Assembly (NCBI GenBank): GCA_963806155.1
Contig: CAWDXC010000018.1
Location: 112,605-176,604, forward strand
Direction of reading: 5' to 3'
DNA from: an uncultured Actinomycetes bacterium
GTDB taxonomy: Bacteria; Actinomycetota; Thermoleophilia; RBG-16-64-13
Length of the DNA stretch: 64,000 nt
Positions within the stretch are counted from its first letter, which is position 1; each line of letters begins with the position of its first letter. The notes under the pieces were generated by a model. That model saw only the letters and a list, made by a program, of their open reading frames with translations. It did no database searches and was not told where the DNA came from. Positions 1 through 64,000 of this stretch are shown piece after piece. A program made the position numbers and the translations under genes.

Positions 1-287
1 TGCCGGCGGGCAAGGCCACCAGCCAGGATCGCAGCGCCGGGTGAGAGAGGTCGGGTGGCGCCCGCCTTGCCGGGATTGGTCCGGATGCCTTCCAGAGTCT
101 TCTCGGTGGGAAGACCGAAGGCGATGACGGGCGCCCCGGCCACCAGCAGGTCGATGCCGGCCAGCGCGTCGGGTGTGGCCTGGGCTGTGGAGAGCGCCTG
201 ACTCTCCGGTCCGAGGCCTTCGGCGATGGCACGAGCTACCGCTGCCGTGTTTCCCCAGTGGGATTCATAGACGACGACAGCCTTCAC
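1..287 (-). CDS. Flavodoxin-like protein (3' end runs off the window)
   Basis: Translated by hand from GTG at 287, preceded by GAAGGAG: MKAVVVYESHWGNTAAVARAIAEGL...IDLLVAGAPVIAFG, i.e. the flavodoxin S-x-x-GNT FMN loop. Not in the ORF track. Confidence 0.8.
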   Translation of the reverse strand, partial: MKAVVVYESHWGNTAAVARAIAEGLGPESQALSTAQATPDALAGIDLLVAGAPVIAFGLPTEKTLEGIRTNPGKAGATRPLSPGAAILAGGLARR

Positions 288-383
288 GGATGTCTCCTTC
301 AGACGCGGACTTGCGAGGCGCCCGGCCGCCGCATCGCGGCGGCCGGGCGCCCAACGGTCGTCGAGCTCCGCAGCAAGCTCCGA

Positions 384-956
384 TCAGTATGTCTCGGCCC
401 AGAGCTCGTAGTACGCCTGAGCATGCTTGCAGGCCGGGCACACGTCGGGGGCCGACGTTCCCTCGTGGATGTAGCCGCAGTTGCGGCAATGCCATTTGAC
501 GATGGTGTCGCGCGAGAAGACGCGGCCGTTCTTGACGTTCGCCAGAAGCTTCCGGTAGCGGAGCTCGTGTTGCTCTTCGACCTCTGCGATCTCCTGGAAC
601 GAGGTGGCGACGTCCGCGAAGCCCTCTTCATCGGCTACCGCGGAGAAGTCCGGGTACAGCTCGCCCCACTCCTCCTTTTCGCCTTCGGCGGCGGCGAGGA
701 GGTTCTCGGCGGTCGTCGCCGTCTTGCCCGCGGGGTAGGTGGCGGTGATCTCCGTCGGCCCACCCTCGAGGTAGTCGAAATACACCTGGGCGTGCTCTTT
801 CTCGTTGTCGGCAGTCTCGAGGAAGATGGCGGCGATCTGCTCGAAGCCTTCCTTCTTGGCCTGACTGGCGAAGAAGGTGTACCGGTTCCGAGCCTGGCTC
901 TCGCCCGCGAACGCTTTGAGCAGGTTCTGCTCCGTCCTGGTCCCTTTGATGCTCAT
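384..956 (-). CDS. rbr: Rubrerythrin
   Basis: NLLKAFAGESQARNRY, ExxH di-iron motifs (EKEH, EEQH), C-terminal rubredoxin-like CRNCG...CPAC. Confidence 0.95.
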   Translation of the reverse strand: MSIKGTRTEQNLLKAFAGESQARNRYTFFASQAKKEGFEQIAAIFLETADNEKEHAQVYFDYLEGGPTEITATYPAGKTATTAENLLAAAEGEKEEWGELYPDFSAVADEEGFADVATSFQEIAEVEEQHELRYRKLLANVKNGRVFSRDTIVKWHCRNCGYIHEGTSAPDVCPACKHAQAYYELWAETY

Positions 957-1065
957 CTCGGTATGGTCTCCTTTCGGTAAGCGACGTTAGCTCGACTATT
1001 CCCACGATGGCGGCTGCCCAATCCGGTCCGATGTGGGGCTCGTCGAGCCGGTGGCGGAGAAGCAA

Positions 1066-1094
1066 GGGGCGCCCGAGTAAGCTCGGGGCGCCCC
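1066..1094 (-). terminator. GC-rich hairpin, probable intrinsic terminator of the SLH-domain gene
   Basis: GGGGCGCCCGAG-TAAG-CTCGGGGCGCCCC inverted repeat just past the stop at 1121; followed on the minus strand by TTGCTTCT. Confidence 0.6.
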
Positions 1095-1120
1095 AGGTCA
1101 CGCGAGGCGATTGATGGCCG

Positions 1121-2733
1121 CTACTTGAATTCGAGCGACGCTACGTCCTTGACCCAGGCTTTGCTTGACTGCCCGGGTATCACCAGATTGAGCTTGCTGC
1201 CGTCGATGGCGAGCATCGCGTCGGCGGAGGCTTTGATATCGGCCACCTTGACGGTGAACGTGTAGCCGTCGCTCGCGACAGCCACCATGTCGACCGCCCC
1301 GGCCCGCACTCCCAGCTTCTCGAACAGCACGCTGAACCGCACCCCCGTGTACTCGGTGGGCCCGTTCTTGGGATGCTCGAGGGTCAGCGTGACAGGGCCC
1401 ATGTTCTGGAGCTGGCCGGCGGTCAGTCCCATGGGATGGTCCACCATGCCGCTCACCTTGACGGCGCCGCTCGGCGCCGGTGGCAGGCCGACGTGTGCGA
1501 AGACCGGACAGCAGTGGGCCTCGCCGCGGGGGGCTTCAGGGCCAGATCCCAGGCGTAGCACGTCTCGATGCCGGCCAGACGTCGCTCGGCCTTGATGGCA
1601 GGCCGAGGTGTTGGACGCGGCTACTCGACCGTAGCGGTCGTCTGGACCACCTGTTTGCTCCAGGCCTTGCTGTCGGTCACCTGGTTGCTCCAGGGCTGAC
1701 GAAGCCGATGCGCAGCGCGCCGTCGTCAGATGAAGTGGACGCCGTCCATCTCGTAGGCGAGGATCATGCTGATTGGGTCGCTGAAGGCAGTGATGTCCGC
1801 GGCGGTGGACGGGTCGAACATCTTGACCTCGCCGTTCAGGTCCGCGGCTGAATACTTGCTCTCGTAGCCATCCGATGCCGTCGACCGTGACCGAAGGTCC
1901 CGCCTCCGACCAGGGCCACAAGCGACTGAACGGACACTCCCGTCCACAGGTCAGGTCCGGTGATGTTGCCGAGCCGTGTTCTTCCAGCCGCCGTAGCCCG
2001 CCGTGGCCGGCAGGGCCTTGAGCTGGGCCATGGTGAAATCCTGGGTGCCGGAGGACCGGTGAGGGACAGGACCACGCCGGTCCGGTAGAACAACTGCGCA
2101 AGCACCTCGGCCGCCTCGCCGCGGGTGGCGTTCTCGGTCGCGTCCCAGTGTGGCCAGATCGGGGATGCCGGCCAGCAGCCCGTTGTACTCGGCCTTCTTG
2201 ATGTTGGCGCCGTGGATTGGGATCAGCAGTAGTCGAGGACGCCCGGTGTAGTCCGGCCGGAGGTTCGGCCAGCGCTCGCCGGCCGCGCGTACGACGATGC
2301 TGATGGCCTGTTGCCGCGTGACATTGTCGGCGAAGCCGGAAGTGCGTTGTTCAGGTAGCCGTGGATGATGCCGTTGGCCGCCGCGACGGCACGTAGCTGC
2401 CGGGATAGAGCGGATTGTTCGACCGGGTCGTAGGGGTCCGGACGTGTCTTGAAGGTGGACTGACGTCGGCGGCCGTGACTTCGTAGCCCAACGTGAGGTC
2501 CGGCCATCTTGGCGAATTGCTGACGCAGAAGCAGGCTTGTCGGGTCTGAAGGTCCATGACTCGTCGGCTTCTTGGTAACCATTGACGATCTCGTGATACG
2601 CCAGGGCGTAGATGCTGGCCTCGTACGGGTTGTCTTCGAGATCCGTGAACTCCAGCGGCTGCGGCGGGGGCGGCAGTGCCAGCACCAGGAGTACGGCCAG
2701 CAGTAGTCCCATGATCAGATGCTTAGTTCTCAT
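1121..2733 (-). CDS. S-layer homology (SLH) domain protein with sulfite-oxidase-like (Oxidored_molyb-fold) domains; frameshifted
   Basis: Signal peptide MRTKHLIMGLLLAVLLV; SLH-like FTDLEDNPYEASIYALAYHEIVNGY...FRPD and VTRQQAISIVVRA; then LSLTGP..F.MAQLKAL..GYGGWKN...ASDGY; C-terminal YTGVRFSVL...ASDGY...AWVKDVASLEFK. Pieced from several frames and could be two genes. Confidence 0.65.
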
Positions 2734-2800
2734 CGGCGTTCCTTTCGTTCGATTGCATACCCTAACCGGTGCGAACGGTCCTTCGGAGGTGCCGCCCGTG

Positions 2801-3672
2801 TTAGTTGACCCTGATTGGCGACCACGTGCTTCACCCACTTGTCGCTGTCGGTTACCTGGTCTTTCTCCGGACTCACAAAGGCGATGCGGAGCGGACCTTC
2901 ACCGGAGCCGATAGCGCTTCCGCCCTTGGCGTAGGCCACGATCACTCGGAGGCTGCCGCTGATACTGGTGATGGGCTCGCCTGTGGCCGGATCGTACATG
3001 TTGATCTCGCCGCTCGAGCTCTCCGCCCGAGAGTGCGGCTCGTAGCCGTCGGAGGCGACCACCAAGACCGAGCTGCCTCCGCCCACCAGCATTCATGAGG
3101 CTCGTCAGCGACACGCCCCTCCAGGACGTGGGAGCCGCGATGTTGCCCAGTTGGTTCTTCCAGCCGCCGTAGCCGGACGTCGCCGACATGGCCTTGAGGT
3201 CGGCCATGCTGAACTCCTGAGTGCCCGACGGCCCGGTGAGCGTGAGAACGACCTCGCCCTTGACAGTGGTCGTAGTGGGCTTGGCTGTGGTCGTGGTGGG
3301 CTTGGCGGTGGTGGTAGTCGACTTGGCTGTAGTGGTGGTGGGCTTGGCGGTGGTCGCTGTGCTCTCGGAGGTGGTGGTCGTAGCGATGGTCGTCGTGGTC
3401 GGTGCCCCGGTCATGGTGGTCGCTGAGGTGCTGGTTGTCCCGCCGGCCTGCTCTTGCTGGATCCGGTCATGCAGGGACAGCGTGCTTGCGGTCGTGGATC
3501 CGATGGTCGGGCTGCTTGACTGACCGCCGCTGCTCGAAGCCGTGCTCGGGGCGGTTGTGGACGTGGAGTCGCCGCTCCCTCCGCATGCGCTCGCGGCTAC
3601 GATCAGGAGGACGACTAGGATCAGAGCCAGGGCGGGCGCAAACCTTGTGTAGCGCTTCGAAGAGACTCCCAC
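2801..3672 (-). CDS. Lipoprotein with Thr-rich linker and Oxidored_molyb-fold domain; frameshifted
   Basis: Lipobox AASACGG, KPTTTTA repeats, VLTLTGPSGTQEFSMADLKAM..GYGGWKN..WRGVSL, then VASDGY...GEGPLRIAFVSPEKDQVTDSDKWVKHVV; TAA at 2801-2803. Confidence 0.7.
3265..3400 (-). repeat. Imperfect 21-bp coding repeats (KPTTTTA) forming a Thr-rich linker
   Basis: Repeated GGGCTTGGC(T/G)GTGGTGGT units translating to TTAKPTTTTAKSTTTTAKPTTTTAKPTTTT. Confidence 0.75.
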
Positions 3673-3811
3673 GTGCTCCCCTTCTCACTAAGCCCGCAGC
3701 TGTCCGGCCCGCGAGTCCGGTGTGGTCCGGCTGCCCATGTGGCATTTGCACTCATACAATGGTATAAGAAACCGTCTCACAACCAGAAGCACGCGTCAAG
3801 GAGCTCAGGGC

Positions 3812-4888
3812 ATGCGGAAATCGGGTAGAGACCGTCTATGGCTGGGCATTCTCGCACTCGTGCTCGTGATGGCTCTGGTCTTCGCCGGCGCTTGTGGGCG
3901 ATTCGGGCGAGGCTACGACCGACACCTCGGAGGACTCCGGCTCGACGGCGAGCTCGCGCCGGAGGTGGAGAGGGTGAGGTCGTGCTCGAGGTCACCGGCC
4001 CCGATGGCACCAAGGCTTCCTACTCGCTCGAGCAGATCCAAGGCCATGCAGGTCACCGAGGGCTACGGGGGCATGAAGAGCTCCACCGGACGCATCACCC
4101 CGCCCGCGCTTGATCAAGGGCGTCCTGCTGGCGGATCTGTTCGCGGAGGTGGGCGGCCTGCCCGACGACATGGCGGTCAGCATCATCGCCAAGGACGGCT
4201 ACGAGATGACCGTGTCCGTCGCCCAGCTGAGCGCGGGCGACTTCCTCACCTACGACATGGTCACGGGAGCCGAGAACAAGGTCGACGGCCCGCTCCAGGT
4301 GATCATCGCCTACGAAAGTACGACGGGCAGCCCGTCGACCCGGAGGGCGACGGACCGCTGCGGCTGGCCATCATCAGCCCCAAGAAGAACCAGGTGACCG
4401 ACGGTCACTGGTCGGTCAAGTGGGTCACCAAGCTCCAGGTCAAGCCGATCGAGCAGGATTGGACTCTGGCACTTCTCCGGGGCCGCTGACCGAGGAGATC
4501 GACCGGGCGACGTTCGAGAGCTGCGCCGCCGCGGGGTGCCACGGACAGAGTTGGACCGACGCCGACGGCAACACCTGGACGGGCGTTCCTCTGTACCTGC
4601 TGGTCGGGCGGGTGGACGACGAGAACGCCCACGAGGGACCCGGCCTACAACCGCGAACTGGCCGAGGCCGGCTACGAGGTGGAGATCACGACCGCCGACG
4701 GCAAGATCGGTCAAGGTGCTCGAGCAAGACCATGTACTACAAGAAGGACCTCATCGTCGCCTACAAGCTGAACGGCGAGGCGCTGCCCGAGGAGTACTGG
4801 CCGCTGCGTCTGGTGGGCGAGGGGATCGAGGCGGCCGACATGGTCGGGCAGAGTCACCGAGATCAAGGCGCTGGTCCCGGCCCAGTAG
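3812..4888 (+). CDS. Lipoprotein with tandem Oxidored_molyb-fold domains; frameshifted
   Basis: AAGGAG RBS; lipobox FAGACG; VLEVTGPDG...GYGGMKS...KGVLLADL...AKDGY...GDGPLRLAIISPKKNQVTDGHWSVKWV; second domain WTGVPLYLLVGRVDD...VAYKLNGEALPEEYWPLRLVG; TAG at 4886-4888. Confidence 0.7.
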
Positions 4889-4911
4889 AGGGATGCCGGG
4901 CAGACTGGCTG

Positions 4912-6037
4912 ATGGCTTCGCGCAGAGTCGCTGCCCGCATCGTTCTCGCTCGCGGCGCCGTCCTGCTCTGCCGCGGCCTGTCTGTCTGGGCCGGGCTGCT
5001 CGGACGACGTCGCTCGCGACGGCGGCGGAGAAGACCAGCATCCGCGTGCTCTTCGCCGGCAGCCTGATCATCCCCTTCGCACCAGCTGGAGAAGGAGTTC
5101 GAGGCCGCCCATCCCGACATCGACGTCAACATGGAGGGGCACGGCAGCATCCAGGCCATCCGGCATCGTGAGCGATCTGCACGAGCAGGCCGACGTGGTG
5201 GTCACCGCCGACTACAGGCTGATCCCCATGCTGCTCTACGAGGTGAAGGACCCCGATTCCGGCACTGCCCTACGCCGACTGGTACACGATCTTCGCCACC
5301 AACGAGATGACCCTCGCCTACACGCCCGAGAGCGCCTTCGCCGGCGGAGGTGAACGCCGGACAACTGGCCCGAGATCATCACTCGGCCCGGACGTGCGGC
5401 TCGGCTGCGCCGATCCGCGCCTCGACGCCAACGGGTACCGCGCGCTCATGATGGTGAAGCTGGCGGAGGACTTCTACGGCCAGCCGGGCCTTTTCGCCGA
5501 CGTCTTCGGGGGCAAGTTCCGGGTGCCCATCCGGGTGAGCGCAGCAGCGACGGGCGTCACCGTCATCAAGGTCCCCGAGGTGCTCGAGACGAAGAGCGGG
5601 TCAAATCGTGGTCATGCGCCCCTACAGCGTCCAGCTGCTCCCGCTGCTCGAGTCCGGCGACATCGACTATTCCTTCGAGTACACGAGCGTGATCAGGCAG
5701 CACGGGATGGAGTACGTGTCCCTGCCGCCGGAGATCAACCTGGGCGATCCGCGTCTACTCGACGACCGTACGCCGACGTGACCGTCAAGCTCGACTTCCA
5801 GCGCTTCGCCAGCGTCAAGCCCGAGTTCCCCGGAGAGCCCATCCGGTACGGGGCCACCATCCCCAGCAACGCCCGCGAGCCGGAGGCGGCCGCCACGTTC
5901 CTGGCCTACCTTCTCGGGCCCGAAGGGCAACGCATCATGGCGGAGAACTACCAAGCCCATGATCACGCCCGGCGCTGGCCGACAACCTCGACGCCCTGCC
6001 GGAGTCGATCAAGGCGCTCTGCACCTCCGGCGACTGA
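4912..6037 (+). CDS. wtpA: Tungstate/molybdate ABC transporter substrate-binding protein WtpA; frameshifted
   Basis: VLFAGSLIIPF, EGHGSIQAIR, ADVVVTADYRLIP, ADPRLDANGYRALM, LLESGDIDYSFEY, GEPIRYGATIPSNA: WtpA-type motifs. Confidence 0.85.
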
Positions 6038-6050
6038 CGAGGTCCTGCCG

Positions 6051-6857
6051 ATGAACCGGATCCGTGCACTCAGCCGGCTCGACTGGGTCTTCTCGTTCGC
6101 GGGGCTGCTCGTCTCCTCTGTTCATCCTGCTCCCTTGCTTGCCACGATCTTCGCCTCGTCCCCGGGGGAGTGTGGTCTCGAGGGCTCGGCGACCGGAGCG
6201 TGCTCACCTCGCTCTGGGTGACGTTCGTGGCCGCGTTCGTCGCGACGCGTCATCGCTCTCGTGCTCGGCGTGCCGCTCGCCTATCTGCTGGCCCGCCGGG
6301 AGTTCCCGGGCAAGAACCTGGTCCAGGGGATTATCGACCTGCCCATCATCATCCCGCACACGGCGGCGGGGGTGGCTCTGCTCATGGTCTTCGGCCGCGG
6401 GGGGCTGCTCGGGGAGCCGCTGGAGTCGCTCGGGCTGTATTTCACCGAGAACATCGCCGGCATCGTCGTCGCCATGCTCTTCGTGAGCCTTCCCATCCTG
6501 GTGGACACGGCGCGGGAGTCCTTCGCGCTGGTGGACGAACGTCTGGAGCGGGTGGCGCGCACCCTGGGGGCGAGCCCCTTGTCGGCCTTCCGGCGGGTGA
6601 CTCTGCCGCTGGCGTGGCGGGGGATCGTGGCCGGGTCGGTGCTCATGTGGGCTCGGGGCATCAGCGAGTTCGGCGCGGTGGTGATTCTCGCCTACAACCC
6701 CAAGGCCATCTCGGTGCTCATCTACGAGCGCTTCGCCGGCTTCGGGCTGTCGGCCGCGCTGCCGGTGACGGCCCTGCTGCTGGTCCTGGCTCTGGTGATC
6801 CTGGTGGTCACCCGGGCCGTGCTGCTGCCCCGGCGCAAGAAGAACGGCGCGAGATGA
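6051..6857 (+). CDS. wtpB: Tungstate/molybdate ABC transporter permease (WtpB/ModB); frameshifted near the N-terminus
   Basis: GVPLAYLLARREFPGK, IIDLPIIIPHTAAGVALL, EAA-like loop ERVARTLGAS, WARGISEFGAV. Confidence 0.85.
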
Positions 6858-8140
6858 TCCGGCTCGAGGGACTCCAGGTGGCCGCGGGCGACTTCTCGCT
6901 CCGGTCGACGACCTGTCGCTGGATAAGGGCGAGTTCCTCGTGGTCCTCGGCCCCACCGGGTCGGGCAAGACCGTGCTCCTCGAGACCGTGGCCGGGCTGC
7001 GGCGGCCCAGGGGCGGGCGCATCTGGTTCGGCGACCGGGACGTGACCGACGAGCCGCCGGAGCGGCGGCGCGTCGGCTTCGTCTATCAGGACTATGCGCT
7101 CTTCCCGCATCTGACCGTGGCCGAGAACATCGCCTTCGGCCTGAGCACGGGGGCGGCCGCGGCCGCGCGCGCAGCGTCCGGGCGGGCGGGGGTGGCCGAG
7201 CGGCGCGGACAGATCCGGGGCGGACCGGAATCGAGTGGCATCGCTGGCATCGCTGCTCGGTATCGAGGAGCTGATCGACCGGTACCCCGACAGGCTTTCC
7301 GGCGGGGAGCAACAGAGGGTCGCTCTCGCCCGGGCGCTCGCCATCGAACCGGACGTCCTCCTGCTGGACGAGCCGCTCTCTGCTCTCGATCGCCAGACGC
7401 GTCGAGAGTTGAGGATCGAGATGAAGCGCCTGCACCGAGAGCTGGGCGCGACCGTCCTTCACGTGACCCACGACCTCGACGAAGCGCTTGCGTTGGGGGA
7501 CCGGATAGCTGTGTTGATCGATGGCGATCTGAGACAGATCGACACACCGGAGGACGTACTTCAGCGGCCCGCCGACGGGGAGACAGCCCGATTGCTCGGG
7601 ATGACCAACGTGTCCCCCGTGGTCGGCATATACCGGGAAGACGGGGTCGGGAAAGTGAGATTGGCGAGAGGCCCAGGCGCGGGTGGTGGCGTCGGCCGGA
7701 CCACAGCCGACGGAGCCGGCGGCCTCGAGTTGGGGGTCGGCGTCCTCTCCGATAAGCTGCCGGGCCGCAACCTGGTCGCCGTGGTCCGAGCAGAGGAGAT
7801 CGTTCTTCTCCCTCCGGGGGAGGCGATCCTCGAACGCGTCACACGGGATCGGGTGGGCTCGGCCGACCCATTGGCTGTTGGTCTGCCGAGCGGGACCTTG
7901 CTGGACGGGACCGTTCTCGACGTACAGATGCGGAGCGTCCACGCCTCGGTGGAAGTGGACGTGCCCCCCGTTTTCACCGTCCACGTACTGCGTCCCGAAG
8001 TGCAGCGGATGGGCCTCAGCGTGGGTTCACGAGTAAGGCTGTGGATACCTGACGAGGCCGTTCACGTCTGTCCAGAGACAGCTCGGGGAGTCAGAGCGCT
8101 GATTCGAAGATGCCCGCCAGTTCCTCCGGTGTCAAGGTGA
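6854..8140 (+). CDS. wtpC: ABC transporter ATP-binding subunit with TOBE-like C-terminus (WtpC/ModC); frameshifted
   Basis: Walker A GPTGSGKT, VYQDYALFPHLTV, LSGGEQQRVALARAL, LLLDEP, HVTHD; ATGA overlap with the permease. Confidence 0.85.
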
Positions 8141-9260
8141 TCGGGTTGGCCTTCATGCTGCTGGCTCGTACCGCTTTCTCCGCGAGCTCGGCGGTAACGT
8201 CGCGCGGGATGCCATAGCTACCGAGTGGCGGGACGCGGAGCTCGGCCACAAGATCGTGGAGCCACTGCACGGCGTCCTCGGCGGCGGCTCCACCGCGACC
8301 CGTGAGCAGAGCGGCGATCCGTCGATAGCGGTCGAGCGCCTCGCTTTGCGGGGCGCGTTCGCGCAGGGCGCGGAGGTTGGCTTCCACGACAGGCGGCAGC
8401 AGGGCCGCGCAGACCGCTCCATGGGGAACCGGGTGCATCCCTCCCAGCGGCCCGGCCAGGCCGTGGACGGCGCCCAAGCCAGCGTTGGCCAGAGCCAGCC
8501 CCCCGAACAGGCTAGCGACCGCCATATCCTCACGTGCCGCCTCGTCCCGCCCGTCTTCCACCGCCCGTGGCAGCGACCGTGCTACCCGCTCGATCCCCTC
8601 CAGGCAGAGGCCGTCGGTCATGGGATTGGCCCGAGTGCTGACGAAGGGCTCGATCAGCTGCGCCAGGGCGTCCATGCCGGTGGTCGCGGTGACGGCCGGG
8701 GGGAGGTCGTAGGTCAGCTCCGGATCGACCAGGGCTACCTTCGGTAGCATGAGAGGGCTGCGCAGGCTCACTTTGACCCGATGCTCCGGGGCCGCGAGCA
8801 CGGAGTTGCGCGTGACCTCCGACCCTGTGCCGGCCGTGGTCGGTATGGCCATGAACGGAGCAGGGGACCGGGTCAGCTCTTGTCCCCGACCGACGATCTC
8901 CAAGTAGTCCAGAAGCTCGCCCGGATTCGTCAGCATGGCGGCGATGGCCTTGCCGGCGTCGATGGCCGCACCCCCGCCGCACGCGATGACCTGATCACAG
9001 CGCTCGCTCCTACCGATATCCGTGCCGTTGCGGACCGTGTCCACCCGTGGCTCACCGACGACGGGGAAGATGACCGCCTCGACCCCATGCTCGCTCAACA
9101 CCCCGAGTAGAGGTTCGGCGCGGCCGGGTGTGCTGCCCGTCACCACGAGCGCCCGCCGGCCCAAGCTCCGGGCGAGCGGGCCGGCTTCGCGGAGCGTACC
9201 CGGACCGAAGACGATCCTTCCGGCGGTGGCGAACTCGAAGCGCACGTCACCAATCCTCAT
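8091..9260 (-). CDS. Iron-containing alcohol dehydrogenase
   Basis: GGGAAIDAGKA, IPTTAGTGSEVT, GMDALAQLIE, GAVHGLAGPLGG, PHGAVCA. Confidence 0.92.
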   Translation of the reverse strand: MRIGDVRFEFATAGRIVFGPGTLREAGPLARSLGRRALVVTGSTPGRAEPLLGVLSEHGVEAVIFPVVGEPRVDTVRNGTDIGRSERCDQVIACGGGAAIDAGKAIAAMLTNPGELLDYLEIVGRGQELTRSPAPFMAIPTTAGTGSEVTRNSVLAAPEHRVKVSLRSPLMLPKVALVDPELTYDLPPAVTATTGMDALAQLIEPFVSTRANPMTDGLCLEGIERVARSLPRAVEDGRDEAAREDMAVASLFGGLALANAGLGAVHGLAGPLGGMHPVPHGAVCAALLPPVVEANLRALRERAPQSEALDRYRRIAALLTGRGGAAAEDAVQWLHDLVAELRVPPLGSYGIPRDVTAELAEKAVRASSMKANPITLTPEELAGIFESAL

Positions 9261-9552
9261 CCGCGGGGAAGACGCTCAGGTATTTCTCGCTGGTGCGTGG
9301 CTCGGCCATCATCGGCTCCACCGTTTCTCTCCAGGTCTGATAGTGCCCGGTCTCCTTGTGGGCCGCCGGCGCCTCCGCCGAGCGGTATACCTCCACCAGA
9401 AGGAAGCGGGTGGGGTCGTCCTCGCGTTGCAGCACGTCGAACCGTGCGATCCCCGGCTCCTGGACGCTCTGGTCGGCGTTCACGCCGGTAGCCGTCTTGA
9501 ACTTCTCCACGTATTCTGGTTTCACCAAGACATTGACGTTGACCACAAACAT
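9247..9552 (-). CDS. Antibiotic biosynthesis monooxygenase (ABM) / LsrG-like protein
   Basis: QEPGIARFDVLQ...FLLVEVY...AAHKETGHY. Confidence 0.85.
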   Translation of the reverse strand: MFVVNVNVLVKPEYVEKFKTATGVNADQSVQEPGIARFDVLQREDDPTRFLLVEVYRSAEAPAAHKETGHYQTWRETVEPMMAEPRTSEKYLSVFPADEDW

Positions 9553-9642
9553 GGCTGTCCTTTCGCGTGTTCCCCCAGGTGAGGAGATTGACTCTAGAAT
9601 AGGACATGCCGGGGGCCACCGTACGCGCGCAAAGGAGCTACC

Positions 9643-10362
9643 ATGCAGCCCGATCCGTCGAAGATCCTGGACCGGCTATCGATCACGATTCCGCTGATCG
9701 GCTTCTACGATGCGCCCGATCCGGCTCCCTTCGAGCCGCTGGTGGAACCCAAGGGCCGCCAGTGCATCTTTGCCTCCTTCAAGTCCTGGAACACGGGGAA
9801 GACTCTCCACATCACTCGGGAGAAGCACGGCTGCGGAGCCGGCCACCTCTTGGGGGTCGATGTGCGGCCGCGCAAGGAGATGGTCGAATTCCTCTGCGAC
9901 GAGGAAGGCCTTCGGGCCTCGCACGAGCTCATGGACCTCTGGTTGGATTCGGCCAATGACTATCAGCCGGTCCACGACCACCTGCTGATCGGTCCGCTGC
10001 GACCCGGTCAGTACCAGTATCTGCGTACGGTCACCTTCTACGTGAACCCGGATCAGCTATCGGTGCTGAGCGTGGGGGCTACGTACTACAACCGGCCTGA
10101 TGACCTGCCGCCGGTGCTTGCACGGTTCGGCTCGGGTTGCATGCAGCTCACCACGCTGTTCGACGACCTGGAGGCACCTCAGGCCCTGGTCGGGGCCATG
10201 GACCACGCGATGCGGATCTACCTCGAGCCCTGCATGGTGGCCTTCACGGTCACGAAGCCCATGTTCGAGCTGCTGTGCCGCTGGGCGGACGACCCGAAGA
10301 GCTCGCTTCACGCCAAGTTCCTCGACGATCTGATACGGCGTCGGGGAGGGTCGCTCGCGTAA
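9643..10362 (+). CDS. DUF169-family protein
   Basis: AAGGAG RBS; conserved Cys pattern (QCIF, HGCGAG, GSGC), TVTFYVNPDQLS. Confidence 0.7.
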   Translation: MQPDPSKILDRLSITIPLIGFYDAPDPAPFEPLVEPKGRQCIFASFKSWNTGKTLHITREKHGCGAGHLLGVDVRPRKEMVEFLCDEEGLRASHELMDLWLDSANDYQPVHDHLLIGPLRPGQYQYLRTVTFYVNPDQLSVLSVGATYYNRPDDLPPVLARFGSGCMQLTTLFDDLEAPQALVGAMDHAMRIYLEPCMVAFTVTKPMFELLCRWADDPKSSLHAKFLDDLIRRRGGSLA

Positions 10363-10401
10363 CGTCGTCTGCGGCTTCTGCTGAGTGGCCCCGGACTCGC
10401 T

Positions 10402-11226
10402 CTAGACTCGCTCGGTCACGTTCACCAGTCGCGCACGCGCTCCGACCGGGAAGTTCGAGAGCTTGCCCGGATCACCGCCGTCGTAGCCGAAGATCTTGCC
10501 CGCGGTCCGCATCTGTCCGAAGTCGACTACCACCACTCCGAGCGTCGGAACGATCTTCTCCCTCCACACGAACAGGTAGAGATCCTCGGCCAACTTGAAG
10601 TAGTGGCAGCGGTCGGTGTCGGCCAGACCTTTCTCCGAGCCCAGCAGACAGTGCCAGGTGTAGAAGCGCTCGGTGAGGTAGATGTGCTCGTAGCGCTCCG
10701 TGGGGCTGTACGTGTATTCGACCCGTCTGCCCACGAGGTCGTCGGTGGGATGATGACACGGCGTCTCCGCGCTGAAGGGTGCGTCCACCGCGCCGCTCAG
10801 AAAGCGCGCGTCGACGCTGGTCAACTCCTTGCCTTGGATGATGCGCTCCATCAGAGTGGCTCTGGTCTCCGACTCCTGGGGCAACCGCCCGATCAGGGCG
10901 GTCACGATCGCCTGCGGAAGATCGAGTACCAGCGAGACTGTCGTCGCCCGTTCCAGGTGGTTCACGAAGTCGACGAAATAGATCCCCTCTCGGATCTTTG
11001 CGGCGAAGTAGGTATCTTCAGCGCAGCGCCCCTTATCCGCTCCGCTGGTGATCTCCCAGGCCAGTTCGGCGGCCGTCGCGAACCGGTGCTCGATGACCTG
11101 GCCGTTCTCGAAAGCGCACGTGAGGGTCCTCCCGGCCAGATCGGCCGTCGCCGGCGGAGCGTTGTTGTCGGCGGCGAAGGCGTGCGCCAGCTCTCCCACA
11201 GTGATCCACGACGATGTCTCCGACAT
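10402..11226 (-). CDS. moaF: MoaF-family protein
   Basis: WITVGELAHAF, IREGIYFVDF, YTYSPTERYEHIYL, WHCLLGSEKGLADTDRCHYFKLA, WREKIVPTLG. Confidence 0.8.
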   Translation of the reverse strand: MSETSSWITVGELAHAFAADNNAPPATADLAGRTLTCAFENGQVIEHRFATAAELAWEITSGADKGRCAEDTYFAAKIREGIYFVDFVNHLERATTVSLVLDLPQAIVTALIGRLPQESETRATLMERIIQGKELTSVDARFLSGAVDAPFSAETPCHHPTDDLVGRRVEYTYSPTERYEHIYLTERFYTWHCLLGSEKGLADTDRCHYFKLAEDLYLFVWREKIVPTLGVVVVDFGQMRTAGKIFGYDGGDPGKLSNFPVGARARLVNVTERV

Positions 11227-11345
11227 GCGATGCCCCCTAGACGTCCGCGCAGCCAAGCTCAGGTAGTGTCAGCATACACCGGCCGGCCCGCGACCGGGCA
11301 TCGGGCAGAGGGGGCGTTGGACCCCGGTGGGTCGGCGAGGCCGGG

Positions 11346-11828
11346 TCAGCGCTTGGACACATCTCTGATCTTCTTGGCGGCTTCCTGGAGAACCTCGTTT
11401 ATCTCGTTCATCTTGTCGGGATCTCCGGCGCTCCTGCGCACCGCCCGCATGATGTCGGCCAGGGTCTCTCGCATGTCCTTCGTGCCGCCCCGCCCATGAT
11501 CGTGCGGACCCCAGTGAGCCTCCCACCGTTCCCGATGGCCGCGCGCCTGTTCCCTGTGGGTCTCCAGGTAGGCGAGTCCGGCGTCGGTGACCGAGTACAC
11601 CCGTTTGCCGCCCTCGGTCGTGGAAGTGACGAAGTCCTGATCCTCGAGGGCCTGCAGCGTGGGGTAGACGGCGCCGGGGCTGGGGCTGTAGAAGCCTCCC
11701 GAACGTTCTTCCATCTCCCGGATGATCTCGTAGCCGTGACGCGGCTTGTCCTTGAGAAGCTCCAGGATGGCGAATTTGATGCCGCCTCGTTCGAAGAAGC
11801 GAGAGCCTGGTCCGTGCATGTGATGCAT
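11346..11828 (-). CDS. PadR-family transcriptional regulator
   Basis: AILELLKDKPRHGYEII...YSPSPGAVYPTLQALEDQ...KRVYSVTDAG. Confidence 0.92.
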   Translation of the reverse strand: MHHMHGPGSRFFERGGIKFAILELLKDKPRHGYEIIREMEERSGGFYSPSPGAVYPTLQALEDQDFVTSTTEGGKRVYSVTDAGLAYLETHREQARGHRERWEAHWGPHDHGRGGTKDMRETLADIMRAVRRSAGDPDKMNEINEVLQEAAKKIRDVSKR

Positions 11829-11849
11829 GAACCCCTCCTATCTATAATT

Positions 11850-11868
11850 CGATATATCACGATATATC
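11850..11868. promoter_or_regulatory. Tandem palindromic CGATATATC boxes upstream of padR, putative autoregulatory operator
   Basis: CGATATATC at 11850-11858 and 11860-11868 in an AT-rich patch 22-40 bp upstream of the start codon. Confidence 0.5.
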
Positions 11869-11927
11869 TTAAGACGGGCGCAGCGAGTCGTCAAGTGCTG
11901 CCGAACATTCCCTGGAAGCGGGGCCCG

Positions 11928-13766
11928 CTAAGGAAGGTAATAGAGGGTGCCCGCACCTGACGCGCCCCCATAGTCGGTCGAGTCGACAGGCGTCCCGTTC
12001 GCGGCTACCCAGTCGCGGACGGCGGTCAGCACCGCGCTGGAGCCGCTCGTGGCGTCGGAACTCTCTGAGCCGCTCGTGTCGTCGCTGATGAGCACGTAGT
12101 GGAGCTCGCCCCCTTCGACCAATTTGGCCAGCTGATCCGGGGTCGGCACCGGATCGCGTTCCTTGTAGCCGCCGAGGGTCACTACCGGCTCGCCCGCGGC
12201 GAGGATGATGGGCACCGACGCCGAGGAGCCCTGCACCGCGACCAGGAACCTGGCGGACCCCTGGTTCTCCTGGAGGTAGGCGACGAGGTCCTCGTCGATC
12301 CCCTGGCTCGTGCTGCTGCCGCCGGCGGTCGTCCTGCCGGTCGCGGGACCCGCGGCCGCTTGATTGCCGGCCACGCTCCGGCCGATGGTGCTGAGCGCGT
12401 ATGCTGTTGGACCCGCGAGCAGGGCGATAGCCGCCACGATGACCGCGCCCGAGAGAAAGGCGTGCTTCTTGATCAGCCCCGGGGCCGCCAGGAACAAGGC
12501 GACGGCTGCCATGGCTCCGAGCGCGACGACGGTCATCGCCAGCCCTGGGGCGTACCCCTCGACGCGCCCGAGCAACGAGGCCGACCAGACGGCCGTGCCG
12601 GCCACCGCGGCCGGGAGGAGCCAGGCGAGCCAGCTTCTGCGGCGGCCGAGTCTCCATAGATCGACGGACCCAGCACCGGCCAGCGCCGCTATTGCAGGGG
12701 CGAGGACCACCACGTAGTAGGGGTGGAACGTCCCTGTCGCGTAGCTGAACACCACCAGCATGACCACCAACCACAGCCCCCAGAGGAGATAGCCCGCTCG
12801 TTTCCCGTCGGTCCGTTGCGCCCCCCGAGTGACGTAGAGTCCCGCCACCAATCCGACCAAGGCCAAGGGCAGCAGCCACGAGATCTGGTCCCCCAGGGAT
12901 TCGTTGAACATGCGCAGCAACCCCGGGTCTCCGCTCATGGTGCGGGTCTGGCTCGCTTCGGTCAGATAGCCGCCACTGCGGCTGAAGATGAGCTCGAGGA
13001 GCGAGTTGCCGTCGCTGCCGCCTATGTACGGGCGGGTGGATTCAGGCCATAGTTCGACGATGGCCACCCACCAAGCCGACGAAAGCACGAGCGCTCCCAG
13101 CGCCGCCAGAAGCTGCAGCAGCCGGCGGCCGAGCCGCGGCGGCCCGCACAGCGCGTAGACGAGCGCGAAGGCCGGAACGACCATAAGCGCCTCCAGCATC
13201 TTCGTAAGGAATCCTAGCCCCAGCAGCGTGCCGGCAGCCACCAGCTTCCAGGTGGACCCCGACTTTACCGCCGACCACACCGCCCAGGCCGCCGCCAGCA
13301 GAATCAGCGTCAAGAAGGCATCGGGATTGTTGAACCGGAAGATCAGCACGGCGACTGGTGTGAGCGCGAAGACCGAGGCGGCGAGGAGCGCAGCCACCTC
13401 GCCCGCCCAACTGCGCACGAGCCGGTGGAGGATGAGGACCGAGGCGACCCCTGCCAGGGCCTGGGGAAGCAGGATGCTCCAACTGGAAAAGCCGAACGCT
13501 CTGGCAAGGAGGGCGGGGATCCAGAGAGAAGCGGGTGGTTTGTCGATGGTCACGAACGATCCGGGGTCGAGCGATCCGAAGAAGAAGGCCTTCCAGCTCA
13601 GCGCCGCGCTCTTGACCGCGGCTGCGTAGTAGCTGTTGGCCATGCCGTTTCGGGAGAGCGCCCAGGTGTAGAGCACGAGGGCGAGGACGGCCACGGCGGC
13701 GAGGGCGCCCACGCTCCACCAGGAGCGTGGGCGCCAACCGGTCTTCCTCGTGCCGCTGTCTTCCAT
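11928..13766 (-). CDS. GT39/ArnT-like (YkcB/YycA-type) polytopic glycosyltransferase
   Basis: ANSYYAAAVKS..SWKAFFFGSLDPGSFVTIDKPP, FRFNNPDA, GFLTKMLEA, RPYIGGS, FHPYY. Confidence 0.88.
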   Translation of the reverse strand: MEDSGTRKTGWRPRSWWSVGALAAVAVLALVLYTWALSRNGMANSYYAAAVKSAALSWKAFFFGSLDPGSFVTIDKPPASLWIPALLARAFGFSSWSILLPQALAGVASVLILHRLVRSWAGEVAALLAASVFALTPVAVLIFRFNNPDAFLTLILLAAAWAVWSAVKSGSTWKLVAAGTLLGLGFLTKMLEALMVVPAFALVYALCGPPRLGRRLLQLLAALGALVLSSAWWVAIVELWPESTRPYIGGSDGNSLLELIFSRSGGYLTEASQTRTMSGDPGLLRMFNESLGDQISWLLPLALVGLVAGLYVTRGAQRTDGKRAGYLLWGLWLVVMLVVFSYATGTFHPYYVVVLAPAIAALAGAGSVDLWRLGRRRSWLAWLLPAAVAGTAVWSASLLGRVEGYAPGLAMTVVALGAMAAVALFLAAPGLIKKHAFLSGAVIVAAIALLAGPTAYALSTIGRSVAGNQAAAGPATGRTTAGGSSTSQGIDEDLVAYLQENQGSARFLVAVQGSSASVPIILAAGEPVVTLGGYKERDPVPTPDQLAKLVEGGELHYVLISDDTSGSESSDATSGSSAVLTAVRDWVAANGTPVDSTDYGGASGAGTLYYLP

Positions 13767-13916
13767 CGCTGCTGCTTCCCTCTAGTGCCCGGAGCGGAAA
13801 CGGTCACCCGTGAGCTTACCTGTGACTTACAACGAGTTCTTAGGCGAAGCGTAGCGCCCGGGCAGTAAGGGGCCTGTTAAGGAGTACGCGATCGTGCGCT
13901 GGCCGAAGACTCCGAG

Positions 13917-13946
13917 CGGTCTCCAAACGGTCTCCAAACGGTCTCC
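13917..13946. repeat. 11-bp tandem repeat CGGTCTCCAAA x2.7
   Basis: CGGTCTCCAAA CGGTCTCCAAA CGGTCTCC in the divergent intergenic region. Confidence 0.8.
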
Positions 13947-14035
13947 GGGCGCTCTCTGGGCGGTCCCGGAGTAGCCGCCGGCATCTCCAAGTGAAGCGGC
14001 ACGACAGCCAAAGATTACGTATCTTAAGCAGACAC

Positions 14036-14064
14036 TTGACTTTATTAATTGCTCGCCCCATAAT
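14036..14064 (+). promoter_or_regulatory. Sigma70/SigA-type promoter
   Basis: TTGACT-17 bp-CATAAT, 34 bp upstream of the DUF2089 start, which has a GGGAGG RBS. Confidence 0.65.
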
Positions 14065-14098
14065 GGCTAAGGATAGTGAATTACGGGAGGGCAAGCGT

Positions 14099-14458
14099 AT
14101 GAGCCAATGGAATGATTTGACCGACCTGACCTGCGATCGTCCGTTCCTGATCACCGAAGTACGGCTCGAGGGGAGCGGCATCACCATCGCCGGCGAATTC
14201 GAGTTGCCGCCACTGGCCGGCCTGCGCTACGAGGACCAGGTCTTCGTCAGCGAGTTCGTACGGAGCCACGGTTCCATCAAGCACATGGAGAAGGCGTTCG
14301 GCGTCAGCTATCCCACGGTGAAGAACCGGCTGAACCGGATCACCCAGCAGCTTCGCCTGGTCGAAGTGGAGCACATCTCCGAGCACGACGAGATCTTCGA
14401 CCTGCTCGAGCGGGGGGAGATATCGGTCCAGGAAGCTGCGGAAAGGCTGGAGCAATGA
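14099..14458 (+). CDS. DUF2089-family HTH protein
   Basis: GEFELPPLAGL..EDQVFV..FVRSHGSIKHMEKAFGVSYPTVKNRLNRI; C-terminal LERGEISVQEA. Confidence 0.85.
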   Translation: MSQWNDLTDLTCDRPFLITEVRLEGSGITIAGEFELPPLAGLRYEDQVFVSEFVRSHGSIKHMEKAFGVSYPTVKNRLNRITQQLRLVEVEHISEHDEIFDLLERGEISVQEAAERLEQ

Positions 14459-14736
14459 AAGTACCGCCCTATGCGCTGAGGGTGCGGGTAGCCGAGCGGG
14501 AACGCACCAAGTTCCGCATCTGGTTCCCGCTTTTCCTGCTTTGGCCTCTCATACTCGTCTTCCTCCTGCTGACGCTGATCGCCACCGTGGTCGTCGATGC
14601 TGCTCAGCTCATCGCGGGCCGGCGGCAGCGCTACACGCGCCTGGTGCTGGGATGCCTTGGGGTCGTCGGCGAGACCCGGGGCACAGAAGTCTTCATCCAA
14701 GACAAGGGCCGGACCGTCGCAGTGACTGTCCGCTGA
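14455..14736 (+). CDS. Small membrane protein
   Basis: ATGA-coupled to the DUF2089 gene; hydrophobic segment IWFPLFLLWPLILVFLLLTL. Confidence 0.7.
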   Translation: MKVPPYALRVRVAERERTKFRIWFPLFLLWPLILVFLLLTLIATVVVDAAQLIAGRRQRYTRLVLGCLGVVGETRGTEVFIQDKGRTVAVTVR

Positions 14737-14753
14737 CTCGAAAGGAGCACACC

Positions 14754-15179
14754 ATGGGTCAAGAACGCGAACGTATCCTCGATCTGCTGGCCTCGGGCAA
14801 GATTACGGCCGAGGAGGCCGGGCGCTTGCTTGACGCCCTCGAGGCGCGCTCGTCGCAAGCCGTCGCCACCGGGACGATCCCCGAGGTCAAGCCCAACGGG
14901 ACCCCGAAGTACATGTTCGTCAAGGTCCTGAGCGCGAAGGGTGACAATGTGAACGTCAAGGTGCCGCTCAGCCTGGTCCGGGCGGGGCTCAAGCTCACCT
15001 CGTTCATACCGCAACCGGCCATGGAGCAGATCAACAAGTCCATGGGCGATCAGGGATTGTCCATAGACCTTCTCAACTTCAAGGCCGAAGACCTGGAAGA
15101 GCTGATCGAAGCTCTGCGCGAGATGGAAGTTAACGTGGACGCGGTCAACGGGGACAACGTCCGGGTATATTGCGCGTAG
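14754..15179 (+). CDS. SHOCT-like N-terminal domain protein (YvlB/LiaX-N type)
   Basis: AAAGGAG RBS; ERERILDLLASGKITAEEAGRLLDAL; VNVKVPLSLV. Confidence 0.75.
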   Translation: MGQERERILDLLASGKITAEEAGRLLDALEARSSQAVATGTIPEVKPNGTPKYMFVKVLSAKGDNVNVKVPLSLVRAGLKLTSFIPQPAMEQINKSMGDQGLSIDLLNFKAEDLEELIEALREMEVNVDAVNGDNVRVYCA

Positions 15180-15225
15180 CTCGAGACGGAGATTCCTGGA
15201 GCCGCGGCGGCGTCGCGCCGCGCGC

Positions 15226-17345
15226 TCAGTCGGGGGAGCCTGCCGGCTCCCCCTCGGCTTTTCTGACCCGGCACAAGATCCCGCGCAGGGTCACGGAGCC
15301 CAGCTCGCGGGCGTAGGGCGGGTCGTTGCTGGTAAGCACGTTCAGATTGCACTCCGCCCAGCCGTGCAGATCCCCCTCCTTCTCGGGGAAATACCAGCCG
15401 TGCTCGAGGATCACCACCCGCGGGTCTATCTCGTCCGACAGCACGGCCCGTTGCTTGATGGCTCCCCTCTTCGTGCTGATCTCCACCCAATCGCCGGGCT
15501 CGATCCCGTACCGGGCCGCCGTGTCGCCGTGGATGGTGACGAGCGGCTCCGGATGGGCCCGCCGGAGTGACTCGATCTGTCGGCCTCCGGAATGGACGTA
15601 GCCCGGTATCTTGGAGTTGGTGAGCACCAGGGGGAACTCCTCGGCCAACTGGGGGGCGCTGAACGGTGACTCCGGCGGCTCTCGGTAGACGGGCAGAGGA
15701 TCGAAGCCCCATTCTTCCAGCTGCCGCGAATACAGCTCGACCTTACCCGACGGTGTGTCGAAGCCGGTATGAAGATGGGCGCCGTATGCCTTCTCCCCGG
15801 TCAGGACGCCGATCTTGCGGAACTCGGCGAAGGTGAGACCGGCCGGCTTCAGCAGATAGTCGAGCACCTCCTCATCCGTGTCCCAGAAGTGCTCCCCCAG
15901 CCCGAGTCTCCTACCCAGCTCGCTCACGATGCTGAGGTCCGAGCGGCACTCGCCCACCTGCGCCACCTTCTGGATGATGCTGGCCACCGGTGCGTTCTCG
16001 GCGTTGTTGATGCTGTCGATCTCGAGGAATATCGCTACCGGGAGCACGATGTCGGCCAGCTCGGCCGTGGGGGTCATGAAGTAGTCGCTCACCGCCAGGA
16101 AATCGAGGCTTTCCAGAGCCTCTCTCACTTCCTGGACGTTGCTGTAGGTGTGGAGGAAGCTGCCTCCCTGGATGAAGGCGGCCCGCACCGGATAGGGCTC
16201 GGAGGTGAGCATGGCCTTGATCAGCTTCTGGGGCAGAGCGGAGAAGTAGTTGGGGAGCACCTTCTCTTCTGCCCCCACCCTTTCGTACCGTTTCTTCAGG
16301 GGGACCAGATCGCGCAGGTGGAGCTGCGGGGAACCACCGAACTCCACTGCGGGGGGAGCCCAGTCGATCTCACCGCCAGGTATCCCGAGGTTGCCGGTGA
16401 TAGCCCGCAGGATGGCAGCGGCCCGGTTGAACTGGTAGTTGTTGATGTTGTTGTCCTGGCCATTACCGGAGTAGATGACGGCCGGTCTGCCGCCGAGCGA
16501 TAGTCCTGGCCAGTTCCTCGATCTGGGCCGCCAGCACCCAGGTGATATCGGCCACCTGCTCGGGCGGATAGGCCTGTACGTGCTGTCTTAACTCCTCGAA
16601 ACCCACCGTCCAATCTCGGACGAAGTCTTCGTCGTAGAGCTCCTCGTTCACGATCACGTTCAGCAGCGCCAGAGCCAGGGCCAGGTCCGAGGAGGGGCGC
16701 GGCCGGATCCAGAGGTCGGCCTGCTCGGCCAGGGCGGTCTTTGCCGGGTCTATGACGACCAGCGTAGCCCCCCGCTCCTTGGCCGCCAGGATGCGAGACC
16801 CCTCCGGATGCGAAGTGGCGGTCAAGTTGGCGCCCCACGCCACGATCGTGCGCGGGCGGGAAGTCGATATCGGGATGAGACAGGAAGCCATAGGTGCCGA
16901 GCATGCCTCGCAGTCGGGCGTGGAAGCAGATGTACGACATGGAAGCGATGTTGGGAGTGCCGAAGGCATTGGCGAGTCGGGAGAGGTAGCTGTCCCCGTA
17001 TCCTTTGGCGCACCCCTGCATGAAGGCCACGGAGTCGGCGGAGTATCGCGCCTTGGTCTCGTCGAGACCTCGGGCGATGGTGTCCAGGGCTTCGTCCCAA
17101 CCGATCCGCTCCCACGTGCCCGCGCCCCGGGCTCCGGCCCTCTTCAGAGGGTGGGTGAGGCGGTAGGGACTGTTCAGATACTCGAGCGCCGCTTGACCGT
17201 TGATGCACAGCGTGCCCCGGTTGACCGGATGGTCGGGGTCGCCCTCGATCCTGACCGGCCGGCCGTCTTCCAGGTGGACCAGCATGCCGCAGCCGGCCCC
17301 ACACCAGAGTTGACACGTGGTTCTGAGGACTTCTTTGTTGCTCAT
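15226..17345 (-). CDS. Mo/W-bis-PGD (DMSO reductase superfamily) enzyme, acetylene-hydratase-like subgroup; frameshifted
   Basis: [4Fe-4S] CQLWCGAGC...EGDPDHPVNRGTLC; RLTHPLKRAG; WDEALD; GTPNIASMSYIC; WGAN; DYFMTPTAELADIVLP; GFDTPSGKVELYS; C-terminal IHGDTAARYGI..GDWV. No Tat signal. Confidence 0.85.
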
Positions 17346-17395
17346 GTCGGCTCCCCCCAAACCAAGCCGGTAGACACGACTCAGCTCAGCTTACG

Positions 17396-17914
17396 CTACA
17401 GAGCGGGCAGCCTCTCCGTGATCCGATCGAGATCGCTCAGTGCCCGCTCGGCCTTGGTCGCCACGACGCCGGAGTCCGGGCTATCCGTCGCCAGCACCTC
17501 GACCACCGGTCCGACGATCTCGGAGAGCACCTGATTGTCGGCCGCAAGCCGACCGAGGACTCTGTGGGCCGATTCCAGGAGTCCAGGGCGCGGCGACTCG
17601 CCGAGCAGCGATCTGAGGACTGGTCCGACCGACCGCGGGCCCAGGTTGATCAGGCCGTCCCCGGCCAGCCAGCGCACATCCGAAAGCGGGTCGCCCAGTA
17701 ACCGGGCCAATGCATCCAACGATGTGGGATCGACCATCGCGGCCAGGGTCTTGGCCGCTTCCCAGCGGACCCGTTTCTCGGGGCTGGCGAGCAGTGATCG
17801 CACGTACTCGGCCGCCGGCTCACCGATGAGGACCAGGGTCTCCCGGGCCCGTTTGCGCGCCATGCCGTTGTCGCCCGACAGCGCTGCGACCAGTTCGTCC
17901 AGATACTGCTCCAT
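17396..17914 (-). CDS. HEAT-repeat protein
   Basis: GGAGG RBS; RKRARETLVLIGEPA, VRWEAAKTLA, VRWLAGDGLINLG. Confidence 0.8.
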   Translation of the reverse strand: MEQYLDELVAALSGDNGMARKRARETLVLIGEPAAEYVRSLLASPEKRVRWEAAKTLAAMVDPTSLDALARLLGDPLSDVRWLAGDGLINLGPRSVGPVLRSLLGESPRPGLLESAHRVLGRLAADNQVLSEIVGPVVEVLATDSPDSGVVATKAERALSDLDRITERLPAL

Positions 17915-18091
17915 GGCTAAGCCTCCTAACAACTCGTTTCAGAATGAAGCCGCGGCCGCCTAGTGCGCCCTGGGCGGCACGATAGTGCGTCCTCGGTCCC
18001 GCAAATAGCGCTGCTATTCGCGCTCCCTGCGTCCTTCTCTGGCGCGTGCCCAGCGCGTCCCTGGCGGCGGAGTTCCATTCTGAAACGAGTT

Positions 18092-19674
18092 CTAGGCGCA
18101 GGGAAGCACTTCGAACACGTGATAGCTCCAGGCCGGCATATCGAGATACAACCCCGGCTCCACCAGACCAGTACCTTCCCGTTTGTAGGTGATGTCGTCC
18201 AGCAGGTCGCGCAGCGTCCAGCGTTCTCCGGCCAGGTCGCTGAACGGCGGAGAGACGTAGCACTGACTCTGGTGGTCGGAGAAGTTGACGACTATCACAA
18301 ACCTGTCGCCCAGGTCGCCCCGCCACCCTTGGGCTACGAAGCACTCGTGGGTCCAGTTGCCGTCCCACGCCGGCCGGCACTCGAGGAGGCGCCACTTGCC
18401 CTCGCGCACCGCGGGGTTGCGCAGGCAGGCCAGGAGCGACCGGTAGAAGACCGCCAGTTCTTCGTCCACCGGCTCGAGCGGGCCGCCGGCACAGGTGCAC
18501 CGGGAGACGGATCTTGGCCCCTTCCAGCTGCCCCTGGTGGAAGAAGCGCAGCCCCGGGCAGAGGAAGGTGATGACCGCGGCCGCCTGGTGCTTCTCGAGG
18601 GCGAAGGTCGCCGCCGCCCGCGGCTCGTCGTGGTTCTCGAGGAATCGCGCCGAGTGCTCCTGGAAGTCCATGTGGGCGCGCAGGTGATCGCGCACGGTCC
18701 GGGACGTCGCCCTCCACCAGCCGGTCGTACAGCCGCTTGTCGTAGGTGTAGTCGAAGCCCTGCTGCTGCAGCTCCCACTCCAGGTCCCAGTAGACCTCGG
18801 CCATGAACAGGAAGCCGGGGTGGTCGGCCTTGATCTTCGCGATCGCGTCCGGCCAGAAGGGCTCGGTCGGTATCCCCCAGGTACGCTCGAAGACCTCGGG
18901 CAGGACGAGCATGGCCATGTCGCAGCGCACCCCGTCGCAGCGGTCGGCCACCCGGCCGAGTTCGGCGCGCATGGCCTCCCGCAGCGCCGGGTTGCCGTAG
19001 TCGAGCTGCAGGGTGTCCGGCCAGCCGTCGAAGTAGGGGTCGCGCCCGTAGGCCAGCACCGCGTCGCCCTCGCTCGGGGCTTCCGACGCGGCCGGGCCGC
19101 CGGGCGCACTCACACGGCAGTAGTTCTGCGGCTCGCGGGCGAGGTCTTCCTCGCGTGCCGCGGACGTAGTACTCGGGGTGCTGCGTCGACCCAGGGGTGG
19201 TCGGGTGCCGTGTGGTTGGGGACGAAGTCGAGGATCAGCCGCAGACCTCGCTCGTGCAGGCGCGGCCGCAGGCGCTCCGAGCGCCTCGTCGCCGCCCAGC
19301 GCCGCGGCGACCTCGTAGCCGGTGACGGCGAAGCACGATCCGCAGATGTCGTCCTCGGTCAAGGTCGGGCAGGACGCGGGCGAACTCCTCCCGCCACTGC
19401 CGGGTTGCTGCGCGACACGGCCCGCCCGGCGGCGCCCGTCTGCCAGACACCGAGGAAGTAGACCAGGTCGAAGCCCGCCTCGACCCATCGCGTCGAGGTC
19501 GGCGTCGGGCACGTCGTCCAGGGTGGCCGGGCGACCCAGCTCGCGGGAGAGCTCAGTCCAGCCAGGTCCGGGTGTTGACCTGGTAGAGAAGAGGGTTGCG
19601 ACCCGGTCGAGGCGCCTGCCGGCCGCCGCGCTCGGGACCGGCCGCGGCGCCGGCTCGGCTCCGGAAGCGCTCAT
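18092..19674 (-). CDS. Alpha-amylase family (GH13) glycoside hydrolase; frameshifted
   Basis: [56 protein letters not shown]. Confidence 0.85.
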
Positions 19675-22471
19675 ACCTCCACCTCTTCGCTCCGCCAGTC
19701 CGTAGGCCAGCTTCTTGGCATGGCTCGCCGCTGCAGGACGGCTTCCTTGGTGAAGGTGGCCGACATGCGCATGAAGCGAGCCACGAGCCCCGTCCAGCCG
19801 GTCTGGTGGCTCGCGCCCAGGCCGGCGCCCGTTGTCGCCGTGGAAGTACTCGTAGAAGAGCAGGTAGTCGCGCCAGTGGGGGTCGGTCTGGAACTTCTCG
19901 GCTCCGCCGAACACCGGACGACGACCGTCGGCGTCGCGCAGGAAGATCGCCGAGGAGCGGCGCATGATCTCCATGGCCGCGTCGAACAGCGTGGCCTGGA
20001 CTCCGGAACCGGTGGGACATTCGACCGTGAAGTCGTCGCCGTAGTAGCTGTAGAGGTTGAGGAGCGCCCGGACCAGCAGCGCGTTCGTCGGGAACCAGAT
20101 AGGACCGCGCCAGTTGGAGTTGCCGCCGAACATGCCCGAGTCGGACTCGGCGGGGAGGTAGTCCACCCGGAACTCCTGGCCGTCCGACGTCGAAGACATA
20201 GGGATGCTCAAGATGGTATCGGGACAGCGACCTCACCCCGTACGGGCTGAGGAACTCGTCCTCGTCCAGAAGCCGGGCCAGTACCTAGCCGCAGCTTCGC
20301 CTCGTTCAGGAGCGCAAGCAGGTGGCGGCCGTCTTCGCACGCGCCGGGGACACGATGTTGGCCGTGAGTTCGGGATGGTTCTGCGTGAACCAGACGGCCC
20401 GCTCTCTGAACTTGGGCAGCTTCTCGATGGCCTTCGTGGGGAAAGACGCTGCTCGCGCACAGCGAGAGCAGGCCCGACCATCGAGCGCACCTTAAGCCGG
20501 GTGGCGGAGCCGTCGGGCAGGCGAAGCAGATCGTAGAAGAAGCCGTCCTCCGGCGTCCCACATCTCGTCTTCGTGCTCGCCCATGCGGTCCATGGCGCCG
20601 GCGATCCACAGGAAGTGCTCGTAGAACTTGCAGGCCAGCACCTCGTAGGCGGGGTTGTCGATGGCCAGCTTCACGGCCATGCGACAGCATGTTCTGGCAG
20701 AAGAAGGCCATCCAGGCCGTGCCGTCGGCCTGCTCCAGGTAGCCGCCCGTGGGCAGGGGCGCGCTACGATCGAACACGCCGATGTTGTCCAGGCCGAGGA
20801 AGCCGCCCTCGAACACGTTGCTGCCGGTCCGGTCCTTGCGGTTGACCCACCAGGTGAAGGTCATGAGCAGCTTGACGAACATCCGCTCGAGGAACTCCAG
20901 GTCCCCCTGCCCGTTGATCTCTCTGCTCGAGGTTGAAGAGGAAGTCGGCCGCCCAGGCGTGGACCGGCGGGTTCACGTCGCCGAAGTCCCACTCGTAGGC
21001 CGGAATCTGACCGTTGGGGTGCAGGTAGTTCTCGTTGAGCATCAGTTCGAGCTGCTGCTTGGCGAAGTCGAGGTCGACCATCGAGAGCGCGATGGTATGA
21101 AAGGCCAGGTCCCAGGCGGCGAACCAGGGGTATTCCCATTTGTCGGGCATGGAGATGATGTCCTGGTTCACCATGTGGAACCAGTTGGAGTTGCGACGTC
21201 GGAGGCCTCGGCCCCCCTTCTCTCCCGGCCCCGCGGTCGCCGCAGCCACCGATCGACGTCGTAGTGTAGCACTGCTTGGTCCACAGCATCCCGGCCATCG
21301 CCTGGCGCATGACCAACGCCCCGTCCTGGCCGAGCTCGGGCGGCGTGAGGGCGGCGTAGAACTCGTCGGCCTCGGCTTGGCGGGCTGCGAAGACGGGTCG
21401 AAGTCGGGGCCGAGCGAGGCTTCGGCGGCAGGTGCCGCCCTTGCAGGCTCGGCGTTCGCGGCCCGCAGCCGGAGGCGCAGAACGGCGCTCTCGCCCGGGT
21501 GCGATGGTGACCAGGTAGTGGGCGGCGCGCCTTCGTGCCTTCACGCGTCGGGGTTCACCGCGTCCTCGGCGCCGGCCACCACGTAGTCGTTTATGCCGTC
21601 CTTCACGTACTGCGCGCGATTGGGCGTGCCGAAGACACGCTCGGTGTTCGTCTCGTTGTTCACCACGAGGAGCCGGGGGTCGCCCTCGCAGACGAGGCGG
21701 TAGGTGCCCAGGACGGGGTGCTGGGCCTCGCAGAGTCCGGCAGGATGCCGCGCCCGATTCGCCGCCGGCTGCCCGCGATTTGCCCGACGGAGCAGGCAGC
21801 GTCGATCCGAGGCCGCGGCTCGTCCTCCGGGCGGTGCCACCACGTGTTGCGGAACCAGAGCGTGGGCAGGAGGTGCAGCGTCGCCGGCTCCGGACCGCGG
21901 TTCCAGGCCGTCACCCGGACCAGGAGGTCCTCGGGGGAGGCCTTCGCATACTCGACGAACACGTCGAAATAGCGGTCTTCGTCGAAGACACCCGTGTCGA
22001 TGAGTTCGTACTCCAGCTCGTGCCGCCCGCGGGATGCGTTGGTCTGCACCAGATCGTCGTAGGGAAAGGCGGATTGCGGATACTTGTACAGATACTTCAT
22101 GTAGGAGTGGGTGGGGGTGGAGTCGAGGTAGTAGTAGTACTCCTTGACGTCCTCTCCGTGGTTGCCCTCGCTGTTGGTGAGTCCGAAGAGCCGTTCCTTG
22201 ATGATGGGATCGACGCCGTTCCAGAGGGCCAGGGCGAAGCAGAGGTGTCTGCTTGTCGTCGGAGATGCCGGCCAGTCCCGTCCTCGCCCCAGCGGTAGGC
22301 GCGGGACCGGGCCTGGTCGTGGGTGAAATAGTTCCAGGCGTCGCCCGTGTCGCTGTAGTCTTCGCGCACGGTCCCCCACTGGCGCTCGCTCAGGTAGGGA
22401 CCCCACTTGCGCCAGGGCGCTCCTGTCTCTCTGGTCTCGCGCAAACGCATGTTCTCGACTGCTTCGGCCAT
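19671..22471 (-). CDS. GH63-like (MGH1-like) glucosidase; frameshifted
   Basis: [103 protein letters not shown]; ATGA overlap with the GH13 gene. Confidence 0.88.
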
Positions 22472-22605
22472 GGCTCTTCTCTCCTCCGAGTGCTCTACTA
22501 CTGGGATTCCCCTGAGCCGGGCGCCCGAAACCCTGCGTGCGCGTCGCGTCTGGTGCGCCACGCAGAAGGGCGACGGCCGTCGCGCGACGGTATGCCGCCA
22601 AACGA

Positions 22606-22634
22606 GGAAGGCCGGCCTTTGGGGCCGGCCTTCC
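22606..22634. terminator. GC-rich hairpin downstream of the SHOCT operon
   Basis: GGAAGGCCGGCC-TTTGG-GGCCGGCCTTCC. Confidence 0.6.
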
Positions 22635-22664
22635 GTCGCGCCGTCTCTCTGTCGCGGCCCGGTC

Positions 22665-23117
22665 CTAGACCATCGCTTTCCGCTTCAGCTCCTCGAACTC
22701 CTCCTCGGTGATCGCGCCCGAGTCTTTCAGAGCCTGGGCTTTGGCGATCTCCTCGGCGGCGGAATAGCCGGCGGCGCGTTTCTGCCGTGCCTGGGCCTCT
22801 TCGATCATCTGCTTGTCCTGCTCGGTCATCTTGGGCCGGGCGATCATGTAGACGAGAAGGCCGATCAGCGGGATGAAGATCAGGAAGATGAGCCAGCCCG
22901 CCTTAGCCCCGCCGCCGATGTCGTTCCGGCGGAAGATGTCGGCGAAGACGGTGATGAAGATCCAGATGTAGATGATCCAGAAGAAGAACACAGCCATAGT
23001 CCAGAGAACGCTGCCGGTTCCCCACTGGTTAACTGGCGAGCCACACCCCGTAAGGGTGAGCAACAGGATGCCGATCAACAGAACTGGGAAGAACAACCGC
23101 TTCAAGACTTGCTTCAT
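22665..23117 (-). CDS. PLDc_N + SHOCT domain membrane protein
   Basis: [37 protein letters not shown]; [25 protein letters not shown]. Confidence 0.85.
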
Positions 23118-23148
23118 AACCCCACCCTTTCTCTTGGACTTTGACCGG

Positions 23149-23490
23149 CTACAATCCTAGCAGCTTAGCCTTGGCGGCTGCGAACTCCTCCGGCGACAGG
23201 ATGCCGGCCTGCTGCATCTGGGCCAGCTGCTGGAGCTGAGCCATGGTGTCGGGTGCAGCCGGCGCCGGGGTGGCCGCCGGCTGGGCCGCCTGCATGGCAG
23301 CCTGTTGCTGCGCCACGGCCTGGGCGGCGGCAGCGTCCATGGCGGCTTGTTGCTGCTGTTGCTCGTAGGCCGCCTCTTGCTGCTGCTCGGCAGCCTTCTT
23401 CTGCTGATGGCCGTGCACCGCTCCAGCCGTACCTGCTACCACGGCTGTGGTGGCCGCCACTCTCACCAGTCCGCCTCGTCTCCTTCGCAT
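23149..23490 (-). CDS. SHOCT-domain protein
   Basis: GLVRVAATTAVVAGTAGAV...QLQQLAQMQQAGILSPEEFAAAKAKLLG. Confidence 0.85.
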   Translation of the reverse strand: MRRRRGGLVRVAATTAVVAGTAGAVHGHQQKKAAEQQQEAAYEQQQQQAAMDAAAAQAVAQQQAAMQAAQPAATPAPAAPDTMAQLQQLAQMQQAGILSPEEFAAAKAKLLGL

Positions 23491-23521
23491 GACGCTTGGT
23501 CTCCTTTCAGTCTGTGATCAC

Positions 23522-23956
23522 TCAGTCTTTAGAGCGCCTTCGCCTCGTCGATAGCGGCCTGCACCGCTTCGTGCGGTATGCGGGCGTAGTCCACCAGGAT
23601 GCCGTCAGCTTCAAGGAGGGTCTCCGTGAAGTGCCGGGCCCAGAGGTTCTCCCATACCAGCACCGCCGCCGAAGTATTGGGTTCGAGTTGGTCGGCAAAG
23701 AACTGAGGTCCTCTTCGCCCAACAGATCGCCCACTTCTTTCTCAAAGGCAAAGGCTTCCGCCTCCTCGGTGGCCAGGTCCTCCAGCTCGAAGGCGAGCAC
23801 CGAGCCGTCGGCGTCTTTCGAGACGAAGGCCAGGTCCATCACGCGGATGGTCCCGTTCTTGACCAGATCCCCCAGGGCCGGAAGGATATCTCCCTTGAAC
23901 TTGTTCCCCGGAAACCCGATGACGATGTATTCCACAGGCCCCAACGACAACGACAT
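23522..23956 (-). CDS. DUF6325-family protein (C-terminal frameshift likely)
   Basis: GPVEYIVIGFPGNKFKGDILPALGDLVKNGTIRVMDLAFVSKDADGSV. Confidence 0.8.
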   Translation of the reverse strand: MSLSLGPVEYIVIGFPGNKFKGDILPALGDLVKNGTIRVMDLAFVSKDADGSVLAFELEDLATEEAEAFAFEKEVGDLLGEEDLSSLPTNSNPILRRRCWYGRTSGPGTSRRPSLKLTASWWTTPAYRTKRCRPLSTRRRRSKD

Positions 23957-24049
23957 GGTTCTGCCTCGCTTTCCTCAGCCAGTTCTCTTGAAGGCCCGGG
24001 GCTCTTGGATGCAGCGCAGTGAACGGCAAACCATAGCGGGCCAAGATCA

Positions 24050-24093
24050 AGTCTAGGAGACGAGCGGGAAGACAGCAAGCACCCAAAAGGGGC
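24050..24093 (-). promoter_or_regulatory. Putative operator of the MalT-like regulator plus -10 element for the DUF6325-SHOCT operon
   Basis: GCACC-N5-GGGGC at 24079-24093, then 23 nt, then TAGACT on the minus strand (24055-24050); same geometry as the site at 26949. Confidence 0.55.
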
Positions 24094-24196
24094 CAATGAT
24101 GGTGCAGCCGGCCGTCCGCGGCTTCTTCTTTAGCACGCAGGCTGCGCGGCTCCCGCGCCGCTCTCGGTATGGAGTCTGGTAGGCTAGAACCAAAAG

Positions 24197-26905
24197 ATGA
24201 GTACCAACGTCGCCATCCTACGTCCCAAGCTTCGGCCGCCCCGAGTGGGGCCGAACCGACTGGCGAGGCAAAGGCTGCTCGCGCGGTTGGACCAGGGGCT
24301 CACCGGGCCGTTCACCCTTGTGGCAGCTCCGGCGGGCTATGGGAAGACGACGCTGCTCGCCCAGTGGGTCAGCGGGCAAGATCGGCCCTCGGCCTGGCTC
24401 ACCTTGGACGAGGGGGACAACGACCCCGACCTGCTCTTGGAGGAGCTGGTGGCGGCGGTCAGGACTGTGTCTTCCGACTCCTGCCACGGCACCAAATCTC
24501 TGCTCGGCCGGCCCGCCCTTCCGCCGCTCGAGTTGCTGGTCCGGGAGTTCACAAACGACCTCGATGAGCTCGATGCGTTCATCCTGGTGTTGGACGACTT
24601 CCACAACCTCAAAGATTTGCATACCCTCGAGATACTCAGACGCCTGATCTATCAGCCTCCGCAATCGCTACATCTCGTCCTTTCCTCCCGGGCGGATCCG
24701 CTGCTACCGCTCGGCGCTCTACGTGGACGGGGCCTCCTGAACGAGGTGCGGGCGGCCGATCTGCGCTTCAGCTACGAGGAGGCGGTGGAGTATCTGGGGC
24801 ACGCATTCGGCCGTCCTCTGACGGACGCCCAGCTCTCTTCTCTGCTTGAGCGGACCGAGGGTTGGATCGCTGGCCTCCATCTGGCCGCCCTCTCTCTTCT
24901 GGGCCGCGAGGACATCGAGCAAGGCATCCGAGAGTTCGCAGGCAGCGACCGCTACGTCGCCGACTATCTCATGGACGAGCTCTGGGCCCAACTCGATCCG
25001 ACAGTCCGGAGCTACCTCATGGCCACTTCGATCCTCGACCGGCTGTCCGCCCCTCTGTGCCGGGCGGTCCTAGGTGAGGGGGCCATCGACTCCTTCGAGG
25101 GGCGACCGATGCTCGAGTGGCTGGAAGACTCGAACCTCTTCGTCGTCTCGCTGGACGAACGTCGGGAGTGGTTTCGCTACCACCACCTCTTCCGCGACCT
25201 CTTGCGTCGCTCGCTCCATGCTACTTCCTCCCCGAGGGACGTGGCCGCACTCCATATCCAGGCCGCCCGATGGCTGGGTGCCCGCGACCGGGTCGAAGAC
25301 GCTCTCGGCCACTTCCTTAGGGCGGAAAGCCCGGAGTTGGCCGCAGACCTCGTCGAGGCGCACCGCAGGGTCGCAATCGACGGGGAGCGATGGCGCGCTC
25401 TAGAGCGGTGGGTGGGCAAGCTGGGCCCAGACATCGTCGGCGGGCGCCCCTCGCTCGTGTTGATCCATGCCTGGCTGGCGCAACAGCGGGGGGACTATGC
25501 AGAGATGTCTCGCCACTGCCAGCGCGCCGAACAACTACTGGACCTTCGGGACGAGCCGCCTGGTGACGACGAGGCCCTCAGGGGAGAGATCGCCGGGTTG
25601 CGCGCGCAAACCAGCTATTGGCAGGCCGACGGCGAGAAGACCTTGGTCTATTCTCGCCAAGCGCTGAGCAGTCTTCCCCCCGACTATCGCCTCGCTCGGG
25701 CAACGGCCACGCTCTTCGAGGCTGCCGGCCTGCACCTGCTTGGTCAGAACCAAGCCGCTTTCGATGTCTTCCGTCGGGGCTCCTACGGAGAATACGGGAG
25801 AGGTCTCCATCCCCGGGCCATGATCGGGCTGGCCTTGATAGCTTTCGCCACCAGCGACGTCGACTACGCATACCGGGTAGCGAACCTGCTGCTGTCCCAG
25901 GCGATCGACGCTGGCCTGGAGGAGAGTGCCGGCTGGGCGCACTACTTCTTGGGACTGACCGCGTATCAGCGGAACGACCTCTCTGCGGCCGAAGCGCATT
26001 TCAGAGCCATCGACCCGTACGCATCGCACGTCGTCCCGGCCAGACAGAGCTCATATGGCTTGGCCTGGGTACGGCAGGCTCAGGGCAGACCAGACGAGGC
26101 TCTTGAGGCCATGGAGTTGATGGCATCCGTCGTTTCCGATCTCAATCTCCCCTTCGGTCAGGAGGTTCGGCTGCTACGGGCCCGGTTGGCCGCCCTGTCC
26201 GGTCGGCCCATCAGCGAGGTGGCCTTGGCGCGTAGCCTTCTTCCTTCGGAAGGTAACGGACTTCTCCAACTCAATATGTGCCACGAGCTCAGCGCGATCA
26301 GTGCCCTAGCGGTGCTGCTGATGGAGGGGAGCGACGACGACCTTGCTGCTTGCCAAGTGGCGCTGCGACGCCTGCTCGCGAGCGCAGAGACCACCGGCAA
26401 CTCCTTCCGCTCTGTGCAGTGTCTCATCCTGCAGGCGCTCATTCTTGACCGGCAGGACCGGAATTCCGAGGCCCTGGCCTCGCTGGCCCAGGCTGTGGAG
26501 TTGGCGAAGCCCGGTCGTCTCGTCCGGTTGTTCCCCGAGATGGGTGACCGGGTGCATGCGCTACTGCAGGCGCTCCAGGTTCGAGGGGGCAGTGACGCCT
26601 TCTTGGACGAGGTGGTCGCCTCGTTCACGGGGGAGGAGCTTCCGTCCGGCCACGCTTCTCTACCGCACGCGTCGGTCTCCGGCCGGGAATACCCGATCGA
26701 CACCCTTCTGACCAACCGCGAGCTTGATGTGCTGGAACTACTAGACCAACGTCTCAGCAATAAGGAGATCGCGAAGCGGTTGGTCATCTCTCCCGCCACG
26801 GTGAAGCGTCACACCCTCAGCATCTACCGCAAGCTGGGGGTGGGGAGCAGGCGCGAGGCAGCAGCGAAGGCACGGCACGTGGGGATCCTTTCAGGCTCCC
26901 GATAG
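24197..26905 (+). CDS. MalT-like STAND ATPase / LuxR-family transcriptional regulator
   Basis: KLRPP, APAGYGKTTLLAQW, AWLTLDEGDNDP, LVLDDFH, RTEGWIAGL, WFRYHHLFRD, LuxR HTH LTNRELDVL...SNKEIAKRLVISPATVKRH. Confidence 0.95.
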   Translation: MSTNVAILRPKLRPPRVGPNRLARQRLLARLDQGLTGPFTLVAAPAGYGKTTLLAQWVSGQDRPSAWLTLDEGDNDPDLLLEELVAAVRTVSSDSCHGTKSLLGRPALPPLELLVREFTNDLDELDAFILVLDDFHNLKDLHTLEILRRLIYQPPQSLHLVLSSRADPLLPLGALRGRGLLNEVRAADLRFSYEEAVEYLGHAFGRPLTDAQLSSLLERTEGWIAGLHLAALSLLGREDIEQGIREFAGSDRYVADYLMDELWAQLDPTVRSYLMATSILDRLSAPLCRAVLGEGAIDSFEGRPMLEWLEDSNLFVVSLDERREWFRYHHLFRDLLRRSLHATSSPRDVAALHIQAARWLGARDRVEDALGHFLRAESPELAADLVEAHRRVAIDGERWRALERWVGKLGPDIVGGRPSLVLIHAWLAQQRGDYAEMSRHCQRAEQLLDLRDEPPGDDEALRGEIAGLRAQTSYWQADGEKTLVYSRQALSSLPPDYRLARATATLFEAAGLHLLGQNQAAFDVFRRGSYGEYGRGLHPRAMIGLALIAFATSDVDYAYRVANLLLSQAIDAGLEESAGWAHYFLGLTAYQRNDLSAAEAHFRAIDPYASHVVPARQSSYGLAWVRQAQGRPDEALEAMELMASVVSDLNLPFGQEVRLLRARLAALSGRPISEVALARSLLPSEGNGLLQLNMCHELSAISALAVLLMEGSDDDLAACQVALRRLLASAETTGNSFRSVQCLILQALILDRQDRNSEALASLAQAVELAKPGRLVRLFPEMGDRVHALLQALQVRGGSDAFLDEVVASFTGEELPSGHASLPHASVSGREYPIDTLLTNRELDVLELLDQRLSNKEIAKRLVISPATVKRHTLSIYRKLGVGSRREAAAKARHVGILSGSR

Positions 26906-26948
26906 CACCGTCCACCCGGGCTCGCCCGCCCAAACCCTGGCCATACTT

Positions 26949-26992
26949 GCACCTTTGTGGTGCTGTCCGGGCGTGGTCCCTTGGTCTAGTCT
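26949..26992 (+). promoter_or_regulatory. Putative operator of the MalT-like regulator plus -10 element
   Basis: GCACC-TTTGT-GGTGC palindrome (26949-26963), 23 nt spacer, TAGTCT (26987-26992). Confidence 0.55.
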
Positions 26993-27028
26993 GAGATGAA
27001 ACGCTCGGACAGCATTGGGGGCCAGAGC

Positions 27029-27283
27029 ATGACATCGACCAACCTACCCGGCATCCCCGGCGACACGCCGACTCTCTACGAGGTCCGGGTCCGTGACGCC
27101 TTCGACCCATCCTGGTGTGACCTCATCGACGGGATGACCCTGGATGTTGTCCGTGAAGGGCCCCAAGCTGTGACGGTGTTTCGCGTGGTCGTGCAGGACC
27201 AGGCCGCACTGGCTGGCCTCCTGGACGCACTGTTCGGCGTCAACGCCACGGTTCTCTCGGTCACAGCCCTGGAAGCGGCCTAG
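27029..27283 (+). CDS. Small ACT-like protein of the type found beside MalT-like regulators
   Basis: YEVRVRDAFDPSW...VQDQAALAGLLDALFGVNATVLSV. Confidence 0.7.
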   Translation: MTSTNLPGIPGDTPTLYEVRVRDAFDPSWCDLIDGMTLDVVREGPQAVTVFRVVVQDQAALAGLLDALFGVNATVLSVTALEAA

Positions 27284-27300
27284 GAGCAGTAGGAGTCTTC

Positions 27301-28395
27301 ATGAAAGCACTAGCGGCGTTTCCTTCGAGTCGTGAGGTCCGGCTTATCGACCACCCCGAGCGGGTGATCTCCAGCGAGACCGAGGTCAAACTGCGCATAC
27401 TCGAGGCCGGGATCTGCGGGACCGACCGCGAGATCACCTCGTGGCAGTACGGCACTCCGCCGGCCGACTCCCCCTACCTCGTTGTCGGGCACGAGGCCCT
27501 CGGCGAAGTCGTTGAGGTCGGAAGCGGCGTCACCGGCTTGGCGCCCGGCGACTTGGCGGTGCCGACGGTGCGCCGCCCCTGCCCGGATGACTGGTGTGGC
27601 CCTTGTCGTCACGGCCGCCAGGACTTCTGTATCACCGGCGATTTCACTGAGCGGGGCATCAAGGGGGTCCATGGCTACATGACCGAGCTCGTCGTCGACG
27701 ACGAGCGGTACATCGTCAAAGTGCCGCAGGAGTTGCGCGAGGTGGCTGTCCTTCTGGAACCGCTCACGGTGGCTGAGAAGGCCGCGGAGCAGACACGTGT
27801 CCTGACGCAGCGGCTGCCCGGCGACCTCAAGAACGATCCCAGCAACCTTTCCGCGGTCGTCCTGGGAGCCGGCCCCATCGGGCTCTTGGGCGCGATGAAG
27901 CTTATAAGTGGCGGGTTCAATACCTGGGTCTATTCCATGGATCAGCCCGACAGCCCGAATGTCAGGATAGTGTCCGCCATCGGCGCTCGGTTCATCTCGG
28001 CGGCGGAGCACCCACCCACGGACCTGGCCGAGATAGTCGGGAACATCAGCCTGATGTATGAGGCCACCGGTATCGCCAAGGTCGCCTTCGGCGCACTGAG
28101 CGTGCTGGGGGTGAACGGTGTCTTTCTTTCCACCGGAGTGCCGGCGTTAGGGCAACCGATCGAGATCGAAGCAGCAGGGATCATGCGCAACCTTGTGCTC
28201 AACAACCAGGCTATGCTCGGCACGGTCAACGCGGGCCGCGCCTCCTTTGAGGAAGGACTACAGGACCTGGCATCCTTCATGCAGCGCTTTCCGGACGCTG
28301 TTCGCGATCTGATCACAGCCCGGGTGCCCCTCGACGGGGCCCGAGATGCCGTCCTCTCCCGGGGCGGGATCAAGACCGTCATCACGGTCGCGTGA
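27301..28395 (+). CDS. Zn-dependent glucose 1-dehydrogenase-like (MDR family)
   Basis: GICGTDREI, GHEALG, VPTVRRPC...CGPC..GRQDFC, ERGIKGVHGYM, GAGPIG, GTVNA. Confidence 0.88.
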   Translation: MKALAAFPSSREVRLIDHPERVISSETEVKLRILEAGICGTDREITSWQYGTPPADSPYLVVGHEALGEVVEVGSGVTGLAPGDLAVPTVRRPCPDDWCGPCRHGRQDFCITGDFTERGIKGVHGYMTELVVDDERYIVKVPQELREVAVLLEPLTVAEKAAEQTRVLTQRLPGDLKNDPSNLSAVVLGAGPIGLLGAMKLISGGFNTWVYSMDQPDSPNVRIVSAIGARFISAAEHPPTDLAEIVGNISLMYEATGIAKVAFGALSVLGVNGVFLSTGVPALGQPIEIEAAGIMRNLVLNNQAMLGTVNAGRASFEEGLQDLASFMQRFPDAVRDLITARVPLDGARDAVLSRGGIKTVITVA

Positions 28396-28449
28396 GGCCA
28401 GGGGTCGGCGTGGGCCACGGTGGCGTGAGGCAGTAGGCGGGAGGGGACG

Positions 28450-29091
28450 ATGACTTCACCTTGGATCGACGTCTCGGTGACGCTGCGGACCGGAATGGTC
28501 AACTGGCCCGGTGATCCGCCGGTCCGTTTCAGCCATGCCTCGAGCATCGAGCGGGGCGATCCGGCCACGGTTTCACTTCTCGAGATGGGCGCGCACACGG
28601 GCACCCACATGGATGCGCCGGCGCACTTCGTGCGCGGCGGCATCGGCATCGACGAGATGCCACTTGATGCGGCCATAGGTACCGCGCGGGTGATCGCCAT
28701 CCGTGATCGCGAGTCCATCAAGGTCGATGAACTCGAGCAGTATTCGCTCCGGCGTGGCGAGCGGATCCTGTTCAAGACATACAACTCGGAGCACTGCTGG
28801 GACGCCGACGGTTTCGTCGAGGACTTCGTATACCTTTCGGCGCCGGCAGCCTCCTATCTGGTCGAGCGCCGGGTGCGGCTGGTGGGCATCGACTATCTCT
28901 CCGTCGGCGGCTTCACGGCCGATGGAGTGGAGACCCACCAGGCCCTGTTGAACGCCGGAGTCTGGATCGTCGAGGGGCTCGACCTGAAACACGTCCGGCC
29001 GGGTCGGGTGCAACTCATCTGCCTGCCCCTCAAGATCGCCGCGGGCGACGGAGCGCCCGCCCGGGCGCTCGTGCGCCAGCTCGGCGGATAG
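28450..29091 (+). CDS. Cyclase family / kynurenine formamidase-like protein
   Basis: WPGDP, HTGTHMDAPAHF, VGIDYLSV, IVEGL, GDGAPARA. Confidence 0.9.
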   Translation: MTSPWIDVSVTLRTGMVNWPGDPPVRFSHASSIERGDPATVSLLEMGAHTGTHMDAPAHFVRGGIGIDEMPLDAAIGTARVIAIRDRESIKVDELEQYSLRRGERILFKTYNSEHCWDADGFVEDFVYLSAPAASYLVERRVRLVGIDYLSVGGFTADGVETHQALLNAGVWIVEGLDLKHVRPGRVQLICLPLKIAAGDGAPARALVRQLGG

Positions 29092-29153
29092 GCGACGAAC
29101 AGACGGCGAATGAAATCGCCCGGACTGTCCAAGTGACCAAAGGAGAAACGATC

Positions 29154-30844
29154 ATGAAAGTTGTCATCGTCGGGGGAGTGGCGGGAGGCGCGTCGTGCGC
29201 CGCGCGCCTGCGTCGACTGGACGAAAAGGCCGAGATTCTCTTGCTGGAGCGCGGTCCCTACGTGTCGTATGCCAACTGCGGACTGCCCTACCACATCGGC
29301 GGCGTGATCGAGAAGGAAGAGAGCCTTCTGGTGGCGACGGAACAGACCTTCCGGGCCGTGTTCGCGATCGATTGCCGGACCCGCTGCGAGGTGACCGGCA
29401 TCTCGCCCGAGGCGAAGACCGTGGAGCTCAAGAACCACGAGACCGGCGAGGTCACCACCGAGAAATACGACAAGCTCGTGCTTTCGCCCGGGGCGGCTCC
29501 CATCCGTCCGCCCCTACCCGGGATCGACCTCCCGGGGATCTTCTCGGTGAGGACCGTGCCGGACGCGAGGGAGATCCGGGAGTGGCTCGAACGGGATTCG
29601 AGCGATCTGTCCGTGGAGAACACTTCCGCCGGATTCAAGCCGGTGGGCACAGCCAAGCGGGCGGTGGTGGTCGGCGGCGGATACATCGGCCTCGAGATGG
29701 CGGAGAACCTGGTCCATCGCGGGCTCGAAGTGACGGTCGTCGAGATGCTCGATCAGGTCATGGCCCCGCTCGATCCGGAATGCGCCCGGCTCGTCGAGCG
29801 CCACCTGGAACAGCCACGGCGTCCGTCTCGCGCTGGGTGACGCGGTGGCCGGATTCGAGCAGACCGCCGGCGGCTCGCTCGAGGTTCTCACGAAATCCGG
29901 CAAGGTGCATCCGGCGGACATCGTGATCCTGGCCATCGGCGTGCGTCCGGAGACCGCGCTCGCGAAGGCGGCCGGGCTCGAGATCGGCGAGCGCGGCGGC
30001 ATCCGCGTGGACGAACACATGCGCACGAGCGACCCGGACATCTTCGCCGTCGGCGACGCCGTCGAAGTCAAGGACTACGTCACCGGCGAATGGTCCCTCA
30101 TCCCCCTGGCCGGGCCGGCGAACCGGCAGGGCCGGATCGTGGCCGACGTGATCGCCGGGCGGGACTCCCGCTTCCGCGGCACCCAGGGCACCTCGGTCAT
30201 CGGGATCTTCGGAGCCACGGTCGCCATGACCGGCGCCAACGAGAAGATGCTCGTCCGGCTGGGCGCAGACGGACTTCGAGAAGATCTATCTCTTCCCGAA
30301 TTCGCACGCGGGGTATTACCCGGGCGCCAAGACGATCGTGCTGAAAGTCATCTTCCGCAAGTCCGACGGGCGTCTCCTGGGGGCGCAGGCTCTCGGCCTG
30401 GACGGCGTCGAGAAGCGGATCGATGCCCTGGCCATGGCCATCCAGATGGGCGCCACGGTCTACGACCTGGAAGAGTCCGAACTCTGCTACGCGCCCCCGT
30501 TCGGGAGCGCGAAGGACCCCGTCAACTTCGCGGGGATGGTCGCCGCCGACGTCCTCCGGGGCGACATGCCGCTCGCTCACTGGGCCTCGGTGGACGGGCA
30601 GTTCCTCCTCGACGTGCGCAATCCGGCGGAGCTCGCCGCGGAGCAGGTGGAGGGCGCGGTCAACATACCGCTGCCGCAGCTCCGCGCACGCCTGGGCGAA
30701 CTGCCCCGCGACCGCGAGATCCTGGTCATCTGCCGTTCCGCCCAGCGCGCCTACTACGCGACGCGCATCCTTCTGCAGAACGGGTTCAAAGCCAGAAACC
30801 TCTCCGGAGGCATGATGTCGCGTTCGATGCTCGGGACGAAGTGA
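29154..30844 (+). CDS. CoA-disulfide/persulfide reductase with C-terminal rhodanese (Cdr/Npsr-like); frameshifted
   Basis: GGVAGGASCAARLRRL, SYANCGLPY redox Cys, GGGYIGLE, IFAVGDA, PLAGPANRQGR, YAPPFGSAKDPVN, rhodanese LLDVRN...VICRSAQRAY. Confidence 0.9.
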
Positions 30845-30909
30845 AATGAAAGGTCAATGGATAACCCACGACGCGGCCACTAGCGCAGCGAAGCAAAGGA
30901 GAAGGCAAC

Positions 30910-33329
30910 ATGAGTAAAGACGATGTGAAGACTTCCACGGGTCGGGTGAAGGTCGATACCGCACGCATCGATCGGCTGAAAGAACAACTCAGGAGCACTC
31001 CTGCTGAGGTCGATTTCGAGCGGGTCAGGATCATGGAGGAGGTGTACGATGACACTGCCGGCTACCAGCAGATCATCTGCAGAGCCAAATTCATGGCAAC
31101 CCTGCTCGAGAGGAAAGCGTTGTACATCGACGACAACCTCTTTGTGGGCAGCATGGCAAGCACCGTCAATGGCATCTACACCTATCCGGAATGGCAAGTG
31201 GATTGGATGAAAGAGGAGAATACCGTTGAGAGAAGTGTAAGACCCCGGAAGACCGGAAGGCGAACGAATGGGCGCTCGAATACTGGGACAAGCGTGCGCT
31301 GAAGCCCCGCACGCTTGAGATATTCGAAAGGAAGTATGGTTTTGATCCGCGCCCTTCCTATGCTTCCGGCAATGTCATTAGTTTCTTTGACTGGCCCGGT
31401 GGCGGCGGCAACCTGGACTATCCCCGGGTGTACAGGAATGGGCTTGCCAGCATGATCAAAGAGGTCGAGGAGCGAGAGGCGGCCCTCGAGATGCGGCTGC
31501 CGAATGCCGACAAGTTCGCCTTCTATGAAGCCAGTCTCATTGTCATGAGGGCCTTTATTCGCCTGGCTCACCGTTATGCTGAACTGGCCAGAGAGATGGC
31601 GGCAAAAGAGACGAATCCCGTCCGCAAGCAGGAACTGCTCGACATCGCCGAGATCTGCGAATGGGTGCCCGAGCATCCGGCCCGCAACCTGAGAGAAGCC
31701 ATCCAGTGCCACTTCTTCTGTCACATCGTCTCGGAGATCGAGCAGGTGGGTTGCGGCTATTCTGAGGCTTACCTGGGCCAGAACTTCGAGCCGTTCTATC
31801 AGGCCGACAAGGCTGCCGGTCTGATCGGATATGACGAGGCAGTCTTCATGTTCGAGAACCTCGTCATCAAGCTGAACGAGATCGGCTATTACTATGGCGA
31901 GAAGGTCGCCTTGCAGAACTCTGCCGACCTGGGTCAGAGCATCTCGCTCGGAGGCTATACCGAGGATGGGGATGATGCCACCGCAGAAATGGATTATGTG
32001 ATCCTGGATGCATGCAACTACCTTCACTTGCCACAGCCTCCGCTGACGTGCGTCTACACGGAGAGAATGAGCGGCAAATTCCTGGAAAAGGTCCTGGATG
32101 TGATCGGCACCGGTATCGGCATGCCTCAGTTCGTGAATGGCGATGTGATGGTGAAGCGCGCCTTGAATCTGTTCGCTGACTCCAAGAAGGGCCTCACACT
32201 CGAAAAAGCCAGACGCACCGCTATCGGCGCCTGCGTGGGTTCATACATTCCCTACGAAACAGGTCACCCGGTGGAAGGGCAGCCCAACCTGGGGAAGGTC
32301 ATCGAGTTGACGATGAACGATGGCTTCGATCCCCGCACCAAGCAGCAGGTCGGACCCAAGACCGGGGATCCCGAGACCTTCAAGACCTTCGAAGAACTCT
32401 ACGCGGCATTCCAGAAGCAGATAGATTTCAATGAGGAGGTCCTCCGCCGGGGTGCATGGATCGCCAGCATGCTGTGCGCTGACTTCCTCCCGACTACCTG
32501 GCGCTCGCTCCTGACCGGGGGCTGCATTGAAACCGGCACCGAGGTCTGGAATGGCGGAGCCAATTACTACACAACTGCGCAGATCGTTGTCGGTGGCGTT
32601 GACGCCGCCAACTCGCTGATGGCGGTGAAAAAGCTGGTCTATGATGACAAGAAGATCACCATGGCCGAACTGAAGAAGGCGCTGGCCGCCAACTTCGAGG
32701 GATACGAGAATGTACGCAAGATGTGCTATGAAGCTCCCAAACATGGCAACGACATTCCTGAAGTGAACAAGCTGACTCGTAGGGTGTTCAATAGTATCTA
32801 TGACGCTTTCCAGAAGGTAGATGGCGGCGGCAACTACATCAGCCAGGACATCAAATCAGCGCCGGATGCCTATACCAAGAGCATCCACAACCTGATGGGG
32901 CTGGTGACGGGCGCGCTGCCGAACGGTAAATATGCCGGGGTTGCACTCACCGATGGAAGTCTGTCGGCCATGCCGGGCACCGACGTCAACGGACCTACCG
33001 CGTTGGTGATGTCTGCGGCGAAGAGTCAGGATGCCATCAAGTACACCGCAACGCACATGAACATGAAATTCCCGCCCGATCAACTGAAAACACGCAAGGG
33101 CCGGGATAACGTGCTGAATCTTGTCAAGACCTATTTTGACAATGATGGCTATCACATTCAGTTCAATGTCCTGGACACCGCAATACTCAGGGACGCACAG
33201 AAGCACCCTGAAAACTACCGCGACCTTGTGGTTCGGGTGGCCGGTTTCAGCGCTTTCTTCACCAAACTGGCCCCGGGTGTGCAGGATGAGGTCATTGCTC
33301 GTACCCTGCAGAGTTTCGGCACGAACTGA
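30910..33329 (+). CDS. Glycyl radical enzyme (PFL superfamily) of uncertain specificity; one frameshift near 31235
   Basis: C-terminal HIQFNV..LRDAQKHPENYRDLVVRVAGFSAFF (glycyl radical); Cys loop AIGACVG; CEWVPEHPARNLREAIQ; about 800 aa when joined. Confidence 0.92.
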
Positions 33330-33342
33330 GATTCAACCTGAA

Positions 33343-33377
33343 CCGGTGCGGCGTGGCCCTGCGTCACGCCGCACCGG
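33343..33377 (+). terminator. 13-bp perfect GC stem-loop after the GRE gene, no U-tract
   Basis: CCGGTGCGGCGTG-N9-CACGCCGCACCGG. Confidence 0.6.
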
Positions 33378-33452
33378 ACACCTGCTGATCGCGCGCGACG
33401 CGAAGACGTGCACGATCAGAAGGAAGGTACATCATGATTACGGAAGTAGGTC

Positions 33453-34613
33453 ATGCCAGTCTTCCTGAGACGGATCGCCATCATGGTGGGCGCCGGCTTC
33501 GTTCCCGGCATGAACGCCGTGGTGATGGGCGCGGCCCTGGCTGCGGGCAAACTGGGATGGGAGATCGTCGGCATCCGCGATGGCTTCGACGGGCTGCTGC
33601 ACCCGGATCGCTACCCCGACGGCGGGCTGGTGACCCTCAGCCCCCAACTGGTCGAGAACCTGGATCCGGCCGCCGGGGGCATCCTGGGCCAGTCGGCGCT
33701 GGGTCGATCCGTTTCATGTCCGCACGGTCGACGAAGACGACATGGTCGAGGAAGTGGACATGTCCGACGAGCTGCTGAGAGGGCTGCAGGCGGAGCAGAT
33801 CGATGCGGTGATCTCCGTCGTCGGCGGCCGCGGGCTGAGCATCCTCTACAAGCTCCATCGCAAGGGGCTCAACACGGTGTGCATCCCCCGCTCGATCGAG
33901 AACGACATCGCCGCCACCTCGGTGTCCTTTGGCTTCAACAGCGCCCTCAGCTTCACCATCGAGATGCTCGACCGGGCTCGTCAGGCGGCCCAGTCTGCCC
34001 GCAAGATCGCCGTGGTGGAGGTCCTGGGCGAGCAGGCCGGATGGATGGCGCTGCAGGCCGGCATCGCTGTCGGCGCCGATGCGGTGCTGATTCCCGAGAT
34101 CCCCTGCGACCTGCAGACGGTGGCCGCGCGGTTGAAGGAAAAGATGACACCCAGGCGGCCGTACGGGCTGGTGGTGGTGGCCGAAGGGGCGAAGCTCGGT
34201 CGATGACCCACAAGCCCAGGCAGAAGCCATCCTCGCTCAAGGCTTCCTGTCGCCGCTGGCAACCGGCGAGGCCAGCGACCACGTCATCCAGCGATCGGGC
34301 CAGGCCGCCGAGACCGTGGCCAGCAGGCTGCAACTGCTGATCGCCGAGGAAACCCAGCCACTCGTCCTGGGTCTCTGGGTCAGGGGCGGCGCCCCCACCG
34401 CCGTCGACCGCCAACTGGGGCTGGCCTACGGGGCCGGGGCGGTACGGGCCGCTGAACGCCGGCAAGAACGGGGTGATGGTGGCTTTCGTGCCGCCCGACA
34501 TCAAGTTCGTGCCGCTGGCGGAGGCGATCAACAAGGTCAGGACCGTGCCCGCGGACAGCGAATTCGTGCAGATCGCCCGCTCGCTCGGCATCAGCCTGGG
34601 GAGGGAACTATGA
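33453..34613 (+). CDS. Phosphofructokinase (PfkA)-fold protein with substituted catalytic motifs; frameshifted
   Basis: RIAIMVGAGFVPGMNAVV, GIRDGFDGLL, VVGGRG, IPRSIENDI, SFGFNSAL, VVEVLGEQAGWMAL, ADAVLIPEIP, VVVAEGA, LGLWVRGGAPTAVDRQLG. Confidence 0.85.
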
Positions 34614-35550
34614 ACACCCCATCCACCAATCAATCCGGCTCTGACCGGCATCGTTCTCAATATCCAGCGCTATTGCAGCCATGACGGTCCGGGCATCCGC
34701 ACCAACGTCTTCCTCAAGGGCTGCTCGCTGCGCTGCAAATGGTGCTCCAATCCCGAAAGCATCCACCCCAAGCCGGAGCTGGCCTACGACCCCCAACATG
34801 TGCATCGGCAAGAAGGCATGCGGCCTCTGTCTGAAGCCGCCCTTCCCGAAGGCGCTTTCTACGTCGTCGAGGGCGCCGACGACAAGGTCAGGGTCAACTG
34901 GGATCTGGCCACGGACGTCGACGAGGCGTTGGTCTCGCTCTGCCCGACCAACGCGCTGGACATGTACGGCAAGACGGATGACCGTCGACGAGGTGCTGGA
35001 CGAGGTGGAGAAGGACGCTTCCTTCTACCGCAATTCCGGCGGCGGCATGACCCTGAGCGGCGGCGAGTGCCAGCTGCAGCCCGACTTCGCCGCGGCCCTG
35101 CTGGCAGGGCGCCCACGAGCGCGGCATCAACACGGCCATCGAAACGGCCTTCAACGTGCCCTGGTCTTTCTGCGAAAAGGTGCTGCCCCACGTCGATACG
35201 GTGCTCCACGACCACAAGCTGACCATCCCGGAGCGGCACAAGAAGTGGACCGGCGTGAGCAACGAGCGCGATCCTGGCGAACATCAAGAAGGCCTACGAG
35301 ACCTTTCCCGACATCGACTTCATCGCCCGCACGCCGCTGATTCCCGGCGTCAACGCCGACGAGGAGCACATCCGGGCGGTCCTGGCGTTCATCCGCCCCT
35401 ACAAGAACGTGATCGACTACGAGCTCTTGCCCTATCACCGCTTTGGCCTGGGCAAGTACGAGAGCCTGGGCGTGGTGTATGAGCTGGACGACTACAAGAC
35501 GCCGTCCGACGAGCTGGTCGCGCACCTGCAGGCCAAGGAGGGCGGGATGA
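34610..35550 (+). CDS. Glycyl-radical activating enzyme (radical SAM); frameshifted
   Basis: [35 protein letters not shown] (CxxxCxxC), [36 protein letters not shown]; ATGA-coupled to the PFK-like gene. Confidence 0.9.
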
Positions 35551-36855
35551 ACACTGACAACCTGATTACGGCCGAAGAATTGGCCGCGCGCCTCAAGATG
35601 GCCGCCGAAGGCATGAAGAAGAAGCCCGGCTTGATGAAGTCCACCGTCGGCTACATGGAACTGGTCCACAAGTACGTGGAGCGGATCGTCACGGCCAAGG
35701 AGAAGGGCAAGTTGGTGGTCGACCCACGGCACCCAGCAGCCCCTCGAGATCTACGAGGCGATGGACGTGGTGGGCGTCTTCAACGAGTTCTGGGGCGTCA
35801 TCTCGGACGTCGTGAAGGTGGAGTCCGTCCCCGAGGCCTTGAGCATCTCGCCGTCGACCGGCACGCCGAAGGAGGTCTGCTCGTTCTTCCGGAACATGGA
35901 CGGCCTGATGCACGCCGGCAAGTGGCCCAAGACGGACTGTCTTTCTCTACGCCACCTCCTCGTGCGACAACGTCAAGGCCTTCCACACGCTGGGCCGGCG
36001 CTACGGCATCCCCGACTTCGGCATGGAGCGGCCCTACCACCCGTTCACGCCCCAGGCGATGGAGCACTGGAAGAACGAGCACAAGCGGCTGATCGCCTTC
36101 CTGGAGGAGCAGACCGGAAAGAAGCTGGACTACGACCGCCTGAAGGAGACGGTGCGCCTGTCCTACCGTCTCACCGAGCTCAGCCCTCGAGATCGACGAT
36201 CTCGTCGCCCATGTCCCGACGCCCATGTCCGCCGAATGCTTCGGCGGCGTGCTGCTGGCGCTGCGCCTGATGTGCGGGACCCAGGAGGCCGTGGACTTCC
36301 TGGAATGCGCTGAAGGCGGAGCTCCAGGAGCGCGTGGACAACGGCATCGCCGCCGTCAAGCCGGAGCGCTTCCGGGTGATGTGGAGCAGCTTCACCCCGT
36401 TCTGGGACACCGGCGCTCATGGCCTTCATGCAGCAGAAGTACGGCGCGGTCTCGGTGTGCGAGGTGCTGTCAGCGCTGGCGCGGGGAGGCGAACTGGCTG
36501 CTCGATCCGGACGATCCGCTGGGCAACCTCGCCTACCGGACCCAGCTCGCACCCGGCAACTGCCAGTACTCGCCCTCGATCGACTGGGCCGCGCAGGTCG
36601 TCGAGCAGGCCCGCAAGTTCAAGGCGGACGGGGCGATCTTCAACAACAACTGGGGCTGCAAGCAGGCTGCGGGCCTCGGCCCGATCGTCAGGGACGAGCT
36701 GCTGCGTCACATGCAACGTGCCGACGCTCACGCTCAACGTGGACGTGATCGACGCCACCTTCACCAGCCGGGCCGAGGTCGAAGCCCAGCTGGACAGCTT
36801 CTTCGAGATGATCGAGGCGAGCAAGGCCTACCAGGAAAGGAGGGCAATCGCATGA
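35547..36855 (+). CDS. 2-hydroxyacyl-CoA dehydratase / class I benzoyl-CoA reductase subunit (O/BcrB-like); frameshifted
   Basis: AAGGAGG RBS; EVCSF, SCDNVK, LIAFLEEQTGKKLDYDRLKE, KADGAIFNNNWGCKQ, PTLTLNVDVID, QLDSFFEMI. Confidence 0.8.
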
Positions 36856-38005
36856 ACACGCCACTGCAAAGCTCTGAACGAAATGCAAAGGCTGACCTCT
36901 CCGTTCCCGGAGAGCGTCACCGTCAAGGACTGGAAGGCCGCGGGCCAAGAAGGTGATCGGCTGGGTCAACCCCTACGTGCCGGAGGAGATCATCTACGCG
37001 GCCGGGATGCTGCCCTTCCAGGTCACCGGCAACAACGAGCCGGTCCAGATGCAGGGGGCCGAGGCCTACATCCTCGTCCAACTCCTGCTCCTACATCCGC
37101 ACCTGCTGGCAGCTGCAGCTCGACGGCAAGTACGGCTTCCTGGACGGCCTGGTCTCCTCCAGCATGTGCGACCAGGACAAGCGGCTGTACAGCGTGTGGG
37201 AGTACTACCAGAAGCTGCCCTACATGGACATCCTCTACGCGCCGCGCAAGCGCGACGAGGAGGCGGTCAAGCTGTACCTGGCCGATCTCGAGGACTTCAG
37301 GGACCGGCTCTCCCAGTACGGGCTGAGGCGGATCCCCGACCGGGACATCGCCGACGCGATCCGGGTCTACAACCGGGGACGCGAGCTCATGCACCAGCTC
37401 TACGAGCTGCGCAAGCGCGATCGCCCGCCGGTCACCGGGGCCGAGGCCCTGGAAGTGAGCAAGGCGGCCGCGCGCCTGCCGCGCGAGCGGTTCAACGAGC
37501 TGATGGAGCAACTGCTCGACGAGATCCAGCGCAGCGGGCGCGAGATCAAGAAGTCCCGGCGCCTGATGGTCATCGGCAACGACCTTCACAACGCCACCCA
37601 GATCGCCGCGCTCGAGTCGCTGGACGCGGTGGTGGTCGTCGACGAGATGAACTGCGGCATCCGCTACGCCTGGGGACAGGTGGACACCGCAGCTGCCGCC
37701 GATGGAGGCGCTGGCCCGCTACTACGTGCTGGGCCGTCCGGTCGACATGCACACCTGGAATTCCGACGGGCGACTCGAGTTCATCGGCGAGATGGCCGAG
37801 CAGTACAAGGTCGACGGGATCGTGTCCGAGATCGTGCGCTTCTGCACCTACAACGGCTGGGACAAGTTCGATCTCAAGAAGCAGATGGAAGCAGCGCGGC
37901 ATCCCGATCCTGGAGATCGACCTGGAGTACGGCCACCCGGCGGGAGCGCAGGTGAAGATCCGCGCCGAGGCGTTCATGGAGATGCTGGAAAGCCGGGCCA
38001 GTTAG
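36852..38005 (+). CDS. 2-hydroxyacyl-CoA dehydratase / class I benzoyl-CoA reductase subunit (N/BcrC-like); frameshifted
   Basis: IGWVNPYVPEEIIYAAGMLP, SCSYIRTC, MCDQ, VVVVDEMNCGIRY, YKVDGIVSEIVRFCTY, GIPILEIDLEY..AQVKIRAEAFMEML. Confidence 0.82.
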
Positions 38006-38034
38006 CCCGGCGGCCACAGAAAGGAGAACAGAGT

Positions 38035-38837
38035 ATGGCTGTCGTTGGAATTGACCTGGGATCGCAGTCCACCAAGGTGGTGATCCTGGAAGGCGACGTG
38101 ATCGTCGGCGGCGCCTCGCTGCAGACCGGGGAATCGGCGGAGACCGAGGCCCGGATGGCGGTGCAGGAGGCTCTGCGGCAGACGGGCCTCAAGCGCGAGG
38201 ACCTGAAGGCCGCGGTGGCGACCGGCACCCTCAGCGTGCCCGTCACCGCGGCCGTGCAGCGAAGCAACGCTCGGCGGCGAGTTGCATCGCCACGGGAGCC
38301 TACTTCCGCTTTCCCCAGGCGCGGACGGTCCTGTATATCGGCGCCGACAGCTCGATGGCCATCCGGATGTCGGCCGATGGCCAGGTCGAGGACTCGGTGA
38401 AGAACGAGCGCTGCGCGGTGTCCTCGGGGGCGCTGCTGGACATCGTGAGCCGCATGCTGGAAATCCCGGTGGAGGAGTTGGGCCCGCTGTCGCTGCAGGC
38501 CACCGCCCCGCAGACAGTGTCCAGCCGGTGCGTGGTCTTCGCCGAGGGCGAGATCCTGTCCTTCATCCACAAGGACCCGCCGGTCCCCGTTCCCGATGTG
38601 CTCGCGGGCGTGAACCAGTGCATCGCCGACGGCCTGTGGGGGATGGTGCAGAAGGTGGGCGTGCCGTCCGAGCTGCTGCTGTGCGGCGGGGTGGCCCGGA
38701 ATGTGGGCATCGTCAAGGCGATCGAAGCCCACCTGGGCAAGCCGGCGCTGGTGCCGCCGCAGCCGCAGTACGTGCGGGCACTGGGCGCGGCCGTGTTCGC
38801 CCGCCAGCTCCAGCAGGAAGGAGGTGCGTCATGCTGA
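38035..38837 (+). CDS. BadF/BadG/BcrA/BcrD-type (ASKHA) activator subunit P-like, degenerate ATP motifs; frameshifted
   Basis: GIDLGSQSTKVVIL, KNERCAVSSG, SSRCVVFAEGE, CGGVARNVG, ALGAA. Confidence 0.82.
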
Positions 38838-39691
38838 CGATGGGAATCGACATCGGTTCGCGCAGTTCCAAGTGCGTCATCCTCGACGACGGGCAGTTGC
38901 TGACCTACGGCAGCATCGAGACCGGCCCCAACATCGTCAAGACGGCCCAGGCGGTGGTGGAGGCGGCCGTCCACCGCCGCACCGGCCTGTGGGGCGAGTA
39001 CCGGATGCCGTTGCCCGACGTGAAGGTCGACCATCTGAAGATCGAGGACATGGCCTGCATCGTGTCGACAGGCTACGGACGCGCCGTCGTGCCCTTTGCC
39101 CATCGCGCCATCACCGAGATCAGCTGCCACTGCCGCGGAGCGCAGTGGTTCGTGCCCGGGGTCTCCACGGTCCTCGACGTCGGCGGGCAGGACAGCAAGG
39201 GCATCCGGGTCGGTGCGAAGGGCGAGGTCGCCGACTTCGTGATGAACGACAAGTGCGCCGGCGGCACCGGTCGCTTCATGGAGATCGTCGCGGAGGTGCT
39301 GCAGGTTCCCCTGTCCGAGATCGGTCCGCTGTCGCTGCAGAGCACGAAAGTCCTGCCGTTCAGCACGACCTGCGCGGCCTTCGGCCGGGGGGCGGCGGTC
39401 GCGATGCTGAAGGAAGGCGAGCGCAAGGAGGACATCCTGGCCGGGCTGCACGAGGCGATCGCCACGCGGGTCACGGCACTGGTCAGGAAGGTCGGCATCG
39501 CGGACAAGTTCGTGATCACCGGCGGCATCGGCAGGAATGTCGGGCTGGTGAGCAAGATCGAAGAGAGGCTCGACGGGTTGAAGGTCACCCTGCCGCAGGA
39601 ACCGATGATCGTCGGGGCCGTGGGGGCAGCCCTGTTCGCCCTCGACCGGGCCCGGAAGAAGAACGCTGATAAAGGAGCCGAAAAGCTTACC
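38831..39691 (+). CDS. BadF/BadG/BcrA/BcrD-type (ASKHA) activator subunit Q-like
   Basis: GIDIGSRSSK, STGYGR, TEISCH, LDVGGQDSK, MNDKCAGGTGRFME, STTCAAF, TGGIGRNVG, GAVGAALFA; as sequenced it reads through into the rhodanese remnant. Confidence 0.88.
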
Positions 39692-39859
39692 ATGAAAGCA
39701 AACGAGTTACTCAAACGCATCGAGGCCAAAACCGCGCCGGTCATCATTGACCCGCGCAGCGAGATCGAATTCAAGAAAGGCCACATACCGGGCGCCATCA
39801 ATGCCCTCGAGTTCGATATAGCAACGCAAACAGAGGAGACCATCGGTGGACACCGCTAA
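39692..39859 (+). pseudogene. Truncated rhodanese-domain remnant
   Basis: MKANELLKRI..VIIDPRSEIEFKKGHIPGAIN, then ends before the active-site Cys loop; overlaps the next start. Confidence 0.55.
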
Positions 39860-41009
39860 CAGTGGAAAAGATATCTACGAACGACTGGTGGATGCGCTGG
39901 ACGCACTTCCCAGCGGTTTCGCCAGAACGCCTTCAGGGGTGGAAACGAAGCTGATCAAAATGGCGTTCACGCCCGAGGAGGTCTCGCTTGCCGGCCAACT
40001 GAGCCGCACCCCCGAGACTGCTGCTGAGATCGCGCAGCGGGCCGGTCTTGACGAGACCCAGGCAACGGCGATACTCGAGAGCTTGGTGCCAAGACGTCTG
40101 GTTCGCCTGGACTCGCCTGGGATGGCCGCTCCCGGCCTGACCGCTCCGGTCGAGGGCGTGAGGAAATACCGGCTGGGCCCCTTTCTGGTCGGCTGGTACG
40201 AAGCCAGTATGCGGCTGCTGGACAAGGAGTTTGCCGAACTCTTCGAACAGTATGTGAGTGAGGGTGGAGGTGAGCGGATCTTCTCGCCGCGCCCTGGTGT
40301 GCTTGGCGTCGTTCCGGTACGGGGCTCGCTCAAGCCTGAGTTGATGGAGCTGATGGAGCCCCACCTTGATATAGACGCCCATTTCCAACGGCACGAACGC
40401 TTTCTCGTGATTGACTGCGTGTGTAAGAGGGAGAAGGCCACATTGCATGGCCACAGTTGCGAGCAGCCTATCAGGCGTTGTGGCTTTGTAGGGCTGCCGC
40501 CGCAGACTCCGCTTGGGCAAACCGTGCTTGACCGGCAGGATGCGTCAAAGCTTCTTGCTGAGCTCGGGCAGATGGGGCACGTTCAGCTCGCCTTCTATGG
40601 GTTCACCATGGGAGCGGACTCCCCTCAGTTTGTAGGAACGTGTAACTGCTGCTCGTGCTGCTGTGGGATATTTCAGGGCCAGAAGATGTCGGCCATAGAG
40701 GAAGGGCCGCAGAGATCGAATTACCGTGCCATCGTCGCTGCAGACAAATGTATCTCCTGCGGCGTGTGCATCGAGCGTTGCCCGGTGGACGCCATCGCTG
40801 ATGATGGCATGTCGGCGAAGGTGGAACGGGCAAAGTGCATCGGGTGTGGAGTGTGCGTGATCGGATGCGCATCTGATGCGATCGAGCTCGAGCCGGTATC
40901 TGCCGAGGAGTGGTTCCACGTTCCTTCCAGCTTTGCGGACTGGGAAGAAAGGCGCCTGCAGAATCTGGCTGGCGGAGGTAGTAACGGGCGCGACAGTGAC
41001 GACGTGTAA
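39846..41009 (+). CDS. 4Fe-4S dicluster protein with N-terminal wHTH-like region
   Basis: FTPEEVSLAGQL..ETAAEIAQRAG; DCVCK, TCNCCSCCCG, CISCGVCIERCP, CIGCGVCVIGC. Confidence 0.88.
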   Translation: MDTANSGKDIYERLVDALDALPSGFARTPSGVETKLIKMAFTPEEVSLAGQLSRTPETAAEIAQRAGLDETQATAILESLVPRRLVRLDSPGMAAPGLTAPVEGVRKYRLGPFLVGWYEASMRLLDKEFAELFEQYVSEGGGERIFSPRPGVLGVVPVRGSLKPELMELMEPHLDIDAHFQRHERFLVIDCVCKREKATLHGHSCEQPIRRCGFVGLPPQTPLGQTVLDRQDASKLLAELGQMGHVQLAFYGFTMGADSPQFVGTCNCCSCCCGIFQGQKMSAIEEGPQRSNYRAIVAADKCISCGVCIERCPVDAIADDGMSAKVERAKCIGCGVCVIGCASDAIELEPVSAEEWFHVPSSFADWEERRLQNLAGGGSNGRDSDDV

Positions 41010-41068
41010 GATGTGTACCGGAAGGGTTACTTGGGAACTCTCCGTGTCCCAACAAAAGGAGTAAGACA

Positions 41069-41494
41069 ATGTTCGATCTTCCACTGGAGTACGCTCTGAT
41101 CGAATTCGAGGACGCCAAGTTCTCGGGCAAGATCATCCCCGAGCTCCTCGATCTGGCCGCGCGCGGCATCGTGCGATTCGTAGACATCGTCTTCATCGAG
41201 AAACAGGAGGACGGCAGCACGCGCACTCTCGAACTCAACGATCTCGACCCCGAGACCTACGAGATGTTCGTCCCCCTGGGCGAGCACGTCTCCAACTTCT
41301 TCACGAACGACGACCTGCAGATCGCGGCGAGCAAGCTCCCCGATAAGTCGGCGGCGGTGCTCTTCCTATGGGAAAACCTGTGGGTCGCCGATCTCCGCAA
41401 AGCCATCGTTGATGCCGGTGGCCGGCTGGTGGAGCGCGCACAGATCGCTCCTGAGGTACTCGAGCAGTTCGAGCAGGAACTCGCCGCCGAATAG
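41069..41494 (+). CDS. DUF6325-family protein
   Basis: PLEYALIEFEDAKFSGKIIPELLDL..GIVRFVDIVFIEK; LWENLW; GGRLV. Confidence 0.8.
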   Translation: MFDLPLEYALIEFEDAKFSGKIIPELLDLAARGIVRFVDIVFIEKQEDGSTRTLELNDLDPETYEMFVPLGEHVSNFFTNDDLQIAASKLPDKSAAVLFLWENLWVADLRKAIVDAGGRLVERAQIAPEVLEQFEQELAAE

Positions 41495-41550
41495 CGCGAG
41501 ACTCCGAAGCTCACCGTCCGTCAAGTCATCTCTTCAGAGGAGGCAGCGTC

Positions 41551-41793
41551 ATGGCACCTAGAATAGGACCGAATCCCCCGGGACCCGTCGGCGGAGTTGG
41601 CCGCGGACCGAACCCGCCCGGCCCCATCGGCGGGGTTGGCGGCGGTATCAACCCCCCCGGCCCAGTGGGCGGGGTCGGCGGCGGAATCAATCCCCCGGGA
41701 CCTGTCGGCGGGGTTGGCCGCGGACCGAACCCCCCTGGCCCGGTCGGCGGGGTCGGCGGTGGACGCCGCAACGGCGTCGGGCTGATGCGATAA
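41551..41793 (+). CDS. 80-aa Gly/Pro-repeat microprotein
   Basis: GAGGAGG RBS 7 nt before ATG; five 13-aa units G(P/I)NPPGP(V/I)GGVG(R/G); co-oriented with its neighbours. Confidence 0.65.
   Translation: MAPRIGPNPPGPVGGVGRGPNPPGPIGGVGGGINPPGPVGGVGGGINPPGPVGGVGRGPNPPGPVGGVGGGRRNGVGLMR
41566..41760 (+). repeat. 39-bp tandem repeat x5 (coding)
   Basis: Units such as GGACCGAATCCCCCGGGACCCGTCGGCGGAGTTGGCCGC that vary mainly at third codon positions. Confidence 0.9.
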
Positions 41794-41922
41794 CCGGCAC
41801 GGCAACGTCGGCGTCGGTGAGCCGCTCCGCTCACTGTCGCCGTGATTGATAGTGGCGAGTTTGCGGTATATGGTCAACGAGGCTTCAAGCGAATTGGTGC
41901 CCACACAACAGAGGAGAAACCC

Positions 41923-42471
41923 ATGGCTATCGGACCCGTACAACTGCTTGTGATCGGATTCGACTCCCCGGAATTCAGAGGCGAGGCCCTCGACGAACTC
42001 GCACGGCTCCGCGAAAGCAACGCGGTCAGGGTCATCGACGCGCTTACGCTCTACAAGGACCCCGAGGGCGTCATGAACGTGATACGGATGAGCAACCTGA
42101 CCCAGGATGAGTCCATCGAGTTCGGCGCCAAAGTGGGCGCGCTTATCGGCCTGGGCGCGGCCGGCGCGGAAGGATTCGTGGCCGGAGCCGAGCTCGGCGC
42201 CATAGCCGGCGAAGACGGCATCGAGATCTTCTCCGACAACACGGCGGCGGACATCCTCGAGGATATCCCGAACGACTCGGCCGTGGCCCTCGTGCTCCTC
42301 GAGCATCACTGGGCGGTCCCCCTGCGGGATGCGATCTGGCGTGCCGGCGGCTTCAATCTGGCGAGCAGCTTCATCAGGCCGCGCGACCTCATCGCCATCG
42401 GTCTCGTCAGTGCCGCTGAGGCCGAGGAACTGGCCGCGCTCGAGATGGGCGACGAAGAAGACGAAGACTAG
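41923..42471 (+). CDS. DUF6325/DUF1269-like protein
   Basis: GAGGAG RBS; MAIGPVQLLVIGF..FRGE..LRESNAVRVIDAL; LLEHHWAVPLRDAI. Confidence 0.8.
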   Translation: MAIGPVQLLVIGFDSPEFRGEALDELARLRESNAVRVIDALTLYKDPEGVMNVIRMSNLTQDESIEFGAKVGALIGLGAAGAEGFVAGAELGAIAGEDGIEIFSDNTAADILEDIPNDSAVALVLLEHHWAVPLRDAIWRAGGFNLASSFIRPRDLIAIGLVSAAEAEELAALEMGDEEDED

Positions 42472-42593
42472 GCAGAGGCTCCGACAGTAGCGGTTGCTGG
42501 ACGCGCCCCGGCCGGCCTCAGCGAGAGGCCGGCCGGGGCGCCGCTCTTTCTTGACCGTCGCGGGGCCGCGCACGGGAACCCCGGGACGTGCGG

Positions 42594-43196
42594 CTAACCG
42601 GCCTCCGGCCCGCAGCGGCCACTGCACACGCCCTCCCAGATCATCGTATCGACCTCCAGCAGCGCCTCTCTGGCAGTGAGACCGGCCGCGGCGAGCAAGT
42701 CTTCATCACGGATCGCGAAGGCGATGTACCTGAACATGCCGACGGCGAAACGAACGTTCACCGGCCTGATCTCACCAGCCTGGGCTGCCTCTTCGAGCAG
42801 TGCGGAGAAGCGTTCGATGAAACGGTCCGATATGATTTCTCGATAGGCCCGTCGCGTTCCCTCAAAGTACTCGACGTCGCGGCGGAAAGCAGACGACAGC
42901 TCGCGAAGACCGTCGGCTCCCTCACGGTAGTAGGTGCGAGCCCGTGCAGAGGGGGTGGAGCAGTCACGCGACCGAGCGTCGATCTGGGTGAGCAGGCGCT
43001 CTCCCCACCGTTCGAGAGCGACGATCACGAGATCGATCTTGCTTGGCGCGAGCTTGTAGAGGGTGGCGACCGAACAGTGAAGCTCGCGTGCGAGGTCGGC
43101 CATCTTCAGCTCGGAGAAGCCCTTCGTCGCGGCGATGTGCATCACCCCGTCGAGCAGTTCCTCTCTGCGGCCGTTCTTCAGTCTTGTGCGCGGCAA
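42594..43196 (-). CDS. TetR/AcrR-family transcriptional regulator
   Basis: REELLDGVMHIAATKGFSELKMADLARELHCSVATLYKLAPSKIDL. Confidence 0.9.
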   Translation of the reverse strand: MPRTRLKNGRREELLDGVMHIAATKGFSELKMADLARELHCSVATLYKLAPSKIDLVIVALERWGERLLTQIDARSRDCSTPSARARTYYREGADGLRELSSAFRRDVEYFEGTRRAYREIISDRFIERFSALLEEAAQAGEIRPVNVRFAVGMFRYIAFAIRDEDLLAAAGLTAREALLEVDTMIWEGVCSGRCGPEAG

Positions 43197-43369
43197 TCGT
43201 CCTCCACTACGCCGGGGGAAGCCTCTGAGGGAGTCGCCTGTAGGAAACCGCCCCGCCGATTGTACATCCTCCCATATAGGTACTATGATGCGTCATTGGT
43301 TACTAATACTGTATCGGAAAGCCGCAGGTTGAGTATTCCGGTGGCGTCACAAGAGGGGAGCACTGAGCG

Positions 43370-44546
43370 ATGGGTACGATGACTATCAAGGGCAAGACGA
43401 TGCGTTCCGTGGATGTGGACTGGAACGAGTTCTACTACACCAACTGCCCCCTCGTGTCCCCCAGCAACGTCGACCAGGAGATCGGCTGGGTGAAGGAAGA
43501 GTTCAAGAAGATCGGCATCGCATACAAGTTCCTTCGCTCCACCCGCGAGAACGACTGGTACCCGCACTACGTCCACAACCTCGACAACCTGATGCGCTAT
43601 GGAGGCTGCTTCCCGGCCATCCACGTCCAAGCCGACATCCGCCGCACCCGGCTCATCGGGACGACGCATGTGTACGAAGGCGGCTGCATGCTGGTGCGCG
43701 CCCGGGACCCCATCTACCGCATGAAGGACCTGAAGGGCAAGAAGATCGGCCTCTCCAAGAGCCTGAACATCATCAAGAACGACTGGTGGCGCGTCCAGGA
43801 GGAACAGGGCATCGAGCTGATGCTCATGCTCAACGACATGACCCGCGATGACGTGGAGATCGTGGAGTTCCCCTACCCGGACGACTGGTACGACAACCCC
43901 GCGATGCTCGCCCCCATGGAGAACCCGTCGGAGCTGTGGCTCAAGCGCGACCACAAGCACGACCTGGCCTTCCGCCCGCTGGAGACGGCGCTGCTGAGGG
44001 GCGTCGTGGATGCGATCTACACCCAGACCGGACCCTTCCAGCATAGCCAGGAGCAGACGGGCAAGATCAAGGCCATCGAGAACCTGGCCAACTATCCGGA
44101 CTGGACCCTGCAGGGAGCCAATGTCCCGGCCACCTGCACGGTCAGCGATGTGGCGTGCGAGGAGCACCCCGAGGTGGTCGTCACCATTCTGAAGGGCCTC
44201 ATCAAGGTGGGGCGCTGGGCCAACGAGCACAAGCACGCCGCCGCGGCGATCCTCGACAAGCAGACCTTCTACCTGGACGTCGAGGACACCTACCGGAGCA
44301 TCCTGAACGTCGACCTGGTGCCCAGCCTGTCGCCCTATAACCTGGAAGCCCTTCAGATCAACAAGGACTTCATGCTGAGCCACGGCTACATCGAGCACGA
44401 CTTCGACGTGTTCGAGTGGGCCGCGCCGGAATTCATGGAGAAGGCGGCGGCAGGAGCTGCTCGAGGAAGAGTGGAAGAAGCGCAGCATGGCCAGGCTTCC
44501 CCAGCCGACCACGCTGGAGGAGGCCATGTCGGCGCGGCTCGGGTAG
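43370..44546 (+). CDS. DszB-like (SsuA/THI5-fold) protein, putative desulfinase; C-terminal frameshift
   Basis: YYTNCPLVS, HYVHNL, RYGGCFP, DLKGKKIGL, ALLRGVVDAIY, KDFMLSHGYIEHDFDVFEWAAPEF; no signal peptide. Confidence 0.7.
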
Positions 44547-44579
44547 TTGGTTCACTCCACTCTAGAAGGAGATGACTAC

Positions 44580-45083
44580 GTGACCGATCATCAAGTCCCC
44601 GAGAAGAAGCAGACGGTCCTGGGCCTCTACGTGACGGCCCAAGAAGCCTACGAGATGTGGGAGGTGGACCCCGACGGCGTCAACATCCTCGACGTCCGCA
44701 TTCCCGAGGAGTACCTGTTCGTCGGCCATCCGAAGATGGCGAGGAACATCCCCCTCCTCTTCGTGAGGTACGCCTGGGATGCTGCGAAGAACCAGCCGGC
44801 TGTGCGGCCGAACCCCGATTTCGCCTCCGCCGTCATGAAGGCCTTCGGTCCCGGCGACACGCTGCTGGTCATGTGCCGCTCCGGTGGCCGCAGCGCGCTG
44901 GCCGTCAACGGCCTGGCCAAAGCGGGCTTCACCAGGGCCTACAACATCATCGACGGTTTCGAGGGCGACAAGGTAGACGATCCGGGCAGCGCGTACCACG
45001 GCAAGCGGATGCGGAACGGCTGGAAGAACTCCGGGTCGCCGTGGACCTACGACGTCGATCCAGAGCTGCTTGTGGCTCGCTGA
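44580..45083 (+). CDS. Rhodanese-like sulfurtransferase
   Basis: ILDVRIPEEYLFVGHP, VMCRSGGRSA, YNIIDGFEG, NGWKNSGSPW. Confidence 0.88.
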   Translation: MTDHQVPEKKQTVLGLYVTAQEAYEMWEVDPDGVNILDVRIPEEYLFVGHPKMARNIPLLFVRYAWDAAKNQPAVRPNPDFASAVMKAFGPGDTLLVMCRSGGRSALAVNGLAKAGFTRAYNIIDGFEGDKVDDPGSAYHGKRMRNGWKNSGSPWTYDVDPELLVAR

Positions 45084-45120
45084 AGATAAATAGGCCGCGC
45101 CGGACAGTTGGGGGATCGCC

Positions 45121-46005
45121 ATGACGATCGAGTCGTTCTTCTCCGCCGTCGCCGCCTTGTCCGGTCTGCTGTTCGTCGTCGCCAGCATGCTGGGGACTGG
45201 GCTCAGCCTGACTGTGAGTCAGATCGTCCGACCGCTGAAGAACGTCCCCTTGGTGATCCTGGCGTTGGTCGCGAACTTCGTGCTTGTGCCGCTGCTCGCC
45301 TGGGGCATCACCAGCGCGATCACTCTCGACGAGCCTCTCAAGATCGGGCTGATCGTGCTGTCGACCGTGGCCGGCGCGCCCTTCTTGGTAAAGGAGATCC
45401 AGGCTGCCAAGGGGGACCTGGCTCTGGGCGTCGGCCTGATGTTTCTGATGATGATAGTGACCATCGCCTACGTGCCCCTCGTTCTGCCGCGGCTTCTTTC
45501 CGGCGTCGAGGTCGACGCGTGGGCGATCGCGAAGTCGCTGATCGTGACCATGCTCGTACCGATCGTGATAGGCCTGCTCTGGAAGTCGCATTCAGGGGAC
45601 AGCGCGAAGAACTGGGCGCCGATCATGAACAAGATCTCCGGTATCTCGCTGATCCTCTTGTTGGTGACCGGACTGGGCTTGAACATATCGAACATAATCA
45701 GCTTGATCGGTTCGCGTGGCTTCCTCGCTGTGATCCTCTTTGTCGTCGGGTCGTTCGTGATCGGGTTCGTGCTGGGCGGCCGTAAGGCGGCCACCCGCAG
45801 CGTCTTGGGTCTGGGTACGGCGCAGCGCAACGTGGCGGCCGCTATTCTCGTAACCAGTTTGAATTTCTCTGGAACGATGACGCTTCCGTACGTGCTGGTG
45901 GCCGCCATCCTCTTGCCGGTGATCTTGATCCCGGTGGCGCGACTGCTCGGCAAACGTGGCGGGGCGTCAGTCGCCGCAGGCGCCGGCAGCCAGGATCCGC
46001 AGTAG
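45121..46005 (+). CDS. Bile acid:sodium symporter (SBF)-family transporter
   Basis: SMLGTGLSL, ANFVLVPLLAW, AGAPF..AKGD, LGTAQRNVAAA. Confidence 0.85.
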   Translation: MTIESFFSAVAALSGLLFVVASMLGTGLSLTVSQIVRPLKNVPLVILALVANFVLVPLLAWGITSAITLDEPLKIGLIVLSTVAGAPFLVKEIQAAKGDLALGVGLMFLMMIVTIAYVPLVLPRLLSGVEVDAWAIAKSLIVTMLVPIVIGLLWKSHSGDSAKNWAPIMNKISGISLILLLVTGLGLNISNIISLIGSRGFLAVILFVVGSFVIGFVLGGRKAATRSVLGLGTAQRNVAAAILVTSLNFSGTMTLPYVLVAAILLPVILIPVARLLGKRGGASVAAGAGSQDPQ

Positions 46006-46428
46006 GACCTCTCGGAATCGTTCCCGGTCTTCCGGCTGGAAGGGGCTGGGCCCGGTGGTGCGCCCGCCGGCGCGGCGATGCCTTTGCTCGGCGTGACGGA
46101 TCGCCAGCTCCGCGTCGATCGTCGCCGCAAGGTACTCGCGGCCTCGCGGGCTGATCACCCGGCACCTGCGGCTTAGCGCCATGGCCGCCAGTCCGGTGTC
46201 GGCCGTCACGACGATGTCGCCCGGTGAGAGCTTAGGCACCATCGCGAAGTCGGCTGAGTCGCGGCCGGATGCGACCTGCAGGATCTCGACGCCCGTTCGA
46301 TCGGCATACCGGGCAAGATTCTGGGACTGATTCGCGACCAGTACGACCGGCGCCGATCGGGAGCGGGCCAAGGCTATCGCGTCACGGGTCACCGGACAGG
46401 CATCTGCATCGACGAAGACCGTGGTCAT
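45967..46428 (-). CDS. YaiI/YqxD (DUF188) family protein
   Basis: VFVDADACPV, DSADF, GDIVVTADTGLAA, SPRGREY, GGRTTGPSPF. Confidence 0.9.
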   Translation of the reverse strand: MTTVFVDADACPVTRDAIALARSRSAPVVLVANQSQNLARYADRTGVEILQVASGRDSADFAMVPKLSPGDIVVTADTGLAAMALSRRCRVISPRGREYLAATIDAELAIRHAEQRHRRAGGRTTGPSPFQPEDRERFREVLLRILAAGACGD

Positions 46429-46477
46429 GGGCTCAGACTAGACCAGGCCGGAGTCGCTTGGTACGCGCGGAGCCCCG

Positions 46478-46642
46478 CTATCCCCGGGGATGAGAGGAAT
46501 ACTGTGCGAGATCGGCTTGGTGTCGGGCGTCCTTCTCGCTGGCGCAGAAACCCTGCTGCAGACGACCCTTGACCCACACCCGCCAGACCCACAGCGGTCG
46601 CTCCGATGTCGATGTCGATGCCTCAGATACTTGGACCTTCAT
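46478..46642 (-). CDS. Small hypothetical protein
   Basis: GAGAGG upstream of ATG; LWVWRVWVKGRLQQGFCASEKDAR. Confidence 0.35.
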   Translation of the reverse strand: MKVQVSEASTSTSERPLWVWRVWVKGRLQQGFCASEKDARHQADLAQYSSHPRG

Positions 46643-46841
46643 GGTCTGGATGTCCTCTCGCTCGTTGGTTCTGTCTGAGGAGGAAGAGGACGGGGAAGCC
46701 GGCGCGTTCGCTCGTGCTTCGGCGCGCCTCACAGATAGCGGCGCCCGTTCTGGCCCTTCTGACAGCAGATAGTGTCTCTACTTACCTGCACTATACGCCT
46801 AAGTCCGCCGGGGCGCCGTTCCTGCGCCCTGCGGGGGGCCG

Positions 46842-47609
46842 TCACCTCTCCTCCGTCTCCTTCTCAGCCTCTAGCCTTCCCTCTTCCCTCACACGCGCCT
46901 CGCGCTCCATGAACTTCTCCCGCCCCTCGCTGTATGCCGGCAGGGCCCAGGTCATCTTCTCGAGGCTCTTGATGATCACCGGGATCTTGTCCCAGGGGAT
47001 GGAGATGAGGATCCAGCCTTCGGGTAGCGCCTGCCGCGCCTTGGAGCCGAAGCCCATCCCGGTGATCATGTGGTTCACCTTGCCCGTCAGCCACGGGTAG
47101 GCGAAGATCCAGGAGCAACTCAATACCGGGGTCTTGACGCTTTCCCACAGCTCGCCGGTGGAGTAGCTCATCGCCCGGAGCACGATCTCGGCCTGGGAGG
47201 GAGTGGCCATGAGAATCAGCAGGTCGGGCTCGAAGGTCAGGGCGTCCAGTACCGAGAACGCTGCGTAGTTGACCGTGCCCTTCGCGAATCTCGGGACGTG
47301 CTGATAGATCCTCTCGTTGGCCCGCGGCTCCTCGTACACACCGAACTTCTCGCCCAGCAGCCCGGCCTCGGCGAAGATGGGCGCCTCCTCCATCCCGAGG
47401 ACGACCCTTCCGAAGCAATCCTCTTCCTTCTTGGAGAAATAGAAGGGGGTGCCTCTTTCCTGCGCTATCCGGATCATGTCGCAGAAGGCGGCCGGTTTGT
47501 CGAGCTGGTCGATCCCCTCGGGCCGGCCGAACAGGAACTTCACGCCTACCGGCGGGTGTACGAACTCGAACTCCCGGAATATCGAAAGATCGGTCTCCAG
47601 CTTCCTCAT
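46842..47609 (-). CDS. DUF169-family protein
   Basis: GGAGG RBS; PVGVKF, FCDMI, EDCFG, EPDLLI..PSQAEIVLRA..Y.TG, SCSW. Confidence 0.85.
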   Translation of the reverse strand: MRKLETDLSIFREFEFVHPPVGVKFLFGRPEGIDQLDKPAAFCDMIRIAQERGTPFYFSKKEEDCFGRVVLGMEEAPIFAEAGLLGEKFGVYEEPRANERIYQHVPRFAKGTVNYAAFSVLDALTFEPDLLILMATPSQAEIVLRAMSYSTGELWESVKTPVLSCSWIFAYPWLTGKVNHMITGMGFGSKARQALPEGWILISIPWDKIPVIIKSLEKMTWALPAYSEGREKFMEREARVREEGRLEAEKETEER

Positions 47610-47726
47610 GACACCTCCAAGCGGTTGGCCGGGCTAGAGCGGCGGCAACAGAAGCGATTCCTGCCGCGTGCTGCACATGCCCATCATAGACAGGCAGGCC
47701 AGGGCTCCGCTATGCTCCGAACACCG

Positions 47727-48558
47727 ATGAGTCCGAAAAGACAAACGCGACTTGATCAGTCCGGTCCGGGCTTCGCCGAGCGCTACGGCCCTTGGGCGCT
47801 GATTGCCGGCGCTTCCGAGGGCTTGGGCGCCGCCTACGCCGACGCGCTTGCCCGGCGTGGCCTCGATCTCGTCCTGGTCGCACGGCGAAAAGCGCTCCTC
47901 GACGACCTCGCGGAGGGCCTGCGCGGCACGCACGGCGTCGAGGTCCTCGCGCTGGACGGCGATCTGGGGGAGCGGCACTTCCTGGAAAGTCTGCACGAGG
48001 CCTGTTCGGCGCTGGAAGTCGGCCTAGTCGTCTACAACGCAGCTCATGCGCCCATCGGCGAGTTCGTCGCGACCCCGCTTGACGACCTGTTGCGGGTGGC
48101 CGCGGTGAACATCCGGGCGCCGGTCGCGCTGGTCCGGGGGTTGCTGCCGGGCATGACCGAGCGCGGACGGGGTGGTGTGATCCTCATGACCTCTCTGGCC
48201 GGCAACCAGGGCTCGCCCTACATCGCCACCTACGCGGCAAGCAAGGCCTTCAACCGGGTGCTGGCCGAGGGTCTGTGGTACGAACTGAAGGACAAGGGCG
48301 TGGATGTGGTCGCCTGCTGCACCGGTGCGGTGCGCACACCCGGCTACGCGGGGGCGGCGGCAGGAAAGGATGCTCCCGGCACGCTCGATCCCGACGAAGT
48401 GGTGGAGCAGGCGCTGCGGGCGCTGGGCCGGGGGCCGGTCGTGATCCCCGGCAGGGTCAATAGAGTGGCGAGTGTCTTCATGAGCCGTCTGCTGCCCCGC
48501 CGCAGGGCCATTTCCATCATGGCGCGGCAACACTGTCGATCTCAAGGACGTCCCATGA
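47727..48558 (+). CDS. Short-chain dehydrogenase/reductase (17beta-HSD/KAR-like)
   Basis: YGPWALIAGASEGLG, LVARR, VYNAA, YAASKAF; probable stop TGA 48556-48558 after a 1-nt indel. Confidence 0.85.
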
Positions 48559-49642
48559 CCGACTTCGCCGCCGGCTTCTTCGCCCCCTGGATCATCTACG
48601 CGGTCATTCTCGCGCTCCATCTGGTGTTGCCGGCGCGGAAGGTCGACGGCTACGTCAACGACCCGACCACCGGTCTGCCCCTGCGATATCGGCTCAACGG
48701 TCCCCTGGTCCTCGTCGTCCTGGTGCTGCTGTGGGTGGTCTTCAGTGCCACCGGCGTCTTTGCCTGGGATTGGCTGTGGACCCACCGCTGGTCGGGACTG
48801 ATCGGCTCGGCGACGCTCGGGGTGCTCTTCAGCGTCGCCATCGTCCTGCCGGCTCCGCGCACCGGCCGCTCGCTCCTTGCCGACCTGTACTTCGGCCGCT
48901 GGGAGAATCCGCGACTATTCGGCCGCCGGGTCGACGTCAAGATGTTCCTGTACCTGATCGGCGCCACCATGCTCGCGCTCAACATCCTCTCGTTCACGGC
49001 GCACCACGTGCTGGAGTTCGGATCGGCCGCCTCCCCCGGCGTTGGCCTCTACTGCGCACTCTTCTTCTGGTTCATCATCGACTATCTCGTCTTCGAGCGG
49101 GTCCACCTCTACACCTACGACATCTTCGCGGAGCGCGTGGGGTTCAAGCTCGGTTGGGGGTGCTTCACCTTCTACCCGTATTTCTACGCCGTGGGGCTGT
49201 GGGCGGTCGCCGACAAGGCCGACCCGGGCACTTCCTCGTGGCTTCTCGCGATCTACGCGGTCATCTTCTTCGACGGGCTGGGGCCTCTCTCGTGGCGCGA
49301 ACATGCAGAAGTACACCTTCAAGAGAGACCCCGAGCGCCTCTTTCTTGGTTTCATGAGGCCACGCGTTCTGACGGATGGGAAGAATGCTCTGCTTTCCGG
49401 CGGATTCTGGTCCGTGTCCCGGCACGTGAACTATCTGGGGGAGATCCTCATGGCCGTGGGCCTGACCCTGGTCTTGGGCTATCCCGGCTACTGGGTGGTG
49501 TGGCTCTATCCGCTGTACTACGTGGCGCTGCTCTTCGCGCGCGAGCGGGCCGATGAGCGCCGCTGCGCCGCCAAGTACGGCGAGCTGTGGACAGAGTATG
49601 AGCGGCGGGTGCCCGCGCCGGATCATCCCCTGGCTGTACTAA
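48555..49642 (+). CDS. ERG4/ERG24-family (sterol C14/C7-reductase-like) membrane reductase; frameshifted
   Basis: LRYRLNG, LYFGRWENPR, DVKMF, TYDIFAERVGFKLGWG, ANMQKYTFK, GFWSVSRHVNYLGE, RERADERRCAAKYG..W.EY.RRVP.RIIPWLY. Confidence 0.85.
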
Positions 49643-49739
49643 AGGCGCGCGGGCTGATTCACGTTGCCGTGGCTGGCGAGTGAAATGAAACCAGAGGGGG
49701 AACATCCGCTTCGAGCGACTCGATGAAGGGAGAGAGATC

Positions 49740-51203
49740 GTGAGTGACGAGCAGAAGAAGTTGACCACCAATTTCGGGGCTCCTGTCCCCAACAACCAGG
49801 ACAGCATGACCGCTGGACCTCGGGGACCGATGCTGTTGCAGGACGTCTGGTTCTTGGAGAAGCTGGCCAACTTCGACCGGGAGGTGATACCCGAGCGCCG
49901 CATGCACGCCAAAGGTTCCGGCGCCTTCGGCACTTTCACGGTCACCAACGACATCACCAAGTACACCAAGGCCAAGCTCTTCTCCGCCGTCGGCAAGAAG
50001 ACCGACCTCTTTGTGCGCTTCTCCACCGTGGCCGGCGAGCGGGGGGCCGCCGACGCCGAGCGCGACATCCGCGGCTTCGCGGTGAAGCTCTACACCGAGG
50101 AAGGCAACTGGGACCTGGTGGGCAACAACACCCCGGTCTTCTTCTTCCGCGATCCGCTGAAGTTCCCCGACCTCAACCACGCGGTCAAGCGCGATCCCCG
50201 CACCAACATGCGCAGCGCGCAGAACAACTGGGACTTCTGGAGCTCGCTCCCCGAGGCGCTCCATCAGATCACCATCGTCATGAGCGACCGCGGTCTCCCC
50301 GCCACCTATCGCCACATGCACGGCTTCGGCAGCCATACGTTCAGCCTGATCAACGCAGCCGGCGAGCGGAACTGGGTGAAGTTCCACTGGGTCTGCCAGC
50401 AGGGCATCAAGACCCTCACCGACGACGAGGCCACGGAGATCGTGGGCAAAGATCGGGAGAGCCACCAGCGCGACCTGTACGAGGCCATCGAGAACAAGGA
50501 CTTCCCCAAGTGGAAGCTCTGCGTCCAGGTGATGCCCGAGAAAGACGCCGCTACCTACAAGTTCCATCCGTTCGACCTGACCAAGGTCTGGCTGCACGGC
50601 GACTACCCGGTCACGGAGGTCGGCGTGATGGAGCTCAACAAGAACCCGGAGAACTACTTCGCCGAGGTGGAACAGGCCGCGTTCAACCCGGCCAACATCG
50701 TGCCGGGCATCGGCTTCTCGCCCGACAAGATGCTGCAGGGGCGCCTGTTCTCGTACGGAGACGCGCAGCGCTACCGCCTGGGCGTGAACCACCACCTCAT
50801 CCCCGTCAACCAGGCCCGCTGCCCGGTGCACGGCTTCAGCCGCGACGGCGCCATGCGCGTGGACGGCAACTACGGCGGCACTCTGCACTACGAGCCCAAC
50901 AGCTACGGCGAGTGGCAGGAACAGCCCGAGTTCGCCGAGCCGCCGCTCGCGATCACGGGTGCCGCCGACCGCTGGGACGCCCGCGCGGACGACAGCGACT
51001 ACTACACCCAGCCGGGCCTGCTGTTCAACCTCATCGGGCCGGAGAAGCAGCGCGTGCTGTGCGAGAACACGGCGCGCAACCTGGCCGGGGTGACCAGGAA
51101 CGTGCAGATCCGCCACATCAGGAACTGCCTCAAAGCGGATCCCGCCTACGGAGAGGGAGTGGCGGCCGCTCTCGGCATCCCGATGAGCGAGGTCGCTGGG
51201 TAG
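49740..51203 (+). CDS. katA: Monofunctional heme catalase
   Basis: [56 protein letters not shown]. Confidence 0.97.
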
Positions 51204-51240
51204 CGGCGACCGCGGGTCTTGGCGCCGCCGAGACGGGGAT

Positions 51241-53015
51241 CTACGGAACCGTTTCGCCCGTGACGGTCCGGCCCTCGGCTATCCAGTCGTCGGCCGCGGC
51301 CTGGGCGGCGTAGATCGACTCGCCGAAGTGTTCGGTCTTCACGAATATGTTCTGGCGGGATACGGAATCGACCATCCCGGCCCGCGCGAGCTGTTGTCTG
51401 ATCGCCGGATCGACCTCGGCCAGCATCAGCCGGCTGTCGTGCGCCTTCAACTCGGCCGCGTACCGCTCGACCATGTTCATGAAGGTGCTGCCCAGCTCGG
51501 TCCGACCACGCAGGTTCAGGATGACCACCGCCCGGCGCGTGTTGTCGTCCACGGCCGGCAGCTTGTCCTCCAGAACGGGCGCGGCGGCATAGAAGAGGCT
51601 GCCATACGGGACGAGCACCGTCACGGTGCCGGGCAGGACGGTGGCCGGCGGGTCCAGTTCGACCGGAAGGCTTCCTTCTTTGAGCTTCCACTGCACGAGC
51701 GTCACCCGGTTCGATTGACGGACGGTGTAGAGCACGACGGAGAGCGCGACACCCGCCAGAATGGCGTACTGCAGCGGGATCATCAGGACCAGGGCGAAGG
51801 TGATGACCATCACCACCCGCTGTATGTTCCCCGTGCGCCAGACCATCGCCGCGCTGCCCGGCTTGAGCGTCCGGAACCCGATGACGATGAGCAAGTCCGG
51901 CCAGGGCCGGCATGGCCAGTTTGCCGACCGCTCCGGTGAACAGCAGGGTGATGACGGCGATGATCACGCCGGCGAAGATGTTGGCCAGACGGGTCCGGGC
52001 GCCGCTGTTGACGATGAGCGCTGTGGCCGATACCGAACCCCCGACCGGCATGCCCCGGAAGAATCCCGCCGCCACGTTGGCCGCCCCCTGGGCGATGAAG
52101 TCGCGTGACGCATCGGGATAGCGGCCGTCGGGGTTCACGTACGATTGACTCACGCCCGCTCCCTGGATGAGGCCGATGATCGCCAGCGACAGAGCCGGCG
52201 CCAGAAGCGGGATCGATCGCCATGAAGTCGGGCAGAGCAGGTCGGGGGAGTCCTCGCGTGATCTCGGCGATGTCCGACACCTGGGCGACCGACTGCCAAT
52301 CGAAGAGAAACGGTAGCAGCGACGCCACTATGAGCGCGACGACCATGCCGAGTTGACGGAGCCTGGTCTTATCAAGGACGAGGATGAGGATCACGGTGGT
52401 CAGGCCGACCGCGAGCGTCGGGAGATTCACGAGTCGCAGATTGAACAGCAGGTCTACGGCCCGCACGACCCGATTGCCGAACTCGCTCCGATATCCGGTG
52501 AAGTCGGCCAATTGCCCCAGGATTATCAGCAGGGCCACGCCGTTCATGAACCCCACCATCACCGAGTTCGAGACGAAGCGCATGAGGCGGCCCAGCTTGA
52601 GGAAGCCGGCGACCAGCATGAAGACGCCGGTCAGGATCGTGAGCATGAAGAGGGCCCCGGAGGTGAGGGCCTGCCCGGTGACCGCCGGCACTCCGGCCAC
52701 TACGAGCGACATGGCGCTCGTCGTCTGCACGCTCAGAAAGACCGAACTGGCGAAGAAGGCGCCGATGGGGGTAGCGAGCATGACCGCGTAGAGGGCAAAG
52801 ATCGGGTTGATTCCAGCGAGCACTCCCGAGGCGAGGGCATCGGGCACGCTGACCAAGCCGAGGACGAGGCCGGAAGACACATCGGGCCCTACAGTCCTAC
52901 GGTCCACTCTAATGCGCTTCAGCCTGCCTCTCAGCCCGGTCCGCGACTCGCCCTGCCCGCGGCTATCGGCTTGAGATTGGGGGGTAGGGGTTGAGCTCGA
53001 CCATGGCGCATCCAC
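51241..53015 (-). CDS. SulP-family anion transporter with STAS domain; frameshifted, start uncertain
   Basis: GLVSVPDALASGVLAG, LMRFVSNSVMVGF, QGAANVAAGFFRGMPVGGS, GARTR, YGSLFYAAA. Confidence 0.85.
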
Positions 53016-53065
53016 TCTATATCACCGGCGCCCGCCGGTCTAACCGTGTTCGGGGGACCCACGGC

Positions 53066-54220
53066 CTACTCGGCGGGGGCCGCCACCGCCTCATCCTCGT
53101 TCCTCTTCTTACTTGCGGAAGGACTGATGAAGGTGGAGAGTGCGCGCGTGCTCTCGTACGACTCGAAGAACAGCAGCTTCACCATCAACATCAGGGGTAC
53201 CGACATCAGCGCTCCCACCGGTCCCAGCACCCACGCCCAAAGGACGAAGGATAGGAAGACGGCCAGGGCAGAAAGGCCGGTCCGCTGACCCATGAACCGG
53301 GGGGCGATGGCGTTGTTGACGAAGCCGTTGATGACGATGACGATGGCTACCACAATGGCGGCGCGCGTGAAGCCGTACTCGAGCAGGGTGACGAAAAACG
53401 GGGGGATGACCGCCAACACGAAGCCGATGTTGGGGATGAAGCTGAGCAGAAAGAACATCAACGCCCACAGGAGGGCGAAGTCGACGCCGAAGGCGTAGTA
53501 CACGATCCCCGCGAAGATCGCGGTAAGGATGTTGAGCCAGGTCAACGTGAACAGGAAGGTCCGAGTCACCGTAGCGAAGTTGTAAAAGGCCTGGCCGAGT
53601 CTGGGGCCGAGGAGCAGGTCGTCCTGCAGCTTACGAGGGAAGGAGTACACCTCAGCGATCATGAAGGCCACGATGAGGACCATGAGGAACGCGTTCGAGA
53701 GCAAGGAGATGAGCAGGCGCACCGAGGAAGTCACCCATCCGATGACCTTGTCCGGCCGCAAGACGTTGCCGGTGATGCCGCTGATGTCGACGCCGCGATC
53801 CGCGAACCAGGTCTGCAGATCGGACGCGATCCGCGTCAGGTTCTCCTGGTAGACCGGGACCTTGGTATTGATCTGCCCGAGAGAGGTCGCGATGATGCCC
53901 ACGACGAGCGCGGCCACGACCAGGAAGCCCACCAGCACGATCAAGAGGGCCACCCACGCAGGCATTCCCCGGCGCTTGAGCCACTGCAGAATGGGACTCA
54001 GCCCCATGACCACGAACATGGCGAGGAAGATCGGAGCGAGGATGGACCGGGAGTACCTCATGCCGTAGAGGACTATCGTCGCGCACGCCAGGGCGAACAG
54101 CAGGCCGGAGGGGTGGCCGCGCAGGCCCTGCCCCACGTCACGCGCCCTCGTGCGCCTCCACGGCCTGCCCGGGCTGTCGGCCGCAGGCGCGTCGTGAGAT
54201 TCTGAGGCGTCCTGGTTCAT
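53066..54220 (-). CDS. AI-2E family transporter
   Basis: ILAPIFLA, WLKRRG, SFIPNIG, IAPRFMG..TGLS, WAWVLGPVGALMSVPL. Confidence 0.9.
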   Translation of the reverse strand: MNQDASESHDAPAADSPGRPWRRTRARDVGQGLRGHPSGLLFALACATIVLYGMRYSRSILAPIFLAMFVVMGLSPILQWLKRRGMPAWVALLIVLVGFLVVAALVVGIIATSLGQINTKVPVYQENLTRIASDLQTWFADRGVDISGITGNVLRPDKVIGWVTSSVRLLISLLSNAFLMVLIVAFMIAEVYSFPRKLQDDLLLGPRLGQAFYNFATVTRTFLFTLTWLNILTAIFAGIVYYAFGVDFALLWALMFFLLSFIPNIGFVLAVIPPFFVTLLEYGFTRAAIVVAIVIVINGFVNNAIAPRFMGQRTGLSALAVFLSFVLWAWVLGPVGALMSVPLMLMVKLLFFESYESTRALSTFISPSASKKRNEDEAVAAPAE

Positions 54221-54344
54221 GAGTGCTCCTTCGTCGGGATATCCTGCTATTACCACGCGGCGCTCTCCACACCTGCCTCCGGACGTCCCGCGGCCTGAGG
54301 GCGTCGCCCGGGCGCGCGGCGGCCTTCAGGCGTCAGGCTGCGGC

Positions 54345-54899
54345 CTAGGACAGGTGCTGGATCAGTATCCTCACGCCTATCCCGATCAGAACCAGCCCGC
54401 CCGCTCTCTCCGCCCACACCCCGAAGCGGTGGCCCAGGCGGCAGCCGAACAGAGCTCCGACCGCGCTGAGGATCGCGGCCACTATGCCTATCACCACGGC
54501 CGGGAACCATATGGAGATGTCGAGGAAGGCGAGGCTGAGCCCTACGGCCAGTGCGTCGATGCTGGTGGCCACCGCCAGTATCAGCAGGTGCCAGCCCCGA
54601 GTGGGGTCCTTGACGGGGGCCTCCTTGTCGCGGAACGATTCCCACAGCATCCTGGCGCCGATTATCGTGAGAAGGCCGAAGGCGATCCAGTGGTCGACTG
54701 CCTGAAAGAATCCAGAGAAGGTGGACCCGGCAAACCATCCGATCACCGGCATGGCGAACTGGAAGAAGCCAAAGGCTAGGGCGACACGTAGCACGTGTCC
54801 ATACCTGACCACCGCGATCTGCACGCCGCACGCGGTGGAGACGGCGAAGGCGTCCATCGCGAGACCGAGGGCTATGAGGAGAAGGTAGGGAAAGGTCAT
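54345..54899 (-). CDS. mntP: Manganese efflux pump MntP
   Basis: ALGLAMDAFAVS, FGFFQFAMPVIGW, ATSIDALAVG, GGLVLIGIG. Confidence 0.9.
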   Translation of the reverse strand: MTFPYLLLIALGLAMDAFAVSTACGVQIAVVRYGHVLRVALAFGFFQFAMPVIGWFAGSTFSGFFQAVDHWIAFGLLTIIGARMLWESFRDKEAPVKDPTRGWHLLILAVATSIDALAVGLSLAFLDISIWFPAVVIGIVAAILSAVGALFGCRLGHRFGVWAERAGGLVLIGIGVRILIQHLS

Positions 54900-54964
54900 A
54901 GGGGGTCAGGCGATCCTGTTTCGCGCGGCCATCGAGTGCGGCGTGGGACACCCCTCCACCTGCT

Positions 54965-56600
54965 CTAGCCCTCCGTCTGCGCCTGGACCAGGCTGTCCCC
55001 GTGGTACTTGCGCCTCAGTGCCGGCTTGTCGATCTTGCCGGTGGCGTTGCGGGGCACCTGGTCGAAGACGATGGTGCGCGGGCGCTTGTAGCGGGGGAGG
55101 GCGGAGCAGAACTCGAGGATATCCGCCTCGGTCCGGTGGTGCCCGCGCTTCAGCTGGACGATCGCCGCCGCGACCTCGCCCAAGCGCTCGTCGGGGAGAC
55201 CGATGACCGCGACGTCTTTGACGTCGGGATGGCGATGGAGGAAGTCCTCCACCTGCACCGGGTAGATGTTCTCGCCGCCGGTGATGATGACGTCCTTCTT
55301 ACGGTCCACCAGATGGATGAAGCCATCCTCGTCGGTCCGGGCCATGTCGCCGGTGAGGAGCCAGCCGTCGCGCATGACCGCCGCCGTCGCCTCGGGGTCG
55401 TTGTAGTAGCCCTTCATGACCCCGGGCCCTTTGACCGCCAGCTCCCCGATGGCGCCCGGCTCGACCGGCGCCCCGGAGTCGTCGACGATCATCGTCTCCC
55501 ACTGGTAGCCCGGGATGCCGATGGCTCCCACCTTGTGGACGTTCTCGATGCCCAGGTGCACGCACCCCGGGCCCACCGATTCGGTCAGCCCGTAGTCGGT
55601 GTCGTACTGGTGATCGGGGAAGTGCTCCAGCCAGCGGTGGACGAGACTGGGCGGCACCGGCTGGGCGCCAATGTGCATGAGCCGCCACTGCGCGAGCTCG
55701 TAGTCGTCCGGCCTTGACGTCACCCTGATCGATGGCCTGCAGGATGTCCTGCACCCAGGGGACAAGCAGCCAGACGATGGTGACCTTCTCGTCGGAGATG
55801 GTCTGGAGGATCCATTCCGGTTTGGTGCCGCGCAACAGCACACCCTTGCTGCCGGCCAGCAGACTGCCGAACCAGTGCATCTTGCCGCCTGTGTGATAGA
55901 GCGGGGCGATGCAGAGGAAGTTGTCGTCCCGACCCTGGCCGTGATGGTTCTGCTCCACCTCGGCCGCCGACATCAGGCTGCGGTGATCGTGCAGTATGGC
56001 CTTGGGGAAGCCGGTGGTGCCCGAGGAGAAATAGATCGCCCCGTCGTCCCGCTCGGAGATCTCGATGGGGGGTGGCTCGGACGAACAACCGAGCATCACC
56101 TCGCTGTAGCTCTCGGCGAACGTGGGGCAGTCGGCTCCTACGAAGAAGCGGGGGTCGAGTCCGGGCATCCGATCGATGACGGCCTCCACTCGGCCCACGA
56201 ACTCGGGCCCAAAGACCAACGCACGGGTCTCGGAGAGCTTGAGACAGTACTCGATCTCCTCCGCGGTGTAGCGATAGTTCATCGGTACCGCCACCGCCCC
56301 GGTCTTGAGGATGCCGAAGTAGATCGGGAGCCACTCCAGGCAGTTCATGAGGAGGATCGCCACCTTGTCGCCTCTGCCGATGCCCCGGCCCAGGAGCAGG
56401 TTGGCGAAGCGGTTGGCGCCCTCTTCAAAGAGCCGCCAGGTGATCTCGCGCCGGGAGTATTCGTGCGCGTTCGTCTCCATGAGCTCGTACTCCCGCCAGG
56501 TGACCTCGCGCTTCTGTTTCACCTCGGGGTTGACGCAGACCAAACACACCTCGTCGCCGTAGAGTGCGGCGTTGCGCGCGAGTAGCTCGGTGATGACCAT
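54965..56600 (-). CDS. Acyl-CoA synthetase (class I adenylate-forming enzyme); one frameshift
   Basis: YFSSGTTGFPKA, YGLTES, GELAVKGPGVMKGYY, TGDMA, DRKKDVIITGGENIYP, RNATGKI. Confidence 0.92.
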
Positions 56601-56727
56601 CGGTGGGAATCCCTTCTGGCGTGCTGCGGCGGGCTATTCTACAGGCTGGAGATGCCGGCGCGGTCGCCGCGGGAGGCCCGCGGGACGCGGGCGCCGCGGA
56701 AGGGCGGCTCCTCGATATACTGAGGGC

Positions 56728-57307
56728 ATGCCTGCGTCTTCACCCACGACTCCGAACCCACCCGCGTACCACGAGGTGCAGCGTTTTCGGCAGTGGTGGC
56801 TGTGGATGCTCGTCAGCGGGCCGGCCGTGCTCGCCTGGCTCCCGTTCATCCAGCAGATCTTGCGGGGAGAGCCGGTCGGCCAGAACCCGGCTCCCGATTG
56901 GGTGGTGTGGCTGCTGTGGCTGCTCATCGGACTGGGATTGCCCTTCCTGTTCGGCCGCCTCCGCCTGGTGCTCGAGGTGACGGATGCGGACGTGCTGATC
57001 CGCTATCGGCCCTTCTCGCGCCGTACGATCCCTCTCGTCCGACATCGGCCACGTGGAGGCCCGCAGCTACAACGCCGTCAAGGAGTACGGGGGCTGGGGC
57101 ATCAAGGGTTGGTCCAAAGACAAGATGGTGTACAACGTGAGCGGCGGTCGGGGCGCGGAGTTGACGTTGCGCGACGGCAGGCAGGTGATGCTCGGGTCTC
57201 AGCGAGCGGACGAGCTGGCCGCAGCCATCGAGGCGCAGCTAAGCAGGGTCGGTACAGCTCGACTGGGCGCGGCTGGATCTTCGGGCGACCGCTCGCGCAC
57301 TGCCTGA
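56728..57307 (+). CDS. DUF6141-like membrane protein; frameshifted
   Basis: EVQRFRQWWLW...EYGGWGIKG...YNVSGGRG..L.DGRQVMLGSQR. Confidence 0.7.
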
Positions 57308-57368
57308 CCTCACTTTCTCTACGGCCGTACGCCGGCCTTACGGCGGACCGGGTACTGTCTTGTCTGAG

Positions 57369-59364
57369 ATGAGAACACACGCCAAACCGACCCCCTGCGC
57401 CCGGCTACGGTCGTGGCGTCCCGAGTCCCGGCCCTGGTGGTCGTGGACCGGCCTGGGCTTGATCGCGATTCTTGCGCTTGCTCTTTTCACCTGGGGCCTA
57501 TCCCGGAACGGCATGGGGAACGAGTACTACGCCGCCGCGGTAAAGAGTGAAGCCGTCAGCTGGAAAGCCTGGTTCTTTGGCTCCCTCGATCCGGGTTCGT
57601 TCATCACCGTCGACAAACTGCCGGCCGCTCTGTGGCTGGAGGGGCTGTCCGCTCGATTGTTCGGCTTCTCCAGTTGGAGCATGCTGCTTCCGCAGGCGCT
57701 GGCCGGAGTGGCTTCCGTCCTGATCGTCTACCGCCTCGTCCGCCGCTGGCAGGGCGATGTCGCCGGTCTGCTGGCCGCGCTCGCGTTCGCTCTCACGCCG
57801 GTGGCGGTCGTCATGTTCCGCTTCAACAATCCCGACGCCCTGCTCACTCTTCTGCTCCTGACAGCCGCCTGGGCCTCTCTGGTCGGCCCTGGAGAAGGGA
57901 TCCACCTGGAGGCTCATGGCCTGCGGTGCCCTGGTGGGCTTCGCGTTTCTCACCAAGATGCTCGAAGCCTTGGTGGTTCTGCCCGCCTTCGCCCTCGTCT
58001 ATCTGGTGTGTGGCCCTCCCAAGCTGGGACGCAGGCTGCTCCAGGTGTTGGCCGCCACGGGCGCGCTGGTCGTCGCCGGCGGTTGGTGGGTGGCCGTCGT
58101 GGAATTGTGGCCGGCGGCGAGTCGGCCCTATATCGGCGGGAGCACCAACAACTCGGTCCTCGACCTGGTCTTCAGTCGTAGCGCCGGCTACCTGGGCGAT
58201 TCAGGTCCGACGCCGATCTTCAGTGGGGCCGCTGGCTGGCTGCGGATGTTCAACGACCAGACTGGGCGGCCAGATAGCCTGGCTCATCCCGCTGGCACTG
58301 GCCGGCCTGGTGGCTGGATTGTGGGCTACTCGCCGTGGACGGCGCACCGACCTCTCTCGTGCCGGCTATCTGCTCTGGGGAATGTGGGCCCTGCTCTATC
58401 TCGTCGCATTCAGTCTGGCCAAGGGCATTATCCATCCCTACTACGCCGTGATCGTCGCGCCCGCTCTGGCCGCGCTGGCCGGCGGAGGCTCGGTTGCGAT
58501 GTGGCGCCTGGGCAGGCAGAGCCGCTGGCTGGCCTGGGTCTTGCCGGCAGCCGTGTTCGGCACCGCCTACTTGTCGGCCTCGCTTCTCGGCCGCACCCCC
58601 GGATACGCACCCGGACTCGCCACAGGGATCATCGTGGCCGGAAGCGTGGCGGCGGTCGCACTGGCCTTGACTCTGACGCGGGTGACGGGGGCGAGAGCCC
58701 TCGCCATCGGTGCCGCCGCGGTCGCGATCGCGTGCGTTCTCGCCGGGCCCACCGCGTATTCGCTGACCACCGTTTCGCGCAACGTGACCGGACCGTTTGC
58801 CATGGCCGGTCCCGATGCCCTCGTGCGCGCGGTCGGGGGTCTTCGCGGTGTCGCCGCCCCGGGGGGTAGAACGTTCATGCTGCCCGGCGGCGCGGGCGGA
58901 CTTCAGCCCCAGCCGAGTGCGGATCCGGCGCTGGTGGATTACCTGCTTGCGAACCAGGGAACGTCGCAGTTCCTGGTGGCGGTTCAGGGGGCGCCGGCCG
59001 CGGCGCCGATCATAGTGGCGACCGGCGAACCGGTCATGGCCATCGGAGGCTTCTTGGGTTCGGATCCGACCCCGACGCTGGCCCAGTTTCAGCAACTGGT
59101 CGCCGCGAAGAAGGTACGTTACCTCCTCGCCGGCCGTGGAGCGGGGCTCGGCGGCCCGCCGTCCGCCCCGTCTCCACCGGCGGAGCGCCGGGTGAGTCGC
59201 CCGGAGGACCGCCTGCCGGCGGGGCCGGCTTTCCTGGAAGCCCGGGCGGTTCTTTCGGTACTTTCAGCGCCATCGCCCAGTGGGCGGCGCAGAACGGGAC
59301 CGCCATCGACGCCGGCCAATACGGTGGACGCACCGGCGGAGGCACGCTGTACCAGCTCTGGTAG
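57369..59364 (+). CDS. GT39/ArnT-like (YkcB-type) glycosyltransferase, paralog of 11928-13766; frameshifted
   Basis: GNEYYAAAVKS..SWKAWFFGSLDPGSFITVDK, FRFNNPDA, FLTKMLEA, RPYIGGS, IHPYY, VMAIGGFLGSDP; TAG 59362-59364. Confidence 0.85.
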
Positions 59365-59423
59365 CGGCCGCCTACGGCCGCGTCCCGCGGGCGAGCGTCG
59401 AGTCCGGATATACTCTTCCTACG

Positions 59424-60265
59424 ATGGAATCCCCTGTGGAATCTCAGTACTTCAACATTGGCCAAGGCCCTGTGCTCGCGATCGTCCCCGCTCACAACGA
59501 GGCCGGAAGGATAGGCGCGGTGGTCACGGCGGTTGCCGCCCAGGGACTGCCTGTTCTCGTGGTCGACGACGGCTCGGTGGACGATACCGGAGCCGAAGCC
59601 GCCGCCGCCGGCGCCCAGGTGCTCCGGCTCGAGCCGAACCGAGGCAAAGGTGGGGCGCTGAAGGCGGGTTTTCGCGAGGCCCTCGCCATGAGGGCTTTGC
59701 CGCGGGGTAGCGCTCTGGCGCGGAGGCCGCCGCGGCCGGCCCCGGCGAAGCCGCGTCCGGCTCCGACGACCCGCGGCCCGGCTGGGCGGCGTTTCTGACC
59801 CTCGATGGCGACGGCCAGCACGACGCGGCCGAGATACCGCAGTTCCTCGCGGCCTGGGAGCGCTCGGGTGCGGACCTCGTCGTCGGCATGCGCGACTACG
59901 ACCAGATGCCCCCGATCCGCTGGTTCACCAACACGGTCAGCCGCTTTATCTTCTCCCAGGCCCTCGGACGGCGAATCCCCGACAACCAATCCGGCTACCG
60001 CCTCCACACCCGCCGCATAGCCGAAGCCGCGCTTGCCAGCGAGGAGCAAGGCTTCGCCTTTGAGGTGGAGGAGATAGCCATCTGTGTCGGTCGAGGGTAT
60101 GAGCTGGCGTGGGTGCCGATCAAGACGATCTACGGGACCGAGAAGAGCGACATCAAGCCGTGGACGCACGTCTCCAGCTTCATACGGGTCACCCGTCGCG
60201 CGCGCCGCCGAATGAGGGCGGAGCGACGCGCGAACGTCCGGCCGACCGAGGCGCCTGCCGAGTAG
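59424..60265 (+). CDS. GT2 (polyprenol-phosphate glycosyltransferase-like); frameshifted
   Basis: IVPAHNEA, VVDDGSVDDT, NRGKGGALKAG, TLDGDGQHD, DNQSGYR. Confidence 0.85.
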
Positions 60266-60333
60266 CCGCGGCGCCCAGACACGGCCCCCGGGGTGCTAGA
60301 CTCAGCCGAAATCGACTACCGGGGGTAAGTACA

Positions 60334-61188
60334 GTGGAGATCCGGCTGAACGCCAACGCGGCTCAACCATTGGCGACCAAGGTCTTCTTCTGCGACGAAG
60401 AGGGATTCGAGGTCGCCTCAGTCATCGTCACCGGGAAGACCGACGCCGTACTCATCGACGCCCAGTGGACGCTATCGAGCGCCCATCGGGTGATCGTCGA
60501 AATACTAGAGACCGGCAAGAAGCTGACGACCATCTATCTGACCCACGCCCATCCCGATCACTACTTCGGGGCCGGTGCGATCGCCCAGGCGTTCCCCGAA
60601 GCTCGGGTGGTGGCGATCCCCTCGGAGGCCGACATCATCAACGCCCAGTTCTTCGGGAAGATAGAGACCTGGGAGAGCGTCATAGGCGCCCATAACGTGT
60701 GCCGGCAGGCCGTTCACGTGGAGTCCCTCACCGAGGACTACATCGAGCTCGAAGGCCAGCGCCTGGAGATCATTTCCAAGGTCATCGGCGACATGCGCTA
60801 CAACACCATGGTCTGGATCCCGTGTATCAAGACGCTGTACGCGAGTGACGTGCTGTTCAACCAGGCCCATCCTTTCACCTGCGAAGTCACGGCCGACGAG
60901 CGGCAGCAATGGATCAGGGAGATCGACAAGATCGAGACTATGGGGGCGGAAGTCATCATCCCCGGACACCAGAGACCCGGGATGCAGTTCGACAGGAGCT
61001 CTCTCGACTTCACCCGCGACTATCTCGTGGCGACCGAAGAGGAGCTGGCGCGGACGGATACCGTCGCCGACTTCTACTACGCAATGTCGGAGCGCTTCTC
61101 GTACGCTCATCTCAACCATCTGAGTAACGAGATGAACGCGAACGTGCTCAAAGGCGGCCGGGACTGGCACTGGCGCGAAGAGGACTGA
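60334..61188 (+). CDS. Metallo-beta-lactamase-fold hydrolase
   Basis: AVLIDAQW, IYLTHAHPDHYFG, ASDVLFN, IIPGH. Confidence 0.88.
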   Translation: MEIRLNANAAQPLATKVFFCDEEGFEVASVIVTGKTDAVLIDAQWTLSSAHRVIVEILETGKKLTTIYLTHAHPDHYFGAGAIAQAFPEARVVAIPSEADIINAQFFGKIETWESVIGAHNVCRQAVHVESLTEDYIELEGQRLEIISKVIGDMRYNTMVWIPCIKTLYASDVLFNQAHPFTCEVTADERQQWIREIDKIETMGAEVIIPGHQRPGMQFDRSSLDFTRDYLVATEEELARTDTVADFYYAMSERFSYAHLNHLSNEMNANVLKGGRDWHWREED

Positions 61189-61281
61189 ATCTCACTGTGG
61201 GGCGTCGCCGCCGAAGATTACGCTCGCCTCTTGTCGGGAATGATGTCGCCAGCAACGGCTCAAAGCGGCTAGGAGGGCAAG

Positions 61282-62157
61282 ATGCGACCGGCAAAGATCG
61301 TAGCGATCATCATCGGGGCCCTGTTGATTCTCGTCGGCATCGGGGTGTTGGTCCCCGGGATCATCTTGCTGTCGTTCAACGGGACGTACAGGGATAGCTC
61401 CGGCTTCCTCACGACCTCCGACCGCTCCCTCGCCTCCAGCGGCTACGCCCTAGTCACACCCGACGTGAACCTGGATCTCGGGTCCGCGGACTGGATCCCG
61501 GGCGGAGGATCGGTACAAGTCCGCGCGACTTCAAGCGGGACGGATCCTGTCTTCATCGGCATCGGGCCTTCGGACCAAGTGACCGCCTACTTGAGCGGAG
61601 TGGCCTACGACGAGGTTACCAACCTGGGCTTCTTCACCTCCTCGGTGGAGTATCGCCACTACGAGGGGGGCGCACCCTCGGCGCCGCCTGGACAGCAGAC
61701 CTTCTGGGCGGCCAAGCAGGAAGGGCCGGGGACCCAGACCGTGCAGTGGGACGTGACGAGCGGCAACTGGACGGCGGTCCTGATGAACGCGGACGGGAGC
61801 GCGCCGGTAGATGCGAGTGTAAGCGTCGGCGTCCGCCTCGGCTTTCTGCTCCCCCTCGGCATCGGCCTGACCGCCTTTGGAGTGGTGCTTCTCGCCATCG
61901 GGATTGTTCTGGTGATCCTCGGGGCTCGGCGGCCGCGGCAGCCGCTCCAGCCTGGGTATCCGGGCGGCCCGCCGTACGCGCCGCCTGGGGGTCCGCCGCC
62001 CGGGGCGCCGGCCGGCGCGCAGGCGCCTTATCAGGAACCGCCCGCCGGGGCCTACGCACCGCCGCCCTACCAGTCACCCCCGTCTCAAGCAGCGCCGGCG
62101 GTGCCCGGCGAGACCGCCGGGCCGCCTCCCGAGAGCGCGCCTCGAGAAGAGGCCTAG
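61282..62157 (+). CDS. Membrane protein with Pro-rich C-terminal tail
   Basis: AGGAGG RBS; N- and C-terminal TM helices; RDSSGFLT, VFIGIGP, PPGQQTFW, GNWTAVLMNADGS. Confidence 0.75.
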   Translation: MRPAKIVAIIIGALLILVGIGVLVPGIILLSFNGTYRDSSGFLTTSDRSLASSGYALVTPDVNLDLGSADWIPGGGSVQVRATSSGTDPVFIGIGPSDQVTAYLSGVAYDEVTNLGFFTSSVEYRHYEGGAPSAPPGQQTFWAAKQEGPGTQTVQWDVTSGNWTAVLMNADGSAPVDASVSVGVRLGFLLPLGIGLTAFGVVLLAIGIVLVILGARRPRQPLQPGYPGGPPYAPPGGPPPGAPAGAQAPYQEPPAGAYAPPPYQSPPSQAAPAVPGETAGPPPESAPREEA

Positions 62158-62249
62158 GAAAAGGGGGCTTATAGGATACCGGCCTTGAGCCGATGCAGGC
62201 TCCCGTTCGCCGCCGGCGGCGGCGATGCCGGGTGTCCGGGCAAGAAACC

Positions 62250-62284
62250 GAGGGGGGCGCGGCGTATCCGCCGCGCCCCCCCTC
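62250..62284. terminator. Hairpin between convergent genes (possibly bidirectional terminator)
   Basis: GGGGGGCGCGGCG-TATC-CGCCGCGCCCCCC. Confidence 0.65.
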
Positions 62285-62311
62285 TCGCACGTGCTGCGTC
62301 TTGAAGAGCGG

Positions 62312-63115
62312 CTACTTGGCCACGTACTGGGCCAGCGCCGCGCCGGTCGCGTCACGCAGCCAGAGCTGATCACCGTCGATGGAGTAGGTCGCGGTCTGCG
62401 GCAGGGCGGCCAGGTAGGCAGCTTCCTGCGCCATCAGGGCATCGGGGCCGGCCATCTTTGTGCTGATGATCTGAGCATCGATGGTCATCTGGTCGGTGCC
62501 GGAGGTGGTGTACTTCGTCGAGTACTGGTTGATGCTCCCGTTGCCGGCCAGGCTCCCGTCGGTACCGAAGACCGCCGTGATCGCGCTGTCCGCCGCGAGG
62601 GACTGGAGCCCGCCTTTGCCGTTGTTGTAGGCAAGAGCCTGCCATTCGGTCCCGGTGAGCGCGGTCGGCTCGACTGCCTGGTACTTCACCAGCACCTTGT
62701 CCTTGTCGTCGAGCAACGTCAGGGACTCGGCGGTGACCTCGTAGGTCGCTGCCTTCGGCAGGGCCGCCAAGTAGGCCTGTTCCTGAGCCATCGCCTCCTC
62801 AGGGCCGGCCATCTGGGTATTCATCAGGGTTCCGATCTGGATCGTGTTGCCGGGGCCGGTGGTGAAGGGGCCCCCATAGTTGTTGATGGTGGCTGAGCCG
62901 GACACCCTGCCCGCGGCGAACTTCGCCGTAACCTCATTCCCCTTGGTCGAAAGGACCGACTTCACCCCTGCGATCTCGGTCGCCTTCCAACTCTTGCCTT
63001 CGAGCGCCTTCGAGTCGTCCGCCGTGCTGCCACTGCCGCACCCGGCTGCGGCCAAGACAGACAGCACCAGTGCAGTCGCGCCGACGATCAAGATTGCGGG
63101 CAAGCGTCGCTTCAT
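62312..63115 (-). CDS. META-domain (HslJ-like) lipoprotein with two META repeats
   Basis: GGAGG RBS; lipobox AAGCG; LEGKSW / LTGTEW, TQMAGPEEAMAQEQAYLAAL / TKMAGPDALMAQEAAYLAAL. Confidence 0.88.
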   Translation of the reverse strand: MKRRLPAILIVGATALVLSVLAAAGCGSGSTADDSKALEGKSWKATEIAGVKSVLSTKGNEVTAKFAAGRVSGSATINNYGGPFTTGPGNTIQIGTLMNTQMAGPEEAMAQEQAYLAALPKAATYEVTAESLTLLDDKDKVLVKYQAVEPTALTGTEWQALAYNNGKGGLQSLAADSAITAVFGTDGSLAGNGSINQYSTKYTTSGTDQMTIDAQIISTKMAGPDALMAQEAAYLAALPQTATYSIDGDQLWLRDATGAALAQYVAK

Positions 63116-63279
63116 ATCAGTACCTCCACTGCCGAGTCGATTTTCAGGCACGATACCACGCCCCGGTTGCGGGCGACCAGTCCGCCGCCGCACTTGAGTC
63201 CAGCGCGCTCTGGTCGCCGTCGGTGTATGTGCGGTAGCATCGGTGAGTCGAACCCGTGGTGGACATCGGAGACACGGCT

Positions 63280-64000
63280 ATGAATCTTCTGCAGGCGATC
63301 GGAAACACGCCTCTGGTCGAGATCGCGAATCTCAACCCGAACCCAAATGTGAGGGTGCTCTGCAAGCTCGAGGGCTGCAATCCGGGCGGATCGGTGAAGG
63401 ACCGGCCCGCGCTGTACATGATCAGCAAGGCTGAAGAGAGCGGGGACCTGACCAAGGACAAGATCATCCTGGAGCCGACGTCCGGCAACACGGGCATTGC
63501 GCTGGCCATGATCGGAGCCGCCAAGGGATATGCCGTCGAGCTCTGCATGCCGGAATGCGTGAGCATGGAGCGGCGCCTCATATCGGAGGGCCTTGGCGCG
63601 GAGGTCTTCCTAACCGCGGCCAAGGAGAACATCGACGGCGCCATTCGCCAGGCCCACGCGCTCATGGAGGAGTTCCCGGACAAGTACTACATGCCCAATC
63701 AGTACGACAACGACGCCAACGTCCTTGCCCACTACGAGACCACCGGTCCCGAGGTCTATCGGCAGACGAACGGCGAGGTGGATGACTTTGTGGCCGGCAT
63801 GGGCACCGGCGGCACGCTGATGGGCACCGGCAGGTATCTGAAAGAAGTGAAGCCGGTGCGAAGATCGTCGGCGTCGAGCCGGCTATGGGGCATACGATCC
63901 AGGGGCTCAAGAACATGACGGAGTCGATGGTGCCCGGCATCTACCGTCCGGAGATCTGGACGACAAGAAGATAGTCGACGACGGCGAGGCTTTCGAGACC
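63280..64000 (+). CDS. cysM: Cysteine synthase (CysM-like, PLP-dependent); runs off the window, frameshift near 63860
   Basis: IGNTPLV, KLEGCNPGGSVKDR, EPTSGNTGIALA, NQY.N..N..AHYETTGPE, GMGTGGT. Confidence 0.88.

Follow-up and report, generated by a model that had tools for sequence, protein, structure and literature searches.

Gene content of the locus

The window analysed here is a 64,000-nt stretch of DNA from an uncultured Actinomycetes bacterium. At 30910-41009 its + strand carries a co-oriented run of nine parts, which we identified with Pfam and NCBIfam profiles and with the intact orthologues of a congener; every part named in the initial annotation is present. The run opens with a glycyl radical enzyme (GRE) of about 805 aa (30910..33329) with PFL-like and Gly_radical domains. 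It is followed by a PFK-fold protein with degenerate kinase motifs (33453..34684), in which PF00365 matches three pieces and there are several frameshifts, and by a radical-SAM GRE activase (34681..~35546), recognised by NCBIfam matches on its pieces and cut at its 3' end at ~35535. Two HGD-D/BCR-type subunits come next, A (35547..~36855, with AAGGAGG upstream) and B (~36852..38005, with three cluster cysteines kept), both frameshifted. In the congener their intact counterparts have 434 and 382 aa, in agreement with the sizes of about 435 and 385 aa first proposed; the start first given for subunit B, 36953, moves to near 36852. Then follow two BcrAD/BadFG-type ATPases that differ from each other, ATPase 1 (~38035..38837, orthologue of 268 aa, with a single 7-nt gap when aligned to the congener) and ATPase 2 (~38828..39670, orthologue of 281 aa), the 5' stump of a rhodanese (39692..39859, Rhodanese profile positions 2-36 only), and an Fe-S protein (39846..41009) with a weak winged-helix N-terminus, six invariant central cysteines and two 4Fe-4S ferredoxin motifs. 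Starts and stops overlap between PFK and activase (4 nt), between subunits A and B as in the congener, and between the rhodanese stump and the Fe-S start. These overlaps support the largely translational coupling along the run that was first suggested.

The run is part of an island at about 18-46 kb of the window, whose recurrent genes are sulfur-related. Upstream on the + strand are a MalT-like STAND/LuxR regulator of 902 aa (24197..26905), 61% identical to a 902-aa protein of the congener that scores 378 bits for MalT in NCBIfam and likely the regulator of the island, and a CoA-disulfide-reductase-rhodanese fusion, CoADR-Rhd (29133..30849), 78-85% identical to a cluster representative that combines Pyr_redox_2 and Rhodanese domains and scores 472 bits for CoA-disulfide reductase. 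The CoADR-Rhd gene is frameshifted in the assembly. Downstream, also on +, are a DUF6325 protein (41069..41494) located after both congener clusters too, a terminator-like hairpin with a 17-bp stem (42503..42541) that is the sole strong one downstream of the run (terminators overall show no excess over shuffles), a DszB-like cytoplasmic protein of desulfinase/SsuA fold (43370..44575, 70% identical to its cluster representative), a single-domain rhodanese (44547..45083) and an SBF-family transporter (45121..46005). Other neighbours are GH63-like and GH13-like glycosidases, a Zn-ADH, a nitroreductase, a glutamate dehydrogenase and, further on, a catalase.

A conserved GRE-PFK-activase triad

The GRE has the Cys loop G-A-C-V-G-S, the glycyl motif RVAGF, the beta1 loop WPGGGGN and a second Cys in GCGYSEAY; its reading frame is lost between ~31232 and ~31421. 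A full-length relative scores 464 bits, below the 678 bits of the PFL2-3 subfamily and far below all equivalog cut-offs (NCBIfam range 678-1150), so that no curated family is reached and the enzyme is atypical, as first described. The best solved relative is HypD (PDB 6vxc/6vxe; E 6e-120, full length). With HypD and the other GRE 1,2-eliminases and isomerases the window GRE has in common its domains, the glycyl motif and the position of the catalytic Cys. Where a review, in the part covering these enzymes, gives C-X-E as kept by all GRE eliminases and isomerases, the loop aligned to HypD reads C-V-G. Mapping the residues described in an excerpt of PMC8473560 through a sequence alignment with HypD rather than a structural one, we find HypD R156 replaced by P, H160 by G, D278 by an invariant Cys and Y450 by Q, and the equivalent of IslA R678 replaced by Ala. 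The Arg/Gln/Arg sulfonate site of the C-S cleaving GREs IslA, IseG and HpsG, as given in that excerpt, corresponds to P162/G166/A653, and the Glu of their C-X-E is absent too. What is like these enzymes is the activase, whose orthologue matches the HpsH-type activase best (351 bits against a cut-off of 430), and the sulfur-related gene context.

Identity among the best 120 GRE relatives is 78-92%, and the GRE piece of the window has a median identity of 82% to 80 loci whose titles cover many phyla. The GRE belongs to an uncharacterised subfamily that is very widespread and unusually conserved. The GRE-PFK-activase unit is 73-92% identical across loci, whereas RpoB is just 52-60% identical to that of five of those genomes, which fits horizontal transfer of the island.

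The three genes form a near-invariant conserved triad. Counted by pieces, PFK is found at 78-79 and the activase at 72-76 of the 80 GRE loci; counted by cluster representatives, at 79/80 and 76/80. Gene order is constant in 38 intact GRE loci. The conservation proposed for the triad is thereby borne out. Often the triad is followed by the multi-cluster Fe-S protein (38-39/80 loci), a second PFK-like gene and metK.

The PFK-like protein matches PF00365 over its full length with 211 bits, under the NCBIfam PFK cut-offs. It has the fold of PfkA (e.g. PDB 1zxx, 1pfk), but its kinase motifs are degenerate: against solved PFKs, the consensus of 30 orthologues changes GGD to GAG, D103 to Q/R, R171 to E/x and H249 to P, positions whose functional roles we take to be those of PfkA. 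A TIDND-like segment is kept in part (SIDND or SIEND), as is the RGG of the sugar site. The designation pseudo-PFK stands. Unlike PfkA, this gene always lies between a GRE and its activase. Accessory subunits of GREs (HPAD gamma, BSS beta/gamma, MASS beta/gamma/delta) likewise provide a third gene beside GRE and activase, but these are described in section 4.2 of the review as small HiPIP- or rubredoxin-like Fe proteins, whereas the constant third gene here encodes a PFK fold of about 385 aa without a metal motif.

The activase, which belongs to the PFLE_PFLC type that has extra clusters, lacks in the window copy the C-terminal tail that is nearly invariant in 30 orthologues. The weak winged-helix matches of the Fe-S protein would be as compatible with a regulatory role as with electron donation.

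The reductase module is a separate unit

The order HGDa-HGDb-ATP1-ATP2 (subunits A and B, ATPases 1 and 2) recurs across 78 metagenome module loci, HGDb relatives are 79-100% identical among the best 120, and a small rhodanese follows ATPase 2 in 16 of 24 module loci. The four genes are a separate unit, as conserved as the GRE triad. Class I benzoyl-CoA reductases (BCRs) of the Bzd/Mbd type (PDB 8s02, 9g87) likewise combine a pair of HGD-D subunits with two BcrAD ATPases that differ from each other, encoded in a single operon, and among solved structures BzdN is nearest to subunit B (E 2e-46), with the three cluster cysteines aligned; the two distinct ATPases noted at the outset are thus upheld. 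HadC, at 142 bits, and DCCP, at 112 bits, come nearly as close. The 2-hydroxyacyl-CoA dehydratases (HadBC with HadI) and the double-cubane protein DCCP belong to the same superfamily, and the C-x6-C pattern of subunit B is like that of HadC. The best NCBIfam match of subunit B is the double-cubane model, at 171 bits and under its cut-off. HadBC, however, works with one homodimeric activator, HadI, against two distinct ATPase genes here, with all scores under the cut-off, and DCCP is unlike the heterodimeric HGD-D pair. Where the cut-offs lie at about 420-490 bits, the module proteins score 84-171. The module context also differs from that of Bzd/Mbd BCRs, consisting of CoADR-rhodanese, small rhodanese and DszB-like genes rather than benzoyl-CoA pathway genes.

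The module is near a GRE in one of the 80 GRE loci, and no module orthologue was found in any of the 10 GRE-bearing genomes searched. GRE-cluster genes are present in 3/78 module loci; among the 23 long ones (>=6 kb), none has GRE, PFK, activase or Fe-S genes, and CoADR occurs in 12, DszB-like in 11, SBF in 10 and DUF202 in 8. Taken as obligate, the coupling of two radical chemistries that was proposed at first fails on these counts.

Junctions, recurrence of the linkage and frameshifts

In the window the module is placed between the activase and the Fe-S gene. At the left end, similarity of the activase to its relatives stops at 35535, where other contigs run on into the canonical tail; the tail is replaced without a stop, and the activase reads in frame into subunit A. 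At the right end, ATPase 2 runs in frame into the rhodanese stump, which shares up to 90% identity with the gene that module loci carry behind ATPase 2 and reads as the scar of the cassette's right end, from the module's usual rhodanese neighbour. The module has thus been inserted as a cassette, cutting the activase tail and retaining the stump. The right junction is spanned, over 39729-39926, by a contig from another metagenome (X4, 93% alike). At 35535, among the contigs of other metagenomes, no independent one is shown to bridge, and there are loose ends.

The join is not limited to the window. The congener (G003) has the order GRE-HGDa-HGDb-orf160-ATP1-ATP2-PFK-activase-PFK2-FeS-FeS, one deltaproteobacterial MAG (L015) has FeS-HGDa-HGDb-CoADR, and three metagenome contigs (L158, L160, L163) join the module to GRE, MetK or activase. 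Since the congener carries the module elsewhere in the same cluster, the link recurs and is not obligate.

The frame-shifting indels number about 25, are for the most part single additional bases and are concentrated in 33.4-38.0 kb; the CoADR gene upstream is affected too. In short contigs of four other metagenomes, at several sites in part of the depth only, the extra base is absent at or within a few bases of eight sites (34975, 35938, 36182, 36415, 36470, 36945, 37076 and 37687). The rpoB gene is intact elsewhere in the genome, and mismatches to the congener keep a third-codon-position bias, 49-52% in the broken genes against 57-64% in intact ones. Because extra bases are absent elsewhere, rpoB is intact and the bias persists, the frameshifts look like mostly assembly errors. 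The broken genes do show this bias a little less strongly. With its lost activase tail and many frameshifts, the window copy could be decaying rather than working.

A shared sulfur-related neighbourhood

The neighbours in the 80 GRE loci include DszB-like (44), CoADR (44), SBF (39), SulP (32) and Rhd (22) genes. Common to both units are CoADR-rhodanese, DszB-like desulfinase, rhodaneses, SulP, SBF and DUF202, a neighbourhood from which we infer a sulfur theme for both. The Arg/Gln/Arg sulfonate site of known C-S lyases is absent from the GRE, an observation that speaks against a sulfur reading. The only PDB matches of the DszB-like representative are to DszB, 2'-hydroxybiphenyl-2-sulfinate desulfinase (PDB 2de2), alongside a partial SsuA_fam match. 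The alignment matches the cysteine of NCP, a His and the arginine of R-[FY]-G-G, presumably catalytic as in DszB, and the window copy retains NCP, PHY and RYGG. The similarity is weak (E 1.5e-9, two short stretches), and this 400-aa neighbour, unlike DszB, occurs in anaerobic gene contexts. Among the window ORFs scanned, which are part of all ORFs, there is no CoA ligase/transferase, dienoyl-CoA hydratase or ring hydrolase; with this and the sulfur-related neighbours, the aromatic, aryl-CoA substrate first envisaged lacks support. Regulators recur as well, with sigma54 PAS/GAF activators in 29/80 GRE loci beside LuxR-type and MalT-like ones.

Alternative explanations

Of the initial annotation, then, the atypical GRE, the triad, the two ATPases and the recurrence of the join stand, and the coupling, if obligate, and the aromatic substrate are not supported. 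GRE and BCR-like reductase could still be two steps of one pathway for an aromatic or otherwise inert substrate, such as arylacetate decarboxylation or fumarate-type addition and then ATP-dependent aryl-CoA reduction. In the window both units run in the same direction with translational coupling, at least three different arrangements embed the module in the GRE cluster, which suggests selection for linkage, and both the kinship of subunit B with BzdN of class I BCRs and the paired ATPases are as such a pathway would have them. We nevertheless consider it unlikely, given the rarity of the module at GRE loci, in GRE genomes and of GRE-cluster genes at long module loci, BCR equivalog scores of 91-171 bits against cut-offs of 420-490, the lack of aryl-CoA or ring-pathway genes among the scanned ORFs, and a GRE loop of C-V-G where the pertinent section of the review gives C-X-Q with an essential Trp495 for PhdB and C-X-E for HPAD and IAD. 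The opposite case, that the units have no metabolic link and are neighbours only through a mobile, co-regulated anoxia or stress island, with the insertion neutral or damaging and the copy decaying, we hold to be possible though doubtful. The neighbour sets are heterogeneous, so that the island may bring together genes co-regulated under anoxia that share no pathway, and the recurring regulators, the lost activase tail, the indels and a GRE identity above that of RpoB, fitting island transfer, are in keeping with this. Against it, two members of one genus, as well as other lineages, have the module independently placed in an otherwise fixed GRE-PFK-activase-FeS order, contigs of other metagenomes do not have the extra bases, which are mostly insertions, like consensus errors, and the broken genes keep their codon-position bias, with a good Shine-Dalgarno before subunit A.

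ATPases of this family inject low-potential electrons, as is established for HAD/BCR activators, and the module adjoins the activase (window and L163) or the GRE (G003 and L158). It might then be an ATP-driven low-potential electron source for the activase cluster or the GRE cysteines in hosts without a suitable ferredoxin or flavodoxin. We give this little credence: the two HGD-D subunits, the most conserved parts of the module, are not needed for electron donation, most module loci have no GRE and most GRE genomes no module. An assembly chimera of the long-read metagenome bin is also highly improbable. The dense indel errors around the join, the two paralogous islands of the congener, which could confuse an assembler, and the unbridged position 35535 would be expected of one, but the GRE, PFK, HGD and FeS set is single-copy in the genome, the X4 contig spans the right junction, and the joins are gene-precise, with a ribosome-binding site. 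The gene order moreover differs from both congener islands (C8, C9) in several places and so is no simple hybrid of the two.

Proposed role of the composite locus

The explanation that we favour, at about an even chance of being right, is that the run is composite: two anaerobic radical-enzyme units, each conserved on its own and spread horizontally, lie together in a sulfur-related island. The activase would install the glycyl radical using SAM, and the Fe-S protein may be the donor of the electron required. The loop G-A-C-V-G would carry a thiyl radical that does not perform a Glu-assisted 1,2-elimination and instead acts with the invariant second cysteine, in place of the catalytic Asp of HypD, on a small anionic (phospho- or sulfo-) substrate, which the Gly-rich loop WPGGGGN would hold. 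The PFK-like protein would be not a kinase but a non-catalytic partner, regulatory or ligand-presenting. The reductase module would drive low-potential electrons, at the expense of ATP, into a recalcitrant, probably organosulfur, substrate. Together with the CoADR-rhodanese, the DszB-like desulfinase and the transporters, it would serve the anoxic sulfur-handling programme of the GRE, as an optional companion of the GRE and not its obligate partner.

Gene content and reading frames

All the genes that the initial annotation listed on the + strand of 30910-41009 are found when the open pieces are compared with Pfam and NCBIfam. The run opens with a glycyl radical enzyme (GRE), with PFL-like and glycine-radical domains at 30910-31302 and 31428-33329, followed by a phosphofructokinase (PFK)-like gene in three pieces between 33453 and 34684, and by a radical-SAM GRE activase, also in pieces, between 34681 and 35560. 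These three genes form the triad. The reductase module comes next, with two successive HGD-D genes (subunits A and B) and two successive BcrAD_BadFG genes (ATPase1 and ATPase2). A rhodanese fragment of 35 residues lies between ATPase2 and the last gene (39846-41009), whose product has two 4Fe-4S ferredoxin motifs. In the congener genome G003, the intact orthologues measure 434 and 382 aa for the HGD-D subunits and 268 and 281 aa for the ATPases.

About 25 indels disrupt the frames of these genes, and most of them add a single base. They are densest at 33.4-38.0 kb and also affect the upstream CoA-disulfide-reductase-rhodanese (CoADR) gene. We interpret them as probably, in the main, consensus errors of a long-read bin. 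In short contigs from four other metagenomes, the extra base is missing at 8 indel sites or a few bases away, with partial depth at several sites, and rpoB elsewhere in the source genome has 1253 codons in a single open frame. A bias to the third codon position persists in the broken genes, where it takes 49-52% of the differences from the congener, versus 57-64% in the unbroken ones. Recent decay of the window copy may also lie behind the frameshifts. Long-ORF coverage is uninformative as a gauge of frameshift load at the 65% G+C of this genome, and a promoter and terminator scan finds signals no more frequent than in shuffles. One of the two GRE genes of the congener (contig C8) is likewise indel-split.

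A glycyl radical enzyme without the eliminase glutamate

By its sequence, the GRE belongs to the glycyl radical enzyme superfamily: it has both superfamily domains (PF02901, 431 bits; PF01228, 102 bits), the glycyl motif RVAGFSAFF appears in the translation, the Cys of its Cys loop aligns with the catalytic Cys of HypD, its closest solved structure, and the radical-SAM activase nearby passes the PFLE_PFLC model of NCBIfam (318 bits for a cut-off of 174). The initial annotation considered the enzyme atypical, and the NCBIfam scores agree, as no family cut-off is reached. A full-length relative scores 464 bits against the PFL2-3 subfamily cut-off of 678, and the equivalog cut-offs are far higher. 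The predicted protein falls outside any CHARACTERISED class. A second GRE in the same genome (contig C3, ~18335-20714, outside the window) is unrelated, 33% identical to that of the window, and split in two frames.

The Cys loop and the family scores separate the enzyme from several known groups. Two adjacent Cys on the Cys loop are a feature of pyruvate and ketoacid formate-lyases; here there is a single Cys in an A-C-V-G loop, and TIGR01255 scores 79 bits for a cut-off of 994. The loop reads G-A-C-V-G-S in the alignment with HypD, with C-V-G invariant in 15 relatives and the window, so that a Gly takes the place of the Glu of the C-X-E motif. The GRE review, in the parts used here, places this Glu at the second position past the catalytic Cys and describes it as kept by all eliminases and isomerases (PMC13450708), and we reject a 1,2-eliminase or isomerase identity (GD, PD, HypD, CutC, IslA, HpsG, YbiW, PflD, HplG) on the C-V-G. 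For the arylacetate decarboxylases (HPAD, IAD, PhdB/PAD, AAD) the scores are 427 bits (IAD) and 347 bits (HPAD), versus cut-offs of 1100-1150. The same parts of the review give C-X-E for HPAD and IAD, and for PAD/PhdB a C-X-Q with a Trp at Cys+13, the essential Trp495 (PMC13450708); the GRE has Gly and Val at Cys+2 and Cys+13, respectively, and is set apart from PhdB/PAD by these described residues.

Other positions are changed as well. Using the sequence alignment and the residue correspondences between IslA and HypD found in the consulted portions of the IslA structure paper (PMC8473560), Arg156 and His160 of HypD (strand beta1) are replaced by the P and G of W-P-G-G-G-G-N, a segment that is invariant, the essential Asp278 by an invariant Cys within G-C-G-Y-S-E-A-Y, Tyr450 by Gln, and the equivalent of IslA Arg678, mapped via HypD, by Ala. 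The two Arg and the Gln that bind sulfonate in IslA, IseG and HpsG would thus correspond to P162, G166 and A653, and sulfonate binding of that type is rejected, by an indirect mapping that goes through HypD and those portions of PMC8473560. From the C-V-G loop, the second invariant Cys, the W-P-G-G-G-G-N segment and the other replacements, we infer a chemistry other than Glu-assisted elimination, which could employ two thiols and in which an anionic substrate might be held by backbone amides.

The PFK-like partner

The PFK-like protein covers the PFK profile from end to end (PF00365, 211 bits, positions 1-276 of 277), and scores below the NCBIfam PFK cut-offs (224-242 bits versus 253-544). An identity as a 6-phosphofructokinase (PfkA) is rejected on the residues: by comparison of a 30-orthologue consensus with solved PFKs, GGD is replaced by GAG, Asp103 by Q or R, Arg171 by E or a variable residue, and His249 by P. 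We take the GGD loop, D103, R171 and H249 to be the nucleotide/Mg and catalytic residues of PfkA. As accessory subunits of GREs, the consulted sections of the review list small HiPIP- or rubredoxin-like proteins only (PMC13450708), and neither those sections nor its term hits mention a kinase-like partner, a rhodanese, Acidobacteria or Chloroflexi. Of 6 long ORFs compared, just 3 combine PFK and activase (in L051, L033 and L070, all of them long-read MAGs), and a search of longer proteins finds one fused protein. Such fused frames are rare and error-prone, and we therefore give them no count as evidence of interaction.

Conservation and spread of the triad

Relatives of the GRE measure ~800-830 aa, the best 120 being 78-92% identical, and a scan with one genome per species finds 199 stretches encoding the GRE. 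The triad and neighbour counts rest on the best 80 of the 199 loci. The GRE-PFK-activase triad, whose conservation the initial annotation had left to be checked, proves conserved: a PFK-like gene follows the GRE in 79/80 loci, the activase is present in 76/80, and all three genes are intact and in identical order in 38. The titles of these best 80 loci include Chloroflexia, Bacteroidota, Acidobacteriota, Verrucomicrobiota, Planctomycetota, several proteobacterial classes, Nitrospiraceae, Gemmatimonadales, Hydrogenedentes and others, and two of the carriers are cultured, Flavihumibacter profundi KCTC 62290 (L012) and Eudoraea adriatica DSM 19308 (L062). The GRE piece of the window has a median identity of 82% to these loci, whereas the RpoB of its genome is 52-60% identical to that of five genomes carrying them. 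The difference indicates that the triad has moved between phyla, or is under unusual constraint, or both.

Bacteroidota loci (L003, L006, L008, L028 and others) have, once or twice after the activase, a pair made of a second PFK-like gene and an Fe-S gene. Upstream, such loci carry several LuxR-type genes of 250 aa and conserved proteins of 95 and 180 aa without family matches.

The reductase module

The order HGDa-HGDb-ATPase1-ATPase2 recurs in 78 metagenome loci, and a small rhodanese gene lies within 400 bp after ATPase2 in 16 of the 24 loci long enough to show it. Subunit B is 79-100% identical to its best 120 relatives. Its nearest solved relatives are BzdN, HadC, DCCP and MbdN, and it appears to carry the cluster cysteines of the BCR/HAD/DCCP superfamily: C78, C105 and C330 are invariant and aligned with Cys of BzdN, HadC and DCCP.

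Like class I benzoyl-CoA reductase, the module encodes two HGD-D-type subunits together with two different BcrAD-type ATPases, and the two different ATPases give it a BCR-like layout. A benzoyl-CoA reductase identity is nevertheless rejected, as the scores against the Bcr/Bzd equivalogs (84-195 bits) are below the NCBIfam cut-offs (313-578) and the neighbours are CoADR-rhodanese, rhodanese, DszB-like and SBF genes, not those of a benzoyl-CoA pathway. A 2-hydroxyacyl-CoA dehydratase has one homodimeric activator versus the two different ATPase genes found here, and the HadB and HadC models score 80 and 137 bits versus 700-750. The double-cubane cluster protein (DCCP) is single, in contrast with the two different HGD-D subunits, and its model scores 171 bits for a cut-off of 350. 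With all NCBIfam scores far below cut-off, the predicted assignment of the module ends at the superfamily level. The source organism has several HAD/BCR-type systems, and further HGD-D/BcrAD-type genes, 25-40% identical, are found in its genome at C11 219886-222741, C15 388378-390295, and C8 265574-266335 and 530151-531614.

How the triad and the module are related

The initial annotation joined the two units into a coupling of two radical chemistries. What stands of this proposal is an occasional, recurrent association, seen in the window, in G003 and in three metagenome contigs (L158, L160, L163). The module is near the GRE in one of the 80 GRE loci (L015, without the ATPases), whose genome has 12 BcrAD ATPases, all at most 43% identical to ATPase2. 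No module orthologue is found in any of the 10 GRE-bearing genomes searched, and the GRE, PFK, activase and Fe-S genes are absent from all 23 module loci of at least 6 kb. The module is linked to a GRE, MetK or activase gene in 3 of the 78 module loci, all short. A phylum-wide search for the module returns 1 of 301 genomes, the source genome itself, and is thereby uninformative on co-occurrence; among 31 relatives only the source genome and G003 carry the clusters.

The joining of GRE and module is not confined to the window: it recurs in those three metagenome loci and in a second cluster copy of G003, in which the GRE and PFK genes flank the module, a position unlike that of the window. The congener has two islands, L087 (contig C9) and L089 (contig C8), one with and one without the module, and both continue with rhodanese, DszB-like, nitroreductase-ferredoxin and enoyl-CoA-hydratase-like genes. 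In G003, subunit B and ATPase1 are separated by a 160-aa ORF that matches no family (L087, 12115-12597); it is absent from the window, and in the L163 contig it occurs between activase and subunit A with 90% identity.

The simplest history for the window would be the insertion of a module cassette between activase and Fe-S gene, since the Fe-S gene comes directly after the activase in several Acidobacteriota-type loci. On the left, the likeness of the activase to its relatives stops at 35535; contigs from other metagenomes go on with a canonical, nearly invariant tail, and the window reads K-E-G-G instead, followed by the subunit A start codon, an ATG preceded by AAGGAGG. On the right (39846), the rhodanese fragment corresponds to the 5' portion of the gene that normally follows the module (at most 90% identity), cut at the start of the Fe-S gene, and a contig of the metagenome run X4 spans this junction, 93% alike over 39729-39926. 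If the run were instead a chimeric assembly, the junctions would be artefacts, and among the short contigs of relatives from other metagenomes none bridges the left one. A joint in the run X2 (35519 to 40355) has one side of 24 letters and ends inside the Fe-S gene, and we give it no weight; contig depths played no role in any ranking. We consider a chimera unlikely because the run genes are single-copy in the source genome and neither congener island has the gene order of this one, with differences at several points.

Neighbourhood and possible pathways

The two units have neighbours in common. In the best 80 GRE loci we count DszB-like (44), CoADR-rhodanese (44), SBF transporter (39), Fe-S protein (38), SulP (32), sigma54 PAS/GAF activator (29), rhodanese (22), GH63-like (22) and MetK (14) genes; among the 23 module loci of at least 6 kb, CoADR (12), DszB-like (11), SBF (10), DUF202 (8) and rhodanese (5). 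The whole neighbour set is found in the window, from ~18.1 to 46.0 kb. The DszB-like protein, of 400 aa, matches no PDB entries other than those of DszB, and these weakly (E 1.5e-9), and has a partial match to the SsuA family; the NCP Cys, a His and the Arg of R-[FY]-G-G align with DszB, and the motifs are present in the window copy.

The aromatic or aryl-CoA substrate put forward initially is left without support: the subset of window ORFs scanned includes no CoA ligase, dienoyl-CoA hydratase or ring hydrolase. Together with the shared sulfur-type neighbours, this points to a context of sulfur handling under anoxia, as predicted from gene content, rather than of aromatic degradation. That the units simply lie in a co-regulated island is a serious rival to any joint pathway, favored by a heterogeneous context, against which stands the occasional recurrence of the association. 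We hold it improbable that the GRE/pseudo-PFK pair, the ATP-driven BCR-like reductase and the putative DszB-like desulfinase together form an anaerobic pathway, not yet described, for abundant organosulfur compounds, on an island spread between at least 10 phylum-level groups of bacteria from wetlands, sediments and soils. In such a route, the GRE might take a sulfo-sugar or another phospho/sulfo metabolite as its substrate, the PFK-derived protein binding the fructose-6-phosphate look-alike; or the reductase might carry out an ATP-coupled reduction of sulfonate to sulfinate, which the desulfinase would then cleave to sulfite.

Other genes of the window include an intact catalase (49740-51203, 640 bits), 9 kb downstream of the oxygen-sensitive radical enzymes, which suggests an aerotolerant or facultative host; an 828-aa ORF (47070-49556) with a short-chain dehydrogenase domain and an ERG4/ERG24-like membrane reductase domain; and, on the - strand, GH13-like and GH63/MGH1-like glycosidase genes, both of types that are found repeatedly near the GRE, fragmented here by frame changes (18104-22456), and an ORF of P-P-T-P-P-T-G-P-G-G repeats (41526-41834) that probably arises, as an antisense artefact, from the high G+C content of the region.

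Significance

A full-text literature search finds no description of a GRE with a PFK-like partner or of the reductase/desulfinase set, and within the literature searched the system is undescribed. The GRE/pseudo-PFK/activase triad and the hyper-conserved reductase-rhodanese-desulfinase set are more interesting objects than their coupling. The hardest anaerobic bond cleavages are the work of GREs and BCR/HAD-type enzymes and, to our knowledge, every newly assigned GRE or BCR/HAD subfamily has revealed a new reaction. For annotation, the names formate C-acetyltransferase, HypD, 6-phosphofructokinase and benzoyl-CoA reductase should be avoided for these genes. Members of the GRE subfamily abound in metagenomes of wetlands, sediments and soils, and their conservation across phyla exceeds that of RpoB. 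A GRE subfamily that lacks the eliminase catalytic Glu and has a constant PFK-derived partner is a testable target in the search for an undescribed GRE reaction and for an accessory subunit of a new type, and F. profundi and E. adriatica, being cultured, are open to genetics. The conserved reductase module with its desulfinase-like neighbour hints at an unexplored anaerobic sulfur chemistry.

Follow-up and report, generated by a model that had tools for sequence, protein, structure and literature searches.

Inactive paralogs of phosphofructokinase (PFK) with a regulatory role include the alpha subunit of plant pyrophosphate-dependent PFK (PPi-PFK) and the C-terminal half of eukaryotic PFK-1, and the hpdBCA operon has an extra gene, hpdC, between the genes for its glycyl radical enzyme (GRE) and activase. 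The PFK-like protein which we describe here shares with the two inactive paralogs the PFK fold, the loss of catalytic residues and, apparently, selection for a non-catalytic role. However, the plant alpha subunit and the PFK-1 C-terminal half regulate a catalytic PFK, whereas the partner genes in our locus encode a radical SAM activase and a GRE, with no PFK adjacent.

The general view is that a GRE needs its activase and nothing else, the exceptions being three cases in which small Fe-S subunits are known. According to a 2026 review (PMC13450708), such small subunits are found in HPAD, BSS and MASS only and are all HiPIP- or rubredoxin-like. The subunits named there, HPAD gamma (HpdC), BSS beta/gamma and MASS beta/gamma/delta, resemble the PFK-like protein in being extra, in our case putatively non-catalytic, proteins coded in a GRE operon, but they are Fe-S or Fe proteins on the catalytic subunit, whereas the PFK-like protein is a 390-aa protein with a PFK fold and no Cys-cluster motif, and has the activase as its invariant neighbour. 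The word “phosphofructokinase” does not occur in the review, and a search of the main texts of papers found none that describes a PFK-like protein partnering a GRE or activase. At the level of the family the finding is real, and the PFK-like protein would add a new accessory component to a type of system that is already known.

A PFK-like gene between a GRE and its activase

The window, by which we mean the whole stretch of 64,000 nucleotides that was analysed, contains a gene for a putative PFK-fold pseudo-kinase at positions 33434..34613 of the + strand, identified by matches to PF00365 on three pieces and by frameshift-aware alignment. As the initial annotation had proposed, this gene lies between those for a GRE and a GRE activase, which were recognised by their Pfam matches (PFL-like and Gly_radical for the GRE, Fer4_12 for the activase). 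The overlap between its stop and the activase start was also borne out: the TGA (34611-34613) and the ATG of the activase (34610-34612) together make up the overlapping ATGA of 34610-34613. The altered motifs described at the outset, GAGFVPG, GGRG, PRSIEND, EVLGE and LGLWVRGG, are all present and align to GGD.PG, GGDG, TIDND, MGR and LGH.QRGG of solved PFKs.

These motifs are spread over three reading frames: one has GAGFVPG, the frame of 33634-34203 has GGRG, PRSIEND and EVLGE, and a third has LGLWVRGG. Single-frame translation from 33453, the start originally assigned, gave about 80 PFK-like residues followed by an arginine-rich out-of-frame stretch; this straight frame has a stop at 34338-34340, beyond which a good C-terminus is found again. 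When all three frames were read, the gene ran on in the second frame, then the third and then the first. PF00365 matched the three pieces at E = 2.3e-9, 2.5e-41 (middle piece) and 2.9e-5. We aligned the region to the intact ortholog from a genome of the same genus (G003, L017:9465-10679) and found that the true start is the ATG at 33434, from which the N-terminus of the ortholog, MITEVGHAS, can be read. The window gene contains four +1 insertions, near 33461-33467, 33697-33702, 34198 and 34451, which in the DNA alignment are single extra bases in the window. The original statement that the changes were in-frame substitutions, unlike the indel errors elsewhere, therefore had to be abandoned together with the start at 33453. 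The full-length PFK scaffold was recovered after the four frameshift corrections, covering residues 1-394 of the ortholog with 330/391 residues identical and no in-frame stop, but it is not found in the straight frame from 33453. The motif substitutions are thus real, yet the assembled gene is broken like its neighbours. We rejected the reading of this gene as an ordinary pfkA because a canonical PFK is encoded elsewhere in the same genome (contig C8, 361.8 bits).

A divergent family with the PFK fold

The intact G003 protein (P0001) is 394 aa long and matches PF00365 with E = 3.4e-63. Its orthologs comprise more than 120 protein clusters of 76-100% identity and 374-399 aa in length, intact orthologs having 385-395 aa. 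Where the source names them, the JGI name is 6-phosphofructokinase, in agreement with the expectation that automated pipelines would simply call the gene pfkA. An exhaustive search with P0001 against 50%-identity representatives found 377 proteins at E ≤ 1e-30; the first full-length representatives were 69, 52, 52, 48, 43, 43 and 47% identical to the query, after which canonical PFKs appeared at 35-41%. All of the NCBIfam PFK cutoffs were missed, with scores of 252.1 vs 430.55 for TIGR02483, 235.5 vs 253 for NF002872 and 224.8 vs 544 for NF010674.

The AlphaFold model of the PFK-like protein has the PFK fold (mean pLDDT 83.3) and its best PDB matches are bacterial PFKs, the top Foldseek match being 1zxx (E = 7e-27, TM 0.92 on the target). 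Residue numbers of canonical PFKs are those of the E. coli and Bacillus enzymes, placed on the family through the PDB alignments. Compared to solved PFKs and 16 canonical representatives, the family has AGF for GGD, GGRG for GGDG, SIEND for TIDND, LGE for MGR and LGLWVRGG for LGHxQRGG. In a table of motifs from 25 sequences, the 16 canonical members mostly have GGGD, GDG, PKTIDND, EVMGR and LGHLQRGG; the remaining 9 are degenerate, with variable residues at the positions of the Mg-ATP Asp, Arg171 and His249 and Glu in place of the catalytic Asp in 9/9.

Among 35 family sequences, the equivalents of Arg72, Asp103, Arg162, Arg171, Arg243 and His249 vary freely. The Asp103 position is occupied by R, Q, P, A or S (the window and G003 both read GGRGLS) and that of Arg72 by R, W, K, P, S or M, or by a gap, while both the Asp and the Ser of the GGDGS motif of the Mg-ATP site are lost. 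Within the fructose 6-phosphate site, which comprises Arg162, Met-Gly-Arg171, Arg243, His249 and Arg252, only the equivalent of Arg252 (Arg319) is conserved. Judging from these alignments, the determinants of kinase activity have been lost, namely the Mg-ATP Asp and the Arg and His residues for fructose 6-phosphate. Other positions are constrained: Glu155-Asn156-Asp157 and Arg319-Gly-Gly are at least 90% conserved in the 35 sequences, the position of the catalytic Asp127 is Glu at the same level of conservation (one member has Asp), the loop is conserved as S-I/V-E-N-D, and an Arg at the Lys124 position and the Glu of VVAEG are kept. Family-specific stretches which are at least 90% conserved include DPF, SFGFNSALSFTIEMLD and LKASLSPLATG. 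There are two family-specific inserts, one being the VDPFHVR...VEEVD region and the other a disordered loop that carries LKASLSPLATG, a segment located in the low-confidence loop of the model at residues 258-288. Cys149 is the sole invariant Cys, and no Cys-cluster motif was found in the 35 family sequences.

The closest catalytic relatives are the “mixed”-group ATP/PPi PFKs (TIGR02483; PF00365), which have the same fold and domain order and among which the degenerate clade is nested; the nearest canonical PFKs (P0140, P0149 and P0150) are 39-41% identical to the PFK-like protein. In contrast to this group, the PFK-like protein is without the Asp of the Mg-ATP site and without Arg162, Arg171, Arg243 and His249, has Glu where the catalytic Asp would be, carries two inserts of its own, scores below the family cutoffs and is encoded in a GRE operon, with the canonical PFK kept on contig C8. 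All degenerate sequences but one (P0153) fell into a single clade, which was monophyletic with an SH-aLRT support of 100 and nested in canonical PFKs. Its stem has a length of 1.29 changes per column and the end branches among close members are 0.08-0.43. The tree shows a single origin of this clade, with one burst of change and slow evolution thereafter.

Amino-acid identity of the PFK-like protein across phyla is 63-82%. Between the window copy and the G003 ortholog we obtained a dN/dS of 0.155 over 371 codons, indicating purifying selection and no neutral decay, as had been anticipated for a GRE partner. By these measures the PFK-like family is shown to be under strong purifying selection.

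Linkage to GREs and to one clade of activases

A protein-side search of species-representative genomes recovered the order GRE, PFK-like gene, activase in 45/47 loci. The activase follows the PFK-like gene immediately in 42/45 of these, with the other 3 loci stopping at a contig edge, and the 2/47 exceptions are distant canonical PFKs from Streptomyces (34% identity) and Bacteroides (23%). When the search was made from the activase side, a PFK-like gene was present 0-124 nt upstream of the activase in 80/80 loci (the best 80 of 300 activase relatives) and a GRE was present in 78 of these same 80 loci; its absence from the other two may be explained by contigs that end about 500-900 nt upstream of the activase. 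The PFK-like gene frequently runs into the start of the activase gene. The association with GRE and activase genes suggested by the initial annotation was thus recovered from both sides. Loci with more divergent PFK-like proteins of 49-57% identity (L048-L051, L058, L062 and L063) are also linked to GREs. The degenerate protein P0131, used as a query, gave a single unrelated locus at 26% identity.

Approximately 104 distinct contigs carry the cassette, 21 being common to both locus sets (counted by hand by accession), and by the titles of the records they belong to some 15 phyla (hand count). The groups named are Actinomycetota, Acidobacteriota, Planctomycetota, Verrucomicrobiota, Kiritimatiellia, Bacteroidota, Cyanobacteria, Gemmatimonadota, Nitrospiraceae, NC10, Chloroflexia, Ignavibacteria, Aminicenantes, Hydrogenedentes, Calditrichia and the alpha-, beta-, gamma- and “delta” proteobacteria.

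Conservation differs between the three genes. Across the activase-side loci, the identity of the GRE to that of G003 is 30-87%, that of the PFK-like protein 63-91% and that of the activase 74-90%. Two cyanobacterial genomes, one of them an isolate, have a GRE of about 30% identity that is separated from the PFK-like gene, with a PFK-like protein of 64-66% and an activase of 72-75% identity. The loci with such a separation include L026 (by Fer), L030 (2.6 kb), L041 (an SDR gene) and L145 (about 0.9 kb), and in G003 four genes intervene, with the activase still directly after the PFK-like gene. A second GRE and activase of the window's own genome, on contig C3, are without a PFK-like gene. The invariant neighbour of the PFK-like gene is therefore one clade of activases rather than the GRE, which is exchangeable. 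A second PFK-like copy is found downstream in 10/80 of the activase-side loci (the best 80 of 300), and in 12/13 rows such second copies lie 60-104 nt in front of the gene for the Fe-S protein Fer.

The GRE, the activase and their neighbours

The GRE gene (30910..33329, + strand) encodes a member of an uncharacterised family with matches to PFL-like (E = 4.8e-134) and Gly_radical (E = 5.3e-29). It has one −1 frameshift near 31237 and 654/774 residues identical to the G003 GRE. It is most similar to HypD (E = 3.4e-119) but falls under every NCBIfam equivalog cutoff (474.9 vs 1100), and its Cys loop is GACVG, whereas HypD and glycerol dehydratase have GCVE. The activase gene (34610..35534, + strand) encodes a radical SAM protein with a Fer4_12 match and contains six frameshifts; its alignment covers residues 1-307 of the G003 activase, which has 317, and 279/306 residues are identical. 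The ortholog passes NCBIfam TIGR02494 (317.8 vs a cutoff of 174.35), and its best NCBIfam match is the HpsH-type model for the sulfopropanediol dehydratase activase (348.7 bits, cutoff 430). The radical SAM motif CSLRCKWC is invariant in 25 activase sequences. The family activase keeps 4 of the 8 auxiliary-cluster cysteines (Cys64, Cys70, Cys73 and Cys111), and the contig C3 activase, which has no PFK-like gene beside it, has the usual eight. The cassette resembles the systems of HypD, glycerol/propanediol dehydratase, CutC and HpsG/HpsH in that its GRE is nearest HypD and its activase nearest the HpsH-type model, but both proteins are below the cutoffs, the Cys loop is GACVG and only half of the auxiliary cysteines remain. 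None of these systems is described in the review (PMC13450708) as having a PFK-like gene.

Downstream of the activase, on the + strand, are two genes of the HGD-D family (2-hydroxyacyl-CoA dehydratase/benzoyl-CoA reductase core-like; 35547..38005), whose G003 orthologs match PF06050 and which have 7 and 5 frameshifts in the window, followed by two BcrAD/BadFG-type ATPase genes (38035..39669), whose G003 orthologs match PF01869. This four-gene block is specific to the window's genus and is placed elsewhere in G003. Next on the same strand is the gene for Fer (39846..41009), which by Pfam has a 4Fe-4S dicluster domain and an N-terminus that weakly resembles MarR. An SsuA-like binding protein, a rhodanese and an SBF-family transporter, all recognised by Pfam, are encoded further downstream (43367..46002, + strand). 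Upstream, also on the + strand, lie a MalT/LuxR-type regulator (24197..26905), with TPR_MalT, GerE and AAA domains, and a CoA-disulfide-reductase-like flavoprotein with a Pyr_redox_2 match, which is split into two ORFs in the window (29133..30849). The intact flavoprotein of L024 has Pyr_redox_2, dimerisation and rhodanese domains and its best NCBIfam match is CoA-disulfide reductase.

We counted the recurrence of these neighbours by tblastn with the annotated neighbours. Orthologs of the flavoprotein (63-88% identity) were found in 27/45 loci, Fer beside the cassette in 18/45 (hand count), the SsuA-like protein in 20/45, the rhodanese in 16/45, the SBF transporter in 20/45 and a SAM synthetase in 9/45. 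The L024 ortholog of the SsuA-like protein matches SsuA_fam. An all-against-all clustering of stop-to-stop ORFs was dropped, as it contained antisense ORFs and 5/10 representatives had no Pfam match. The SsuA-like, rhodanese and CoA-disulfide-reductase-like neighbours, together with the nearest matches of the GRE and activase, suggest, but do not prove, that the GRE substrate could be an organosulfur compound.

Frameshifts in the window operon

By frameshift-aware protein-DNA alignment, the operon contains 26 frameshifts, 23 of them +1, and zero in-frame stops in 3192 aligned codons. There is 1 frameshift in the GRE, 4 in the PFK-like gene, 6 in the activase, 7 and 5 in the HGD-D genes, 1 in the first ATPase, none in the second and 2 in Fer. 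They span 30.9-41 kb, with 24/26 between 33.4 and 38.3 kb, and rpoB of the same genome is intact (1253 aa), so that the problem is local. Four stops inside plain tblastn HSPs were rejected because they sit in wrong-frame run-on past frameshifts. A GC3-phase HMM was used for local hot spots only and its frameshift count was dropped, because of its noisy baseline of 8.4-13 changes/10 kb over all contigs, the G003 loci themselves having 11-13.

We think it very probable that these frameshifts are consensus errors of the assembly. Were the whole operon, including the PFK-like gene, instead a decaying pseudogene in this genome and the frameshifts real mutations, their concentration here, with rpoB left intact, would be explained, as would the state of the activase, which has lost its last 10 conserved codons (including the invariant IIDEAFGR) and its stop and reads into the next gene. 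Decay is also harder to argue against given that no public run holding the exact window DNA was found with which the extra bases could be compared, the best share of sampled words being 0.19. However, the predominance of +1 events and the lack of any in-frame stop speak against it, and the dN/dS of the window copy equals the ratio for an intact pair (L019 vs G003, 0.110/0.686). Furthermore, among the 45 related loci, genes in multiple pieces were found by hand count in 16/28 contigs with names of the form “MFD...bin...contig_” vs 1/17 others (a “tig” contig); the isolates and the short-read assemblies with k-mer or NODE names had none. We infer from the “MFD...bin...contig_” naming that those are long-read assemblies. 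On balance, real decay of the operon seems quite improbable to us.

In sediment and wetland metagenomes, the short-read contigs that come from relatives are without one base at 33461, 33697-33700 and 34451 in the PFK-like gene, and are also one base short at 34789, 34975, 35106-35107 and 35269 in the activase. These contigs are from relatives (mostly 88-95% alike) and not from the same strain, and so cannot settle whether the extra bases in the window are errors. The metatranscriptome X15 covers the region; such cover is no proof of transcription. Given the four breaks in the PFK-like gene and the lack of IIDEAFGR in the activase, the window's copy may be non-functional, and it is best treated as a poorly assembled, or possibly damaged, example of the family.

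What the PFK-like protein may do

The PFK-like gene is always found directly before the activase of a GRE and its product has lost the residues of a kinase. The protein therefore probably assists in installing the radical and does not act as a sugar kinase. We favour, as the more probable explanation, a PFK-fold protein that is no longer a phosphofructokinase and has become a dedicated third component of a widespread GRE module, together with the activase. The PFK-like protein would be made together with the activase and would cooperate with it. It would probably be a bound subunit whose task is to stabilise, dock or gate the Fe-S activase while the glycyl radical is being installed, and it would not phosphorylate sugars. 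In some genomes the paralogous PFK-like copy would do the same for the neighbouring ferredoxin-like protein. The idea in the initial annotation of a pseudokinase or altered-specificity kinase repurposed as a GRE partner is supported by the linkage and by the loss of constraint on the Mg-ATP and fructose 6-phosphate residues, but is refined in that the neighbour which never changes is the activase and not the GRE.

That the protein is probably bound to the activase rests on gene order and on a predicted complex. The complex of the activase and the PFK-like protein scored 0.44, the best of 3 controls scoring 0.00; the runs agreed in at least 67% of contacts and the pLDDT of the partners was at least 80. 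In the calibration of the tool, the 0.44 mark was reached by 58/80 solved complexes and 2/110 mismatched pairs, but only 7 of those 80 solved complexes and both mismatches lie at ≤ 0.60; unless there is a strong prior, such a score is by this calibration wrong more often than it is right. The prediction gives weak support to binding between the two proteins.

Two other functions have to be weighed against that of an activase partner. The PFK-like protein could be a structural or regulatory subunit of the catalytic GRE protein, in a role like that of HpdC, given that its slot between GRE and activase mirrors hpdB-hpdC-hpdA and that a GRE is in the cluster in 45/45 family loci, mostly directly upstream. 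The small subunits of HPAD, BSS and MASS bind the catalytic subunit according to the review (PMC13450708). However, genes intervene between the GRE and the PFK-like gene at L026, L030, L041, L145 and in G003, whereas the activase always follows directly; the GRE is also much less conserved (30-87% identity) than the PFK-like protein (63-91%) and the activase (74-90%), and second PFK-like copies precede Fer, not a GRE. For these reasons we judge a subunit of the GRE to be an unlikely role. The catalytic loop is strongly conserved in its altered form (SIEND) rather than decayed, and Arg319 and the Glu of VVAEG are retained; a role in ligand binding, or in catalysis of an altered kind, would be consistent with this as well. 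The second function to be weighed is that of a phosphotransferase which is still active but has changed its substrate or donor, acting for instance on a sulfonated or phosphorylated intermediate of the GRE pathway. Such an enzyme would account for the S-I/V-E-N-D loop, in which Glu takes the position of the catalytic Asp in almost every member, for the retained Arg at the Lys124 position, Arg319 (the Arg252 equivalent) and Glu of VVAEG, and for organosulfur-type neighbours (SsuA-like, rhodanese and CoA-disulfide-reductase-like) beside an activase that is nearest, below the cutoff, to that of sulfopropanediol dehydratase. With Asp103, the Mg2+ ligand, replaced by Arg, Gln, Pro, Ala or Ser, the Asp and Ser of GGDGS gone and the Arg72 equivalent being Arg, Trp, Lys, Pro, Ser or Met, these positions are unconstrained, which is hard to reconcile with Mg-nucleotide phosphoryl transfer at that site. 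The coupling moreover tracks the activase, not a metabolic enzyme, across different GREs, and we give a phosphotransferase just as little credence as a GRE subunit.

Returning to the activase partner, a more specific version can be put forward, although we consider it doubtful as a whole. The PFK-like protein would be an obligatory third subunit in a new class of machinery for glycyl-radical activation, one that docks on the ferredoxin-like domain of activases from which one auxiliary cluster has been lost, and its paralog would dock on Fer. The remodelled cleft, with the SIEND loop and Arg319, might sense a phosphorylated or sulfonated metabolite and so gate both the delivery of electrons and the installation of the radical in bacteria from soils and sediments across many phyla.

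The family thus presents a large, slowly evolving putative pseudo-kinase whose gene is tied to a single clade of activases. The name “6-phosphofructokinase” is carried by hundreds of database entries for proteins that almost certainly do not belong to glycolysis, and such misnamed entries distort metabolic reconstructions of soil and sediment MAGs. If the PFK-like protein does control radical installation, this would be a new layer of GRE biology and one which is testable in culturable hosts; the cultured carriers of the cassette are Flavihumibacter profundi KCTC 62290 and Phormidium sp. LEGE 05292.

Glycyl radical enzyme and activase

The catalytic loop of the glycyl radical enzyme (GRE) of the cassette (window 30910-33329; 2074-4404 in L017, the locus of the same-genus genome G003 with the intact orthologous cassette) reads GACVG, whereas HypD and glycerol dehydratase have GCVE at this position. 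The cassette GRE thus lacks the usual Glu two residues past the Cys. A second GRE in the window's genome (contig C3, 18335-20714) is 33% identical to the family GRE and likewise lies in two pieces, with the break near the N-terminus.

In an alignment of the activase from L017 (10679-11629) with 24 orthologs (alignment A3), the activase clade linked to the PFK-like gene has kept only four cysteines in its ferredoxin-like insert (C64, C70, C73 and C111), which suffice for a single auxiliary cluster. The usual eight cysteines are found in the activase on contig C3 (12122-13072), which has no PFK-like gene beside it. The 3' end of the window activase is incomplete (35520-35560): of the 317 residues, those after 307 are missing, among them the invariant IIDEAFGR of the C-terminus. 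There is no stop codon either, and the reading frame crosses an AAGGAGG-like site and enters the start of the first HGD-D (2-hydroxyacyl-CoA dehydratase/benzoyl-CoA reductase core-like) gene. The missing codons are present in the contigs of relatives, continuing at the position corresponding to 35535.

Frameshifts in the window genome

Within 4.9 kb of the window (33400-38300) there were 24 frameshifts, nearly all of them +1, with no nonsense codons in this hot spot; rpoB, which lies elsewhere in this genome, is undamaged. At 3200-5800 and 18700-21300 the high-GC3 ORFs are all short and fragmentary, with many changes of codon phase, and there may be more badly assembled or broken genes here.

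Gene neighbourhood and cassette variants

Two HGD-D genes and two BcrAD-type ATPases form a four-gene block (window 35547-39669; L017 4611-9328) resembling a benzoyl-CoA-reductase or 2-hydroxyacyl-CoA-dehydratase set. This block lies 3' of the activase in the window, whereas in G003 it separates the GRE from the PFK-like gene; none was seen among the 45 family loci of other lineages. G003 also carries a second cassette (L018, contig C8, 9192-12984), in which a MalT-like regulator and a GRE split into three pieces accompany a PFK-like gene of 394 aa, adjoined by an NAD-binding oxidoreductase and glucose-6-phosphate dehydrogenase. A truncated third PFK-like copy sits after the G003 activase.

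A cyanobacterial variant was found in two genomes, a Microcoleaceae MAG and the isolate Phormidium sp. LEGE 05292 (L041 6150-12110; L145). Its GRE is a different one, at 30% identity, and is 831 aa long in L041. The gene order in L041 is GRE, SDR gene, PFK-like gene and activase; in L145 the GRE is followed by an unannotated gap of ~0.9 kb and then by the PFK-like gene and activase.

Downstream of the cassette, 9 of the 45 loci carry a SAM synthetase gene (e.g. L051 12792-13970) and L024 carries a PNP_UDP_1 nucleoside phosphorylase/nucleosidase gene (13948-14724), neighbours which hint that SAM is supplied, and 5'-deoxyadenosine removed, locally.

Follow-up and report, generated by a model that had tools for sequence, protein, structure and literature searches.

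Anaerobes depend on ATP-driven electron activators of the BcrAD_BadFG family for some of their most reducing reactions, and both the amount of ATP spent per electron and the need for two working sites are still argued from symmetric homodimers. In the DNA analysed here (a stretch of 64,000 nucleotides from an uncultured Actinomycetes bacterium, hereafter the window), two such activators are encoded side by side, one of which looks canonical and the other degenerate. This raises the question whether the two form a heterodimer in which ATP is hydrolysed at a single site and, if so, whether that changes the cost of an electron.

A canonical and a degenerate subunit

Subunit 1 reads ATGTLS, LYIGADSS, NERCAVSSG and SSRCVVFAEGEIL, and subunit 2 reads STGYGR, LDVGGQDSKGI and NDKCAGGTGRF, with both cluster cysteines present in either protein; the motifs quoted in the earlier note for positions 38035-39691, including the two cysteines kept in subunit 1, are thus indeed there. 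The phosphate-1 motif (GIDLGSQSTK in subunit 1, GIDIGSRSSK in subunit 2) and the adenosine motif (CGGVARN and TGGIGRN, respectively) are found in both. The set associated with hydrolysis (i.e. the phosphate-2 motif D-x-G-G-Q-D and the Glu of T-E-I-S-C-H) is complete in subunit 2 and missing from subunit 1, which has Y-I-G-A-D-S and, in the window copy, an Ala at the Glu position.

Family membership of both proteins is clear, with scores over the curated cut-offs for subunit 2 (188 bits for PF01869, 231 bits for TIGR00241) as well as for the C-terminal fragment of subunit 1 (104 and 132 bits), the latter gene being split in two frames (38035-38256 and 38262-38837). An intact orthologue of subunit 1, P0005, reaches 159 bits against a cut-off of 125.4. 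The matches of the two subunits in the PDB are HadI, MbdQ and HgdC, at E-values of 1e-37 to 1e-65. The reading frame of subunit 2 runs past 39691 to its end in Table 1, through a 57-residue N-terminal rhodanese fragment (39689-39859); a TGATAA followed by AGGAG lies at ~39665-39675, out of frame with subunit 2.

The start of subunit 2 overlaps the stop of subunit 1, and the gene directly 3' of subunit 1 is subunit 2 on 65/67 metagenome contigs and at all seven genome loci (7/7). Subunits 1 and 2 thus act as an obligate gene pair. They are usually preceded by two HGD-D genes, with HGD-D beta upstream of subunit 1 at 6/7 genome loci and 47/51 metagenome loci.

Table 1. Features of the activator locus and its surroundings (positions in the window)
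Feature	Position	Strand	Basis and remarks
Glycyl-radical enzyme	30994..33329	+	2-nt insertion near 31232; beside the module here and in G003 only
Phosphofructokinase-like gene and glycyl-radical activating enzyme	33468..35534	+	both split by single-base insertions
HGD-D alpha	35547..36855	+	best solved match BzdO (75 bits), then HadB; split over several frames in the window
HGD-D beta	36852..38005	+	best solved match BzdN (142 bits); split over several frames in the window
Subunit 1, degenerate delta-like ASKHA (BcrAD_BadFG)	38035..38837	+	PF01869/TIGR00241, orthologue alignment, family motifs
Five extra nt, frame shift within subunit 1	38257..38261	+	DNA alignment
Subunit 2, canonical alpha-like ASKHA ATPase	38831..39859	+	profile matches, tree; domain ends at ~39655
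387-aa protein, winged-helix-like N-terminus and two [4Fe-4S] ferredoxin motifs	39846..41009	+	profile matches
401-aa protein, no Pfam match	43370..44575	+	relatives weakly match NMT1/THI5-like; recurrent module companion
178-aa rhodanese	44547..45083	+	recurrent module companion, 6/86 loci examined

Conservation and phylogenetic position

The degenerate state is a property of the family and not of this copy. Numbered as in DCCP-R, the 122 rows of the subunit 1 family carry Tyr for the phosphate-2 Asp D89 (120 rows), Ala (93) or Cys (22) for G92, Asp for Q93 (120), Ser for D94 (116) and Met for K96 (108), while E69 is Ala in 58 rows, Pro in 38 and kept as Glu in 23; the GTG that follows the cluster cysteine has become SSG in all 122. 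Across 99 canonical domains used for comparison, E69, Q93, D94 and K96 are invariant. What is kept in the subunit 1 rows are the phosphate-1 Asp and Lys (119/122), the adenosine GG..N (121-122/122) and both cysteines (122/122), the last being retained throughout the 144 domains sampled from the two groups. Subunit 1 is under purifying selection, with a dN/dS of 0.12-0.24 in all 15 pairs compared and of 0.14-0.19 for the window copy. The Asp at the position of Q93, together with the kept phosphate-1 and adenosine motifs, makes residual or alternative catalysis in subunit 1 possible.

In a FastTree phylogeny, which was midpoint-rooted and gives local support values only, subunit 1 falls in a clade (support 95) of 54 rows (47 GA-type) that consists mostly of degenerate "delta" subunits, and subunit 2 groups with BzdQ equivalogs (support 99). 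The clade of subunit 1 includes the BzdP-like halves of fused BzdPQ proteins and a domain at the level of a BcrD equivalog (P0289, 401 bits versus a cut-off of 312.85); that cut-off was reached by one of the 70 representatives tested, and what is said here about BcrD depends on this one sequence. A protein search for named BcrD and BzdP, with the BzdP-like protein of this genome as query, listed close relatives only (at least 77% identity), and the plasmid matches of the BzdQ-like protein in tblastn were all YjiL-type or generic activases, for which reason NCBIfam equivalog scores were relied upon.

Since subunit 1 lies in the degenerate delta clade and subunit 2 with BzdQ equivalogs, asymmetric partners are the rule in the benzoyl-CoA-reductase-like branch, and not peculiar to this organism. 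The same genome has a second, BzdP/BzdQ-like pair (on C15) that is asymmetric as well and whose BzdQ passes its cut-off at 414.5 bits. The link that had been suggested between the asymmetry and an energy-limited lifestyle therefore loses its ground.

Frame breaks and assembly quality

The frame of subunit 1 is broken between TGTLS, which lies 5' of the break, and YIGADS, which lies 3' of it. That the degeneracy might be a local frameshift artefact, as the earlier note had considered, can be dismissed: a frameshift does exist, yet the intact orthologues P0004 and P0005 (91-93% identity to subunit 1) carry the same degenerate motifs, as do the 122 family rows. In the DNA alignment, the site of the five extra nucleotides is a length-variable loop, for which the short allele has 0 nt and the long allele +15 nt, against 5 nt in the window copy; the long allele occurs in 104 and the short allele in 15 of the family rows. 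A programmed frameshift was rejected, because the DNA contains no slippery heptamer and the intact orthologues, like nearly all of 79 metagenome loci, have the gene in one frame.

It is probable that the break in subunit 1 and the frameshifts in the genes upstream are consensus errors of the assembly and not gene decay, because patches of single-base insertions occur here as well as in core genes elsewhere, and because the dN/dS of the broken copy of subunit 1 is low. Relative to the same-genus genome G003, the stretch 33420-38011 contains 20 single-base insertions and 4 single-base deletions, and frame switches amount to 15 in this 5-kb stretch versus a genome median of 3. The same signature is found at 327-338 kb of contig C9 (22 single insertions relative to G003, 23 relative to G002), where an acetyl-CoA synthetase and a CoA-transferase, both intact in G003, are broken by it. 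RNA genes were rejected as the source of the frame-switch signal on C9, where an Rfam search of the island came back empty.

Environmental contigs were available from four runs, none of which is the source sample, and consist of short fragments of related strains, with 90-99% similarity in most cases; variants without the extra bases are present among them, but this cannot prove the state of the source population itself. The five nucleotides are absent from the contigs of run X1 (33.8/33.8 depth, three contigs) and of run X7 (14.4/14.4, one contig), whereas run X5 covers 38257-38261 without the omission (0/16 depth). The single bases inserted in 33420-38011 are likewise missing from the environmental contigs.

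True decay is the main competitor of this explanation. The 5-nt insertion and the frameshifts in the HGD-D, phosphofructokinase and activase genes would then be real, and the locus a transferred, unused and recent set of pseudogenes. The frame breaks are, after all, present in the sequence, the 5-nt indel does not fit the single-base type that this genome shows at other sites (so that a real mutation is possible), and run X5 does not omit it. Moreover, the module looks horizontally acquired, as the dS of the window copy of subunit 1 is only 0.13-0.14 relative to MAGs labelled as a delta proteobacterium and NC10, compared to 0.285 relative to G003. On the other hand, an insertion-to-deletion ratio of 20:4 is unlike natural decay, core genes elsewhere are broken by the same pattern, the window copy of subunit 1 has no excess of amino-acid changes, and in-frame substitutions that create stops were not noted within the aligned fragments. 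We regard decay as rather unlikely. The frame breaks at this locus should not be taken as biology without read support.

The reductase genes and their neighbours

In their intact G003 copies, HGD-D alpha and beta measure 434 and 382 aa, respectively. The best NCBIfam match of HGD-D beta is the double-cubane reductase model (NF040772), at 171 bits versus an equivalog cut-off of 350, and six of its cysteines align at or beside cysteines of BzdN. Double-cubane proteins are recognised by that cut-off together with a multi-Cys pattern for an [8Fe-9S] cluster.

Neighbours of the module include a rhodanese, a CoA-disulfide reductase-rhodanese, a SulP protein (sulfate-permease family) and an NMT1-like protein, and no benzoyl-CoA pathway genes are among them. 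The 387-aa protein recurs beside the module at two other loci (L042 and L047), and could possibly be an electron donor or a regulator. Homologues of the 401-aa protein, with 57-73% identity, are present at 12 of the 86 loci examined.

ATP hydrolysis at one or two sites

For DCCP-R, PMC9351452 describes the phosphates as bound by S9-N11 and by G92/Q93/D94, with D94 or E69 as the base, and links the phosphate-2 Gly-Gln-Asp and the Glu to binding of the gamma-phosphate and activation of water. As subunit 1 has lost the Gly-Gln-Asp, and usually the Glu, of this mapping, it is likely that ATP would be hydrolysed at one site only. Of the single-site heterodimer proposed in the earlier note, the pairing of the genes has thus held, and the lost phosphate-2 set makes one working site a reasonable expectation.

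On balance, though without great confidence, we favour the view that the gene pair is the ATPase module of a four-subunit Fe-S reductase, that subunit 1 does not hydrolyse ATP and that the frameshifts are assembly errors. The reductase would belong to the superfamily of benzoyl-CoA reductases, 2-hydroxyacyl-CoA dehydratases and double-cubane proteins, with Bzd-type enzymes as its nearest relatives. Subunit 2 (alpha-like) would be a normal ATPase, while subunit 1 (delta-like) would ligate the bridging [4Fe-4S] cluster through two cysteines; this subunit may still bind a nucleotide through its retained phosphate-1 loop and adenosine motif, but would probably not hydrolyse ATP, because the residues of phosphate-2 that serve to hold the gamma-phosphate and to activate water have been replaced. 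The two would form a physical heterodimer, presumably docking in a fixed orientation on the catalytic alpha/beta heterodimer and firing one ATP per electron from the site of subunit 2.

An altered ATP/electron ratio, as had also been proposed, does not follow from a single working site, because class I reductases are already reported to operate at 1 ATP per electron (PMC11971306; PMC7317905). That degenerate partners are the norm in the benzoyl-CoA-reductase-like branch bears on how annotations are read and on how that value for class I reductases is to be interpreted.

A bolder reading, which we consider unlikely, takes subunit 1 to be a true pseudo-ATPase kept for cluster ligation and to orient the pair on an asymmetric catalytic dimer, making the pair a one-site "half-archerase" within a horizontally moved module whose ATP-driven reductase is probably of the double-cubane type. 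The rhodanese, CoA-disulfide reductase-rhodanese and NMT1-like companions would, on this reading, point to a sulfur-containing or other small substrate and not to an aromatic CoA ester. If true, such a half-archerase would need half the ATP of symmetric activators to inject its electrons, and the module would have moved horizontally among MAGs whose labels span at least five higher taxa.

It is less probable still that both subunits hydrolyse ATP, with subunit 1 doing so through its replacement residues (Asp at Q93, Ser and Tyr) at an ordinary two-site stoichiometry. The near-invariance of these replacements suggests function over drift, the phosphate-1 motif, its Lys and the adenosine motif are fully kept, and PMC11971306 describes an ATP-binding dimer for class I reductases whose delta subunits are degenerate. 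However, the changes affect all four phosphate-2 positions, the next Lys and, in most cases, the Glu base together, at positions that never vary in the canonical domains, and the substitution E69Q/N alone lowers the ATPase activity of DCCP-R ~10-fold (PMC9351452). That subunit 2 is a homodimeric activator, as HgdC, HadI and DCCP-R were in their solved structures, and subunit 1 a separate regulatory or scaffolding protein is very improbable given the cysteines kept in every subunit 1 row, the strict adjacency with overlapping stop and start, the position of both subunits in clades of known heterodimer partners, and the segment after the second cysteine, which has changed to CAAFGRG in 6/6 subunit 2 orthologues versus FAEGE in subunit 1 and so fits a fixed asymmetric pair.

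Comparison with known systems

In BcrA/BcrD of the Thauera type (TIGR02259/TIGR02261), a canonical and a degenerate partner make up a heterodimeric ATPase module, which in this respect resembles the pair of subunit 2 and subunit 1. Both stay under the equivalog cut-offs, with 167-170 bits for subunit 2 (BcrA, cut-off 578) and 92.9 bits for the subunit 1 orthologue (BcrD, the cut-off given above). The substitutions also differ: the BcrD equivalog P0289 reads STGDGD, LDMGALHARAI and TSQCASGTGQF, whereas subunit 1 has Tyr for the Asp, ADS for ALH and SSG for GTG.

MbdP/MbdQ of 3-methylbenzoyl-CoA reductase (PDB 9GAI, 9GAL and 9GBA) belongs to the same family and is an alpha/delta pair of solved structure; for subunits 1 and 2 alike, MbdQ ranks among the top two solved matches. 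MbdP keeps TGYGR, DIGGQT and NDKCASGTG, and its match to subunit 1 reaches only 87 bits; this characterised P subunit is thus near-canonical, and the exact substitutions of subunit 1, which the earlier note had wanted to see compared, are not shared. Among the papers searched, none dealt with these structure entries, and those from 2022 onwards on benzoyl-CoA reductase and cryo-EM included no class I structure that has the ATPase module.

The four-gene logic of two HGD-D and two ASKHA subunits is the same as in BzdNOPQ of Aromatoleum sp. CIB (BzdNO structure 8S02; PMC11971306). The module differs in that every NCBIfam equivalog cut-off is missed: the intact G003 copies score 144.3 bits versus 453.8 for BzdN and 84.6 versus 448.6 for BzdO, and subunit 2 and its G003 orthologue score 208 and 195 bits, respectively, versus 380.2 for BzdQ (TIGR03192). 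Subunit 1 is furthermore more degenerate than the BzdP-like subunits, whose IDVGADE retains both the phosphate-2 Asp and an acidic pair.

With HgdC (1HUX), HadI (4EHT) and DCCP-R (7YYL; PMC9351452) the module subunits share the fold, the phosphate-1 and adenosine motifs and the two cysteines per subunit that bridge one [4Fe-4S] cluster, and subunit 2 shares their GGQD and Glu as well. Those activators are symmetric two-site enzymes encoded by one gene, whereas the module has a pair of diverged genes, of which one lacks the phosphate-2 catalytic set. The family of subunits 1 and 2 is a natural, strongly conserved pair in which every residue assigned to gamma-phosphate binding and activation of water is gone at one site while cluster ligation is kept, and as such offers a ready-made test of one-site function.

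The activator pair and its module

The two tandem genes belong to the BadF/BadG/BcrA/BcrD ATPase family (PF01869; TIGR00241, 'acyl-CoA dehydratase activase'), with the stop codon of subunit 1 overlapping the start region of subunit 2. Subunit 2 carries the canonical motifs GIDIGSRSSK, STGYGR, LDVGGQDSKGI, NDKCAGGTGRF and TGGIGRN, while those of subunit 1 are GIDLGSQSTK, ATGTLS, LYIGADSS, NERCAVSSG, SSRCVVFAEGEIL and CGGVARN. Every motif on which the earlier note had based its pair of one canonical and one degenerate subunit is found in the window, including both cluster cysteines of subunit 1, and the asymmetry itself is confirmed, the degeneracy being common to the intact orthologues P0004 and P0005 (from genome G036 and the same-genus genome G003, respectively).

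The pair is obligate and part of a four-gene module (HGD-D alpha, HGD-D beta, subunit 1 and subunit 2). Subunit 2 directly follows subunit 1 in all seven species-representative genome loci (two of these duplicate the sequences of the G036 and G003 loci), with an HGD-D beta gene upstream in six of them. Among 79 metagenome loci, subunit 2 lies within -60 to +150 nt in 65 of the 67 with room downstream, and HGD-D beta is present in 47 of the 51 with room upstream. The best solved matches of the intact G003 alpha and beta are BzdO (75 bits) and BzdN (142 bits), followed by HadB/HadC, MbdO/MbdN and DCCP, and the module misses all NCBIfam equivalog cut-offs by a wide margin. It is not a benzoyl-CoA reductase orthologue; it is an uncharacterised, Bzd-like module. 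In G003, HGD-D beta and subunit 1 are separated by an ORF of 160 aa without a Pfam or NCBIfam match; the window does not have it, and the gap between these genes is only 30 nt there.

Coordinates of the features discussed (window numbering unless a locus or contig is named)
Feature	Position	Remark
Tandem activator genes	38035-39859	n=2
Subunit 1	38035-38837	one frame 38035 to ~38256, another ~38262 to 38837
Site of frame break	38257-38261	5 nt
Subunit 1 stop	38835-38837	
Subunit 2	38831-39859	ATG at 38831
Subunit 1/subunit 2 with cross-taxon copies	38035-39655	
Subunit 2 continuation into rhodanese gene	39655-39859	first 57 residues
Region compared with G003	33,420-38,011	
Glycyl-radical enzyme region	30994-35534; L030 5074-14632	gene order differs, window vs G003
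387-402-aa protein	39846-41009; L042 14188-16543; L047 7786-8964	three loci
401-aa protein	43370-44575	companion in 12/86 loci; no family assignment here, relatives match NMT1/THI5-like weakly
178-aa rhodanese	44547-45083	companion in 6/86 loci
CoA-disulfide reductase-rhodanese fusion		recurrent companion of module
Sulfate-permease-family transporter		recurrent companion of module
160-aa ORF of G003	L030 10115-10597	
Second asymmetric pair	G000:C15:388184-390386 (L032 8184-10386)	
Candidate HGD-D partners of second pair	contig C9 near 71.6-73.7 kb	
Second island of insertions	C9:327-338 kb (G000, L033)	

The frame break in subunit 1

Subunit 1 is split over two frames in the window, and DNA alignment with four orthologous loci places the break in five nucleotides. 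At this site two natural alleles occur, a long one of 15 nt (…TAAV-NIAAL-KQRS…; 104 of 122 family rows) and a short one of 0 nt (…TAAV-KQRS…; 15 rows), the other three rows being partial there, and the break may be a mis-consensus where both alleles coexist. That it is instead a real mutation seems rather unlikely. Exactly these five nucleotides are absent from contigs of the public runs X1 (33.8/33.8 depth, three contigs) and X7 (14.4/14.4, one contig); X5 spans the site without the omission (0/16 depth) and X9 has zero depth there. Each of these runs contains at most a third of the sampled words; they represent relatives and not the source sample.

The genes upstream (phosphofructokinase-like gene, glycyl-radical activase and both HGD-D genes) are likewise spread over many frames in the window, whereas each is a single frame in G003. 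Relative to G003, single-base insertions in the region number 20 and single-base deletions 4. Environmental contigs lack bases at several of the same insertion places (34975, 35937, 36182, 36307, 37075-37077, 37687 and 37892-37893). According to a codon-position GC model of the whole genome (1446 windows of 5 kb), the module's 5 kb contains 15 same-strand frame switches (median 3, 99th percentile 11), which puts it in the top five, and similar islands exist on other contigs. The island on contig C9 differs by 22 single-base insertions from G003 and by 23 from G002 (a further comparison genome), with 1-3 single deletions; the insertions disrupt two genes that are intact in G003, one for an ADP-forming acetyl-CoA synthetase and one for an acetyl-CoA hydrolase/transferase, and no RNA family explaining the frame-switch signal of the island was found. 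Such patches, in which single bases are inserted compared with related genomes and otherwise conserved genes are split, recur across the genome and look like a consensus-error signature of the assembly. The frame breaks of subunit 1 and of the upstream genes are probably consensus errors.

Conservation and meaning of the changed residues

P0004 shares 93% identity, and P0005 91%, with the C-terminal fragment of subunit 1 in the window, and both have the same altered motifs. A search of a collection of 5.8 billion proteins listed 120 cluster representatives at 64-96% identity (nearly all of ~265-270 residues), which together with P0004 and P0005 make up 122 family rows, the window's own fragment (P0121) included. 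Since the altered residues are nearly invariant in these rows, subunit 1 represents a stable family of proteins maintained by purifying selection and not a decaying copy. The dN/dS of the window copy against five orthologues is 0.14-0.19, that of the other ten pairs 0.12-0.24.

Residues of subunit 1 in the 122 family rows (DCCP-R numbering where given)
Position	Subunit 1 family
D89 (phosphate-2 Asp)	Tyr in 120
G92	Ala 93, Cys 22
Q93	Asp in 120
D94	Ser in 116
K96	Met in 108
GTG after first Cys	SSG in 122
Both cluster Cys	retained in 122
Phosphate-1 Asp + Lys	retained in 119
Adenosine GG..N	retained in 121-122

In DCCP-R, the reductase of the double-cubane protein, for which a structural study is available (PMC9351452), S9-N11 and G92/Q93/D94 bind the three phosphates, the likely base for the lytic water is D94 or E69 (ATPase activity being ~10-fold lower with E69Q or E69N), and G92/Q93 begin a hydrogen-bond path to the [4Fe-4S] cluster. 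In the HMMER alignment of P0004 to 7YYL_E, Y-I-G-A-D-S of subunit 1 aligns with D89-L-G91-G92-Q93-D94 and the residue after QRS with E69; the latter is Ala in the window copy, and Ala (58), Pro (38) or Glu (23) across the 122 rows. E69, Q93, D94 and K96 are invariant in 99 sampled GGQD domains. Subunit 1 has the phosphate-1 loop and the adenosine pocket, and misses all of the residues linked with binding of the gamma-phosphate and with hydrolysis. Judged from these residues, hydrolysis would be lost and nucleotide binding possibly retained.

The segment after the second cysteine is C-A-A-F-G-R-G in all six subunit 2 orthologues, whereas it is C-T-V-F-A-E-S-E in homodimeric activators and F-A-K/R-S-E in BzdQ-like proteins; subunit 1 retains F-A-E-G-E. 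This difference might reflect two distinct docking faces for the two distinct catalytic subunits.

Mobility and neighbouring genes

Copies sharing 79-93% amino-acid identity with P0004 are found in MAG records under the titles NC10, delta proteobacterium, Phycisphaerae, Bryobacteraceae, Desulfobacterales and Actinomycetes (L041-L047), and the module is present in only 3 of 61 related genomes searched. Because the window's subunit 1 is nearer to the NC10- and delta proteobacterium-labelled copies (dS 0.13-0.14) than to that of G003 (dS 0.285), the cross-taxon copies point to horizontal transfer, or to binning errors.

A glycyl-radical enzyme, its activase and the phosphofructokinase-like kinase adjoin the module only in the window and G003, and are absent from the 79 metagenome loci at an identity of at least 55%. 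The enzyme falls below all NCBIfam equivalog cut-offs, its best matches being hydroxyproline dehydratase, the PFL2 family and sulfopropanediol dehydratase. The 401-aa protein and the 178-aa rhodanese are found next to the module on many unrelated contigs (L041, L043-L046, L054, L057, L062, L089, L090, L092 and L125). Together with the other two recurrent companions, they hint at a sulfur-related substrate of the module.

The frame of subunit 2 stays open past the end of its orthologues and continues into a rhodanese gene, the rest of which is missing in the window; in the Phycisphaerae-labelled L045, an intact rhodanese gene homologous to this fragment directly follows subunit 2. The junction has an out-of-frame TGATAA with AGGAG and ATG behind it, which suggests that the read-through came about through loss of a base or through a genuine fusion following a deletion. 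The protein of 387-402 aa adjoining the module combines a winged-helix-like N-terminus with a two-[4Fe-4S] C-terminus, and could be the module's electron donor or a redox-sensing regulator.

Comparison with known systems

In an exhaustive HMMER search of 1.84 billion representatives, no full-length relative of P0004 closer than 42% identity was found, and own-family fragments scored higher. P0004 matches best to the first half of proteins in which two domains are fused; the second half of these passes the BzdQ equivalog cut-off of 380.2 bits (476.7 bits for P0246 and 454.7 for P0247). A tree of 172 rows was built (162 full-length domains from 150 HMMER matches, the window pair and genome paralogues; FastTree, local support only, midpoint root). 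Subunit 1 falls in a group of 54 rows (support 95), 47 of which have a 'G-A-x' phosphate-2 motif replacing GGQD, together with BzdP-like halves, the genome's own BzdP-like protein and the second half of P0289. The latter is the only one of 70 representatives tested to reach the BcrD cut-off (401 vs 312.85 bits; motifs STGDGD, LDMGALHARAI and TSQCASGTGQF). Subunit 2 falls in a group of 13 rows (support 99) with BzdQ equivalogs.

Contig C15 of this genome carries another asymmetric pair, an intact one, consisting of a BzdP-like protein (ATGAGR, IDVGADEARAI, NEKCAAGAGAF) and a BzdQ equivalog (GTGYGR, LDMGGQDCKVI; 414.5 bits), and the loci taken from relatives include 12 with both members of this type and 5 more with the degenerate member only. 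Because these loci, the C15 pair and the tree groups all show the asymmetry, the asymmetric pair is the standard design of the benzoyl-CoA-reductase-like branch. The C15 pair adjoins two sets of 2-oxoacid:ferredoxin oxidoreductase genes, and its HGD-D partners are not adjacent. Single polypeptides (P0246, P0247, P0258, P0330 and P0289) fuse a degenerate delta-like to a canonical alpha-like domain in BzdP-BzdQ order or, in one case, BcrA with BcrD. Such fusions are evidence from nature that both subunit types function as a single unit.

Delta-like domains mostly retain the phosphate-2 Asp (36 of 45), and their Q93 position is usually acidic (Glu in 33 of 45), whereas in subunit 1 Tyr replaces the Asp and the GTG turn is altered too. 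Particular to subunit 1 is the extent of the changes, a delta-type family trait taken further. The one solved delta subunit, MbdP (9GAI_C), retains TGYGR, DIGGQT and NDKCASGTG, unlike subunit 1, and so does not supply the characterised P/D subunit with the same substitutions that would have spoken against the single working ATP site proposed in the earlier note.

The heterodimer with a single working ATP site proposed in the earlier note is partly borne out, in that one site is probably inactive, given the missing gamma-phosphate and hydrolysis residues. The altered ATP/electron ratio that was attached to it does not follow: the ratio is not altered relative to the known heterodimeric enzymes, 1 ATP per electron being reported for class I reductases (PMC11971306). 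The same value is listed for BcrAD and for dehydratase activators alike (PMC7317905, Table 1), and PMC9351452 describes two ATPase sites that act on one cluster. The literature examined makes no link between a one-site pair and this value. A one-site delta/alpha pair would fit the 1 ATP per electron reported for the reductases.
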